Source of the DNA: Amphiscolops sp. MND2022
Taxonomy: Eukaryota
Direction of reading: 5' to 3'
Length of the DNA stretch: 60,000 nucleotides
Assembly (NCBI GenBank): GCA_964187785.1
Contig: OZ076409.1
Span: 64,172,001 to 64,232,000, forward strand
How positions within the stretch are numbered: the first letter of the stretch is position 1; every line of letters begins with the position of its first letter. Below the pieces are notes generated by a model that had not been told where the DNA came from, made no database searches, and saw only the letters and a list, made by a program, of their open reading frames with translations. The position numbers were made by a program, and so were the translations under genes. This document shows, piece by piece, positions 1-60,000 of this stretch.

Positions 1-1507
1 ACCCACGTGCCTGGTAGAACGAAGAGTTAGAACACTGAAGGAAGAAAGTCTCCTAACGAACACAAAAGCAGGCGAACGGTTCGGAAAAGCCTTAGATTTA
101 TCTTTAGATGTAATGAGAAAAACACCCCATACAAGATTTAAAAATCGGCATTCGAATTTCATTACGGTCGGGAATCAAACACGGAAGTTAGTAATCTGCT
201 AAACCTGGACATCTTGAAGGATCTAACAAAAAAAATCCATTTCAGCGAAACCTGGTTTTTTACAGGTATATTTGTTCATCGTAGTTGGCGTTGTTTCTGA
301 GCAGCTACTGATGAAGTCAAAGAAAAACGATAACGGAGTTTGTAATTACACCTTCCTTTTCTTAGAAAAAACACCAGAAACCTAAATTCGAATGTGCCTA
401 CTCTGATGAACTAAATATAGCTATTTCGGGAACGAAACATACTGTAACTACACCGAATGGTAGAACTATACATAGGGAATGTATTAGTAAACCAATTACT
501 GATTGTGATCAAGACTGTAACAACAACAGAGGAACCGGACTGAGAGGACCAGACGGCCGGTTTACAAAATCACCATCAAAACAGAACAAGGTGTACGTAA
601 TCGTATCGGACAACGAACCCGAGACATCCCACCAGAGAAAAGCAGTCCGACGGTACCGGAGCAAACAGACAGCACCACGGTCAAAAAGAGCACGTTTTGC
701 CGAGGCAGACCGAAGCTAATAAGAGACCGGCTGAGGTTAAACTCCACCCAGAGCTCACCGGGCAAAGCGGACAACACCGGCCCGCTCACCATAACCATCG
801 CCAACAAGACATACACGGAGGTCGACCGTGCCATCGATGACGCTAGGCAAGCAAATGAAAAGCTTTATATCAGAGACGACAACGGTAAGGTGTTTAAAAA
901 TCTCACTTCTTTCCCTGACACGGGGAAGAGAATAGCTTTAAAAACTCCAAACTAGATCTGGCTAGCAACCTGAGCTTTAGTACTGAATTAGAAGCAGACA
1001 CTAAACATGAGGAAGAAAAAATAGTATGCAGATCACAACCGCCAACAAAAACTAATGCAATTGTTAGATATATTAACCCTATTTGTCATAATTTTATGAA
1101 ACACCGTAGAAAGGCTGAAATTGGGAATAACACTGGTCAGACGGACATGGAGACAAACAGCCCCAACTAACCCAAACAGCAGACAACAACTTGACGTCAC
1201 GGGCAGATGCCCACCGTGACAACCATAAAAGCAAGGATCGGTCGCACGTTCTCAAACCAATGGACCATTGAATGAGTCACAACCATACACAAACTACACA
1301 GAGCCCCATTGGTCGAACAACAGCCAATAGTGAGGGGGGAAGGCAGAGGACTCAGACAATTTATATTGTGCTATTTTATTTATACGATAGTCTTTTATTA
1401 AATACCTGCCCACATAGTGCAGATGATACATTGATCATAAAGAGTCAGAACGAAATAAAGTACTATTGAGTTTCAGTGAAATGATCTCTTTTATCAATGA
1501 GCTACAA
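1..1507 (+). mobile_element. Possible degenerate 3' remnant of a retrotransposon (decayed coding tail, PPT-like tract, short LTR-like end)
   Basis: A-rich broken reading frames (e.g. AYSDELNIAISGTKHTVTTPNGRTIHRECISKPI near 394-500), purine tract GAGGGGGGAAGG at ~1332-1343, AATAAA ~1454. No diagnostic catalytic motif seen. Confidence 0.25.
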
Positions 1508-1564
1508 TACAACAATATACATTGAGAAAACCTGATATCAGATGAAAAATGAGGACTTGGAATA

Positions 1565-2307
1565 GTTTCATAGTGCCGAAGAAAACGCAAAAGGATGATT
1601 CTTTAGTGTCGTCCGGTTTTGTATGTTACATTTAAAAAGAGAAAAATTAAAGGGACTCTTTGGTCTACTTTTTCTTTCCTTTCCGATATATTCGTTTAGC
1701 TGAACAAATTGTACAAAACATTGAGACTTTCGTTGAAATCGAACCTCTCTTGAAGAACATACTTTTTGGATAAAAACCAGTGACTGCAAAAGCCGGGTAT
1801 TTTTACTCCGAAAATGTCGACTAAAAAGCAGCAGTCCAATTGTACCTGCTACAACAAAACGTTCTTTTTGGATCGGACCAAGTTAACGTCAGAATACCGA
1901 TGCACAGTTTCTTTTTATGGCTCTACTAATGAGAATAAAATGTCAGATTGAAACTTTGTGCTTTCTCCAAAGAATCCCCCGCTGGAGTTGAAAAAATTGA
2001 CCACTTTCCGCATTGCACAAACGTTTGGAAAAACCCGGCTCAAAAGTATTTTCAATAGTGGTTTTTAGACCAAACAAGACAGGAACGTCTCAAGTCGGAG
2101 GTACATCTAAGGCTCGAAAAGCGCAGTTTTTAAAATAAGTATGAGACATTTTCGTGTAAACTTCTGTTTTCGAACCTCGCATCCTCCTGGATAAAACGCA
2201 ACATAATTCGGATATAACGTCAAAAGGTCGGTTATAGCGCTTTACTCCGGATCACGAGGGGAGGGGGTTTCAACAAAACCTCCGCATCCTCCTGGATAAA
2301 AGGCAAC
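1565..2307. repeat. Fragments of a dispersed non-coding repeat family (related pieces at 19332-19373, ~23440-23860, ~29240-29485)
   Basis: Shared motifs: AGTGCCGAAAAA-type units; AAACAAGACRGGAACGTCTMAAGTCGG...ATCTAAGG at ~2071 and ~19333; GTGACTG..AG.CGGG...C.ACT.AAA at ~1780 and ~29438; CCTC(C)GCATCCTCCTGGATAAAA.GCAAC twice (~2175, ~2279). Confidence 0.5.
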
Positions 2308-3973
2308 TGTCGCAGCCCCAAAGATGCGATGGGTCCGGAGTGCATCAGTGAAAGATAACCAACGACTTCGACAAACATTCTAAATACTGATATTTTTGTT
2401 TTTTTTTCTTTTCATTTTTATCAAGTCATGTAAATTCTAGGTATATTTTGTATATTTGGATCATTGTGAGATTTTCCTGAGCTGTTATTGAAAGATAATT
2501 CATGTAAGAAGGCGCTAAAATACATGGTTCATTACAAATATTAGCGTAAAACTCTCTATGCTATGAATTCCGTGCTTATTATGCGTCAATATGCCGTAAA
2601 TGTTGTGACGTATAAGCGTCAAAAGTCATTTTTAGAATAGTTTATATGCGTCATCATACGTAAACTTGACTCACGCATATGCGGCATTGTACGTTTTTAA
2701 CTACAAGACAATATACGTTTTCGGATAAACTGCATATGCGGCAATATGCGTTTTTACAATGCAATTATACACTGTTGAGCAGTTCTTATGTTATCGTATG
2801 TACGTCAACATGCGGTTTCCGCAGTGAAAGTATGAACGAATTGTGCAATATGGATTATGGAGTGTATGTGCTATTATGCGTTATTGAATGTTGATGCTTA
2901 CATGTTGTATACGCTATCCTGCAGTACAGGGAATACCGCATATACGTCATTATGCATTTTTAGCTGTACTCTCATCATTTTGAAGTCATGTAGCGATTAA
3001 TTCATCTAATGATACTTGAAACGTATTATACAGCGTCTAACCTTGTTTTCCTAGGATTTTCACGGTCCCTTGATAATATTTAGGGTGTCATTGTAGTGTG
3101 ATTTAAAGGATATAAATAGAATGATGTGATTTTGACGTTATACTGTTTTTAGCTCTTTAAATAATGATACCTGTAAATGTGATTGTCATCCTTTTTGTAT
3201 TTTTTGGAAAACTGAAGGGACCATTCATTCGAATTTTATCTCTCTCATCAAGCAGTTGCTCACTTTTCAACCTGGTCTTTTGAAAGCAGTCTTTTTGACT
3301 AACATTGTTTTATCTCCCGAATTGTCTTTAGATAATTCTTTTGAATAAATTCAAATTCTTCCCCAACAGCCAAAATATCGTTTTCCTTTGAGAAAGATGG
3401 GGAACAAAAGAAGTAGAAGGTCCAGGAGATTGGAGACCCCGTCTCCAGAAAGAGAACTCAATGAAACACAGGTAGAAACATCAACCCAAGGTAATATTAC
3501 TTTGACAAATGCCGAATCTAATATCCATGGAAACCTTGACAATGATGAACTTAGGAACCAATTGATTGAACCTAGCCAATTAAGCAATGAAATACAAGCG
3601 TGGACTGAGAATTTTGAACAAAAGAACAATGATAGAACAACAAAAATGAGAGAAGAAATGGAGAACAAACTAGATGCAATCCTGAAGGAGATAAAATCTA
3701 ATAAAAGTGTATCAACAGTAACAAACCCAAGATCTGAAATGGATGATATACAAAACATACAGCCTCCGGGACCCAAAACTAATAGGTCTATTGGAGTACA
3801 CGCATCTCACATCTATAACTCAGACTCAGAAAACGACGATTATCCTCTACAAGCTTCTAAAATGGGAGACCTGAAACATCCTGCTAAACCATTGTTCAGA
3901 TGCGAATCTGATGTAGATGTAACTATACATTCGGACGAAGAGTCCGACGCAGAGGAAGTGGAGGATTATCACA
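2308..3973 (+). repeat. 5' LTR of E1 (1666 bp)
   Basis: Starts TGTCGCAG, ends TTATCACA; matches 17180-18847 with scattered substitutions and two small indels. Confidence 0.95.
3111..3349 (+). promoter_or_regulatory. Putative LTR TATA box (TATAAATA 3111-3118) and poly(A) signal (AATAAA 3344-3349) bracketing R
   Basis: Same order TATA, AATAAA, gag ATG in the E2 LTR (42626, 42729, 42766). Confidence 0.5.
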
Positions 3974-5094
3974 TGGTGACAGGAGCTAACAAACATCTCC
4001 ATAGACAAAGTTCACAAAACTCCCAACCCTTAAACAATACCATTGGATCCCGCGCAGATCGACAAACATCAACAGCCATAAAAACACCTTCTGACCCAGT
4101 AAACCAAATTGCCCAAGCAATAGAGAAACTGGCAAACAAAAATGCATCACAATCACTGTTTCATCCAAAAAACACATTGACTTTCAATGGAAAAAATGAG
4201 AAAAATGAGAAATTCGAATACTTCGAAGACTTGTTCCACACTACCCTTCGTATGCAGCCAAATCTAACCGAGGAAATGAAAATTAATCACTTCCACGCTC
4301 ACCTTAGGGGTTTAGCCTTGAAAACCTTCAAAAACATACAAAGAACTCCAACCACAACCCTAGAGGACATCTTGAAGGTCTTCCGTAGAAAATATGTAAA
4401 ACCAGAATCCAGTGCTTCGGCAAAGCACCGATTTAACAGACTTTTCTTTGACCCCGAAAACCAAAAACTACCAGACTTCCTCGAAGAGCTCCAAGAAAGT
4501 GCTGAAAAAGCGTTTGGAGACAATGCACATCAGATGATAGAGAATTTACTCTATGCAAAGATGCCCCCTCACCTTAAAAAATCCATCAATCAAGCCTATC
4601 TTGAGAATGGGAGTTACGAACAGATCGTAAAACATCTCGAGAGAGAGATGGAACTAAACGGCTTGGAGGCAGACGAACCGTCGGTCAAGACCCAAATGAC
4701 CGTCACCAAAAAAGAACAAAAGACTGACAAACCGACCAAAAAACAAAATGAAAACCCTAAAACGCAAACCCCAAAAACAGTACCCAACAAGACACTTAAA
4801 AATGACCAATGCCGTTATTGCAAAGAGGCGGGCCACATGATGGCCGACTGCCCCAAATTAGCAAAACGGCGTAAACTTGAAGAAAATCCGGATGCAGAAA
4901 AATGTCAAAACTGCAACACACCCGGGCATGAAGAGGAAAACTGCTACTTTGGTGCCAATATGGAAAATCGTCCATCGAAATGGAACCTTACTGACGCTCA
5001 AAAGAAAGTCATCGAAGCTTATAAACAAGCTCGAAAACCTATTAAACCAAAAATAGAACGACCTCAACAATCCTCTTCCAAGGATTTAAACTAG
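3397..5094 (+). CDS. gag: Gag of E1, starting inside the 5' LTR
   Basis: Open from ATG 3397 through the LTR end and PBS (EDYH|MVTG). Capsid-like FNGKNEKNEKFEYFEDLFHT; knuckles CRYCKEAGHMMADC and CQNCNTPGHEEENC; homologous to E2 Gag. Confidence 0.9.
   Translation: MGNKRSRRSRRLETPSPERELNETQVETSTQGNITLTNAESNIHGNLDNDELRNQLIEPSQLSNEIQAWTENFEQKNNDRTTKMREEMENKLDAILKEIKSNKSVSTVTNPRSEMDDIQNIQPPGPKTNRSIGVHASHIYNSDSENDDYPLQASKMGDLKHPAKPLFRCESDVDVTIHSDEESDAEEVEDYHMVTGANKHLHRQSSQNSQPLNNTIGSRADRQTSTAIKTPSDPVNQIAQAIEKLANKNASQSLFHPKNTLTFNGKNEKNEKFEYFEDLFHTTLRMQPNLTEEMKINHFHAHLRGLALKTFKNIQRTPTTTLEDILKVFRRKYVKPESSASAKHRFNRLFFDPENQKLPDFLEELQESAEKAFGDNAHQMIENLLYAKMPPHLKKSINQAYLENGSYEQIVKHLEREMELNGLEADEPSVKTQMTVTKKEQKTDKPTKKQNENPKTQTPKTVPNKTLKNDQCRYCKEAGHMMADCPKLAKRRKLEENPDAEKCQNCNTPGHEEENCYFGANMENRPSKWNLTDAQKKVIEAYKQARKPIKPKIERPQQSSSKDLN
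3974..3982 (+). promoter_or_regulatory. Primer-binding site of E1 (TGGTGACAG)
   Basis: TGG immediately after the LTR terminal CA; identical 9-mer follows the E2 5' LTR. Resembles tRNA-Leu-type PBS (inference). Confidence 0.8.
5085..5091 (+). promoter_or_regulatory. -1 ribosomal frameshift slippery heptamer T TTA AAC at end of E1 gag
   Basis: X XXY YYZ in gag frame directly before TAG; the -1 frame reads KLETPRL..., matching E2 KLTSPRL. Confidence 0.7.
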
Positions 5095-8000
5095 AAACGC
5101 CACGCCTTAGCAATCGAAACGCCCAAATAACAGAAAAACCACAAGATGACTGGCAGCATCAAGTGGAAACCATAAATATACAACTCAAACAACTCACCAC
5201 AGAACCAGAATACACACCCCAAACACATAATCACTCCGACATCGATGAACCTCCACAGGAATCATACTATGAACTTATGAGAGATGCTCCTGATAAGTAT
5301 TTTTCAGACAATACTCAAACCCCCCCCTTTACCTACAGATAAACCACCAGCAAATGAACACCCGAGTACTTTTTCTTGCAATGAACAAAAACAACCCCTT
5401 CTAGATGAAGATATCCCAAACCACATCCAGTTTGATCAGGAACGCAACCTGTCATATCTACCTATGTCAACCTCGCTAACATTGAAACGAAAACGCCATA
5501 TGTACTATATGCCAATGGACTTCGAAAAACTCACACTTGACGGACTCATCGACACAGGAGCCCTGACTAGTGCAATCTCCGAACAAGACCTTAAAAAAAT
5601 CAAATTAATTGCAAATGAAGCAATAAAAGATACTGGCCCCCCACCAAACTTTCAAATTATGGTGGCTAACGGTCAATTAGAAGTACCCATCGGCACAGTT
5701 TTACTTGAATTCGAAGTGGCTGATTTCATGTTACGAGAAAATTTCATTATCATGAAAAACCTACCAAACCCACTCATTGGTCTCTGCTTTCTCCGCAGAA
5801 ACAATGCAGTTTTTGATGTCGCACAAGGCATCCTAACTTTCCCATACCTCTCAATGCAACTAAAACCAGATACGCAGGTAACAATGCGTCAAGCAACGCC
5901 TTTATTTGCTGAAAATACATACACACTACAACCAGGTGAAACCCTCGCCATAGCAAGCAGAATGCCCCACCTGTTAGACCATGATGCAACAGGAATAGTC
6001 ACACCTTCACCACAATTCGAAAGCCACGACAGCATTTTCATCACATCGTCACTTAGTACGGTTAACAATAATGCTATCGGGTACCAAATAGTCAACTTCT
6101 CAGAACTTCCATATACAATAGTTTGCGACACCCATTTAGCAGACTTCAAAATCCTCACACCAGAACAAATTAAACATATACAACCGGTAGATCCAGCGAT
6201 GTTGTCATTCATGATACAGCATGAAGAAACCACCGAAATCTACATAAATGAATTACTGAAAGTTCCTTCACAAAACCCCGAACAAGAGTCTTATTGGTTC
6301 CCAACACCAGAAGATCCAGGAGACCCTACAACCTATACCCCAATCCAACAACGAATCTACAATGAACTCCTTGAGCTTAAAGAACTCGAACAACTCAACC
6401 CACAAGAAAATGAAAAATCCAGGAAAACTTTCCTTTCGAATTTCGACTGGACCGACACAACGCTCAACCCAGAAGAACAGAAACAAATTGAAGAAATCCT
6501 CATTGAATTCCATGACATTTTTGCCAGACATCGATTCGACATTGGCACCAATCGTGAATTTAAGGTTAAGCTTACACCAAATGATGACCGACCAGCATAC
6601 AGTCAAAGTTTACCAACACCAATCAACCTTAAAGATGACATTACGGTAGAACTAGCACTTCTACACAAATATGGAATCATAACAACCCTACTTTTCTCAA
6701 AATACGCTAGTCCAATTTTTGCACAACGCAAACCGAACGGACGCCTCAGACTACTAGTGGATCTTAGAAAAATCAACAACTTAGTCACCGAAGACTACAT
6801 CAACAATAACCACCCGGTAAGCACATTATCGGATGCAGCACAACATATGGCAGGAAAGAAACTTTTCTGCAAATTAGACTGCTCCCAAGCTTACCACTGC
6901 CTCCAAATGGCAGACTACCAATCTATCCAGATGCTTGCTTTCAACTTCGCAAGCCGAACTTTTGCTTACCGCAGACTCGCTCAAGGGCTTAGCAGATCTC
7001 TTTCAGCCTTCTCAAGCTTCATGAGGGAGTACCTTGACAAGGCGATCAAGGCCGACCAATGGGCGATCAAGGACGAACAATTACACGCAAAGGCGTGGCC
7101 CCTCAAGCTGACAAAGTCAAAGATTTCTTATCGAAATTGAGATTCCCTAAATCCAAAAAAGCACTCCAAAGGTATATAGGATTCCTAAACTATTACCGCA
7201 ATTACATCCCGAGACTCTCTGAACGTCTCTCTCCATTCTTTAAACTCCTTAAAGAAACCTCCAAATTCTATATACCCACTAATTTGGTCGAAGATTTCAC
7301 CAACCTCAACAAACTTCTCATGCCAATTAGCATTGAGACAACCCCTTAAAGATAAACAACTCATAGTAATGTCTGATGCAAGCTTCACAGCAGCAGGATA
7401 TGCTATCATGATAGAAGATGATCCCAACCAAAAACTCCAGTCCAAACGCAAAACCTATGCACCCATAGCATTTGGTTCGAAAACATTCAACCCAACACAA
7501 ACAAAATTATCGATCTATGCGAAAGAATTCCTTTCCATCTACTTTGCTTTTGTCGAATTTGGACACCTTATGTGAGGGAGCACATTCCCCATCATAGTGT
7601 TCACAGACAACAGAGCGGTTACCCGCTTTTTTCAAGCAAAACTTATTCCTCCAGCACTCTGGAATGCATGTGATTATGTCTTGCAATACAATTTTGTCAT
7701 TGCCCACGTTGCTGGTTCAATGAACACTGCGGCGGATTTCCTGTCCAGAACGGAAGTCAAGCCAGTCGAAAAACTCGAAATGAGCATAAGAAACGATATA
7801 CAAACGAAAGCGATAGAAGTCAATATACAATCCTCAGGTATCGTAGAAGAAGAACAAATTTACATCCTCCCTGATGATGAATTTGATGAAAACAAACTTT
7901 GGGAGGAAAAACAAAACGTGAGAAATCAGGCTCAAACTGAAACTCACAATGACCCAGAAAACAATGTTACTGAACTTCAACAATTTTAAAAACCAACATC

Positions 8001-9813
8001 CGGCTTAAACACATGCTCTGAAGGACATTTCCGAGACAATGCCAGGATCAGACTCGAACAAAACAATGACATTGTTCTTAGAAATCTCAGAGCTAAAATC
8101 GAAGGAAACCCTTTCGATGAAAACGACTTGGCATCTGACTACAGATACCAACATTACCTCCAAAACATAACCAGAATTGAAATCAAGCAAGAGGTTCTTA
8201 CTCGCAAATACTACACAGACACTGGAACCACTTCGCATTACCAAATTCTGCTACCAACACAACTCCTAGAAGAACTACTTCAAGCCTTACATGGCCACAA
8301 CTCAAACCATCCAGGTATCACAAAGATGATACAAGAGGTGAGGCAGAAATACTACTACCCGTGTGTTGCAAAATACATTAAAAAATGGGTGACTAATTGT
8401 CAAACCTGCATACAAACCAAAAGGATCAATAAGGACCTCCTCAGGACCGAACTACTTAATTGCCCAGAATGGGACCTCGGCCCCGAAGACATTCTCCGAA
8501 TGGACATCCTACCAAACCTTCCACCCAGTGGTGGATACGACCACATTATAACAGCAATTGATGTTTTCTCGCGATACTTGTTTGCTTACCCAGTGACTCG
8601 TATAACTGCAACATCAGTCGCTCGAGTAATAATGGACATTTTATGCAAACATACATATCTTCCAACAACACTAATCACAGACCTTGGAACACAATTCAAT
8701 GCCCAAGTAACCCACGAAGTAACAGCAGTCCTAGGTGTTGAGATTAAACATGCAACAATGAAACACGCACAAACAATAGGACTCCTGGAAAGACCACATG
8801 CTCCAGTAAAAACCCAACTTAAAGCAGCAACTGGAGAATTCCGACATAACTGGCATAAATTTCTACCGTTAGCAGTTCTAAACCACATTACAACATATCA
8901 CGCATCGCTTGGTTGCGAGCCTTCACGAGTTTTTCACGGCCGCATACCACATAACATACTGGACTACAAGTTAGGATATAATCCTAATCCAAAATACCAG
9001 CCGCAAACTGATGTCGCAGAAGAAATACAACGAAGAATGCGAATATTACTAGACCAGACCAAAAAGAACATAATGCAATCCTAACTTAAATATAAAGCTT
9101 ATTATGATAGGAAGGCCAAGGCCTCACCGCTGGAAACAACGGACTACTGCTACATTCTTAATCCGAAGGCCGACACACAGGCAACGAAAATACCATTCCG
9201 TGAATTCAGATGGCAGGGTCCTTACAAGGTTGAAAAAGTCCTTCCTAACAACAATTACATAGTTAGGAGACTAGGAACAAACAAAACACAACTCTTACAC
9301 CGAATTCGGTTGAGGAAATTTACACCGCTCGCACCTTTAGCTGACATTTTTGTCCGAGAATCCGATTGGCAAAAAGATGATCAAATGCCAGTGGCTCACG
9401 ATGACTTATATGCTCAATCATGGAACACAAATTTTGGACCTAATCCCTTTGAGGACAGCCCTCCGGATCATACACAGAACACTGATGATATTGAATACGT
9501 ATCTGTTGATGCACCTGAAAATAACCACCCTCCCTCCCTCGAATTTCCAAAAAACAGTGGGGGGAGCCCAGTGGAACAGTCCACTGAACGCAAAGAAGAA
9601 AATTATGATGAAATCCAGCAAGAAAGCCAAGATAATGATACAGAAATCTCCCAAAAAACCCCAAAAGAAAAGACACCAGATACACAAACCCAAAAAACTC
9701 CAGAAAATTCACAAAATACCCCATTGCAAGAAGAACCCATAAATACTCGTGGTGAAAAATACAACTTACGCCCTAACCCTAACCCAAACTTCTCAGACTC
9801 TTACAGATATTAA
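5091..9813 (+). pseudogene. pol: Pol of E1 (protease, RT, RNase H, integrase), disrupted
   Basis: LIDTGA; RLLVDLRKIN, KLDCSQAY; MSDAS; HGHNSNHPG...CQTC; MDIL/TDLG/LLER. Lesions: probable +1 in the C-run ~5320, RT YVDD deleted ~7061, frameshift ~7320, stops at 7573, 7987, 9082. Confidence 0.93.
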
Positions 9814-10000
9814 AAAACTACAAACAAATAACACTTTTTCAATACCCCTCTTCAATTCGGGAGTCCTTGTTTTTTTTCTTTTCAACAAGCAAGTACGCTC
9901 CTGACAAATAAATAATGGAACGACTTACTAAATCACAAAGAAATACAAAATATGATACAAATAACTAAAGTTCAATCAAACAATAAGTTGAATTCCAACG

Positions 10001-13000
10001 TTAGTTTTTCTTCGACTTAGAAGACTTTGGCTTGGTGGCTGCAACAGACTCACTAGAATCGTCTTCAGAGCATCGGGCAACAGACACGCTAAGTCGCCCA
10101 AGGGAGGGCCCAGGAGAAGGAGTACTGGCATTACTGGTCGATCTACTGAGACTAGGAGTGGTCCCACCAGACTCTACAACAACTTTCTCAGCTTGTAGGA
10201 CAGATCTCTTGTAGGCAGCTTCAAGTTTGCCCCGTAGAGCAGTTCTTCGCGGGCCACTACCCTTGAGGAAATTCCAAATTGAAAATTTTTTGTCAATCAA
10301 CAAGTCCTGACCTCTGCCCAACAAGCGAAATGCTCGCCCAATTAAACGCTGATCTCTGTACAAACTGGAAACATGCGGAACGCTCAAGTAAGATTGCTGC
10401 AGACAAGTCACGCACCATCGGAACATCTCTTTATCAGATGATAATGTTGGGACTGGCACTTCAAAATGATCAACTTTGCCAACAAATGGAGGCAAGCAGA
10501 GACAAGCGTAACGAAACAAATGAAGCAGGTCCTGTCGACTTTGCATTTCATAATGTGAGGCAAGGTATTGCACCCAATTGTCGTCCTTAACCACAGAATC
10601 AACAATTTGGTAGCCAGAGAACGATATTGGCTGACACACTTGACTTTATCGCTAGGAGAAAGCCATCCTGAATTAACGAAATAGGTTGTGAGCTTTTCCA
10701 CTGCACTAACGTAGTGCCTCTCTGGTCCTTCTACCATAACAGCAAAATCGAATGACGACAATCCTCTAATCAGATTTGAATTGACAAGCTCATGTTTCAG
10801 CAGAACTTTGCAAAAAGATTTGCAAAATGCAATCGATTGATCAATGAATTTGCCCGGCCGGGGCAATTTGCTAGCGATCACTAAATTATGATAGTCAACA
10901 TTCAAAACGAATTCCGAAGCAGTTTTGAAGGGAAGGTCGGTTCGATCCAAATCGAGGCACAAATAATTGTCCCAATCAGTAATCCTTCCCAAAGTTTGAT
11001 CGGGTAGAATATTCTGCAGTTGGCAATACAGAAACACAGCAAACTTGTTGAAAAGTCTAAATCCACTATCCATTTGACCTTCCAATTCGGAGAAAGCTGA
11101 ATTATCTAAAACAAACAACATGGAATCCAGTTAAACATTCCCCTGAAGTCAGATATACGAAAAATACAACAAAAAGAACGTCGAAAAGATATACTATACA
11201 CTATTCCCCATGTTGATTTACGAAGAATATACGTCATTAGAAGGAAATTTTTATCAAATATACGCCATTACACACTTTAAGCTATGCCGAGTATACGTTA
11301 TTATACGGAACTCGCTGCAAAGCTTATACGAACACGTGCATAAATACTATACGTCAAAGTACAGGAAGAAAGATGGTGAGTGTACGTCATTATACGCATC
11401 TTACAAGAAAAGGTATGACGTCAACGATTGGAATGAATTGTAATGTCTATACGCTATCATGCGGAATGAGGCGTGATGACTATACGTCATTATGCGGATG
11501 CAGCAGTGTGAAGGACGAGTCACAATGGTAATGCATCACTATACGGAATGAGGTGTGATGACTATACGTCATCATGCGGATTCAGTAGAACAAAGAACGA
11601 GACATCGATGAGATGCATCATTACACGGAACGAGCTATGACAACTATACGTCACTATGCGGTTTCAGCATGATAGAGAGCAAATTACAATGTCGTTACAC
11701 AAAACGAGTTACAATGACCATACGCCACTATGCGGAATACGAATAACTTCGCGGAGCTACCTTGTAATGCTAAATTAAAAAGGAGATGCACATATATGCA
11801 GATTAATCCGGAATGATTACAATGAAATATGCGGAATTAGACTTAGAAAAGCAAAAATTGCAGTGTTTTGTTCGTACCGGATAAAGCAGGGCAGTAGTAA
11901 CGGTCAAAGCAACAAAACGTGGAAAAAGACGCAACTACTAGGAATTAGGAGAGAAATTGGACGTTGGGAAGTTAACGCACATAATATGCAAAAAGTTAGT
12001 CAGGTTAACAAACTGTCCCGAAAAGACTAAATATATAAAGACAACTCACAATGGTCAATCACACATCGTATGATGAATAGACGGGCCAGGTAGGCTGTGT
12101 CCAGCTTGAAACATTCATCGAGGGTGTTTGGCTAAAAGCAGTGGGGAATGAAATAAATTGAAACTCGGACTTTTGTAATACGTGATAAAGACAACCGACC
12201 TCTCTCATGTGGAAGCGATAAATTGGCAGTCGCGAAACCTGATTGAGATGCTGCAACACATGGTCCCAGTTCGCAGAAAGCTGTTCAATAATGATGGACG
12301 CCTCATGGAGCGAGTAGTCGAGCGTGATGACACACTAAAAACGAAAAATTGGTATTATTTTCAGCATACTAACCAAGACAAATGCTCTCAGGAAAATTCC
12401 AACTTTGTGTAAAGTCGGCAATGAATGGAGCCAGTCTCGATCGAGAGCTGTACGAAGCTTCATCAGGAGGTAGTCGAGTATCGACCGGAAGTCGTGCCTC
12501 TCGATAATTTGGGTTGTGGGCTTTTCAAGAGACTTTTCAAAATCAGCAGGTCCATATGTTTTGACAACTTTCGGTCTTCGGTTCCCGGGCAGTGTCGAAG
12601 CCAAGCAATTGCCTAATTTGTCTCCACCCCCAAGGACACTGATGCAAGAAGGAGGTTGCTCGAGTAGGCTCAGAAACGACGAAATTAAATCCAAAATGCG
12701 TCGGGGAATCAAAACCCCTCGGGGGCCAGTACCGATGCAGACACGGTAGAGTACATTTCCTGTCCAGAAGCACACGAAGAGACGAACGTGAGTTGGGTCA
12801 TGCTGGAAGATGATTGAATAGACCCCAGAAGATGAAATTGCAGTCACGCAATAATTTACCAGCTCTCGAAACATGTACACCAAGATTCCCTGGGAACAAA
12901 ATAAAACTCAGAAACTCAAATGACAATTTGATCATGGGTAGAATTTCCTGGTTGAGAACGCTAACTTAAATTGGAAAGTAGGAGAATTTACTTACAAAAA

Positions 13001-14362
13001 TGCGATGTTCGCTCCAGTTGAGTGATGTAGCTTGTTGAACACTCGGGAGGTGTCGTACCAACTCATCATGGACTCCAGTCAGACTATTTATATGGCCTCC
13101 AAACCGCAACCCGAACTCAAGGATGCAAATTTGCGACAGAACTTCTTCGGAAGGGCTGGTATGACTGGCTAAATCAGGTACTGAGGTTTGGTTTACCAAG
13201 GGCCGGCAAGGATCCAGTTGTGGCGCAATCGGGTAGGTGTCTTTCGCCTTTCTTTTAGCCTCGCTGAGAGGCACCCCTTGCAGTTCTTTCTCTTCCCGAT
13301 CGAAGAGTGGCATTCCAGGAATTTCCATGCGAATCCTGTGTTCCTTTACTAAGTGGCCCTCAGTACGGTAGTGGGACATTAATTCTAAAACCCCTCTGCT
13401 CATAAGGGATAACTCCACTTTGCAGACTCTACACCACCATTTGTAGGGTGTTTTCTCCTTTTCAAGGGGCCCAGTAGCCGAAAACTTTTAGACAGGATGT
13501 TTCCTGAACATATGGGTTTTCAGGGAGTATTTAGGTCTTTGCCTTTTCCCTCGTACAAAAGAAGATCCAGCCGTTGGAGGGTAAGGCACCATAGGCAGCT
13601 CGGAACTGTTTGCTGCATTGGGATTGGGGACAATCGTTGTGTCTCCTTGGTTCCCCACGGGTTCGTTTGTGACCATTAATGAAATCGGTCGGTCCCACTC
13701 GGCTTCCTCACCATGCAGAAGAGCAGGAGGTAATCGGTCTAGTACCCTAGACAAGGCAAGTATCTCATTTCTCGTGATGCTGATTCTCCCTGGATTCACT
13801 TGAGGCATCATCTCTCCTTCATCGATCACAAGGTTTTCAGTCGGGGTATTGGTTAGATTAGCTTGAGCAATTGGTTCCGGTTCAGCAATATGGTGAGGAG
13901 GGGAGGTTATCTCTTCTTCGTGAGAACGATCAAGGATGTAACGACTAAAAGGAGAAGACATCATGTGGGAACTTCCAGCTACCATAATCCCTTCCAGCAG
14001 TTCTTGGGATATTTCCCCAGGAAATAAATCCATTGCAGGAGGAGGAGGAGTGTCACAACTTTGAGTTTGAGTGTTCTCGCTTCGTTCTGCTCCGAGGGGC
14101 TGTTCTACGTGATGCTCAATCCCTTCACAAGTTTGATGGAGCACAACTACCGACGAATCATCGTCTCGCACGACAGAATCTGGCACCCCTTCTTCTGCGG
14201 GGGGATCTTTTGGGACGAGAGTTTTCTCTGCAGTAGAATGGGGCAATACAGACGTGGAAGGACCAGGGTTGTTTGTCTGGATAGCTGGGGAAATGACTTC
14301 CAATGGGGTATATATCTTGGTAGGGGATCTTCCAGGAGACCTCTCTGTTGCTCCAAGTTCGA
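10001..14362 (-). pseudogene. Spliced antisense gene of E1: BED-like zinc finger plus degenerate hAT-transposase-like protein
   Basis: Predicted exons 14362-12996, 12889-12404, 12334-12200, 12131-12050, 11105-10001, joined by in-frame GT-AG introns. Motif WWCRVCKVELSLMSRGVLELMSHYRTEGH. One stop (13488-13490) and one frameshift (~10620). Colinear homolog in E2; the 5' start exon is not located. Confidence 0.8.
11450..11740. repeat. Degenerate ~82-83 bp tandem repeat rich in TATACGTCATTATGCGG, inside the 944-nt intron of the E1 antisense gene
   Basis: ACTATACGTCA recurs at ~11479, ~11561, ~11643; related motifs span ~11190-11840. Confidence 0.65.
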
Positions 14363-16173
14363 CTAAAACAATCAAACCGTCACCGTCTGAGTAAATCGGA
14401 CTGGTTTCAAAACAAATGATCTCTGTTTTAGCATTACCGGAAAAGAAAGCGGAAATACAGCTAATTCGGAAGCCACAAAATCCTAACCGGAAGTTGATAA
14501 GCTTCCGCGAAGAGAAATTTAGCTATTGTAGTACTCTAGCTTCAAAATAGATGTTAGCCTGGCCAGCTTTTCATCTTTTAAAAATTACCGATCGGAAAAA
14601 ATTTGGACAGAAACAAAATTCACTCGAAAGAGTAAAATGAGTCAAACTTACCAGGAGTAGCGGTAGTCGGAGATTTGTAGCCCCAAGAAATGAAGTGTTG
14701 ACGAGACAGCATATCCTTGCGGGATTTCCGCCTTGAATTAGAATCCATCTCTCGAACAAATGAGTGTAAAGGGTGTTGAAAGTACAATAAATAATTCAGA
14801 ATGGTAACAATTAAATACGGGAGTTAAGATGAGTGAGGAACTGAAATTAAACTTAGGAGCCCTGGATTGAGGGGAGTACGAGAAAAGACTAAATAACTGG
14901 AAACTAACTATGATATACGACGAAAAGACTGATTAAAAAAGTTTAAAATTAAGCAGATTGCAGAAACTGGTGAAATAATCAAAGGCGTGGCGTAACAAAA
15001 CGAGGCAAAGAAGCAAATGAAACATGTATTTATTGAATATGCTTGTTCAAACTGAACGCTGATTGGTCAATTAAAATGTCATTCACCACTGCCAGGGTGA
15101 TAGATTGGTTAATTGACAGCCGCAAATCACTTCCTACTTATGCGCAAAGCAGAGATGGTTAGAAGACGTAATATATAAACTTCAATACATACAAGCACGC
15201 GGCAGTATACGATTTAAGCTGTGACGAACATACGTCAGTATACGAACTACAGGACAAGAGTGAGCGTCAACGCCCATACCAAGCAATGATGAGCATACGG
15301 CATTATGCGGAATTACCATAGCCACGTGCAATACAATTTACAGAGCTACATGAGATTATGCGTCAACATGCGGATCAACTGCAGATGATTATACTGTAAT
15401 ATGCGGATTCACAAAGTGGTTACGCGGTAATATGCGGAATTACCATAGCGGAGTATAAAGAGGTATTCTGAACCACACGAACGGCAACAGAACAGACCGA
15501 ACAATTACGTTACGTAATACGATGCACGATAGCCACACACAACGGTGTTAGAGTGGGTATTGGAAAGAAACGAAAAGTGACTGGTTACTCAATGGCAATG
15601 GACAACTCCCCCAAACAATTACTGATTACAATGCGCTTTTAAAGTAAAACTTACAAACAAAAACGTATAAACTGATGTTTATTTCAATATGGTTGCTTGA
15701 ATTTTTAGTTTCGAACATCTTGTTGGGAAAACTAAATTTTAGTCATGTAAGATGATTATATGTTTCCTTTATACTATATTTTCATATAACGGAAGGAGAG
15801 TCATGTAATCCTTTGATGATGATCATAATTTTGTTTGTTAGCTATTAAACTAAATGAAACACCGCCAAAGGGTTGAGGTGAAGAAGACATCCTCCTAAGA
15901 AATGCCTTAAATGGAATTTGTTTACGTTGAGTTACAAGAAATCACGACAATTTCCTTGAATCCAAATCCTAGCGTCAGGGTAGAGACCAAATAAGGAAGC
16001 AGTGAAACCCTGAGAATCATGACACTCAACTTTTTCGCGGGTTTTTGTCGAAGAAAAGGGAGAACTGAAAAAGACATCACCATATGGTCTACAATAACTT
16101 TAAGTTCAGTTGTCTCTAATTTCAAAACTTTGCCTTTTGCTGATCCTTAATTCATAAATACATCTTCAAAATA

Positions 16174-17223
16174 ATGAATCCAACACAATCTAACATCACT
16201 GAAGATCTGGGTTACTCGCGCATTTCCCATGATGTGATCGATATATCAAGCGAGTCCGGAGAAGAATTTGTCGTGGAACCTGGCAATATCGCACAACTAA
16301 ATGAAAGATTTAGAATCAACACTATGGGATCTAATATCTTGGCCGCTTTTGTGGGATCAGCGACAGCCGCTTTGTTCCCTCCTTCGAACTCAGTCGATCG
16401 ACAAGGGACCATTGATATCGCTGGCACCACTATTGAAAGGGAGATCATGGAGTTGATTGAAGAAAGTCCACTTTCGCCTTCTTCTTCCTCCTTGTCTTTC
16501 ATAGACTCAGAATTTGAAGAAGTGGACATGTCGCCGAGAGACTCCACCGGAGCATCAGAAAGACAGTTAAACAATTACGGGCGACCCGTCGCTGCTATTT
16601 TGCCCACGCCTAGGATTCCCAGACAACAATCAAATGAGATGATCAGACCAATACCAACATACCCACTGAACTTCTCACAAGAATCTTCCAACTTTCAGCA
16701 AATCAATACAACGAATGACCAAGGGATTACAAATCCTTCAGCGTTCGAAGCAGGTGGTACACATTCACAAAATGCATTCGTGTTAACAGAACCGCAATAC
16801 CCAGCTGTAGGGGACATCACACCCATGGTAATACATTTGCCCCCTAGATCTATGGTGGATGTTTCTGCCAATTTTATTGGCCCATCTCAACAAGTTACCC
16901 AATTTGGATTCCCATTCAACATCCTATATTGCCCCAACGTTCCTGCGGTAGTAGCCAACGAAGGACAAATCTTCCGGCTGTTTCCCACGGTCATGCCCAA
17001 CGTTTCCGGATACTGTCATTGGTGTGGTCGCACTTTCGATCAAATTGCGTTAGAGACCCTCGGGGACTATCTTGGAGCAACTGCCTATGATGGGGAAACA
17101 GTCAGAGATCGTGGAGTGAGGTCGAGAGCTTTCATCGACGGTTTTGAAGCTGCGTTGTTTATCTTTAAAAACGCAGGACTGTCGCAGCCCCAAAGATGCG
17201 ATGGGTCCGGAGTGCATCAGTAA
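16174..17223 (+). CDS. Extra sense ORF (ORF3) of E1, 349 aa, unknown function; ends inside the 3' LTR
   Basis: Intact ORF. N-terminal VIDISSESGEE; C-terminal CHWCGRTFDQI...AFIDG...SQPQRCDG aligns gap-free with E2 ORF3. Confidence 0.75.
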   Translation: MNPTQSNITEDLGYSRISHDVIDISSESGEEFVVEPGNIAQLNERFRINTMGSNILAAFVGSATAALFPPSNSVDRQGTIDIAGTTIEREIMELIEESPLSPSSSSLSFIDSEFEEVDMSPRDSTGASERQLNNYGRPVAAILPTPRIPRQQSNEMIRPIPTYPLNFSQESSNFQQINTTNDQGITNPSAFEAGGTHSQNAFVLTEPQYPAVGDITPMVIHLPPRSMVDVSANFIGPSQQVTQFGFPFNILYCPNVPAVVANEGQIFRLFPTVMPNVSGYCHWCGRTFDQIALETLGDYLGATAYDGETVRDRGVRSRAFIDGFEAALFIFKNAGLSQPQRCDGSGVHQ

Positions 17224-18847
17224 AAGATAACCAACGACTTCGACAAACATTCTGAATACTGATATTTTTGTTTTTTTTTTCATTTTTATCAAGTCATGTA
17301 AATTCTAGGTATATTTTGTATATTTGGATCATTGTGAGATTTTCCTGAGCTGTTATTGAAAGATAATTCATGTAAGAAGGCGCTAAAATACATGGTTCAT
17401 TACAAATACTAGCGTAAAACTCTCTATGCTATGAATTCCGTGCTTATTATGCGTCAATATGCCGTAAATGTTGTGACGTATAAGCGTCAAAAGTCATTTT
17501 TAGAATATTTTATAAGCGTCATCATACGTAAACTTGACTCACGCATATGCGGCATTGTACGTTTTTAACTACAAGACAATATACGTTTTTGGATAAACTG
17601 CATATGCGGCAATATGCGTTTTTACTTTTACAATGCAATTATACACTGTTGAGCAGTTCTTATGTTATCGTATGTACGTCAACATGCGGTTTTCGCAGTG
17701 AAAGTATGAACGAATTGTGCAATATGGATTATGGAGTGTATGTGCTATTGTGCGTTATTGAATGTTGATGCTTACATGTTGTATACGCTATCCTGCAGTA
17801 CAGGGAATACCGCATATACGTCATTATGCATTTTTAGCTGTACTCTCATCATTTTGAAGTCATGTAGCGTTTAATTCATCTAATGATACTTGAAACGTAT
17901 TATACAGCGTCTAGCCTTGTTTTCCTAGGATTTTCACGGTCCCTTGATAATATTTAGGGTGTCATTGTAGTGTGATTTAAAGGATATAAATAGAATGATG
18001 TGATTTTGACGTTATACTGTTTTTATCTCTTTAAATAATGATACCTGTAAATGTGATTGTCATCCTTTTTGTATTTTTTGGAAAACTGAAGGGTTCATTC
18101 ATTCGAATTTTATCTCTCCCATCAAGCAGTTGCTCACTTTTCAACCTGGTCTTTTGAAAGCAGTCTTTTTGACTAACATTGTTTTATCTCCCGAATTGTC
18201 TTTAGATAATTCATTTGAATAAATTCAAATTCTTCCCCAACAGCCAAAATATCATTTTCCTTTGAGAAAGATGGGGAACAAAAGAAGTAGAAGGTCCAGG
18301 AGATTGGAGACCCCGTCTCCAGAAAGAGAACTCAATGAAACACAGGTAGAAACATCAACCCAAGGTAATATTACTTTGACAAATGCCGAATCTAATACCC
18401 ATGGAAACCTTGACAATGATGAACTTAGGAACCAATTAATTGAACCTAGCCAATTAAGCAATGAAATACAAGCGTGGACTGAGAATTTTGAACAAAAGAA
18501 CAATGATAGAATAACAAAAATGAGAGAAGAAATGGAGAACAAACTAGATGCAATCCTGAAGGAGATAAAATCTAATAAAAGTGTATGAACAGTAACAAAC
18601 CCAAGATCTGAAATGGATGATATACAAAACATACAGCCTTCGGGATCCAAAACTAATAGGTCTATTGGAGTACACGCATCTCACATCTATAACTCAGACT
18701 CAGAAAACGACGATTATCCTCTACAAGCTTCTAAAATGGGAGACCTGAAACATCCTGCTAAACCATTGTTCAGATGCGAATCTGATGTAGATGTAACTAT
18801 ACATTCGGACGAAGAGTCTGACGTCGAAGAGGTGGAGGATTATCACA
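17180..18847 (+). repeat. 3' LTR of E1 (1668 bp), carrying a copy of the Gag N-terminus with a stop at 18586-18588
   Basis: Direct repeat of 2308-3973; TG...CA ends. Confidence 0.95.
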
Positions 18848-19373
18848 GCTGCCATCTCTGCCAAGGCATATCTATAAGATGTACGGCATGTTCCAAAGCC
18901 TTCATCCAGCTCCTCCTTGATAAATCCTCACTGTTCAGCCATGGAGTCGAAAGTCTCACTCGTTTTCAAGAAGTCATCACTAGGTTGGCGCATAAGCAAG
19001 ACTGCAACATGTTTGGGCTCATCAAGTTCTCCCGAAGATTTGTCCACTTTTGCAATCAAAGTCTAGTTGTACTTTCCTGGTAGTTTGTAGAATCCAACCA
19101 CATCTCGAACACTCTCGTGAACTAAAAAGTGTCGAGAGTGTCCAAGAAAAAGTGTTTGGACAATCTCTTGCACCAAAAACCAAAGCCAAAAGTGCACGAA
19201 TTTCTAACAATGACTTTGATGACACACCTTCATAACAAAATATAGCAGGCAGACCCAGGTGAACAATCGAAACACTGTCAAAGGTTTACTTGCAGCCTAT
19301 GGAAAGTCCATCTCTCACGCATTCGTCATATTAAACAAGACGGGAACGTCTAAAGTCGGCGCTATATCTAAGG

Positions 19374-19573
19374 NNNNNNNNNNNNNNNNNNNNNNNNNNN
19401 NNNNNNNNNNNNNNNNNNNNNNNNNNNNNNNNNNNNNNNNNNNNNNNNNNNNNNNNNNNNNNNNNNNNNNNNNNNNNNNNNNNNNNNNNNNNNNNNNNNN
19501 NNNNNNNNNNNNNNNNNNNNNNNNNNNNNNNNNNNNNNNNNNNNNNNNNNNNNNNNNNNNNNNNNNNNNNNNN
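19374..19573. other. Assembly gap (200 N)
   Basis: Run of N. Confidence 1.
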
Positions 19574-21900
19574 GAATTTGTTTCAACATTCTCCCTGGTG
19601 CAGATATAGTCATTGTCAGTTTTCTTTGAAAAGGCTGCAGCGAATGTTTTATTCAAGGTCTGGTTGGAGTAGTCGGTTGCGCGAAAGATTGCTTTGGTAC
19701 TAGTTGCACGGGTAAATGGTGGTTTGAACCCGGTGACGGCGTTCACGGGTTATGGAATAGATACCACTGTGATTGTTGATGTCTTCAACTCCCCTCCTGT
19801 TCAGGGAGATTGCAATAGTCTTCAAAGCAATATTCTCTCCTCCAACATTACTCGCGCAGCATGTCTACTCTGAACAGACTTTTTAAAATAAAATTTCATC
19901 CATCAAAAACATCCTGCAAATTTGAAGACTGTAAAAACGCTTGCTCAACAGTTTGAAATAGTGTCGCGGTTTGAAAAGGCAAAACGTAATAAAAATTAGG
20001 TTTTTTTTTGAAAATGCTTCATCGAAACTACTGTTATTTGTGTTCTTTTCATATTCTACGTTGTCTACGTTCTTCTCATATCATTGTCGTCATACTTCAT
20101 AGCATATCATCAATTCAAACTTGCAAAATGTTGCCAATTTGTAGACTTTGGTCGAGCCTAAACAAGAGCCGTTTGTACAACCCTACAACAGTAATCTTGA
20201 GATGCATCAAAGCATCTACGACTTTGTCATTTTGAACCATTGAAACTTCGGGAGTGTCACTTACAAAAGTTGTGACTCGCTTTTTCATTTTCATTTTCAT
20301 TTTTTTTGTGTTTTGGAATCAAGCAAATATATTCCACGTTTAACATTCGATGAAAGCACACACGTACAAAAAATACATTTGTTTTGTTGAAAGATCAATT
20401 CGCCAAAAAAGTAGCTTTTGCACAAATACTATAAACGATTTAGGATATGCTGAGGTCCAAGCCTGGATAACGGCAGTTCCCACTAAAAGGAAATAAGGCA
20501 AGAGAAATAGGTTTTGTGCTATGGGCTACCTTGTCACTGGAATAAGTGCCTTCTTTCAAACTCCGCTGTTGATTGGCACAATGGAAAAGACCGCTCCAGT
20601 TTCGTTGGAGCATCAGTTTTATCAACGAAGACAGTCTAGTACCGGTGGAGGAGTCATTTTGTACTCGACACACGCTGCGTGTTTTTTACATTTGGTTACG
20701 TCATCTTCGTGTCGAATCTATTACGTAACGTTTGGGAAGAAAGTTATCGCGAACGTTACGTAATAGATTCGACACGAAGATGACGTAACCAAATGTAGAA
20801 AACACGCAGCGTGTGTCGAGTACAAAATGACTCCTCCACCGGTACTAGACTGTCTTCGTTGATAAAACTGATGCTCCAACGAAACTGGAGCGGTTTTTTC
20901 CATTGTGCCAAGCAACAGCGGAGTTTGAAAGAAGGCACTTATTCCAGTGACAAGGTAGCCCATAGCACAAAACCTATTTCTCTTGCTTTATTTCCTTTTA
21001 GTGGAAACTGCCGTTATCCAGGCTTGGACCTCAGCATATCCTATATCGTTTATAGTATTTGTGCAAAAGCTACTTTTTTGGCGAATTGATCTTTCAACAA
21101 AAAAAATGTATTTTTTGTACGTGTGTGCTTTCATCGAATGTTAAACGTGGAATATATTTGGTTGATTCCAAAACACAAAAAAAATGAAAATGGAAAAGCG
21201 AGTAACAACTTTTGCAAGTGACACTCCCGAAGATTCAATGGTTCAAAATGACAAAGTCGTAGATGTTTTGATGCATCTCAAGATTACTGTTGTAGGGTTG
21301 TACAAACGGCTCTTGTTTCGGCGCGACCAAAGTCTACAAATTGGCATCATTTTGCAAGTTTGAATTGATGATATGCTATGAAGTATGACGACAATGATAT
21401 GAGAAGAACGTAGACAACGTAGAATATGAAAAGAACACAAATAACAGTAGTTTCGATGAAGCATTTTCAAAAAAACCTAACTTTTATTACGTTTTGCCTT
21501 TTCAAACTGCGACACTATTTCGAACTGTTGAGCAAGCGTTTTTACAGTCTTCAAATTTGCAGGATGTTTTTGATGGATGAAATTTTATTTTAAAAAATCT
21601 GTTCGGAGTAGACATGCTGCGCGAGTAATGTTGGAGGAGAGAATATTGCTTTGAAGACTATTGCAATCTTCCTGAACAGGAGGGGAGTTGAACACATCAA
21701 CAATCACAGTGGTATCTATTCCATAACCCGTGAACGCCGTCACCGGGTTCAAACCACCATTTACCCGTGCAACTAGTACCAAAGCAATCTTTCGCGCAAC
21801 CGACTACTCCAACCAGACCTTGAATAAAACATTCGCTGCAGCCTTTTCAAAGAAAACTGACTATGAATATATCTGCACCAGGGAGAATGTTGAAAAAAAT
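19574..21900. repeat. Long inverted repeat (foldback palindrome): arms 19574-20732 and 20752-~21900, 19-nt spacer
   Basis: ...TCTATTACGTAACGTT / AACGTTACGTAATAGA...; mirrored ORFs (20521+ / 20721-, 20008+ / 21243-). Arms differ by scattered substitutions; the left arm is cut by the gap. Confidence 0.95.
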
Positions 21901-24270
21901 CGAGAAAAAATGTTTTAACTGAATTCATTTCTGAGAAGCGTTCAAACTGTCCAGAAATTGTCCTGGTTTGTCAATCCCACCATCCATCGCCTGAGCTCGT
22001 AAACAACCCTTGAGCAAATGCAGTACGAATTCATATGGGCTTGGATTTTGTTTGATGTAAAATGTCCTATACATGTTTTCACTGCTGTGTAAAAGACTTA
22101 GCCCTCTGAGTGAAACTTTGACTTGGACTGAAAACGGTTGCTATACGCACACTACTGTATAATCAACACCATTGTCCCAACAAAACCTTAATCCCGTGTG
22201 ACATTCAGACAAGCCTCCAAACACGTTCTTCCCGCTCTCCGAAAGAAAATTGGAAGAAAAAAACAAACAATGTATTTTAGAACACACTTGCCTAACATTT
22301 TTGCAGAAAAATAATATTTCGTTTATCATTTGGCTAAAACTTGTTTGCTCTTACAAAAACATGAGAAAATAAACGTATCGACACTTATCCAAAGAGAAAT
22401 TGAAAAAAAGTAGATTCCATATTATTCACTCGTTTCTTGAGAAATATATCTTTTAGATTATGATTTTGTAATCAACTTATAATAAAGTGATACTTTTTTT
22501 TCAAAAATCAAATAATCTGACTCATGAACTTTTTTTACCTTCATGGTATCAATTTTACCCTATGAATAATTGACATATCTTGAATGTTTTGAATAAACAT
22601 GTGAAATGAACCAGTCAAAACGTTTCAAAATAATTCCATTGAAAAACAATGAAGGCTCTGATGAAAGTGAAAACTGTCTCTTAATCGGAATTGATATGAT
22701 TATTGTTTTGAAGATTTTGATGAAGAGTATTTCACAACTTTCGAAAGTACTTTTTGTAGTAAGAAACTTTCTAGTTTTGAAGAATCAAAGTGTTTGATCA
22801 CACAGAATAATTCTTTTTCCGAGAACAATTTTTAAAGGAATCTCTGAGTAGGCTTCTTTTTGATGTACCTTAATTTTTAGAAATTTATTCAAAACGTTTG
22901 CAATTTGAAAGACGGAATGACCGATAATTGAAAACAAAACAAAAGCAGGATCTCTTGAACAATATGAAGACGTGAGCAATATGAAAGGGAGGAACACGTT
23001 TCGAATCTGAAGTTTTTTCATTCCTCGAGCATAATTTGAAATATTTAAATTCTGTGCTGTTGTTGATTTTATGCATGATGGCAATCAGCGATTGACAGAT
23101 CAGTTCCCTTTACCGGATACCATGCACCCAAACGACCAATCAGAAACAAGACAAACCCCATTCCCTCCAGGAAAGCCTGAAAAACGTTGAACCGAACTTT
23201 GGAAGAGAACGGGTTGGAATGGAACTCATTCAAGATATAGTATTTTGAAAGGATCATCAAGCTGTAAATCTGAAATTTTTTTCTTCAAATACTGAACCAA
23301 TCCAGGTTAAATTGGATATCTTTTTGTTGTGAAAAAAATTTTCTTTCAAACGTCTGTTAAATGATGATTGTATATGTTTTGTATTAGCTTGCGTTTCTTT
23401 TCATTGATTAGCAGATAAATACAAAGTCAATTCAAATCTCAGTGCCAAAAATACCCCAAAGGATACACATAAGGCTCGGAAACCACAGTTTCCAAACTGG
23501 AATTACAAAAGATCTTTTTTTTTGAAAATTCATGCGATTTTTTTCGGGAAAGTCTGATAGTGCCGAAAAAGGAACTTTCAGCTTAGAAACTACTTTCCTC
23601 AAGCCGAAAACAGATAGGAAAGCAGGAACATACCCTTTAATCAAATGAAAGTTTCGGAAAAAACGCACAGAGTCAAAACAGCCCAAAGAATGATAAATAA
23701 GTGGAGATAAAACAGCTGTTTGATTGTATTGAAAATAATAAGGTCTCACAGTGCCAAAAAAAACCAGAGGGGGTTTCTTCGGCTTCAGTTGAATTTGTAT
23801 CAACTCTGAATATCTTGAGAATCAAAGGAGGGACCCTTTTGTATCATTAAAAAACCTCTCCTACAAACGGCATTTCCAGTACACGTTATATCCGGAATCC
23901 GTTATAACCGGTTGGCCGTAAATCTTGTTGTGTGCTTGACGAAGGAGACTCCTTTACATTTCAAGTGCAGGATGTACGAAGGGACTTTACCAAAATTGAA
24001 GAAATTTTACTAGAACTGTTTTTGGAAAACCATGACTATAGTCGCTCTTTTCTAAAGAAAAACGCTGTCAAAACAATTTGTTTGTCAAGAACAATTCCAG
24101 ATTCTTTTCAAATTGGGCGTAATCGAAGCACGTCATATTTTGAATGAATCAATTGAACCATTTTTTCCACAAAAATGTTTTTATACTGACAGTCCTTTCA
24201 CGATGATCTGACTTTTTTGATTCAATAATTCGGATTTTGACCATTTCAAACGGTTTTCATCTGAGCTATG

Positions 24271-27200
24271 CAGTCAATACTAAAGTAGCTGAGATTCGAT
24301 GAACACTTTCGTATAGGCCTTGTATTTGATCTATCTTTCATTATATAGTACAATACTATAGGTCTAAAGTAGCTAAGATTCAATTAACACGATCGTACAG
24401 CTTTTATATTCGATCAATCTTTCAACATACAGTACCACAAAATAGGTCTAAAGTAGATATTAGGTGGACACGATCGCATGGGTTTCATATTTGATCAACC
24501 TTTTCATATACAGTACCATACTATCGCTCTAAAGTAGCTACGATTCAATGAACACAGCCGTAGAGGACTTATGTTTCATCTATCTTTCAATTTACATCAC
24601 CAAATTATAGGTGTAGGGTAGCTAAATTTCGATGAACACGGCCGTATAAGACTTATATTCGATATTTTTTTCAAAATACAGTACAATACTATAGGTCTAA
24701 AGTAGCTAAGATTCAATTAACACGATCGTATAGCTTTTATATTCGATCAATCTTTCAACATACAGTACCATAAAATAGGTCTAAAGTAGCTAAGATTCGA
24801 TGAACAGGGTCGTATATGTTTTATATTCGATCTATTTTTCAATATACAGTAACATACTATAAGTCTAAAAGAGCTAAGAATCAAAGAACATAGACGTATA
24901 GGACTTCTATTGGATCTATCATTCTATATAGCGTACAATACTTTACGTCTAAGGTAGGTAAGATTCAATGAAAACGGTCGTTTAGGACTTATATTTGATA
25001 TATCTTTCGATATACAGTCCCATTCTGTAGGTCTAAAGTAGCAAAGATTCAATTAACACGATCGTATAGGTTTTATATTCGATCAATCTTTCAATATACA
25101 GTACCATAATATAAGTCTAAAGTAGCTAAGTTTCAATGAACATAGACATATAGGACTTAAATTGGATCTATCATTCAATACAGAGTAACATACTATAGGT
25201 CTAAGGTAGCTAAGATTCGATGAAAACTTTCCGATAGGACTTATACTCGATCTATCTTTCAATATACAGTTCAAAACTATAGGTCTAAAGTACTAAGATT
25301 CAATTACCACGATCGTATAGGTTTTATATTCTATAAATCTTTCAATATACAGTACCATGCTAAAGGTCTAAAGTAGCTAAGGTTTTATGAACAAGGTTGT
25401 ATAGGAGTTATCTTTGATCTATCTTTCAATTTACAAAACCATACTATAGGACTAAAGTAGCTAAGATTCATTGAACACAGCTGTAAAGTACTTATATTTA
25501 ATCTATCTTTCAATATACAGTACAAAACTATAGGTCTAAAGTAGCTAAGATTCAATTAACACCATCGTGTAGGTTTTATATTCGATCGATCTTTCAATAT
25601 ACAGTATCAAAATATAGCTCTAAAGTAGCTACAATTTAATGAACAAAGTTGTATAGGACTCATATTCGATCTACATTTTATTTTACAGTACCATACTATA
25701 GGATTGATTAATGTAGCTAAGATTTGATTGACACGATCGTATAGCTTTAATAAGTGATCAATCTTTCAATATACAGTACCATAATAAAGGTCTAAAGTAG
25801 CTAAGATTCGATGAACAGGGTCGTATATGTTTTATATTTGATCTATCTTTCAATCTACAGTACCATACTATAAGTCTGAAGTAGCTAAGATTCAATGAAC
25901 ATAGACGTATAGGACTTATATTGGATATATCATTCTATATAGAGAACAATACTTTACGTCTAAGGTAGGTAAGATTTGATGAAAACGGTTGTATAGGACT
26001 CATATTCGATCTATCTTTCCTTTCACAGTACCATACTCTAGGGTTAAAGTAGCTAAGATTCATTGAACACAGCTGTAAAGAACTTGTATTCGATCTATCT
26101 TTCAATATACTGTACAAAACTATAGGTCTAAAGCAGCTAAGATTCAATTAACACCATCGTATAGGTTTTATATTCGATCGATCTTTCAATATACAGTACC
26201 ATAATGTAGCTCTAAATTAGCTACGATTTAATGAACAAAGTTGTATAGGACTCATATTTGATCTATATTTCATTTTACAGTACCATACTATAGGATTAAT
26301 GTAGCTAAGATTCAATTAACACGATCGTATAGCTTTCATAAGCGATCAATCTTTCAATATACAGTACCATAATATAGGTCTAAAGTAGCTAGTATTCGAT
26401 GAACAGGGTCGTATATGTTTTATATTTGATCTATCTTTCAATATACAGTCCCATACTCTAAGTCTGAAGTAGCTAAAATTCATTGAACATAGACGTATAG
26501 GACTCATATTTGATCTATCTTTCAAATTACAAAACCTTTCTTCTGGACTAAAGTAGTTAAGATTCGTTGAACACAGCTGTAAAGGACTTATAATAGATCT
26601 ATCTTCCAATATACTGTACCATACTATAGGTCTAAAGTAGCGGGGATTCGATGAACAGGGTCGTATGTTTTATATTCGATCTATCTTTCTATATACAGTA
26701 CCATACTATAAGTATAAAGTAGCTAAAATTCATTGAACATAGGCGTATAGAACTTTTAATGGATCTATCGGTCAATATACAGTACAATACTATACGTCTA
26801 AGGTAGCTAAGGTTCGATGAACACAGCTGTAAACGACTTATATTCGATCTATTTTTCATTATACAGTACAATACTATAGGTCTAAAGTAGCTAAGATTCA
26901 AATAACATAGACGTATAGGACTTATATTGGATCTATCATTCTATATAGAGTACAATACTTTACGTCTAAGGTAGGTAAGATTTGATGAAAACGGTTGTAT
27001 AGGACTCATATTCGATCTATCTTTCCTTTCACAGTACCATACTCTAGGGTTAAAGTAGCTAAGATTCATTGAACACAGCTGTAAAGAACTTGTATTCGAT
27101 CTATCTTTCAATATACTGTACAAAACTATAGGTCTAAAGCAGCTAAGATTCAATTAACACCATCGTATAGGTTTTATATTCGATCGATCTTTCAATATAC

Positions 27201-28475
27201 AGTACCATAATGTAGCTCTAAATTAGCTACGATTTAATGAACAAAGTTGTATAGGACTCATATTTGATCTATATTTCATTTTACAGTACCATACTATAGG
27301 ATTAATGTAGCTAAGATTCAATTAACACGATCGTATAGCTTTCATAAGCGATCAATCTTTCAATATACAGTACCAAAATATAGGTCTAAAGTAGCTAGTA
27401 TTCGATGAACAGGGTCGTATATGTTTTATATTTGATCTATCTTTCAATATACAGTCCCATACTCTAAGTCTGAAGTAGCTAAAATTCATTGAACATAGAC
27501 GTATAGGACTCATATTTGATCTATCTTTCAAATTACAAAACCTTTCTTCTGGACTAAAGTAGTTAAGATTCGTTGAACACAGCTGTAAACGACTTATAAT
27601 AGATCTATCTTCCAATATACTGTACCATACTATAGGTCTAAAGTAGCGGGGATTCGATGAACAGGGTCGTATATGTTTTATATTCGATCTATCTTTCTAT
27701 ATACAGTACCATACTATAAGTATAAAGTAGCTAAAATTCATTGAACATAGGCGTATAGAACTTTTAATGGATCTATCGGTCAATATACAGTACAATACTA
27801 TACATCTAAGGTAGCTAAGGTTCGATGAACACAGCTGTAAACGACTTATATTCGATCTATTTTTCATTATACAGTACAATACTATAGGTCTAAAGTAGCT
27901 AAGATTCAATTAACAAGATCGTATAACTTTTATATTTGAACAATCTTTCAACATACAGTACCGTACTATAGGTCTAAAGTAGCTAACATTCGATGAACAG
28001 GGTCATATATGTTTTATATTCGATCTATCTTTCTATATACAGTGCCATTCAATAAGTTTAAGTTAGCTAAGAATCAATGACAATAGGCGTATAGGACTTA
28101 TATTGGATCTATCAGTCGAAATACATTACAATACTATATGTCTAAAGTAGCTAAGATTCGATGAACACAGCTGTAAAGGACTTTTATTTGATCGATCTTT
28201 CTATATACAGTACAATACTATAAGTCTAAAGTAGCTAAGATTCAATGAACATAGGCGTATACGACTTATATTGGATCTATCATTCAATATACAGTACAAT
28301 ACTATACGTCTAAGTAGCTAAGATTCGATGAACATGGTCGTGTAGGACTTATCTTCGATCTATATTTCAATCTACAGTACAATACTGTAGGGCTAAAGTA
28401 GCTAAGATTCAATGAACACTGTCGCGTAGAACTTATATTCGATCTATATTTTGAAATACAGTATATTACTATAGG
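24271..28475. repeat. 84-bp tandem satellite, ~50 units, with a ~1006-1008 bp (12-unit) higher-order duplication
   Basis: CTAAAGTAGCTAAGATTC recurs at 84-bp spacing (e.g. 24697, 24781); ~25898-26903 is nearly identical to ~26904-27911. Confidence 0.95.
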
Positions 28476-29526
28476 ATCTCTGTAGAGATCCTAGTAGAAA
28501 TTTGTAGCTATTTCAGGGGCTACTCTGCGCATTTGTAAAAAAATATGCCCTTATTTCGTGTCCGGCACTTCGTTATTCAACACTGTGAAAACACCTTCAG
28601 TCTTCTATACATGAGAAATAGTATACTTTTTACAGCATTTCATCATCTTTTTTTCGTCAATTTCTATACCAATTTTCACAATTTGCAGGTCACATTTCCA
28701 TGTTACTCGGTGTGAAAATATGGCGTTGTGTAAAGGTGGAGATATTTTTGGCGGTTGATGGTTGGAATGATAAAGAATGTTATCCATTACGCAAATGAAG
28801 GTAACTTCAGGGAAATTTTATCCATGGAAATCACGCATCAATAAAGGTCACTAGCATCAAGAAGTAAGTAGAAGCACATTCATTTAAACGTTGGTAGATG
28901 AAAGCACCTTTTATTGATCCTGTTTCCTTTTAGCACGGCCGCAATTTCCATTCCTAACAAACTGCTCCTTCCATTTTTTTATTACTTTCCAACACGCAAA
29001 GGTAAGGAAATTTCCTTTCATTGCCTGAAATACGAACAAAAAATTATCGGGCCTGTATTTTGTTTTCGGATTTTGTTCGGCTCTCGGTGATTATTTTTTT
29101 GTTCGGATATGTCATGTTCGTATCGCAAATATTACGTAACGTTTCAGAAAGTTTTGTGATTACCATATTTGGTTACTCAATTTGCTCTGAACTATAATGC
29201 CGCGTACTTTTACTACTGAGGGGGTTTCAACAAAATCGAAAAGAGAGATTCCTTTGAAGACCAAAAAATTGAAGACCAAAAAAATCGCACAGTGCTGAAA
29301 AAAATTGGAAGGGTCCTATAGTCTCGTACAGTAAGAAACTAAAGGAAGACCCTTTGAACTATCTTAGATGCGTTTCCCAGGTATTCGTTTACTTGAGCGA
29401 TCTGAACGAAAAATGTCTGTCTCGAAGAAAAAAACGAGTGACTGTAATAGTCGGGCTCTTTTATTCCAAAAGCGCCAACTGAAATTGTTGCTAACTTGCA
29501 ATTTATATGCAATCTGTTATTGTTAA

Positions 29527-30951
29527 TGTCGTAACCATCAACACTCCCTTGAGAGTCAATTGAATTCTTTAGGGTGGTTATTTTAGTTAATTTCGGGTGA
29601 GTTTAACTTGGGAAAATCTACTCGGGTTTTGCGTCTATTTTCACTGTTCAGATTTTCTTGCAGTCCGTCTAACCGAAGGTCTATATTCGTTTTAGAATCA
29701 TCATTGCATCCTCCTATCGCATTTTGTATGCTTTGTAACAATTCCTCCTCGATTGCTGAGTAAATTGCCTCGAGTCAGTGCAAATTTAGATCTTTTCTAA
29801 TATCTCCAAGCTTTCTGGACATTTGCGAGATCTCTGAATTAATTGCTTTACTAGTTTCTGTAGTGACTCCACTTTTCTCACTAATATTAGTTTTCAAAAG
29901 TAACCTAAAGATATCTCCTTTTCGATTGGCATTTCTATGCAATTCTCCCTGACTCTATGTCAACAGCAATTCACTTGCTGCTTCCTGTCCTTCGAAACTA
30001 TTCTCAGGAAAGTTTCCTAACATCAGATCCATATTTCCAAAATCTGACAACACGCCAGATAGCCTTGAATGCTTTTCCTTAGCCTTTTGTTTTCTAGTTG
30101 AAGGCTTGACAAGAGATTGGATAGCGTTCCAAGATTAAATTTCAAGTTATGTGACTGATAGTCAGAGCAATCAAGTATTTCAGTGTTAGCGATATTTAAG
30201 TATCAACATAATGAATCCTTCAATAACAAATTCTTGCTGTGTATAGTTGCAAAATGATGACACCCATCGTTTAGGTTGTCGTAGAGTTAAAATAAGGATG
30301 ACATCATTTAGGTTATAAATAGTAACAAGTTGGTTTTTACGCCAACTTACATAATGGTCTAAAAATACAAATCGTAGTAATCTCGGAAATTTTACAACTA
30401 TACGTAAAAATAAGGATTTACATGCTGACAACACCTAATGTTCTTAAAACAGTACTAAATAAATATTGGACATCATGTCAAACTGACTGAACTAATAGCA
30501 AGTAAGTTATTTGTAGAATGGAAGTGGACGTAACGTCCATTTGGCTGCAGTAAAACTACAATGTATACAAGCGATGTGATTGGCTAGTTGAGCTACTGAC
30601 AACGCGTCAACAGGACCGCATCGTAGTACAGGTTGAACACGTTTCCTTTAGCACGTACTGTGAGCACACCTATCTGAATATATTCTTAACCTTCCTAACT
30701 TGATTTACAATGCAACAAACAACAATTAGACGCATCCGAGTAACACTAGTTCATGATAATTATCAGTTATTCAATATTATATAAAATGAAACACCACTAG
30801 ACGTACAGTGAGTTTACAGTAGTTTGTTGCGGTCGAAAGGACGCTCGGTCCAATTCGTTCTAAATAGGTAGAACATCAAGCGGACGGACAAAGTTGTGAT
30901 CTTGGGTAATGATCTCATATCAGTTGCCGTCCTAAGCGGCAGCTTGCGATA
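29527..30951 (-). mobile_element. Solo LTR of a third family related to E1/E2 (1425 bp), TSD GTTAA
   Basis: Minus strand starts TATCGCAAGCTGCCGCTTAGGACGGC (E2 LTR: TGTCGCAGGCTGCCGCCTGTGACGGC) and ends GGTTACGACA. GTTAA at 29522-29526 and 30952-30956. Encodes PSTRKQKAKEKHSRLSGVLSDFGNMDLMLG, similar to the E2 Gag N-terminus PTTRKQKKTRKSRGLEILSDIENLDIMLG. Confidence 0.85.
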
Positions 30952-31310
30952 GTTAACAGTGACCGCCATTGGATATCCGAAGACACCGCCTGCCTAGTGC
31001 TTAAAAGTTACTGTTTATCAGAATTTAAAAGGTCAAGGTTTGCAAGAAATCAACAACTAACTTGTTTCCAGAGGAACATCATAAAAATACGCAGAATCTG
31101 CAGAAGTAATCCTGAAATAGCGATAGCACCGAAAATGTCAATTAGGCGAAAAGTCCAATTCTAAAGGATCTACCTTGGACGGTAACATGAAAAATTGCTA
31201 TCAGACATGACGCCTGTCGGCTTTCATACAAAATGTGTAACTGTAGAGACCTCAGACTGTTTAGATTATTTAGTCTATGTCGATACTTCTTTTATGTTAT
31301 TGTTATTCCG

Positions 31311-32246
31311 GGGGGTATCAAAAATTAATTGCAATTAATTGAAAACACTCTGAAGCTAAAAATCAATTAATTTTAATTGCTTACTATGAAAACTAATTAT
31401 TGCAATTAATTGCAAATCTAAAACAGTCTTGAGTGACTACTATCTACACAGTTACAATACGGATGATACCAGTTTTTCGTCCCAAAATCTTTCGTTCAGC
31501 TTCAAAAAAAGCTGCATTTCCAGGTTGTATGGCAAAAGATTTCTTCTCAGATTACTGTAGGCGTATCTTGCGGTCCTAAAAAATCTTCCCTGTTGTTTAA
31601 AAGTTTCACAAGCGCATTTTCGAATTCCTTGCTGTGCACAATTGGAGACTCTGTTCCACAATGCGACGCCAATCCAGGAAAATCTTTGATAATTTCATCA
31701 AACAGAAATCTTATATCAGAAATGTCAGTGTTTTCTTTTTGGAGAGCCAGAGTGACCGAGTTCAATTTCTGCATGCTTTGATGTATTTCTCCGAGAATTG
31801 AATTTCCTAGGCGTAAATGTTGCTAGCTTTTTGAGGCACTGTCGGGAAACAGGAAGCAAATTGGTAAACCCGGAAATATTTTTTTGACTCAAGTCTTTAC
31901 CACAGACACATTTCCACTGACCATCAGAATCGGGGATTTGATGAAAATTTTTCATTACTGTGTCTTTTGCGACTGGCATTGTTTGTTGCAAAAAATGATC
32001 TGAAAAGTATTTACATAAGTAGGTGAACAAACACAATCCGCGTCTATTTGACGACTATAATAAAAGTTAAAGCCACTGCGGTAGCAACCGATAATAGGTC
32101 AAACTTTAAACTGCTCTAAATTTGCAATTAATTGCAATTAATTGGTTTTCAAAAATCAATTAATTTTAATTGCTACTTGCTGCAATCAATTAATTTTCCG
32201 CAATTAATTGCAATTAATTTTCACTCAATTAATTTTTGATACCCTG
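31311..32246 (-). mobile_element. Internally deleted hAT DNA transposon
   Basis: TIR GGGTATCAAAAATTAATTG (31313-31331) / CAATTAATTTTTGATACCCTG (32226-32246); subterminal GCAATTAATT repeats. Remnants WKCVCGK...SGFTNL (BED), LNSVTLALQKE, and RRNLLPYNLEMQLFLKLN (hAT dimerisation region). Confidence 0.8.
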
Positions 32247-35200
32247 TAGTCTATTAGATACCTGCCAAATAAGCTCATAAGAAGCGCTTGGTTATTGAGT
32301 TTGAAAAAGAAGCTAGACTACGGTTGAGTTTGATTATCCTACCTCTTTCATACAACAAGCTAGAATACAACAGTGACAATTCGCCAAAAAATTTCGTTTT
32401 TCTCGAAATTTTTTTGTTTTTAGACGTCAATAGAACACAATAAAAAAAACGCCGAAGTGGACAAATGGACTGATTTAGGCGCCGCCATAGATTTTATTCC
32501 CTAAATATGATTAACTCAGCTGGTGAACAAATTATACGAAACTAGACTTACTGTCTATCTGAGAAAATATGAGATCAGATTTCTTCAAGTTGCCAAACTC
32601 CTCTGCGGCCTCGACAATGTCTGTGAGGTCTTCGTAATTCATCTTTAGCAGCCGAATCACAAAGTTCAATTTCCGAGAAAGATAAAATTATGAGAACGCA
32701 GCGAAGATGTAGCTGTGTTGATAATCTTCACTGGGCAACAGGCAAGGGATGTAGAAATACTTCTTTGAATTTTTTAAAACGAAAAAGACCGTTTTGAATC
32801 ATTTTCCGCTAAATTCATGGAACAAAGTTACATTTAATAATTTTTGCTCCAAAAACTTGTTTTAACAAGTTTTCTGTAACCACGTGACCAATTCTGGTGA
32901 TGAGAAAAACAGAATTTAAAAATGACGACAACTTTGTACCTTAGTCAGAAAACTTTAGATACTTTGAAAAGCGTTCTCAGCAGTCATGCTTGAAAAATGT
33001 TTAGTGTTGTTAAGTTCCTTAATTAAAAGCTTTATATATTTAAATTGTTGTACGATTTAAATTACATCTGAGACATTGCATGCCTGTAGTGTGATAATTT
33101 TTAAAAGTTTTCTTTTCTACATCCCCGTAGTTGTTTTCTATGCACGTGTAAACCGCCTATGGTGGTTTCAACAAAGTAAAATGCTAGTAACAAACAGGTA
33201 CGAGCACCAATCGCTGAGAGGAAATGAAAACTAACGTGAAGTAAAAGCAAAAAGCACGACGGATTCATATATTATCCACACGATATAATTGCAGCGTTTT
33301 ATTTTATTTTTCGCTCACATGACAACATTGACCGGCACCGCAAGCAGCAAGGTCTTATTAGATCGAGTTTAATGTTTGCTGCAGTGCGAATTTTATTTCA
33401 CCAATGGCGGAAGTTATATCAAGAATACAAACATGTTTGTTTTTTTTTGCCTTGTGGAATGCTCAAATTATAAAAAATTTACCAGCCTAACGCGCAATTT
33501 TTTTCCACTCAAATGGCAGTCTGTCGTGATATGAAAAGTAAAATAGATAAGCAAACAGACAGAAATCGCTTGACTCAAATTTTTTTAAAGCTCAAACTCT
33601 GATTAACAAGTAATGCTTTATTTGAGCGCAAAAATATGCAACAATTTCTTCGTTAGCTTCCTGTTTTGATACGTGCGAAACGAGCGCTTTGACAGGTAGA
33701 CCGCTTAGTTTCTTAGCAAGTGAATTGAGTTCTAGAAGAAGCTTCCTGCAGAAAACACTTATTTCATTTTCAAAACCATTGGAAAGAGCGACATATTTTT
33801 GACGAAACGAAAGCTTCTGCATGCCAAATGAATGCAGGCATGAGAAGGCATGAAGCATTATTACAGTAAACCGAAATTATAAATATTTAAGAAGCGATAA
33901 TATTCTACAGTCTATTGGTATGCTGATTTTGGAATGCGTTACGTGGTATTTTTTCAATCTAAGAAAGGACCGTAAGCGGTGTATTTAGACCTTAAGAAAT
34001 TATGAAAATTGCTGTTTTTTGATATTTCCAATTTTCTGTAGTGAAGACACACGTGTACGTGTAAGTGAAAATAAACTAATTACATATAAAAAACTGTAAC
34101 ACCATATTTCTGTGTTCTGCCCAATATTCATTTATGGGAAAAGAAAATCATCCAACCGAATAAAAACATTTTCATTTTGGTCGTTCAAAGTAAACGCTAG
34201 TTATGAATGAGATTGATTCTTTAAAAAGTTTTGTCCAAACGTGTCCAGTGTTTTGGCAGGTGTGTATTTTTTTCTCAACTGGAGCATTGTTTTGGTTGTC
34301 AAAATCACGGAGAGTGCCGACGAATACCGGTCATCACAATCGGATCCTTTCGTAATAAAATATGCCTGACTACTTCAATGACTAGTTTTTTGTCACAGCA
34401 CAGATAGATCAACCTTTTATAAACTTTTTGCCTCAGATCTCAAGAATACTCAGAGAAACTAAAGGGAACAAATTTCCAGAACTTGCTTGAAAACAGTCTG
34501 TTGACATATTCAAAGTTTTCGAGACTGATGTGAAGTACTGATCTGAGAAGCTCCATTCTAGTTTTCCGTAAAACCTTTCTATTTGATTTGACCAAAAATA
34601 GAGGACTGTTCCTGATCGCCATCCCAAGCTTTTTATGGAAGCGCGTATTTCTTTCTGCTCTGAGGTATTCAATCTATTAGCTGATTTTCTGATATCGATT
34701 TACAATTCATGACAAACTAATGTCGCAAGATGGCGCCTGTGGTTGAAAGAAGTATTCATTCACAATTAGTGCGTTTTAGTGGATTACAGATCTTTCGAAA
34801 GATTGCCATCTGTGATGGGAATTTGTATTCAATCTCCTACTCGTATTTAAAAAGCCCGATTTAAGAATTAAAAAAAAGAGAAAATAGACTGAAACTACCT
34901 TGAACTTCATGTATTAGTTTGTTTTGTAAAGGTAAAATACTTGTAAAAATAGTTAATATCAAAAGGAGATACTGACTAGCAGAAAGAAAACCTGTTGAAA
35001 TGTCTGCCTGTGAAATACAGCGGACGGGACATACAAGGCTCGCTTCAGACAATAGGAACAAGTTATGTCAGTTCAGTCCTTTAATAATAAACTGGTGCTA
35101 ATTGATGCTAGTAGTTGAATGGCCTGACAAGGCCCAAACATAGAAATAAAGTCAGAAAGCCGGTTTTGGCTTTCATTATACTTGAATTGTAGTGTTTTGT

Positions 35201-36717
35201 GATACAATTGAAACAGGTTTTACAGCTGTAGGCAAAACAGGTGCAAGCAAAACACCTGTAAACAAAATCTTTGTAGTGAATAAACGGACTGTATATCTAC
35301 TCTTTAGTGCAGTTTTTGACAGAAAATGTTCCTTGATCAAAAGCAACATTTTAGCTTTTTTAGTTTTCTAAGGCCTTTATCTTCGAGGGTATTTCTGATG
35401 CAGTAAACCTCTTTCCTTTGCAAGATGCCCGAGGCCTGTGATCATGTTTCAGTGCTCTAGTGTTCAACCAGAGCAGGCTCCATCATACTTCTATTTCGTG
35501 CGAAAATTTGCTCGGTTGAGTTTTTAGTCGCTACTAATATCCGTGGAACCACTCGAGGTACTGGTATGATAGATAATTAATTTTCAATGGTGTACACACG
35601 GGGCCTTCTCGTGGAACAGGTTTTTCCGCTGAGGTTGGTCCTTGGTGCAAAACGTTCGTTGATTAAATGCGACTTTTTTAGCCTCTTTAGTTTCCTACGG
35701 CCAATATCTCCGAAGGTTTCCTGATGTAGTAACATTATTTTCCACTGGAGAATGCCCCTTTTAAACGCCTCTGTTCTAATGCAGGAAAGTTGAACGAGAG
35801 CAGGTTCCATTATGGTTTTTTTGGTGAGAAATTTGGTATGTGGAGCTTAAGAAAAAATGAAAGCCACATCCCAAGAAATAACTATAAACTTTCTAAATAC
35901 AATTAGAAAGAGTGGCATTATGGGTTCATACTTTTCCGTGGCGTACACCTTTTCGTGGAACTACTTTCATCTCGCTAAAGTAGAGCTTGGCGCAATTTTA
36001 TACGAAAACTGATCATTGATCAAATGCGACATTTCCAGTTGAGTTTTCTAATGTATCTTTTCGAGACGATTTGCGATGCATATGATTTAGATACTGAGTT
36101 TTGTTTGTTGTCAAACGATTATTCTTAGCAAGCTTTTGGCCTGAGCACCTTTGCGCCCTTGCTTTTTGATTTTCTTGATTGTTACTGTTGGACCCCCGGT
36201 TGTCATGAGAACTATTTGGCTATAGCCATATATGAAAAAGGAATTTGAGGATGAAAAATCACCGAATACTAGATTATTAGTAAGACAAACACTAGGACTT
36301 GAGTCAAGTTATAATTAAATACCAGACGCAGTTTTTGGACATAGAAAGTTATATTAGTATACTTATTAAAAAGTTACCGAGCAAAATTGTGTCAATACAA
36401 ACTATCAATACAAACAAGCTAACAGACCAATCGAAAACAAAGCATTCAATGAAGACGAGAAACACACATTTCAAGATCCGTTAGTGGTACCGTCGGTGGA
36501 CCGAGAGTAAAGCCTTGAATTGGCGGCTTGGGACGACCTCCCAGGGACAGGCAAGCTTGTCATAGTAGCTAGAAAAAAGAATCAGTCGCTCAGGCGAGCA
36601 GATGTATGATACACTACATTCCATTTTGAATAGCAACGGCAGTGATCAAGGTAACAATATATCGGATCTACAACCTGGTACGACGACGTTCCAGGGTTTC
36701 TAAGTAGAAAACGCTAA

Positions 36718-37031
36718 TGATCTCTTTCACTATATCCCCCCTACAGCAAAAAGGGGGGACATAGTGAAACGCTATTAAATACATGTATTGCACATTCTAA
36801 TCGCGCAGATCTGCTCTTATCTAACAACGCTTCTAATTGGCTGAGTGGGGATTTTGATGATAAGAACCAATAAAAAGTGTCGTTAGTTATGACGACATCA
36901 ATTGATTGACAGAATAGCATGAGAGATTAGCCAATAAGAGATAAATATAAATGAGCCACAAACATTAATATTCTCTAGGGGGGACATAGTGTAACGAGTG
37001 ATATAGGGGGGGGGCATAGTGAAAGAGATCC
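36718..37031 (+). mobile_element. MITE copy 1 (Merlin-like, GG...CC TIRs)
   Basis: TIR GATCTCTTTCACTAT.TCCCCC; degenerate 8-bp flanks AACGCTAA / AGCGCTAT. Confidence 0.8.
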
Positions 37032-37073
37032 AGCGCTATATCTAATTGTTGAAATGAATTAGTTATATGATTT

Positions 37074-37360
37074 GGAACTCTTTCACTATGTCCCCCTATA
37101 TCACTCGTTACACTATGTACCCCCTAGAGAAAATAATCCTCCTATTGGCTAATCTCTCATGCTATTCTGTCAATCAATTGATGTCGTCATAACCAACGAC
37201 ACTTTTTATTGGTTCTTTTTATCAAAGTCACCACTCAGCCAATCAGAAGCGTTGTTAGATACTAGCAGATCTGCGCTATTAGAATGTGCAATACATCCAT
37301 TCAATAGCGTTTCACTATGTCCCCCTTTTTGCTGTAGGGGGGATATAGTGAAAGAGATCC
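37074..37360 (-). mobile_element. MITE copy 2 (inverted), 8-bp TSD TATGATTT
   Basis: Reverse complement of copies 1 and 3; perfect TSD at 37066-37073 and 37361-37368. Confidence 0.88.
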
Positions 37361-37646
37361 TATGATTTTTTAATGATATCGAATGCAATTACTTTTCATA
37401 TTACAGTTATGAAAAATGCTTCTAAATTGTCAATGCAATGAAATCATAATGGTACGTTGTCTAGTGTATGCACTTAAAACAACTAATTCGTGTTATCTAC
37501 TTGCGACGACGTTCCATTTGAATTGTCTTTTTTTGGTATAAGCGTGTGAAGAAATACAAATTGTTGGATAAACTAAAAAACGTTATTCCAGTATTGTGCG
37601 GCATTATTGGAAGCTAATTTGATTAGATAGGAATTGATTTAAACTG

Positions 37647-37957
37647 GGATCTCTTTTACTATATCCCCCCTACAGCAAAAAGGGGGGACATAGTGAAACG
37701 CTATTAAATACATGTATTGCACATTCTAATAGCGCAGATCTGCTCGTATCTAACAACGCTTCTGATTGGCTGAGTGGGGATTTTGATAATAAGAACCAAT
37801 AAAAAGTGTCGTTGGTTATGACGACATCAATTGATTGACAGAATAGCATGAGAGATTAGCCAATAGGAAATGAATATAAATGAGCCGCAAACATTCTTTT
37901 TCTCTAGGGGGGACATAGTGTAACGAGTGATATAGGGGGGGACAGTGAAAGAGATCC
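37647..37957 (+). mobile_element. MITE copy 3, 8-bp TSD TTAAACTG
   Basis: GGATCTCTTTTACTATATCCCCC...GGGGGACAGTGAAAGAGATCC; perfect TSD. Confidence 0.88.
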
Positions 37958-38732
37958 TTAAACTGCCCTATATTGTCTGAAATGATTTACTAATTCTTAC
38001 TATTGGAAGTGTTACTTTTCGGTTCTAATGCTCATGTAAACATTTATTACATCTTTCTGCGGCGTTACTTTGATTAAATATTCAGGTAATAAAGGTGCAG
38101 GTAATGAGTTTTCATTAATAAAATTCATCCTCACATTTTTGTCGAAACGCATTTCAAATGTTGTGCATTTTTTTTCCTGTGTCAGCAAGCTAAGTTGATG
38201 TACTTTTGTGCCATGCTTGATTTCCACCTCAGTAAAAGGCGATACTTGAAGAGGAAGGGCAGAAGAATTTAGAATCAAGCCGGAAGTTGAACCTCAGATC
38301 CTTTCTGGTGGTGTGATTAAACCGAAAGCTTGCGTCTTGAGGAAGCTTGCCCGAAAAAGTGTTCCAGTCTTGGTGGGACTCTGGTCTGATTAGGTTGTAA
38401 AGTACACATGCGGGATCTTCTACGCGTCTAGCGCAACGTTTTTATGCCGGATAATATTTTTTACAATTGTTTGAAAATATACGGAAATTCGAGGTAAGGT
38501 AAAACAAATTGGCAGAAACCTTTTGAATATTGTTTGATAACTTTCCACAAACTGTTTCCTTTCTCAATTCAAATGTCAGAAAAGCCGAAAAAAAAGTTGG
38601 GACGTGACTATCTTGAAGTTTGGAGTGAGGAACCAGAAATTCGTGCAAAATCTATCCTTCACGATCAGAACTAACTTCAGTTCATGCCAAATGGATGTTG
38701 TAAAAAGTTTGATCAGAAACCTTGGTAAACAA

Positions 38733-39453
38733 TGTAACGGCATCCAGTGATCAACGAAGTTTTGACTCATGTTGAAAAAAAATTCGTTCAAAACTGACGT
38801 GGCACTCGAACATGATTTTGGCAAGGTACCTGTCAGCAGAAATCGCAAAGAAACAGACAGAGAAGCGCCCCGCGAGAGAGAGCGAGAACAAAAAAGCGTG
38901 ACAAGCACAAAAAAGTCAAAAAGACAGCGAACTGGCTGTATCCACGGTGTTTGCCTGCTGGAATCATGGTTTTGCAGGACTGACCCGGAAATCAGCATGA
39001 CAGCTTGAAGATCTCAGTACCCGTGCCCGAGGGTTGTGCCCAGCTCGAGCGCTGGTGCTATGCCGCCCGAACGCCCATCAGCTTCGCCGAGCTGGACTTT
39101 ATCATCGTAATGAATGTATTTGTTTGATTAATTATCAGCTCGATGGCTACCCCTACATTGTGCATTTACCCAGACTCCCGTTGGTAAAATTCAGTTCTAC
39201 ACTACCTTGTTGTTTTTATGAGCTATCTACACAGTGGTTGTAAAAAGAAAGCACAATTCCTGTGATTCTTAGCAGTTACAGACTGGTATCAGGCCAGAGA
39301 GCATCTGTATAGACGGTTCCCCCTCCTCGGGACCGGCTATCCTTAGGAGGACAAAGTGAGCTGATATCATAGTGGTTTGTCCCGGACCATATCCATGGTA
39401 CCAGTTCCTCCATTTTATTGTTACGATACAATCGCTTAGCGCTCGCCGTTACA
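38733..39453 (-). mobile_element. Solo LTR of an unrelated family (TGTAACGGC...GCCGTTACA)
   Basis: 9-bp terminal inverted repeats with TG/CA ends; diverged homolog in opposite orientation from 59426. TSD not clean; orientation tentative. Confidence 0.6.
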
Positions 39454-40586
39454 CAAAATATCAATTGGTAACTATGACATCGGGGAAAGAAAAAACATTG
39501 TGAAAAAACAGCGTGAACTGAATCTATTTTGAAATTAGAGTTCCAGGTTGTTAAAAATTAAGAATGATTTAGAAGAAGGGACTTTTTCAGACGAAAATAT
39601 TTGGAAATTTGACATGGCCTTTCTACAATATTGGTGTACAAATGAAGCCTGGACAGCGTGTAAAAATGAAGGTTATTTTACGTATCAGTGGGCCAATATC
39701 GTTAAATAATGGCGATCTCATCGGAATGTGGCTTGGATTACGTGTTGTTATCTTTCGTTTTTCTTTCCAGACACTAAAATTTTTGGTTTTTGCACGGTAA
39801 GGTTTCTGAAAAAGTTCGTTTGCAGAGACTCAGTGTTTATTGAGAACATCTATCTGAGTCGTTGCAAACGTCAAAGTTGATTCGGGGCAAGTTTTCGAAG
39901 TTGGGATGTATTCGCGATGGCAACAGATATCGCTGCCAAACAGTAACTCATGGGTCATCCCTGGCATTGTGATTAGAATCCACTTTATTCTTGCCAGATA
40001 TAAATTGTCAGAAAACTCGTAACCGTAGAAGTAGTCCGGAGAAACGCATAAAAATTCCAGAAAACATCTCTTGAAAATGTTTTTTGTGATAAAAAGTTCA
40101 TCGCTCGATGTCTAAAACTCACTTTAGGAAGTGTTGAGATTTTTGCTCTTGATTCGAGAGTAGGTATTGTAGCAGGAGGAAAAAGATCCTATAAAAGGAA
40201 AATCCAGGCTATGTTGGTGATCTGATTCATTTAACGTACCCTAGTTGAATCAGTTTTTCATGCCGCTTTTATGCATACAAAGGTATTTTTTCTACAAAAC
40301 ATGGAAAATGGAAAATCCCGAGAGCGTGCTTGGGCGTTTGTCGCATTACATTGCAGCTTTCACTATTTCAATCAAAATTGAAAATTTGCTGGGTATCCTG
40401 AAACATTTCGGTAAAATAAATTCATGTAGATTCAAGTAGCGTACGCACTCTTGCTTTCTTGCTGTATCCACCGACTGGAAAACCATTTACACTTTCGCTT
40501 TTTTTCAGGACACTAAAAATTTTGGTTTTAGCACGGTAAGGTTTCTGAAAAAGTTCGTTTCCTCCCCAGTTGCTGCCAATTGGAAA

Positions 40587-41378
40587 CTAGAAAAAAAACA
40601 TAGGCGCAACTGCTATTGCGCGACGGCTCCGAGCAGACGATCTCTTCAACGCCCAGTAATAAAACTTTAAGTCACTGAAATGAGGGGTCCTGATACGTCA
40701 GTTGACGCCTATGTTTGGCCGGTTTGATGTGGTTAATCAACCGAAAATGGGCAAAATCGGCAAAATTGGCAAAAACTTTATCAGAAACTTCACGTTTCCG
40801 AAGCTTAAAAAATCGCGCCGTCCTAAAAATCTCGGAAAATCTCCGAGATGGCCCAGGAGTAATGGGTTCTACGGTAGTGCGCCCAAGCACCCCCAATTGC
40901 ATGGGGTACGTCAAAATACACTTTTTTCCGCAAAAACCGTGTTTTTTTCCGCAAAAAACCCAAAAACGTTCCGATTTTTTCAGTCATTTTCTCAACGACC
41001 AATAATCGCAGGATAATGAAACTTTCATGAGCTTAGAGGAGACATCCTCTTGCGTCGATCGGTGCTACTTATGAGCCAGTTCGATGTCGTTTAAGTTGTA
41101 AAATTACGCAAATTCGGAAAAAAACCTGAAAACTTTCGCAAAAATAGTGTTTTCGAAGCTAATAAAATCGCCCAGGCAAAAATTTTCGGAACCCTCTTAC
41201 ATGACCAGAAAGGGCATTCAGTTGCGGTTCTGTTTTTAAAATTTTGAATTGTCTCAGAGAAATAGGCTTGGGGAAAAATAGCCGAAACTTTTACTAATGC
41301 AGAGGGATGTCACGTTTTGGCGAAAAAAACATAGGCGCAACTGCCATTGCGCGACGGCTCCGAGCAGACGATCTCTTC
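40587..41378 (-). mobile_element. Possible non-autonomous Helitron-like element with ~55-bp terminal direct repeat
   Basis: Minus-strand end GCGCAATAGCAGTTGCGC hairpin, then T-rich spacer, then CTAG|T at 40587. The same ~55-mer recurs at ~41323-41378. Confidence 0.4.
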
Positions 41379-41589
41379 GAGGCTTCAAATTATTCAGCAA
41401 GGAAAATTAGATTCCAGCTCGTCTCCAGGGATCATATGATCTTTCATTGTATTATGTCAAAGAGCTTTCGCTAGGTCACTTGTACGAGACGATGTGATTT
41501 ACAATAATCTCTCGGTAGACGCTAGATAAAGCCGACTCAAACAATAAAGCATCTCGCTTCGGTCGTCGCCTTGAAAAGAAATAACCTAC

Positions 41590-43351
41590 TGTCGCAGGCT
41601 GCCGCCTGTGACGGCACAAAGTTGACGACAACAACAGTAGGACAGGAGGCAGTGCCAGGAACATTGCCAATCTACTAGAAAACTTGGGACTTGTTGAACT
41701 TTTGCATTATTTTATATGTTTACATCACCTTATAAATTATGTAGTAAATGGCCTTAAAGGGAACTATTCCCTTATTCTGACATTTGAATTGATATACATG
41801 ATAGTAAAAATTCCGGACAGTTTAGGTTTTGTCCAATAGTACCATATTAGTCTGTTAACATGAAAATGTGCTTTTTGTTATGTTATGTTGTTGATGAAAT
41901 CAATATAGAAGCTGGATATAAACAACTGTAAAACGATACGGTAACGAGTTCAAATGGACTCTCGTATACGTGCTACAATGTCGCTTGTGCTTTTATTCTG
42001 GCCAATCAGAGGCTTACAAATCTGTGCAGTACTCTATTTGCCGATTATGGCTCATTGACTAAATGATTAAAACGCTGCATGTGCTATTTAGGCAAACGGC
42101 CGAGTCTGGCCTATCAATCTACTAAGATTAAAAGTTTAGGTAATTGATGCTATCGTCAAGTGCTATTAATAACTCTAATTTGATGGCCTTTATTGCACGA
42201 GAAGGCTTTGATTGATGATTTAGAATGATGAGTATTGTTTTAGTAAGTTATTATTAAATAACCACCCTCAATGTTGTACCAACTATAATCAGAACATGAA
42301 AACATGTATAGTGGCCTTATCAGGCTCGCTCAGCAATCCACCAACTATGTAAATTGGTTGACCCTGACCGAATTTGTTGTGTCACGCGACCCCACATACC
42401 TAAGTCACGTGCATATAAACAACTATGTTATTGATTACCTGTTGATCAGGAAATATTATTCAAGAATGTGAAAATTGTTGACGGTTAAATATTTGTTGCT
42501 TTGATGTAATGAATTTGTTGTTTCACCACATTGGTGACGTTTGTCTTGTGACCCAATAGGGCCACAACCTTGTGACCTTGTCTAGATCAAACATCCAAAG
42601 AATGTGAGTGTCATCCCCTCAGGGGTATAAATACCCGTACTCCTGCAGGTGGATTCATTCAAAACCCTTCTCTCAACCTGATCAAGACTAAATTTGTTCA
42701 AAACAGTTTACTGTTAGTTTTCCGAACAAATAAATAATTCAGTGTTTATACTCGGATTTTCTCTTATGCCTACCACCAGGAAACAGAAGAAAACCAGAAA
42801 GTCCCGCGGACTAGAAATCCTTTCAGACATTGAGAACTTAGACATAATGCTAGGCGGAGACCATTTTAATGGAGCCGAGAGAAAGAGAAGCCTAGATAGT
42901 ACTTCTGCAAGAAGGAGAGAAAGTATTACAAGCAATAATTTGGAAAATGAGGGAGAAAGTCCATACTCAAATCACAGAAATGATGATCTTAGGACTAGTG
43001 CCGATTACGGCCGAAACTCAGCTGATGCAAGCTCTCAAGCTGAAATTAACAAATTGTCGTGTGAGTTAAACTCTAGGATATCCAGAGAGATGGATGAAAT
43101 GATGAATAGCGTTAGCTCCCAAATTCAGAGAGCCATAAACGAGGCTATAAATAACCAAGTATTACCCCAAATACAAAATGTTATAATTGCCGGATCGGGA
43201 CGCGAGGCTAGAAGGGGATGGTAAGCTCCTATGGAGAGACCGGAAATAAGTACCGAAGTGCGCCGTAGTGTAAATGCGAAGGCCCATCTTAGAAGTGAAC
43301 AAGACGATGAACACCACAATGGTGAATTGCCCAATCGAAACGTTCATGACA
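41590..43351 (+). repeat. 5' LTR of E2 (1762 bp)
   Basis: TGTCGCAG...CATGACA; TATAAATA 42626, AATAAA 42729. Confidence 0.96.
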
Positions 43352-43360
43352 TGGTGACAG
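43352..43360 (+). promoter_or_regulatory. Primer-binding site of E2 (TGGTGACAG)
   Basis: Immediately follows the LTR CA; identical to the E1 PBS core. Confidence 0.8.
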
Positions 43361-44468
43361 TAGACAACGAATCTCCCAATCAAGTTCCTGAGTTTCTCAC
43401 AGGACGTATCCCATCTAGAAGTCATCTCGATCAGTCCTGCGAGGACATCAACCTCGACACGACGATCCCAGCACAAGAGAGAATCGCTACGGCTGTTGAA
43501 TCTGATCCCATTACTAGACTGGCCGACGTCTTGTCCACTTTGCAGAATAGACCGACAGCCCAACAACTCACTATACGTCCAGTCAACTCTAATACCATGA
43601 CTTTCGATGGCAAGAGTGAGAAATTTGAGTTGTTCGAGGATCTTTTCCATACCATGATCAAGATGCAGCCAGAAATGACTGAACAGATGAAAATCAACCA
43701 TTTTCATTCACTCTTGAGGAAAAATGCTCTCCAGACGTTTAGAAACATCAATTCGACAAACCGACAAACTCTTGAAGATGTACTAGTCATCTTCAGACGA
43801 AAATACGTCAAACCTGAGTCACAGGCGACTGCCAATCACAAATGGCACCGTCTGGTCTTCGACCCTATTACGATGAAACTGCCTGATTTCCTTGAAGAAT
43901 TGAATCAAGGGGCGGAGAAAGCGTTTGGAGACCATGCGCAGAAAATGATTGACAGCTTACTTTACGCAAAGTTGCCACCAAAATTGAAACGGTCCGTCAA
44001 CATGGCCAGATTAGAAAATGGCTCATACGATGAGATAGTTGCTCACTTGGAGAGAGAATTGGAGCATAACGCTCTCGAGGAGTCAGACGACCTACCAATG
44101 GCAACTATGACTTCCTCATCAACTAAGCCCAAAACTCCTCTGCCCACTGGGCAAATGTCAGACATCACTTGCAATTAGTGCAAGGAAAAGGGCCACATGG
44201 TCAAGGACTGTGAAAAGTTTAAAAAGAAGAAAGAGAAAGACGCCCAACAAGGCAAACAAACTCAGAAGAAGACCTATCCGGAGTGTGGCACGTGCGGCAA
44301 AAAGAACTACCCGGAGGAAAGATTTTGGCAAGGTGCCGGTGCACATCTTAAACACAAACGCACTAGGCCCGAGGACTCAAATGACAATAAGCCTAATTCA
44401 AAGGCCCAGAAACCTCAGACCAAACCGGCATCATCAAGCTCCCAATCCTCATCTTCTAATGATGAGTC

Positions 44469-44475
44469 AAAAAAC
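44469..44475 (+). promoter_or_regulatory. -1 frameshift slippery heptamer A AAA AAC at end of E2 gag
   Basis: Directly before TAA; the -1 frame is open and continuous with the pol ORF at 44574. Confidence 0.75.
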
Positions 44476-47400
44476 TAACTTCGCCACGACTCCAATACAA
44501 CGAACTAATATCCGTCCGCCAATACATCAGGTCGGATCCTCCAACGAAAACCTTTCATCAATACAATCAGCAGTTGATTGGTTATACCTCTGTTGTCTGG
44601 CAGCAACAGATGGACAAAGCTATCATCATTACTTACAATAATACCCATTTATTCCAAAAACCAATTCCTCCTTGGGACCATGACTATACAACCACCTTCA
44701 ATACCCGGTTCAGGCCCATTCCCCTGATCGATGATTACAACCCAACATACATCGATCCAGACTATGGCAGAGATCCCTATTGGGACACCGAGCTTTATAA
44801 CCAAGATTTATTGCAATTTCAATATGTCCTGGACGATATTGACCATTATAACAGAACAGTCCACGAGAACCCTCCAATTACCCATAACAAGAAAACACGA
44901 GCACTAATCGAAAACTGGCAAATGAATGATGGTACAAACCATCCAGTGTTCCCAAACCCCCTGGGGACGGAAAATCCTGAAAACAGTGGTGAACTCATGC
45001 CACAATCATTATTAGACGAAAAACAGTTCCAAAATGTACTCATCACCAGAAACGGTGAACCAGACTGCATACCCCGGTCGACCAACATTAACCTCAAATG
45101 CAAGAAGCGCATGCTTTACTTCCCAATGGACTTTGGGGAATTGACCATAGATGGACTGATTGACAGTGGGGCACTATCTAGTGCGATCCCAGAAATGGAC
45201 CTTCGGAAAATTCGCCTTCTATCTCCACAATCTGTCATCCGGGAAGGTCCGCCTCCTAACATCCAAATCATGGTCGCAAATGTGCAATTGGAGACTCCCA
45301 AGAGTACCATAGAGCTCAAATTTGAAGTTGGTGACATCGAATTTCATGAAATTTTCATAGTAATGGAACACTTGACAGGACCAATCATTGGACTAATGTT
45401 CCTTCAACAAAATCATACAGTTCTGGATATGAGACAAGGAATCTTGAATTTCCCGTTCTTTTCCATGCAGCTGAAAACAGCTGACCACAAATACTCTAAC
45501 GTACTAGAACCAATTCTCAACCCTACCGAAATAACCAATCCGCCAAATGATAGAGTCCTAATTAGGACCAATTCCCTATTGTACCCCGAGAATGCTGTCA
45601 CCGGGATACTACAACCGAGCGACCTTCTCCATGAAGAAGGCGACATCACATTTTGCCCAGCTCTAGTCACTCTGAATGACGGCAATATAATGATACCAGT
45701 GAACAACTTCACAGACCACCCTTACAAACTTAAAAAGGGACTTCACATTGCCAATTTCTCTGTTATGACGCCAGAACAGATGAAATATGTCAAACCGGTA
45801 GACCCGGCATCAACCTGGCACCTTTTGCAAAATGACCAAGAACAGGTAGCCCATTACGTCAGCAGTCTCATCAAGACGAATAGAAATCCTCAAAATTCTG
45901 AAAATTACTGGTTCCCAACTCCACAAAAACCCTGGAAACCCTGAGGAACACACACCTATACAGAAACGAACCCTCCCAGAGTTACAGGCCTTACAGGACC
46001 TGGAGACAATCGACCTCACCAAAGATAACGAATCTCGTGCAAAATTTCTAGAAAACTTCGACTGGAAAGATTCCACTCTTACTCTTGAAGAAAAGGAGAA
46101 AATTGAAGAATTACTAGTGGAATTTCATGATATATTTGCACGACACCGATTTGATATAGGCATGAACGAGGAATTCAAGGTGAAATTGACACCTAAGGAT
46201 GACTCCCCAGCTTATAGCCAGAGCCTCCCAGCCCCTATCAACCTAAAGGAGGACATCTTAGTCGAATTGGCCTTGTTACACTAATGTGGCATAATCACCA
46301 CCCTACCATTTTCGAAATATGCGAGTCCAATATTTGCACAAAAGAAACCGAATGGGAAACTCCGACTCTTGGTTGACTTGAGAAAAATCAACAACCTCAT
46401 CTCGGATGATTATATCAATAATAATCACCCCGTTAGTACACTAGTCGATGCCGCCCAACACTTGGCAGGCAAAAAACAGTTCTGTAAATTAGACTGTTCG
46501 CAGGCATACCACTGCCTGCCGATGGCTGACCAGCGTTTGATCGAAATGTTGGCTTTCAATTTTGCCAGTCGCACATTTGCATACAGACGTTTGGCACAAG
46601 GCCTTAGCCGGGCACTGTTAGCATTCTCGAGTTTCATGAGGGAATACCTCGATAAAGTCATTAAAGGGGATCAGTGTGCCCAGTATGTGGACGATATCGG
46701 CATTGCGGCCAATGATGCTGACCACCTCATAGCAAACCTGAGAGCTACGTTCAAATGCATTCCGGAAGCAGGCTTTAAGTTAACAATGCACAAATGTCAC
46801 TTCGGTGCAAAAGAAATTGATTTTCTCGGACGGACTATTACCCCACAAGGCGTCAAACCCCAGAAACTTTCTGGAAAAAACCAAATTCCCGAAGTCAAAA
46901 AAGGCTTCACAGCGCTATTTGGGTTTCTTGAACTACTACAGAAATTATGTCCCAAGACTTTCAGAACGCATTGCTCCATTCTACAAGATGCTGAAAAGTG
47001 ACAAAAACGTCTTGGTATCGAAAGAATTGGTTCAACAATTCGAGGCAATTACCAAAGCACTTGACAAATGTTGCGATTTGGCCCTACAACAGCCCAGTCC
47101 AAACAAGCAAATTGCGCTAATGACTGACGCAAGCTTTGGCGCAGCTGGATACGCAGTCTTAATTGGAGATGATCCGAATCAAAAATTCACGTCGCACAGA
47201 AAGTCCCATGCACCGGTGGCATACGGATCAAAAACCTTCACCCCAGCACAGATCAAGATGTCAATATATGCCAAGGAATATCTTGCAATTTCTTTTGCAT
47301 TCAAAGAATTCGGCCATTTCTTCTAGGGTGCGCCCAAACCGGTCATTATCCTAACTGACAACAAAGCTGTAACACGATTTTTCCAAACAAAAATAATACC

Positions 47401-50400
47401 CCCAGCCCTGTGGAACGCGTGTCATTATGTAATTCAATTCAATTTTGTCATAGCACACATCCCAGGAGCACAAAATACAGCTGCTGACTATTTGTCCCGA
47501 TTGGAAGCCGATCCCAAGGACAAATTAGTGATGAAAATTCGTGAGGATGTACAAACACTACCAATCGAAATCAATGTCCAATCCGCAGGGGTGTCACAAG
47601 AAGAACAAATCTTCTACACCAATGATGACGACGAGACAGAGGAACAGTACTGGGCAAGGAAAGAGACAATCAGGAAAAATCCAGCAACTGATGAGCCCAC
47701 TGTTACTATACAAACTCTGTCAACAAATCTGGTCAAGCAACACCCCGATATACAAGTCCGATTAAGGAAGACGAACCAGATCATTATCGAGCAATCCAAA
47801 GATGCGGTACTACAGCAATTGAAAGCAAAACTGCTTCATGAAGAGTATTCAGAAAATCTACTGCATCAGGATGCCCGATACAGGCACTATGCAAACAAGC
47901 TGGAACGAATTGTACTAAAGGACGAAATCCTGACAAGGCAATACTTTGATGAAACATGGAACGTTAAATACCATCAAGTTCTGCTCCCGCAACACTTACT
48001 CCAGGAACTGCTTCAGTCTCTTCACGGGACAGCGCATAGACATCCTGGCATCTCAAAAATGTTGCAGAAAATCCGACAAAGTTATTACTACCCTAGCATG
48101 GCCAAACACGTCAAAAAATGGGTAGAGGGGTGTGAGGAATGCGCAAGAGACAAGCGAATCCCCAACGCAACAATTACGCCTGAAATACTCAATTTGCCCG
48201 AATGGGACCTTGGACCTGAAGACGCCATGCAAATCGACCAATTGCCGAATCTTCCCCCAAGTGGAGGATTTGAAAATGTCCTAACAGCAATTGACGTATT
48301 TTCCAGATATTTGTTCGCCTATCCGCTTACGGTTGCATCGACGATCAACGTAGCAAAAGCGCTCATTGACATTATGACCAAGCATGCTTACCGACAACAC
48401 TTATCACTGACAAGGGTACTGCATTTACTTCCACGATCATTGCGGAAATTACACAAGTTTTGGGCATAACACTCAAATGTGCAACAACAAAACACCCACA
48501 AACAATTGGAAAATTGGAGTGGCCCCATGCCTCACTGAAAACAAACCTCAAAATGGCATTTGGAGAATACTGCCGACAATGGCACAAATACTTGCCATTA
48601 GCAGTACTAATTATCATTCCGCAAGATGATTTTTACGTCATAACGTGGGAAACCGACTTTGGAGAGCAGCTTGTTACACGAGGCAACGAACCTATTCCGA
48701 CTAGCTTGCCAAATGGTGAACAACAGAATGCGGCAGAACTGATTCAAAGTGACGTAGACGAGAAAGAAGCGGATTACATAATCACGCGAGAAGAATTAAA
48801 CAACGACAATGCGGCGCACAGCCAGAACGACCGCTTAAGTGATGACGTCACTAAAAGAAATGAAGCTACTGCAGTGACAGGAAATGAAGAATCTGATTGG
48901 CCGAATCCGGCCGTTTCCCCAAAAAACCAAGAAAAATCTTTGCCGAATACGGCAGATAGACCGGAAAACGATGAAATTTTTCCAGAAAGAAACTCGATGA
49001 ATGAAGACGATGTACAAAATTCTCCTAAAAAGGGGGATGATATTATCGTGCCGGAAAAATATCGCAAGATGATACTAGAAATGAAAGTCTGAGCCCTGAG
49101 GAGGGAAATGTAATCTCAGGCCTAACCCGAACCCAAACTACTCAGAAGACCTCAGATACCAGAAAAGACTGAATTCAGTTCAGGAAACAAGCCCTGAATT
49201 TTCTCTTTTTCTCTTATCTTTTATCATGTTTTTTATCTCAGTCCCATGCGAGAAAGTATTTTGAATAAATAATGGGACGTATGAAAGATCCCTTGCAAAG
49301 AAAATAATACGGGATCAAGAAATCAAAGGAAAGAAATGCATATAAATAATGGCAACAAAACAGAAAATGAACAAAGTTTACAGTTTGCAAGTACATAAAT
49401 ACATATGTACACGTAGTTTTTAGAACCATTAGCAGGGGATTCTTCGGCGACAGATGAGGCTCTACTACGGAAACGACTTCGTTCCATCCGTCTACGTTTA
49501 CTATCACTGGGCAGCTTGACAGCAGGAGCATCACGCACAGAAGGAGTATCAGCAAAACTAGGACTCCTAAAATGGAATTCTGACCCAGAGAGAACAGAGC
49601 GATAGGAGACAAGAGTCTTGTAAATTGCGGAACGTCCGAAAATGTCTACATAGGCCCAGGGATCGTAATCGGCAGTGAAAGCTGATTGCCCAATCGACGA
49701 GGACCACTGGAAGAACTTCTCAAGTCGGGACTCAGTGCGGCAGGCAATCAAAGAATCAGGCACTGATGACAGATAACTCTGGCAGGGCAAGATAACGTCT
49801 TCTAAACGAGACTGAAATCCTTTTGTGTCTATTTTCCCCAAAGAAACCGGGGGATATTCGGGACTAATAGAAGTAACACATAGACAGCTCAATTTGAATA
49901 AGTAGCAAAGATGCTCGTGGGTCTGGAGGAATTCTGAATCCATGAAGAAATTGATGAGGTCAGGAGAGTCACTGGCTGAGCTGAATTCAGAAGAGTGGTT
50001 AGTTCGGAGGTAGTCCAGCAAGGCAACATACTCGTCCCGGCAAACTGATTCGTTGGACGCCGAAACCCAAGAGTGCAACTGAAATGTAGAATACAGGCGA
50101 TCGAAATGCCGTAAAGCAACTTCCACGGGCCTCTTGAACAGGATATACGGATCGAACGCAGCCAGTCATTTGACGAGATCGGAACCGAGTTCGGTGTGCT
50201 GGAGGACCCCCGACAACAGAAACTTGATGAAGTCCTTAGCACTTGCCACAAAATCTGACCTAGCCGTTTCAGCGTTCTTGTTGATGGCTGCTTTGCTTGA
50301 CTTCTTATTAAAATGAAGTCCGGCTGCTTTCAGGTTGCTCGCAGTGGTCACCTTACTGGCAACGAACCTATTCCGACTAGCTTGCCAAATCGTGAACAAC

Positions 50401-50837
50401 AGAATGCGGCAGAAATGATTCAAAGTGACGTAGACGAGAAAGAAGCGGATTACATAATCACGCGAGAAGAATTAAACAACGACAATGCGGCGCACAGCCA
50501 GAACGACCGCTTAAGTGATGACGTCACTAAAAGAAATGAAGCTACTGCAGTGACAGGAAATGAAGAATCTGATTGGCCGAATCCGGCCGTTTCCCCAAAA
50601 AACCAAGAAAAATCTTTGCCGAATACGGCAGATAGACCGGAAAACGATGAAATTTTTCCAGAAAGAAACTCGATGAATGAAGACGATGTACAAAATTCTC
50701 CTAAAAGGGGGGATGATATTATCGTGCCCGAAATATCGCAAGATGATACTAGAAATGAAAGTCTGAGCCCTAGAGGAGGGAAATATAATCTCAGGCCTAA
50801 CCCTAACCCAAACTACTCAGAAGACTTCAGATACTAG
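44475..50837 (+). pseudogene. pol: Pol of E2, disrupted; integrase C-terminal part deleted near 48610 and 3' tail duplicated
   Basis: LIDSGA, KLDCSQAY, QYVDD, MTDAS, HGTAHRHPG...CEEC; several stops and frameshifts; tail KYNLRPNPNPNYSEDFRY ends at 50837. Confidence 0.92.
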
Positions 50838-52033
50838 AAAAGACTGAATTCAGTTCAGGAAACAAGCCCTGAATTTTCTCCTTTTCTCTTATCTGTTATC
50901 ATGTTTTTTATCTCAGTCCCATGCGAGAAAGTATTTTGAATAAATAATGGGACGTATGAAAGATCCCTTGCAAAGAAAATAATACGGGATCAAGAAATCA
51001 AAGGAAAGAAATGCATATAAATAATGGCAACAAAACAGAAAATGAACAAAGTTTACAGTTTGCAAGTACATAAATACATATGTACAATTGGTTTTTAGAA
51101 CCATTAGCAGGGGATTCTTCGGCGACAGATGAGGCTCTACTACGGAAACGATTTCGTTCCATCCGTCTACGTTTACTATCACTGGGCAGCTTGACAGCAG
51201 GAGCATCACGCACAGAAGGAGTATCAGCAAAACTAGGACTCCTAAAATGGAATTCTGACCCAGAGAGAACAGAGCGATAGGAGGAGACAAGAGTCTTGTA
51301 AATCGCGGAACGTCCGAAAATGTCTACATAGGCCCAGGGATCGTAATCGGCAGTGAAAACTGATTGCCCAATCGACGAGGACCACTGGAAGAACTTTTCA
51401 AGTCGGGACTCAGTGCGGCAGGCAATCAAAGAATAAGGCACTGATGACATATAACTCTGGCAGGGCAAGATCACGTCTGTTAAACGAGACTGAAATCCTT
51501 TTGTGTCTAATTTCCCCAAAGAAACCGGGGGATATTCGGGACTAATAGAAGTAACACATAGACAGCTCAATTTGAATAAGTAGCAAAGATGCTCGTGGGT
51601 CTGGAGGAATTCTAAATCCTTGAAGAAATTGATGAGGTCAGGAGAGTCACTGGCTGAGCTGAATTCAGAAGAGTGGTTAGTTCGGAGGTAGTCCAGCAAG
51701 GCAACATACTCGTCCCGGCAAACTGATTTGTTGGACGCCGAAACCCAAGAGCGCAACTGAAATGTACAATACAGGCGATCGAAATGCCGTAAAGCAACTT
51801 CCACGGGCCTCTTGAACAGGATATACGGATCGAACGCAGCCAGTCCTTTGACGAGATCGGAACCGAGCTCGGTGTGCTGGAGGACCCCCGACAACAAACT
51901 TGATGAAGTCCTTAGCACTTGCTACAAAATCTGACCTAGCCGTTTCAGCGGTCTTGTTGATGACTGCTTTGCTTGACTTCTTATTAAAATGAAGTCCGGC
52001 TGCTTTCAGGTTGCTCGCAGTGGTCACCTTACT
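48682..52033. repeat. Tandem duplication of 1676 bp inside E2 (48682-50357 and 50358-52033)
   Basis: Junction CACCTTACT|GGCAACGAACC at 50357/50358; both copies hold the pol tail and the 3' part of the antisense gene. Confidence 0.93.
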
Positions 52034-55000
52034 GTCAATTTTGAGACGCACCAGAAAGTCCTCGTCATCCATAAGTTTGCCTTGACTGATCCGGAAGTCC
52101 ATCAGCAAGAACCAAGCGTTCTCCAGAGGTACTGTGTCAGGCTGATAGATGCGAAAGCAAAGGCGATTAATGTATTTGCATACCTCTCCACATAGGAAGA
52201 AAGAAGCATCTCGTCTCTGGCTCAAATTGATGACGAAACTAGTGACATCTAGAACATAAAACCCTAAAGGTCCCTAAAAGGACAACAGACTGAAGTGACT
52301 TTAGCAAACTAGAAATACTTACAATCGCTGACCAAGCATTGAAATAATTCCAATTTGACGACGAAGAAGTTGTCCATGATGAGAGACCACTCAAAACTCT
52401 GGACCTGTGAAACACATGATGTAGATACAAGACAATAACCCTACATATGCCAGCGAAAGGGAGCGGTCACTAAGACTCTCTCCGGGAGGAGATAAGTATT
52501 TCTCATAGATATAACCTTGTTATGGACTCCTTGATTTTCTTGCCGTCGTGAGTGGACAGTAAGGTAGCGAAGTATCGATTTCCATCTCTTCAGTAAGTCA
52601 CGGCACAGATCAGGTATCTTGACTACTTCTAGCTTGCAGGTCGTGATTGCCTAAACAAAATTGTTCTTAGGGTTTAAGTCCCGTTCGTTGTTGATTGCCA
52701 CTCCCCCCTTGCCGGGGTTGTGCAGATTAAATTCATAAGGCGGACTTACCCGGACTAGTTCAGTAGATTCCGTGATCCAGTCCTCAGATAGGCATCCTCC
52801 GAGTGAAACCAGAAGACTTTGGAGGACAGAAAACATGTCTATATAACCGAACACCCTATAATTCTTCTTGTGCATTAGAACCCGCAGGTCAAGTGACTCA
52901 AAGCGGAAGCAGCTTTGGACGCCTCGTGGATAGGAGGGATGCTCGTCCACTGTCCTAATCAGGTTGACAGCACATCCTGAAATCGCGACTACGTCAGGAG
53001 CAGTTGAAATGGCAGACAGTAGTCGAGACAGAGAACCCAGTTCCTCGGTGAGCCCTACGCCAGCGATGCCACTTCGGCAAATGAAGACACGACAGAGTTT
53101 CGCACCTTTCCAGTACCGGAGGGACGTGAAGCGGTTGGTTCCTCTCCTCTCAAATTCAATCCCAGAATGTTGGGAAGCGGCAACCTGTTCGGCTATGTCC
53201 TCCATCATGCAATTGAAGACGTGTTGGAAGATGGTCTGAAATGGAACAAATTTGAATAATTACGTGATCCTGTTCTTCTGAGTCCCTATTATGCTACACA
53301 TGGCCTTACAGGAGAACAGTCAGGTGAACTTACCATTATGTGAGCTTCACTCCAGTCGAAATCTTGGAAGGCTGCCTGGAACCCCGTGTAGCTCCCTGCT
53401 CTCGACCACAGTTTGCGGAGGATGACTAAGTCACCTGAGTCCTTGATGAAATCACCCAGGAGGCAAATTTGAGTCTGCAAACGCGATTGAGGGGTAATTG
53501 CAGCTGAAGTGTGCCCTTTCAAGTAGTCTTCGTAGAAAGGAAGTCTTTCGCCGACGTCAACAAGCTCAGTGTTAATGAACTTGGGAAGCTCATGTGCGAG
53601 GTCAATCTTGTTGAGGATTTTGCCATTCCTCCCTCGAACCCTATGTTGGATCTTCCCGGTCACCGGATCAGTAGTCTTGAGATGTTCGTATCACCATCTC
53701 TGGTCACGACGAAGATGTTTTTCCGTCCTATGATGGCGCAAGATCTCAACGTTGCCTTTGGTCTTGATACTGAAGTTCTTTTTACACATGTGGCACCACA
53801 CCATGTGAGGGTTATGGAGAGGATCGGCTGGGCCGGAAATAAAGGACCTCGTCCACCCTATCTTGGAAAAGAACTCCTTCCGCATTGGCACTCCCCGTCT
53901 TGGCGTTCTCTTGGACTTGCTGATTTTGGTCGTAGGTACTCCTTGTCGGGACTTTCGACCAGGGGACCGATCTCGGATCTCCGATAAGGTTATATCAAGG
54001 CTACTCTTCTCTGCTGTTTCGGTCTCTTCTCCGGACGAGTTTGGTGGTGGTCTCTGTTGCACCACTGTGGTGAGGTTCTCGGAAAGTTCTGTTGTAGGTC
54101 CGATCAATCAGGGCCATCTCTGTAGGGCTATCACTATCATCAAGATAAGGAAAGTCGCTAACATCTTGGAGCACGCTTGCGTCGGCAAAGGATCCAGGCC
54201 CAGAACTGTGTTCGGCCAAGGATTCATCGGAACTGGACGCAACTGGCTGAATAAGTCCAGGTGTGGAAGATCGGGCTCGCGACCGGAACTTCTCGGAGCG
54301 TGACGGGATTGCCACTGGTGTCCCTCTGACGGCTCCAAGTACCATCCTCTCCAAGGATGAACAAGTCATGTTTATGGCTTCGTCGGTTAGATCTCGAAGC
54401 AGATGGTAGACTTGCGGCTCCGCAAAGGCTACAACCCTCTGTCCGACCGGGAATGTGTAGGGGTCCTCAGTCTCGAAATACTGCTTCAGGGTCGCTCTGC
54501 TTTGTCCTGAAAGATCCCGCAATACTTTTTCCTGGGGCTGCTGGGCAAACTTGGACGTTCCCGGTTGTCCTGGATCATGCGTCTTTGACCCTGAGTCTTC
54601 ACATCCGCCCGACGCTGCTTCAGTACAGAAAGGAATGTCTCATATAAGAGGGGACAATCAGATTGACTGGTAGTTTCCACAGTCTGGTTGTTATCACTGT
54701 GATCTCCTGCGGCTCTGGGCTGTTCAGCTCCTCCGGGAAGCGGAGGAGGTTCATGTGCTGAAGATGAGGCCTCCCCATCAGATTGCAGGTGAGAGACTGT
54801 AGGTGTTTCACGAACCTGGTCTCGGGTAAATTGTAATTCGGGGAGATCAGTTTGTGGTTGTGGCACCACTGACAATGAGGATTCGAGCAATGAGAGGCTG
54901 ACCACTTCTGTTCTGGTCTGCTCAAGTGGAGTTGGCGTGCTGGCCCTCACAAACCCGGAAGCCTGATTCATACCTTGGGCATTTTGGCTTTGGGCCGTAA

Positions 55001-55306
55001 AAGGCCCCCTCTCAGTAAGGTTAGCATGGTCAGTCCCAGTGAGTTCCTGTGAAGCTTCAATTTGTTGGACCACCTCATCCGCGTAAGCTGTGACGTCAAT
55101 GTTACTCTCATTGCTGAAAGGAGAGTCGGCAACCATCTGCGGTGTTTGACTGAGAACAGCTCTAATTGGAGGAAATGGAGGCGGAGAGGGAACTGGATTG
55201 GTAATAGCCCTTGAAACTGGAACAGGAATCGAACTTTGAGAAAGCTCAGCGAGATTGACAGTTGCGGTGTTGGTTTGGGATTGGTGGTCATCAGCATTCG
55301 GATTAT
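51088..55306 (-). pseudogene. Spliced antisense gene of E2: BED-like zinc finger plus degenerate hAT-transposase-like protein
   Basis: Predicted exons 55306-53334, 53235-52750, 52650-52516, 52404-52323, 52248-~51088 with in-frame GT-AG introns. Motif VWCHMCKKNFSIKTKGNVEILRHHRTEKH. Frameshifts ~54520, ~54107, ~51895 and stop at 53691. Confidence 0.82.
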
Positions 55307-56428
55307 CTAAACAGAAGGAGATGAAATTTGGCGGTAAGCTTCCTTGAAAGAAATCCAGTATACCGCATTAGAAAACTTCTGGAAGTGTCTTGAAAATTTG
55401 AATGAAATGAGTTATCACGCGCTCATTAGTGGAAACAGGAAGTATATTGTGAACGAAATTTGACCCTGATCAAGTTGAATTAGTTTAAAATAAAAAACTC
55501 GAACCAACTTGTACTTGAAGACATTCTGTTGAGGGTACCTTCTCGGAGATGATATTGGTCCGGATAGGGTTGATGAAGAGGAAACAAGCTAATTGCTGCT
55601 ATGCCGTGAAAAGGGGATCAGTAGTACCCCGGAGAGAAGCAAAAAGGAGAGTCGGCAACGAAGCTGGATGTGGGCTGAGACAAGTGCTGATCAAGTGGTT
55701 TTGAATAAAATATAAACGGAATTCAAATGGAATTGGAATGTTAAAGCAAAGTGATGATAAAGATTGGAGAGTTGGAGTTCGTGGCTGAAGAAGATTACCA
55801 GACTAATATTATTTAGCTATCTACATGGTTAAAATTGTGCATGGAATCTGCCAGTGAATTGTACAAGGATCTCTTCATTTGTTACAGTTTACTTAGTTAG
55901 TAGCCATTTACGGCCGTTTGCCCTGTTTTGTTTTACCACTTCGTTCAGTTACCATAGTTACCCTTGGTTAAAATTTTCGCCATTTTGGACTATTTAGGTT
56001 TATTATTTTCGCCATATTTATTATTCATTTTACAATTTATCAAAGCTTGTCGCTGATTGGACGAAGCCATTTTGAGAAAGATTGGGTGTCGCATGCCGTT
56101 AATTGCTTTCAGGCGAGTCGATATTTACCCACTTAAGAGGGAAATATTTGATATCAACAACTTGAGTGCTGTTCACACCCTCTTTGATGATGACTTAGAT
56201 GAAGGGTAAACATCAAGTTAACAGGGGCCGCCAGCCAGTTAAGGAATTCCATTCGGGAAAGTTTACGATTGATCAGGGTAATCGACCGAAGATTTAACCG
56301 CCAAAGTGGAAACTTCGGGAAAAGGCCTGATTCGGCTCACTTCTAGGAGGCAGTCAATTCATTCTGATTTCAAACCCGCTGAAGACAACTCACCCTACAA
56401 AACTCTCAAAATTGCGAAGAAGTCCATA

Positions 56429-57199
56429 ATGAATAAATTCAACAAAGCAAGAAAGCTTTTTGGCTTCTTAGACTTCAGTTCAGATTCATCAAATGATTCA
56501 GTGATCTACATAAGCAGCGATGACGACACCTCTGACGGGTGGAACTCTGACTGGTCATCGGACACTGAAGAAATGGTGAGAGGGGTCGAAGCGCAGGTAC
56601 AGGCCCGTCCCATACCAATTGTTGGAAGAAGGATGACGACAGCAAGCGACGAACCGGGCACTAGTACCATGTTCTCCGGATTACAAACTACGCCTAAATT
56701 GGATAGGGCCTACTTTGACGAGAAAATTTGTTATGCCCCTCCATAAGGCAATACAAAAAGGAAGATTGAGTTGTGCAAAACAATTTTGCCGGTTGTGGAA
56801 TCACCTATGTTGCCCCCTCCCCATGAAAGGGGACCTTCTCTGGATACGCCTTTATCGCAACCCAAGATTAGTGATTTTCACGCATCCTACCACATACAAA
56901 ACGCATTGCCCTATGCAGATATCAGTGCCGAAAGATGCAAGAGTTGCATGGTATGTGGGAAATCTGTGGATGAAATCCAAGCCGCAAAAATAGTGAAATA
57001 CATGGAAGCCTCAACGCCGAGAAGTGAGCCGGCCTATATTACGGCACTCACGAGAGAAGCCTATATTAACGGTCTCAACGCGGAAAGTCTTCTTTTCATT
57101 GCACCCGCTGTGTCGCAGGCTGCCGCCTGTGACGGCACAAAGTTGACGACAACAGCAGTAGGACAGGAGGCAGTGCCAGGAACATTGCCAATATACTAG
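56429..57199 (+). pseudogene. Extra sense ORF (ORF3) of E2, one in-frame stop at 56744-56746; ends inside the 3' LTR
   Basis: VIYISSDDD near the N-terminus; CMVCGKSVDEI...AYING...SQAAACDG homologous to E1 ORF3. Confidence 0.72.
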
Positions 57200-58871
57200 A
57201 AAACTTGGGACTTGTTGAACTTTTGCATTATTTTATATGTTTACATCACCTTATAAATTATGTAGTGAATGGCCTTAAAGGGAACTATTCCCTTATTCTG
57301 ACATTTGAATTGATATACTTGATAGTAAAAATTCCGGATGGTTTAGGTTTTGTCCAATAGTACCATATTAGTCTGTTAACATGAAAATGTGCTGTTTGTT
57401 ATGTTATGTTGATGATGAAATCAATATAGAAGCTGGATATAAACAACTGTAAAACGATACGGAAACGAGTTCAAATGGACTCCCGTATACGTGCTACAAT
57501 GTCGCTTGTGCTTTTATTCTGGCCAATCAGAGGCTTACAAATCTGTGCAGTACTCTATTTGCCGATTATGGCTCATTGACTAAATGATTAAAACGCTGCA
57601 TGTGCTATTTAGGCAAACGGCCGAGTCTGGCCTTTCAATCTATTAAGATTAAAAGTGTAGGTAAATGATGCTATCGTCAAGTGCTATTATTAACTCTAAT
57701 TTGATGGCCTTTATTGCACGAGAAGGCTTTGATTGATGATTTAGAATGATGAGTATTGTTTTAGTAAGTTATTATTAAATAATCACCCTCAATGTTGTAC
57801 CAACTATAAACAGAACATGAAAACAAGTATAGTGGCCTTATCAGGCTCGCTCAGCAATCCACCAACTATGTAAATTGGTTGACCCTGACCGAATTTGTTG
57901 TGTCACGCGACCCCACATACCTAAGTCCCGTGCATATAAACAACTATGTTATTGAATACCTGTTGATCAGGAAATATTATTCAAGAATGTGAAAATTGTT
58001 GACGGTTAAATATTTGTTGCTTTGACTTAATGAATTGATTTTAATGAACATTGGTGACGTTTGTCTTGTGACCCAATAGGGCCACAACCTTGTGACCTTG
58101 TCTAGATCAAACATCCGAAGAATGTGAGTGTCATCCCCTCAGGCGTACAAATACCCGTACTCCTGCAGGGAGATTCATTCAAAACCCTTCTCTCAACCTG
58201 ATCAAGACTAAATTTGTACAAAACAGTTTACTGTTAGTTTTCCGGACATATAAATAATTCAGTGTTTATACTCGGATTTTCTCTTATGCCTACCACCAGG
58301 AATCAGAAGAAAACCAGAAAGTCCCGCGGACTAGAAATCCTTTCAGACATTGAGAACTTAGATATAATGCTAGGCGGAGACCATTTTAATGGAGCCGAGA
58401 GAGAAAGAAGCCTAGATAGTACTTCTGCAAGAAGGAGAGAAAGTATTACAAGCAATAATTTGGAAAATGAGGGAGAAAGTCCATACTCAAATCACAGAAA
58501 TGATGATCTTAGGACTAGTGCCGATTACGGCCGACACTCAGCTGATGCAAGCTCTCAAGCTGAAATTAACAAATTGTCGTGTGAGTTAAACTCTAGGATA
58601 TCCAGAGAGATGGATGAAATGATGAATAGCGTTAGCTCCCAGATTCAGAGAGCCATAAACGAGGCTATAAATACCCAAGTATTACCACAAATACAAAATG
58701 TTATAATGGCCGGATCGGGACGCGAGGCTAGAAGGGGATGGGAAGCTCCTATGGAGAGACCGGAAATAAGTACCGAAGCGCGCCGTAGTGTAAATGCGAA
58801 GGCCCATCTTAGAAATGAACAAGACGATGAACACCACAATGGTGAATTGCCCAATCGAAACGTTCATGACA
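57111..58871 (+). repeat. 3' LTR of E2 (1761 bp) with an uninterrupted Gag N-terminal frame
   Basis: Direct repeat of 41590-43351; followed by TSD CCTAC. Confidence 0.96.
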
Positions 58872-59425
58872 CCTACCACTTGGCCTTCCGCTTCGTGCAG
58901 ACCCAGTGACAAGATTTCCAGACCCAGTTACAAGGTATGAGAAGCAGGAGTCCGAGTCCCGCAATAAACCAAACTTTTTATATTTGCAAAGGTAGAGGCC
59001 AAAAGGTCCCACCTTTAAAATTTCGCACTGACCGACTTCTTTTTCTAATTGGTTGTTTGCAAAGTTAACCAATTCTAACAAATGAATGCCTCAACATTTC
59101 AACTTTTGGAATGAAATAAGATTTTCGTACAGTACTGTTTTACAAGAGCTACTTTCCAAACCAACATAGCTAGTATTAAAAAAAACATTTCATCGATTTA
59201 TACGCAAGATGAAAATATCAGCCGGGGGCTCGATAATGTTCTCAACAAAGTCTTGAATTCCTTGTTAAAAATTGTCAAACAATTCAAAATTAGGTTTTCT
59301 CGAAAGTTCTAGTCTGGCTGAGATTTTCAAGAAATTAAAAGAGTAATTTACTTATAATCTGCTTCACGGTGTACTTCATTCAAAATTATACCTTTCAACT
59401 TATTTCTTTTCACATACACTTCTAA

Positions 59426-60000
59426 TGTAACGGCAAGCGCTAAGCGTTTGGGACGAAACATTGGAGTGGAGGAACTGACACTATGGATATGGTCCGGGAC
59501 AAACCACCATAGTATCAGCTCACTTTGTCCTCCTGTGGGTAGCCGGTCCCGAGGAGGCGGAACCGTCCTAAAAGATGCTCTCTGACCTGTCCCAGTCTTT
59601 AACTGCTGAGAATAACGGGCATTATGCTTTTTCTCTTCACAACCACCGTCTAAAAAGCCTATAAAAATAAATGGGGCTAGTTGCATAGAACTCAATTGAA
59701 TCGTCCAGAATCGTAAATAGCATCAAAAGCTCTCGAGTAACAAATTAATCAAACAAATCATTAAAACAGCCTCATAAAAGAGTTAAATCCAGTCTTTGGC
59801 GAGCAGTTGAGTCTAGGTGGCATAGCACCGGTGGTTCTTGGGGTGATCACAACCCTGGGTCCGGGAATGGCAATTATCTGAGCATATGGGTGGTCTGGCA
59901 CGATACATTTTCATCTTGTCACCGTGGGTTTTCTCGAAATTTAGCGTTTGGGCTAGGCTCTCGGGCCTTTTCGCAGGTCCATCTTACGCTTTTTCATTTC
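59426..60000 (+). mobile_element. LTR (running off the window) related to the solo LTR at 38733-39453
   Basis: Starts TGTAACGGC; GGATATGGTCCGGGACAAACCAC...TATCAGCTCACTTTGTCCTCC is the reverse complement of ~39345-39395. Confidence 0.6.

Follow-up and report, generated by a model that had tools for sequence, protein, structure and literature searches.

Antisense open reading frames (ORFs) located behind pol are known from the plant elements Retand, Grande and RIRE2 and from fungal Boty, and the cited sections describe the plant frames as being of unknown origin, with no similarity to other known transposable elements (PMC7264820, PMC11963269). Among these, the Retand/Tat protein TRP28, which contains a Transposase_28 domain, and gene23 of maize Grande resemble the system reported here in that, according to the same sections, a long region separates pol from the 3' LTR, the antisense ORF is found in nearly all active copies, tandem repeats are family-specific, and a DNA-binding regulatory role has been proposed; Grande is also described there as having its own antisense promoter (PMC11963269, PMC7264820). 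Outside plants, brtn of fungal Boty-like Gypsy elements occupies a comparable antisense position, between pol and the 3' LTR (as cited in PMC7264820). A second kind of parallel is offered by VANC of VANDAL elements and TnpA of Spm, which are accessory proteins with variable exons that diverge faster than the core enzyme, and whose elements carry family-specific short motifs in non-coding DNA, including tandem repeats and the gene's own intron (PMC5735166; 10.64898/2026.08.24.746577). TnpA derives from a transposase, and the words retrotransposon, LTR and gypsy are absent from the text of the preprint describing it (10.64898/2026.08.24.746577). Captured genes are also carried by animal Gypsy elements that are large or have three ORFs, such as bdelloid Vesta, Juno and TelKA (PMC5408684), planarian Burro (PMC6431247) and Oikopleura Tor (PMC4402516), but the extra genes in the cited parts of those reports are env, DEDDy, GDSL or in-frame domains, and no transposase-derived antisense gene appears there. 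Two papers on acoel genomes, in the parts consulted, report that they are LTR-rich and leave element structure undescribed.

We analyzed a 60,000-nucleotide stretch (the window; G000:C1:64172001-64232000) of a 1.067-Gb genome assembled in 1,929 contigs. It contains two elements, E1 and E2, with the following LTRs, primer binding sites (PBS) and core genes:

2308-3973, plus strand: E1 5' LTR, with the Gag N-terminus encoded by its last ~580 nt
3974-3985, plus strand: E1 PBS, TGGTGACAGGAG, which can pair with the 3' terminus of this genome's tRNA-Leu(CAG)
3397-5094, plus strand: E1 gag, which begins inside the LTR and stays in frame across the PBS; Ty3 capsid-like, with a zinc knuckle; the slippery heptamer TTTAAAC is at its end
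5090-9813, plus strand: E1 pol, with protease, RT, RNase H and integrase in Gypsy order; broken copy
17180-18847, plus strand: E1 3' LTR, 97.6% identical to the E1 5' LTR
41590-43351, plus strand: E2 5' LTR; target site duplication (TSD) CCTAC; gag ATG at ~42766, inside the LTR
43352-43363, plus strand: E2 PBS, TGGTGACAGTAG
44466-50837, plus strand: E2 pol, broken, with a ~168-codon integrase deletion at 48609/48610
48682-52038, plus strand: 1.68-kb tandem duplication in E2 (97.5%), doubling the end of pol and the last antisense exon
57111-58871, plus strand: E2 3' LTR, 97.2% identical to the E2 5' LTR

Both elements are Ty3/Gypsy LTR retrotransposons, with TG...CA LTRs, a 5-bp TSD, a tRNA PBS, and gag followed by protease, RT, RNase H and integrase; Pfam detected the zinc knuckle and these four pol domains in Gypsy order in the window, and matched none of the accessory frames. 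The LTRs of both run from TGTCGCAG to CA, and TGGTGACAG lies immediately 3' of each 5' LTR. In self-BLAST, the two elements aligned only over pieces of gag and pol (64-72%), with no alignment between their LTRs. The gag frame of E1 is open for 192 codons within the LTR and continues across the LTR end and the PBS, and most relatives do likewise, usually with 100-215 open codons inside the LTR. Intact relatives end gag on a slippery heptamer (TTTAAAC, AAAAAAC or GGGTTTT) with pol in the -1 frame, and pol is open for 1,500-1,930 codons in u6, u10, u12, u13, u14, u17 and u28. Accordingly, the initial annotation had correctly placed the LTRs, their shared start and the shared PBS, and its descriptions of unalignable LTR interiors, a gag start in U5 and a -1 frameshift into pol all held. 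Both copies in the window are defective: in E1, pol is interrupted by three stops and one frameshift and has lost ~49 RT codons near 7065, and the greater length of E2 is due to the tandem duplication, which is found alongside its integrase deletion. The pol sequences presumably resemble those of acoel elements, and in some relatives (P0256, P0264, P0295) the interval between protease and RT has a Pfam dUTPase match.

The TSD of E2 is perfect, and that of E1 is imperfect (GCAAC/GCTGC), with 2 of 5 flanking positions mismatched (2303-2307 and 18848-18852), which is above the expectation from LTR age; two copies may have recombined to give E1. The 3'-end pattern of tRNA-Leu(CAG) has 857 matches in the genome, and ARAGORN called this tRNA in one of the four loci taken. 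Such tRNA-Leu-like 3' ends, the primer type of these elements, also form a long tandem array at G000:C8:35.59-35.64 Mb and beyond.

To evaluate how widespread the architecture is, the genome was searched with the PBS pattern CATGGTGACAGNAG, which gave 7,803 matches, compared with 5 for a reversed control, and the first 70 sites on contig 1 were taken as an unselected sample. Integrase was found downstream at 57 of them, and antisense exons lay behind it in 54 of these 57, with at least two exon types in 52; the remaining three were two env-like sister elements and one deletion. Antisense exons were still present at 4 of the 13 sites lacking integrase. When loci were instead picked by the antisense gene, 10/10 were inside complete LTR elements (LTR identity 97-99.9%), and a loose motif for the end of pol adjoined 63 of 69 further antisense loci. 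Most LTR pairs in the sample are 97-100% identical. Extrapolating from 10.5 Mb of one contig, we estimate ~6,000 elements of ~16 kb, which would make up close to 10% of the assembly. The antisense gene also occurs in lineages whose protease-RT region is only 46-47% identical to that of E1, and trees of the integrase and of the antisense protein's zinc finger (the latter a quick version with several long-branch warnings) yield the same lineages. A metagenome contig, L231 (46% GC; 67-70% pol DNA identity), shows the layout as well, with the same PBS: pol, antisense exons, spacer, sense ORF and a gag-containing LTR. These results bear out the proposal that the accessory region is inherited architecture rather than random nested insertion, and since it is found in 54/57 elements, most copies do not lack it. 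A profile of the last antisense exon matched 1,478 protein clusters, and the ten inspected come from ENA, MGnify, JGI, NCBI and Logan. At L231:8173-9965, a PBS and another gag lie downstream of an LTR, and tandem elements there have one common LTR. Integrase dS was 0.07-0.23 in pairs where dS of the antisense gene was saturated (e.g., v39/v54, u14/u27, u5/u22), and because of this difference the sequences suggest that pol has been exchanged between elements with old, distinct accessory modules.

The antisense gene, which encodes a protein of 800-1,200 aa, was resolved into these parts:

14652-14748, minus strand: E1, likely first coding exon, with ATG, basic; phase-1 donor kept in relatives
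12996-14362, minus strand: E1 exon 2, Ser/Pro/acidic low-complexity sequence, then a CxxC...G...H-x5-H (BED-like) finger and a helical DNA-binding-like region; one stop
12404-12889, minus strand: E1 exon 3, RNase H-like core in which catalytic aspartates are not conserved
12200-12334, minus strand: E1 exon 4, short; its counterpart in the intron-poor family is the helix that follows the RNase H-like core; 3' boundary approximate
11106-12200, minus strand: E1 long intron, with an 82-bp tandem repeat (11462-11669) and six CGYAT-N5-CGYAT (11293-11734); donor approximate
10001-11105, minus strand: E1 last exon, encoding the C-terminal part of the hAT-like fold together with its helical insertion; interrupted by one frameshift; acceptor approximate
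50998-55470, minus strand: E2 antisense gene, exon blocks as in E1, 24-38% aa identity to E1 where alignable; 5' end approximate

Profile matches to this gene end at identical columns across all lineages. Intron 2 has a phase-0 GT donor (mostly GTRAGT) 21 nt past one Trp codon in 27 of 27 spliced copies, acceptors are pyrimidine-rich AGs, and an intron-poor lineage reads through the splice points with 820-950 open codons in dozens of copies. The conserved splice sites support the view, already put forward in the initial annotation, that the gene is spliced. In the intron-poor lineage (L092, L148, L155, L221-L230, P0063), three introns were lost or never gained. Within E1 intron 1 (about 14363-14651) and its counterparts in relatives, non-coding blocks are kept across lineages (GCTGGCCAGGCT or TTGATCAGG, and several CTTCCGG), possibly the promoter of ORF3.

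Purifying selection on the antisense gene is evident from dN/dS of about 0.05-0.09 (one young pair, with dS of 0.04, was uninformative and three pairs were saturated). Over the whole frame of the intron-poor lineage, dN and dS in four pairs were 0.053/0.60, 0.100/2.44, 0.096/2.05 and 0.035/0.49. The finger and neighboring helices are the slowest-changing parts of the protein.

Predicted models of the protein have an RNase H-like core with a large helical insertion, and a Hermes-like overall fold and domain order. Its ESM Atlas neighbors and features point to hAT, and the conserved CxxC...H-x5-H finger corresponds to an N-terminal BED-type CCHH finger. In these predicted respects it resembles Hermes and other hAT transposases, as well as domesticated proteins of the ZBED/FAM200/GTF2IRD2 type, but it differs from them in being encoded by a retrotransposon instead of a DNA transposon or host gene, and in that the DDE triad and CxxH of active hAT transposases are not conserved in the corresponding alignment columns (in an inferred register). 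We therefore predict a hAT transposase fold without a conserved catalytic triad. Neither Pfam nor hhalign matched hAT sequence profiles (Dimer_Tnp_hAT and others) to the protein, Pfam zf-BED did not match its finger, and the Foldseek matches had middling E-values; this lack of a sequence signal and the middling scores would fit a chance fold match by an unrelated RNase H-fold protein, which we judge very improbable. The genome has many hAT elements, and nested transposon insertions are common, raising the alternative that the gene is a passenger or fossil left by a hAT transposon that once landed in a Gypsy element. This is hardly credible, and selection and ubiquity rule it out: besides the low dN/dS and the long open frames, position and orientation are identical in the 54 elements, and splice sites are conserved across lineages with pol ~47% identical.

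Compared with Retand/Tat TRP28 as presented in the cited sections, this protein has no Transposase_28 Pfam domain, a whole hAT transposase body is predicted, and the element also has a sense ORF3 and an LTR-internal gag start. The initial annotation had not recognized the combination, and we found neither a retrotransposon with a whole disarmed hAT transposase nor this layout in the open literature covered here; the predicted hAT derivation and repeated motifs in non-coding DNA had escaped that annotation.

These motifs are pairs of short half-sites. In E1 they are found in the long intron and in two further regions:

2646-2750, minus strand: two CGYAT-N5-CGYAT in the E1 5' LTR, with a third, looser copy at ~2956
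14749-16173, no strand: non-coding spacer from which the antisense gene and ORF3 diverge, containing three CGYAT-N5-CGYAT (15230-15372)

The window contains 12 copies of CGYAT-N5-CGYAT, compared with 0.19 expected, and all are in E1 on a single strand, in LTRs, spacer and long intron, with none in coding DNA. Ten relatives of the E1 lineage have 4-12 copies each, and the E1 non-coding regions each aligned over less than 25% of their length in 7 of the 8 distant relatives tested. Other lineages carry GATG-N7-GATG (24-46 copies), GACG/ACGT-N7-GACG/ACGT (also in L231), GGAC-N5-GTCC or GACT-N9-AGTC; the env-like sisters have only poly-T or poly-A instead. The motifs were picked post hoc, and in a hold-out test 7 of 29 elements gave p<0.01, strongly in lineages A and B, and 0 of 6 in the lineage of E2, where only a weak GCC-N6-GGC was seen. 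Lineage-specific accumulation is clear in the E1 and GATG lineages and absent in that of E2.

On balance, we favor the reading that the disarmed hAT-like product of this intron-bearing gene, which the E1/E2 lineage maintains under purifying selection, binds DNA sequence-specifically and regulates copies of its own lineage, probably as an activator or anti-silencer. An ancestral Gypsy element would have captured a hAT transposase gene in the direction opposite to its own genes; in that direction, neither introns nor poly(A) signals would be recognized in the genomic RNA, and so the gene would be copied intact. Transcribed from its own promoter in the spacer, it would have retained the finger and overall fold, as the models indicate, while the DDE site decayed, as the alignment indicates. 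The protein may bind the paired motifs (half-sites 9-12 bp apart) in LTR, spacer and its own intron, keeping copies of its lineage transcribed, and lineages may have arisen as protein and motifs diverged jointly, with pol either little altered or exchanged. More tentatively, the retrotransposon could have domesticated a DNA transposase as a lineage-specific transcription or anti-silencing factor, with protein and motifs co-diversifying as a private lock and key that contributed to its spread to thousands of copies, or roughly one-tenth of the genome, and with a sister lineage having an env-like gene in the ORF3 slot.

We consider it unlikely that the motifs are host transcription-factor sites and that the protein has another job, such as binding element cDNA or chromatin for nuclear entry or integration-site choice. 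Several motifs have what we take to be ordinary bZIP-like ACGT/TGAC cores, the E2 lineage keeps the gene despite at best a weak motif, and selection acts on the whole transposase body, not the finger alone. However, the motifs vary between lineages in parallel with the finger lineages and are found in three separate non-coding compartments, one of them an intron of the gene itself, and half-site spacing of about one helical turn would suit a multimeric binder. Self-restraint, with the same protein repressing its own lineage through the same motifs, is less likely still: fold, selection and motif evidence are blind to sign, and the section consulted draws a parallel between plant antisense ORFs and the antisense regulatory genes of HTLV/STLV (PMC11963269), but the lineage is very successful, as its PBS count and similar LTR pairs attest, and loss would be expected for a pure repressor.

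Binding and anti-silencing by VANC and TnpA are demonstrated (PMC5735166; 10.64898/2026.08.24.746577), whereas for the hAT-like protein they are proposed by analogy; those systems are self-regulating plant DNA transposons, and here the element is a retrotransposon with a protein predicted to come from another class. For antisense accessory genes of LTR retrotransposons, where both source and function still call for an explanation, a hAT transposase is a concrete predicted origin in this case. There are thousands of natural variants, and since candidate target motifs differ by lineage, binding can be tested directly. If binding is true, it would represent gene capture between transposable element classes for self-regulation, extend VANC/TnpA-like systems beyond plant DNA transposons, and provide a natural library of DNA-binding specificities on a single scaffold.

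The remaining accessory gene, ORF3, is on the sense strand:

16174-17223, plus strand: E1 ORF3, acidic/Ser-rich N-terminus and a conserved C-terminal CxxCG[KR][ST]...R-A-F...G module ending inside the 3' LTR
56429-57199, plus strand: E2 ORF3, one stop, C-terminal Cys module as in E1

The CxxCG[KR][ST] module is found in ~35 of the 70 sampled regions, in both E1- and E2-like lineages, and a different sense ORF occupies the slot in distant lineages. Matched pairs gave dN/dS of 0.04/0.31 and 0.15/1.96, and ORF3 is probably a second small regulatory protein. Neither ORF3 has a transmembrane segment (maximum hydropathy 1.34), and that of E1 has no Pfam match. An ORF of the errantivirus/Tor/TelKA type, with signal peptide, furin site and transmembrane anchor, was not found in E1 or E2, as initially noted, but this does not extend to the short-LTR sisters L051/L052 (u11) and L079/L080 (u25). 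These have the same PBS and LTRs of 370-410 bp that contain no Gag. Their antisense ORF is short and of a different kind, and their sense ORF is env-like, with an RxKR site, a hydrophobic stretch and a transmembrane segment after a signal-like start, but has no Pfam match; in the integrase tree they fall outside the main group on a long branch.

Other repeats were also seen in the window. A 2.3-kb near-perfect palindrome (19576-21900; 96.6%) lies directly past a 200-N gap and is either a foldback-like element or an assembly artefact. A satellite lies at 24280-28475 (50 copies of an 84-bp unit, 74% alike). At 36719-37957, a ~310-bp unit forms nested inverted and direct repeats and is MITE-like, and another repeat, also present in L121, forms an inverted pair at 38730-39457 and 59423-59864.

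Follow-up and report, generated by a model that had tools for sequence, protein, structure and literature searches.

An intron-containing antisense gene conserved in Gypsy retrotransposons is probably derived from a hAT-like transposase

Additional open reading frames (ORFs) lying antisense behind pol are known from plant Gypsy lineages and from Botrytis (partial texts of PMC7264820, PMC11963269, PMC8365987 and PMC4227169), and a 2020 review, in its available portion, leaves their origin and function open and describes them as dissimilar to other transposons (PMC7264820). The gene described here resembles maize Grande gene23, rice RIRE2 and Retand TRP28 (PF04195) in position, orientation, presence in most copies and conservation, as these are given in the accessible parts of PMC7264820 and PMC11963269, where the product of Grande is described as nuclear and as having a promoter of its own. 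It differs from the plant antisense ORFs in having four to five introns and about 1,090 codons and in lacking a match to PF04195. It shares with brtn, from the Boty-like Gypsy elements of Botrytis and Sclerotinia (Zhao et al. 2011, partial text), the presence of an additional, antisense gene within a Gypsy element. Multi-exon antisense transcripts of Arabidopsis Copia elements are reported as non-coding in the available text of 10.1101/2024.04.02.587720. Such a gene is absent from the accessible parts of studies on rotifers, planarians, errantiviruses, brown algae and domain capture (PMC5408684, PMC6431247, PMC13524379, PMC12477816, PMC3597677), and an LTR element with a hAT-like transposase gene was not found in the literature searched, which mostly excluded subscription journals and Repbase reports.

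The window analysed is a 60,000-nt stretch (G000:C1:64172001-64232000) of a 1.07-Gb eukaryotic assembly. Its + strand holds two Gypsy elements, E1 and E2 (Table 1), each with Pfam matches to gag, protease, reverse transcriptase (RT), RNase H and integrase in that order and with an LTR pair bounded by TG...CA. Both are young yet broken copies. E2 is flanked by CCTAC on either side. Despite the similarity of its LTRs, E1 lies between GCAAC (2303-2307) and GCTGC (18848-18852), which is no target-site duplication; E1 is perhaps a recombinant of two insertions. TGG follows the 5' LTR of both elements, at the position of a putative primer-binding site, and no purine-rich tract precedes either 3' LTR (17150-17179 and 57080-57110); an ORF extends into the LTR there instead. 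Both elements have a gag that starts within the 5' LTR (3397-3973 and 42766-43351, about 190 codons), its frame passes through the putative primer-binding site, and the same frame is present in the 3' LTR. E2 also carries a 1.68-kb tandem duplication (48682-52038, 97.5% identical) that takes in the terminal parts of both pol and the antisense gene.

An earlier note on this DNA had joined minus-strand ORFs of E1 and E2 into one gene through eight GT-AG introns. All eight begin with GT and end with AG, and on re-reading the internal exons are 486, 135 and 82 nt in both elements, with intron phases 0, 0, 0 and 1. The peptides that it had aligned across the junctions, and W23 and SR34-35 of the 135-nt exon, likewise read as given in both. 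It had seen no evident nucleotide similarity between the two genes, and blastn indeed gave no match over them; by tblastn they match at E values of 5e-9 and 1e-5, and exon 2 is 22% identical (E 2e-6, one gap per row). Position 14362 of E1 is a phase-1 acceptor junction, and this junction is present in loci L061-L063 and in 7/8 of the shorter E1-type loci where it was located. The ATG therefore probably comes from another exon lying upstream. The candidate at 14748-14652 had no counterpart on a search of L061-L063. The protein from the E1 gene model would have about 1,090 residues. In some families intron 1 is a stop-free multiple of three, giving read-through frames of 660-732 aa (L061:5474-7456, L062:2389-4587).

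Table 1. Features of the two Gypsy elements and their antisense genes (window coordinates)
Feature	Position	Strand	Remarks
E1 5' LTR	2308..3973	+	TG...CA, 1666 bp; contains first ~192 gag codons and one full 14-bp motif
E1 gag	3397..5094	+	
E1 pol (protease, RT, RNase H, integrase)	5281..9813	+	stops interrupt frame
E1 antisense last exon	10001..11105	-	all-helical domain and Ser/Lys-rich tail; frameshift near 10600
E1 intron 4	11106..12049	-	944 nt, phase 1; 82-bp repeats and four 14-bp motif copies
E1 82-nt exon	12050..12131	-	
E1 intron 3	12132..12199	-	68 nt, phase 0
E1 135-nt exon	12200..12334	-	
E1 intron 2	12335..12403	-	69 nt, phase 0; missing from family L078-L080
E1 486-nt exon (exon 2)	12404..12889	-	RNase H-like core without catalytic Asp
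E1 intron 1	12890..12995	-	106 nt, phase 0
E1 1367-nt exon	12996..14362	-	S/T/P/E-rich region, basic patch, C-x2-C-x16-H-x5-H finger; stop 13488-13490
Probable further E1 intron	14363..14651	-	289 nt, phase 1; relatives conserve the acceptor, donor inferred
Candidate first coding exon, E1	14652..14748	-	97 nt, ATG at 14748
Motif and half-site cluster upstream of E1 antisense gene	15231..15432	-	
Second accessory ORF, E1	16144..17223	+ (sense)	359 aa stop to stop; points away from antisense gene
E1 3' LTR	17180..18847	+	1.6% from E1 5' LTR
E2 5' LTR	41590..43351	+	target-site duplication CCTAC
E2 antisense gene	50998..55306	-	exons 55306-53334, 53235-52750, 52650-52516, 52404-52323, 52248-50998; several breaks
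E2 3' LTR	57111..58871	+	2.8% from E2 5' LTR

For 60 other copies in the genome, exons were located by protein similarity alone and their boundaries read afterwards; the two window loci and one duplicate were left out, and intron 4 was counted only where exon 5 had been located. In this sample, which comprises a handful of subfamilies and so non-independent copies, introns 1 to 4 have GT donors in 60/60, 58/60, 57/60 and 55/56 copies and AG acceptors in 57/60, 55/60, 60/60 and 53/56. This pattern is not due to chance. The conservation of splice dinucleotides in other copies, which the earlier note had set as a test of its gene, is thus borne out. Of the donors that it had called weak, GTTGGA is private to this E1 copy; GTTGGT stands in its place in 10 of the 11 nearest copies (L002-L012). 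Among database ORFs, 109/113 have Val after exon 2, as a GT donor demands.

The exact exon sizes, proposed as a conserved feature, hold between E1 and E2 but not in a third family of the same genome (L078-L080), which has introns 1, 3 and 4 as well as the 82-nt exon but no intron 2. There nothing separates the 486-nt part from exon 3, which retains W23 and is one codon shorter (a 132-nt exon-3 part); the reading is clean in L078, and the two other members have indels. By eye, a Gypsy-type integrase frame lies on the other strand from the antisense gene in this family as well (L079). Four database proteins align without gaps across junction 4, two of them (P0221 and P0251) across junction 3 too, and P0197, by eye, lacks intron 3 and keeps intron 4. 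In a quick tree of 45 rows, several without an assigned intron state, the four intron-4-less proteins require three changes, and their clustering is weak (32 of 500 shuffles were as low); P0134 is nested inside intron-bearing clades with 98-99% support. Exact, independent losses of this kind would fit recombination with reverse-transcribed spliced mRNA. There are two alternatives: the intron may have been gained repeatedly at one site, or some contigs may be RNA-derived. Under either, the junctions would still be confirmed. Relatives joined at the same junctions thus support splicing indirectly, by sequence comparison, and we regard the gene as almost certainly expressed. An intron antisense to the genomic RNA is not spliced out during retrotransposition and can therefore persist; the introns here would be spared because they run in reverse in the genomic RNA.

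Searches of the genome with exon 2 returned 5571 candidates for the E1 query and 6226 for the E2 query. The frame is free of stops in 139 of the 150 best E1-query matches and 142 of the 150 best E2-query matches, top-scoring sets that are biased to clean copies. Among 18 pairs compared, two were cross-clade and uninformative, and ten were within-clade pairs with measurable dS, in which dN/dS was 0.05-0.13 (nine pairs) or 0.27 (one recent pair). In the other six, dS was saturated at a dN of 0.18-0.31, and intron identity was 0.41-0.62 against 0.50 for shuffled sequence. The five remaining frames all contained stops in the four pairs used as a control, and the last exon is under constraint as well, as are the region of the finger and even the N-terminus with its disorder. 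The dN/dS values are thus far from the value of 1 that would have spoken against a selected gene.

The 150 best exon-2 matches and the 140 best integrase matches form 46 pairs within 10 kb, against about 0.4 expected. In all 46 the antisense gene and the integrase lie on opposite strands, converging, 2.0-4.3 kb apart; the remaining 104 exon-2 matches have no integrase nearby among the matches listed. The gene lies antisense between pol and the 3' LTR and is kept in many copies and families, two features of an aORF-3R. At 50% identity its last exon falls into 676 clusters, some of which reach no more than 31% identity with any sequence scored in the genome and therefore probably come from other species. 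Selection, splice-site conservation, integrase linkage and these clusters together support the view, advanced from the first reading, of an ancient, selected accessory gene of the whole clade. A very different reading is that of a nested DNA transposon, active or hitch-hiking. The host genome has many hAT elements (2215 candidates), and D is kept at the second Asp column in 23/120 rows. Place and orientation are constant in all linked copies and in the distant third family, however, purifying selection is strong across subfamilies without a conserved triad, and no inverted repeat of at least 40 nt flanks the gene within the window, so that this reading is largely refuted and barely credible. 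By eye, L061:1-3500 has no integrase frame of at least 150 aa behind the antisense gene, and its other ORFs resemble a different retroelement.

The 486-nt exon of a relative matches residues 153-265 of the hAT transposase Hermes, among other RNase H folds, and the last exon of a relative has a DNA transposase, Hermes 368-609, as its best fold match. The two matches are collinear, and the RNase H-like core is recognised by fold alone. A CCHH finger is present in 114/120 rows; no Pfam match to BED was found in the finger region, and the finger's Atlas neighbours, at 0.90-0.91, are hAT-derived. A putative hAT-type finger, the RNase H-like core, a candidate helical insertion and the last helices would follow one another as they do in hAT transposases such as Hermes and in their derivatives GTF2IRD2, FAM200/ZBED5 and, for the finger, SPIN-DOC. 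In contrast to these, the antisense protein has a long disordered N-terminus, is housed in a retrotransposon, matches neither PF05699 nor PF14291 and gives nothing significant with hAT profiles. The conserved Asp is lost: neither a conserved D-D-E triad nor a CxxH motif was found by column counts, for which columns were set by eye and from a non-significant alignment. We conclude that the protein is probably hAT-derived. The gene would also be real if its product were a protein captured from the host or a virus that has an RNase H-like domain, its Hermes matches arising by chance; against this, the protein resembles the hAT type in three separate parts, which stand in the expected order, no viral fold match was obtained and no named homologue occurs among the proteins listed, and we consider such an origin very unlikely. 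The host's hAT transposases at loci L064-L077 are diverse, and in several the frame is open over 600-700 aa; none is recognisable by sequence as the donor. The named relatives of one host hAT protein are all animal.

A motif of 14 bp, in which TGACGTA follows a CG-containing half-site, occurs seven times in the window against 0.02 expected, always within E1 and in the same orientation: once in each LTR, four times in intron 4 and once upstream of the antisense gene. Half-sites cluster at the same three places. The motif was present in 33/33 E1-type loci and in 0/47 others, most of those loci spanning the gene only. No equivalent cluster was found in E2, and in elements of the E2 type intron 4 spans only some 74 nt. 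The motif could be a host bZIP site.

The best explanation, to which we give about an even chance, is that a dead hAT-like transposase serves as a sequence-specific activator of cognate copies. An ancestor of this Gypsy clade would have acquired a DDE, hAT-like cut-and-paste transposase gene, oriented antisense, between pol and the 3' LTR, and a promoter of the gene itself, located in the 14.7-16.1 kb spacer, would drive its transcription, with splicing to follow. The protein would have lost its catalytic residues and acquired the long disordered N-terminus, while zinc finger, fold and basic patch were retained. Its most likely place of action would be the nucleus, where it would bind DNA sequence-specifically, at short motifs of the LTR and of the element's internal non-coding parts, and activate or un-silence cognate copies; on a regulator role as such our judgement is evenly balanced. 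The proposed principle, a fast-evolving, element-encoded, sequence-specific activator with repeated non-coding targets, would be that of VANC (VANDAL) and TnpA (Spm). According to the accessible parts of 10.64898/2026.08.24.746577 and PMC5735166, such an arrangement, with an activator that is transposase-derived and catalytically dead, is reported for plant DNA transposons, and TnpA derives from a transposase; shared sequence was not detected, and function has been shown there, whereas here it is proposed. A fuller version is tentative, possible rather than probable: a class I element, of a clade numbering thousands of copies, would have stably domesticated a whole class II transposase as its own anti-silencing activator, with the clade-specific motif array as target, in a VANC-like system outside plants whose introns were lost singly via its own reverse-transcribed mRNA. 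The case described here provides one antisense gene of an LTR element with a cut-and-paste transposase as its probable ancestor and with a candidate target in DNA; as its diverged variants number in the hundreds, co-evolution of protein and motif becomes directly testable. It would also show gene flow from a DNA transposon to a retrotransposon and exact intron loss within a replicating retroelement.

The antisense protein evolves several-fold faster than the integrase of the same elements: identity is 60-68% versus 88-90% in the E1 clade and 15-20% versus 50-58% across clades, with dS saturated. Such a rate would be expected if the factor were at odds with the host or had to keep up with a target that changes. 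It would be unexpected for a tight integrase partner and so weakens the proposal that a dead transposase of the same origin rides the integration complex, tethers it to chromatin or the element ends, and steers or helps insertion. That proposal draws on the transposase-like fold, the intact finger, the motif copy in both LTRs and the lack of a chromodomain match in the E1 and E2 integrases; most motif copies, however, lie far from the ends, in intron 4 and the spacer, and we think it unlikely.

The C-x2-C...H-x5-H spacing is also found in U1/matrin RNA-binding fingers. With the common orientation of all seven motif copies and the binding of RNA by RNase H folds, it would suit an RNA-level factor, one that either exports unspliced genomic RNA in the manner of Rev or suppresses silencing by small RNAs. 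The named Atlas neighbours are transposase-derived rather than RNA-binding proteins, and the fold match of the last exon points the same way, making such a factor decidedly unlikely, even though an LTR-element export protein exists in Cer1 (available text of PMC10309623).

The sense-strand accessory ORF of E1 has its counterpart region in E2 at 56282-57199 and is 51% identical over 118 aa to an ORF at L061:9141-9701. It contains a CxxC and a hydrophobic-then-acidic stretch, which we take to resemble a SUMO-interacting motif. Elsewhere in the window, a 50-copy array of an 84-bp unit (24280-28475, 74% matches) was considered as a zinc-finger gene and rejected, since four translated units have stops in all six frames. 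Near-perfect long inverted repeats at 19576-21900 (a 2.3-kb palindrome) and 36700-37960 (a smaller nested set) are possibly foldback elements.

Follow-up and report, generated by a model that had tools for sequence, protein, structure and literature searches.

Can the end of an LTR on which integrase acts also serve, codon by codon, as the end of a protein gene? The question is raised by an open frame of 349 aa with an AUG start, here called ORF3 (16174..17223, forward strand), in the retroelement E1 of a window from Amphiscolops sp. MND2022 (GCA_964187785.1, OZ076409.1, forward strand 64,172,001-64,232,000), the window being the whole 60,000-nt stretch of DNA analysed. A first-pass annotation had proposed that ORF3 reads across the boundary between the internal region and the 3' LTR, and we found that it does so in the same register in 108 of 108 copies, drawn from four clades. 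Leu336 (CTG) ends with the LTR's TG, and the TCG CAG that follows is Ser337-Gln338, just as the annotation had derived its 'SQ' from the LTR start; the CDG and the stop codon also lie inside the LTR. The LTR-coded end (17180..17223, forward strand) thus holds the end of Leu336, 13 codons and the stop, overlapping the attachment (att) site, and the position of the polypurine tract (PPT) just upstream (17168..17179, forward strand) is itself coding (K-N-A-G-L), with a 4-nt purine run adjoining the LTR. ORF3 is confirmed as a genuine accessory gene under selection, so far unannotated, in a high-copy Ty3/gypsy lineage, across which 13-30 of its ~260-350 codons are LTR-coded.

E1 is bounded by a 5' LTR (2308..3973, forward strand) and a 97.6% identical 3' LTR (17180..18847, forward strand), the latter with CCGCATA repeats in U3, a TATA box at 17985, AATAAA at 18218 and a gag start near 18271. 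The PBS, TGGTGACAGGAG (3974..3985, forward strand), is common to all clades, and TGGTGACAG follows the 5' LTR in seven of seven elements. Gag and pol (3349..9813, forward strand) encode capsid, CCHC, PR, RT and IN, with pol split into several frames in E1; an intact relative shows the Pfam order PR-dUTPase-RT-RH-IN. The host element is Ty3/gypsy by its order of gag, then PR-RT-RH-IN, with a dUTPase between PR and RT, a domain seen above the Pfam cut-off between protease and RT at L131:2735-7927. Gag starts inside the LTR, ~190-240 codons ahead of the PBS (window 3397-3973 and 18271-18847), and in six of seven elements, E1 included, the gag frame continues open across the PBS, such that the LTR-terminal CA and the PBS are codons; dN/dS for the LTR-coded part of gag was 0.29, from one pair (four others were left out for absence of the start pattern). 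Since gag starts and ORF3 ends inside the LTR, both LTR ends are coding. E1 has no target-site duplication (TSD; flanks GCAAC vs. GCTGC) and may be a recombinant or rearranged copy; its flanks (2300-2307, 18848-19400) form no TSD, and a gap of 200 N lies near 19400-19600.

The window holds two further members of the lineage. E2 (LTRs at 41590-43351 and 57111-58871, TSD CCTAC) carries an ORF3 at 56411..57199 (forward strand) that putatively starts at AUU (56411), has its last 28 codons in the 3' LTR and, in this copy, is interrupted by one premature stop (56744-56746). An internal tandem duplication in E2 (48682-52038, ~1.68 kb, 97.5% identical) spans the integrase end and the end of an antisense gene described below. 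A solo LTR of a third clade (29527..30951, reverse strand, TSD TTAAC) retains a decayed ORF3 tail, SQAAA*DG...VLPI*, the code that the annotation had read there, although this LTR starts with TA rather than TG. Five of six further elements from the genome show the order LTR, gag, pol, large antisense gene, ORF3, LTR; in the sixth the upstream part is interrupted and the 3' half is as in the other five.

We searched the 1.07-Gb genome with four clade queries, obtaining at least 150 matches for each. A pattern coding for SQxxxCDG and starting at TG matched 7,797 times, vs. 19 for the reversed control. The LTR boundary is fixed by target-site duplications of 5 bp, present in nine of 10 LTR pairs fetched from the first 100 matches listed (one was ambiguous). 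A strict pattern recovered the ORF3 domain in 108 of 130 loci, the remaining 22 being ten 5'-LTR stretches and 12 copies failing the pattern, and the distance from TG to the first Cys was identical in all 108. The copies fall into four clades, for which E1, E2, PGGV and CGQPN are labels of this analysis; in a tree check over 69 columns, three of the four labels marked one side of a branch and PGGV required two changes. The LTR-coded tail is 13 codons long in the E1 clade and 27-30 in the others, where it ends in a P-G-[TV]-[LIV]-P-like motif. The families are very abundant and many copies near-identical; of 81 distinct copies, the domain was interrupted by a stop in two, an early stop was present in one, and the usual stop was read past in two. 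The frame is also open elsewhere, being stop-free for at least 330 aa in 105 of the 150 best E1-type copies, a list biased to high scorers.

The gapless match of 65 aa between the E1 and E2 proteins that the annotation had counted by eye was reproduced by BLASTP as an ungapped alignment of 67 aa with 18 identities (E 2e-9), all 18 within the 65-aa span; the two proteins could be aligned by BLASTP in this C-terminal domain only. Between clades the domain is 27-42% identical, vs. 86-93% for an RT stretch, and ORF3 identity tracks RT identity (Spearman 0.87 over 15 non-independent pairs). A profile search returned 383 ORF3-related clusters at E <= 0.001, and the ten looked up had no protein names and came from ENA, with one JGI member. 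One cluster, P0175, matched this genome at just 30-41%, and the ORF3 family therefore likely extends to other hosts.

Selection was measured by Nei-Gojobori counts over 19 pairs of intact subfamilies, every sequence used in one pair only; as some pairs share branches and pS is near 0.6, the ratios are approximate. Purifying selection was found in all four clades. The dN/dS ratio was 0.07 for the internal core, 0.16 over the whole LTR-coded part and 0.14 past LTR codon 8; for the N-terminal arm, ten non-E1 pairs gave 0.14 and six E1 pairs 0.20. The att end is coding sequence as well, as had been claimed, and neither outcome that the annotation named as fatal to its claim, an ORF3 closed or unconserved in other copies or one free of purifying selection, came about. 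The other two reading frames gave 2.0 and 0.94. The five codons past the hairpin (see below) in the E1 clade, taken alone, gave 0.52, which was not significant (P 0.11).

The first 24 nt of the LTR (17180-17203 in E1) form an inverted repeat whose complementary arms, TGTCGCA and TGCGA[CT], encode 'SQ' and 'CD'. In 31 sequences, 87% of cells pair, G-U pairs are tolerated and four of 10 pairs show two-sided change, although the structure was derived from these same sequences and relatedness inflates the shuffle test. Synonymous divergence is about halved: LTR codons 1-8 show 0.33 and the seven codons that precede the LTR 0.29, vs. 0.60-0.65 on either side. The 'SQ' is therefore doubly constrained, the LTR start being also hairpin and att site, and the conservation of 'SQ..CD' belongs in part to the DNA or RNA level. 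Could the overlap then be incidental, 'SQxxxCDG' being merely what the att site and its palindromic partner spell when translated, with no functional protein coded in the LTR? The pairing arms and the reduced synonymous change speak for that idea. Beyond the hairpin, however, differences at codon positions 1, 2 and 3 number 54, 56 and 157 with zero gaps, and the codon pattern is lost in the 90 nt after the stop (158, 149 and 162, with 54 gaps). The LTR-coded Cys and Gly moreover behave as protein positions: among 43 representatives the Cys codon is TGC in 31 and TGT in 12, the Gly is present in 42 with all four codons used, and all three stop codons occur. In E1-clade subfamilies that have lost the hairpin, C-x-G is kept while its middle codon varies (D, V, S, A, M). 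With these comparisons of codon position and dN/dS over the 19 pairs, incidental overlap is refuted for the lineage, and we give it next to no credence.

The hairpin is strong in the non-E1 clades (-13.9 to -16.9 kcal/mol in the E2 clade), and about half of the E1-clade subfamilies fold it weakly or not at all. The purine run before the 3' LTR also differs by clade: all 26 PGGV and CGQPN representatives have a G-rich run of 5-8 nt, all 12 from E1 a run of 3-4 nt and all five from E2 a run of 1-2 nt. The two clades present as full elements in the window, E1 and E2, thus appear to lack a canonical PPT, and one E2-clade element nevertheless has 99.65% identical LTRs, a clean TG end and a TSD. A purine tract is likewise missing at 57099-57110 of the window and in the E2-clade loci L052 and L060, and the E2-clade elements include young copies with clean ends and TSDs.

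At its other end, ORF3 begins differently among the clades. E1-clade frames start at AUG and read M-N/D/S/Q. In the other three, conservation begins at I-A-K-K, and 32 of 35 distinct rows lack an in-frame Met upstream of it (the motif was missing from three loci, and many rows are close relatives). The Ile codon there is ATT in 29 rows, ATA in five and ATC in one, vs. 216, 158 and 185 for all Ile codons in the frames, and its surroundings, with A at -3 in 34 rows, C at -4 in 33 and G at +4, resemble an initiation context. Selection is evident in the stretch from this Ile to the first Met (dN/dS 0.18, P 2e-7), and the same comparison detected none upstream of the Ile. The simplest reading of these codon counts is a putative AUU start in the three clades (56411-56413 in E2).

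The N-terminal arm of the protein is of low complexity, acidic and rich in Ser, Thr and Pro (27%). It contains a SIM-like motif, VIDISSESGEE in E1 (16234..16266, forward strand; aa 21-31) and VIYISSDEE in the E2 and PGGV clades; the CGQPN clade has other residues in place of the forward core, leaving Y-x-S-S-D-E-E, and the match is a second, reversed motif, DDDIQVI. The pattern occurred in 13 of 21 long library relatives vs. 0.46 expected by shuffling, a comparison to be read knowing that it was fitted to these very sequences. Constraint within the arm is strongest over the nine codons of the motif, with dN/dS of 0.06 and 0.10 vs. 0.15 and 0.21 elsewhere. The passages on SIMs in PMC12751080 describe a loose motif, a hydrophobic core with a Ser/acidic flank in either orientation, and the ORF3 motif fits in having such a core and flank within an unstructured region. 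Farther along, a proline-directed phosphosite-like motif of the form [ST]PxSP (SPLSP in E1, 16465..16479, forward strand; aa 98-102) occurred in 18 of the 21 relatives vs. 0.6 expected by shuffling. A host SUMO gene, split by an intron, lies at G000:C6:22762143.

The C-terminal domain (17014..17220, forward strand) comprises C281-x2-C284-G, two helices predicted to form a helical hairpin, and C342-x-G344, so that one of the three near-invariant Cys of ORF3 is LTR-coded. Non-E1 clades have an additional invariant upstream Cys, and in 33 of 36 rows a His lies 18-29 residues before the CxxC, at a fixed place per clade; the window's own ORF3 has no such His, with Tyr-Cys there instead. We infer a zinc site made by the CxxC, the LTR-coded Cys and the upstream His. 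Two AlphaFold models gave two confident helices after the CxxC (pLDDT 70-90; pTM 0.48 and 0.37), but most of the LTR-coded tail was under pLDDT 50 in both, which weakens the case for a metal site. The domain's net charge is near 0 (-2 to +2) and it is therefore not an obvious nucleic-acid binder. We found no Pfam, PDB or fold match for ORF3. The motif of the zinc subunit RPB10/RpoN, a CxxC plus an adjacent Cys-Cys pair, is not matched by ORF3, which has a single Cys 61 residues after the first and no CC pair; the host RPB10 gene is at G000:C12:54945625, split by an intron.

Head-to-head with ORF3 lies an antisense multi-ORF gene (10001..14522, reverse strand) with a C2H2-like motif. It encodes ~700 + 190 + 340 aa and is present in all four clades (L132, L133, L136, L137, L139, L142). 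No Pfam family reached the cut-off, TRP28 was not matched by the antisense ORFs, and of 223 relatives the 120 listed were all without names. Upstream of the gene, on the antisense strand, a conserved AGCCCTGATCAAGC resembles, by eye, the end of a ~40-nt intron. The gap between the two genes (14523..16173 in E1, on neither strand in particular) measures 1.0-1.9 kb among elements and contains CCAAT boxes, with a TATA box in E1 (15172) and CCGCATA repeats as in U3; from these features it may be a divergent internal promoter. CCGCATA occurs in the U3 of 11 of 12 E1-clade subfamilies vs. none of 12 others, and in internal region and U3 alike in three of three E1-clade elements. Shared 7-mers between the two regions were overall weakly enriched (z 1.1-3.3 in seven elements) and could be host-factor sites.

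Given its position, its motifs and the absence of a membrane segment, we read the ORF3 product as a nuclear regulator that activates or de-silences the element's own promoters, a tentative assignment to which we would give a probability of about 0.45. The protein would probably be made from the internal promoter, might dock on SUMO-modified chromatin factors via its SIM-like motif, and would activate or de-silence the U3 and internal promoters, perhaps with the antisense zinc-finger protein as the DNA binder alongside it. ORF3 and the antisense gene would then be early genes sharing one divergent promoter, and the LTR-driven gag-pol RNA would be late. The overlap with the LTR would persist since both the stop and a probable metal ligand are encoded past the att site, the same bases thereby serving integrase and protein. 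Selection, the SIM-like and [ST]PxSP motifs, the host SUMO gene, the shared CCGCATA and co-divergence with RT support the activator; the looseness of SIMs, the replaced core in CGQPN, the neutral domain, the weak sharing of 7-mers and the window copy lacking the His weaken it.

The same features have been weighed under other functions. A post-transcriptional factor in the manner of Rev or CERV would bind full-length RNA, for example at the U3-start hairpin, and export or protect it; the invariant Cys and conserved [ST]PxSP recall CERV, and a hairpin that tolerates G-U and changes on both sides in four of 10 pairs would suit recognition as RNA. We think this unlikely, as there is no sequence or fold link to either protein (Rev appeared just at E 2.9 amid noise), no Arg-rich tract bar a few Arg in helix 2 of a charge-neutral domain, and an own start context for ORF3 where CERV is spliced and partly common to Gag. 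SIMs are common in repressive complexes, and selection alone is without direction, so that ORF3 could instead bring SUMO-dependent co-repressors to the element and control its copy number with the very same motifs. Against such a repressor stand the very abundant families with their many near-identical copies, and the presence of ORF3 in every clade together with its co-divergence with RT suggests benefit to the element; we regard it as improbable.

A role as cofactor of reverse transcription or integration, in which ORF3 recognises the LTR-end hairpin and helps to set the plus-strand start or the integration site in elements whose PPT is weak or missing, would answer how a young, clean E2-clade element arises with a purine run of 1-2 nt (3-4 nt in E1), in a clade where the hairpin is strong; the SIM could in addition tether integration complexes to chromatin. 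Yet ORF3 is equally conserved in the clades with a G-rich PPT of 5-8 nt, the hairpin is weak or absent in half of the E1-clade subfamilies, and we saw no sign of packaging into particles, leaving the cofactor at least as improbable as the repressor. Far less probable is a role in cell-to-cell spread as a membrane protein of the env or sORF2/FAST kind. ORF3 does occupy the env position, and the account of Oikopleura Tor elements in PMC4402516 has env expressed from an internal promoter. Against this, the arm is acidic and Ser/Pro-rich, no Pfam envelope family was matched, and no segment reached transmembrane strength in any of 43 representatives, the maximum 19-residue hydropathy being 0.5-1.5 with the usual cut-off near 1.6; the membrane reading is largely refuted.

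ORFs crossing the PPT into U3 are familiar from complex retroviruses; in the literature searched we found no such ORF described for an LTR retrotransposon, and no description of the ORF3 protein family. The first-pass annotation had likened ORF3 to nef and sag, and the likeness holds for position, with a frame running over the PPT and att site into U3. It does not hold otherwise: nef and sag are membrane-anchored, by a myristoyl Gly2 or a TM helix, and largely LTR-coded, whereas ORF3 has no anchor (E1 starts read M-N/D/S/Q, with no TM segment) and a small LTR-coded share. The accessory region of foamy viruses (tas, bel2/bet), where accessory ORFs precede the 3' LTR and one enters it, is closer. 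The sections of PMC3185757 on these viruses describe an internal promoter and a transactivator that binds and acts on the two promoters, together with an ORF running into the 3' LTR. The element here differs in being an env-less Ty3/gypsy, with a putative internal promoter that is shared, divergently, with an antisense gene, and no Tas or Bet homology was seen among the Pfam, PDB and BFVD matches listed; ORF3 thus appears laid out like the tas/bel2 region, without family membership being implied.

Among retrotransposons the nearest precedents, as far as the excerpted sources go, are CERV, Retand-type ORFs, rotifer ORF3s, the Tor env and sORF2. CERV of C. elegans Cer1 is, in the text available of PMC10309623, a nuclear, Cys-rich protein with a putative C4 finger, phosphorylated at S214 for genomic RNA export; like ORF3 it is an accessory protein of a new kind from an animal LTR retrotransposon and has invariant Cys, and its proline-directed phosphorylation finds a counterpart in the phosphosite-like [ST]PxSP. 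From the same text, CERV has three folded domains, is spliced and shares part of its sequence with Gag, whereas ORF3 has a single small domain and a frame of its own downstream. The portions of PMC11963269 and PMC7264820 on the extra ORFs of plant Retand, Grande and RIRE2 describe no sense ORF over the LTR boundary. Animal gypsy elements with extra ORFs include those of bdelloid rotifers, for which the relevant part of PMC5408684 gives a dUTPase in pol and a non-env ORF3, and Drosophila MDG1 with sORF2 (10.1101/2025.03.14.642691); the extra ORFs are, in those excerpts, enzymes or transmembrane proteins, and neither Pfam nor hydropathy places our ORF3 in either group.

LTR starts bearing this code number in the thousands in the one genome and form a large natural data set on the triple use of one sequence for priming, integrase and protein. 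Should the SIM prove functional, an animal transposon would encode, in ORF3, its own means of acting on SUMO-dependent silencing, and counter-defence by retrotransposons could be tested directly. Two further departures from the textbook cycle that lend themselves to testing are the PPT-less clades and the conserved putative AUU start. A wider account would have an animal LTR-retrotransposon lineage evolve complex-retrovirus-type regulation on its own: a divergent internal promoter driving a zinc-finger gene and a SUMO-docking anti-silencing protein, a zinc site completed by a Cys encoded in the integrase attachment end, ORF3 dose throttled by the AUU start, both LTR ends protein-coding, and some clades priming the plus strand without a PPT, guided by the LTR-end hairpin. 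We doubt that all of these parts hold jointly.

Elsewhere in the window, a satellite-like tandem array (~24150-28500) repeats an 84-nt unit over 40 times, at 60-100% similarity among copies, and each of the three units examined is interrupted by stops in all six frames. Two elements with long inverted repeats, MITE- or foldback-like, lie at 36719-37957 and 31321-32221.
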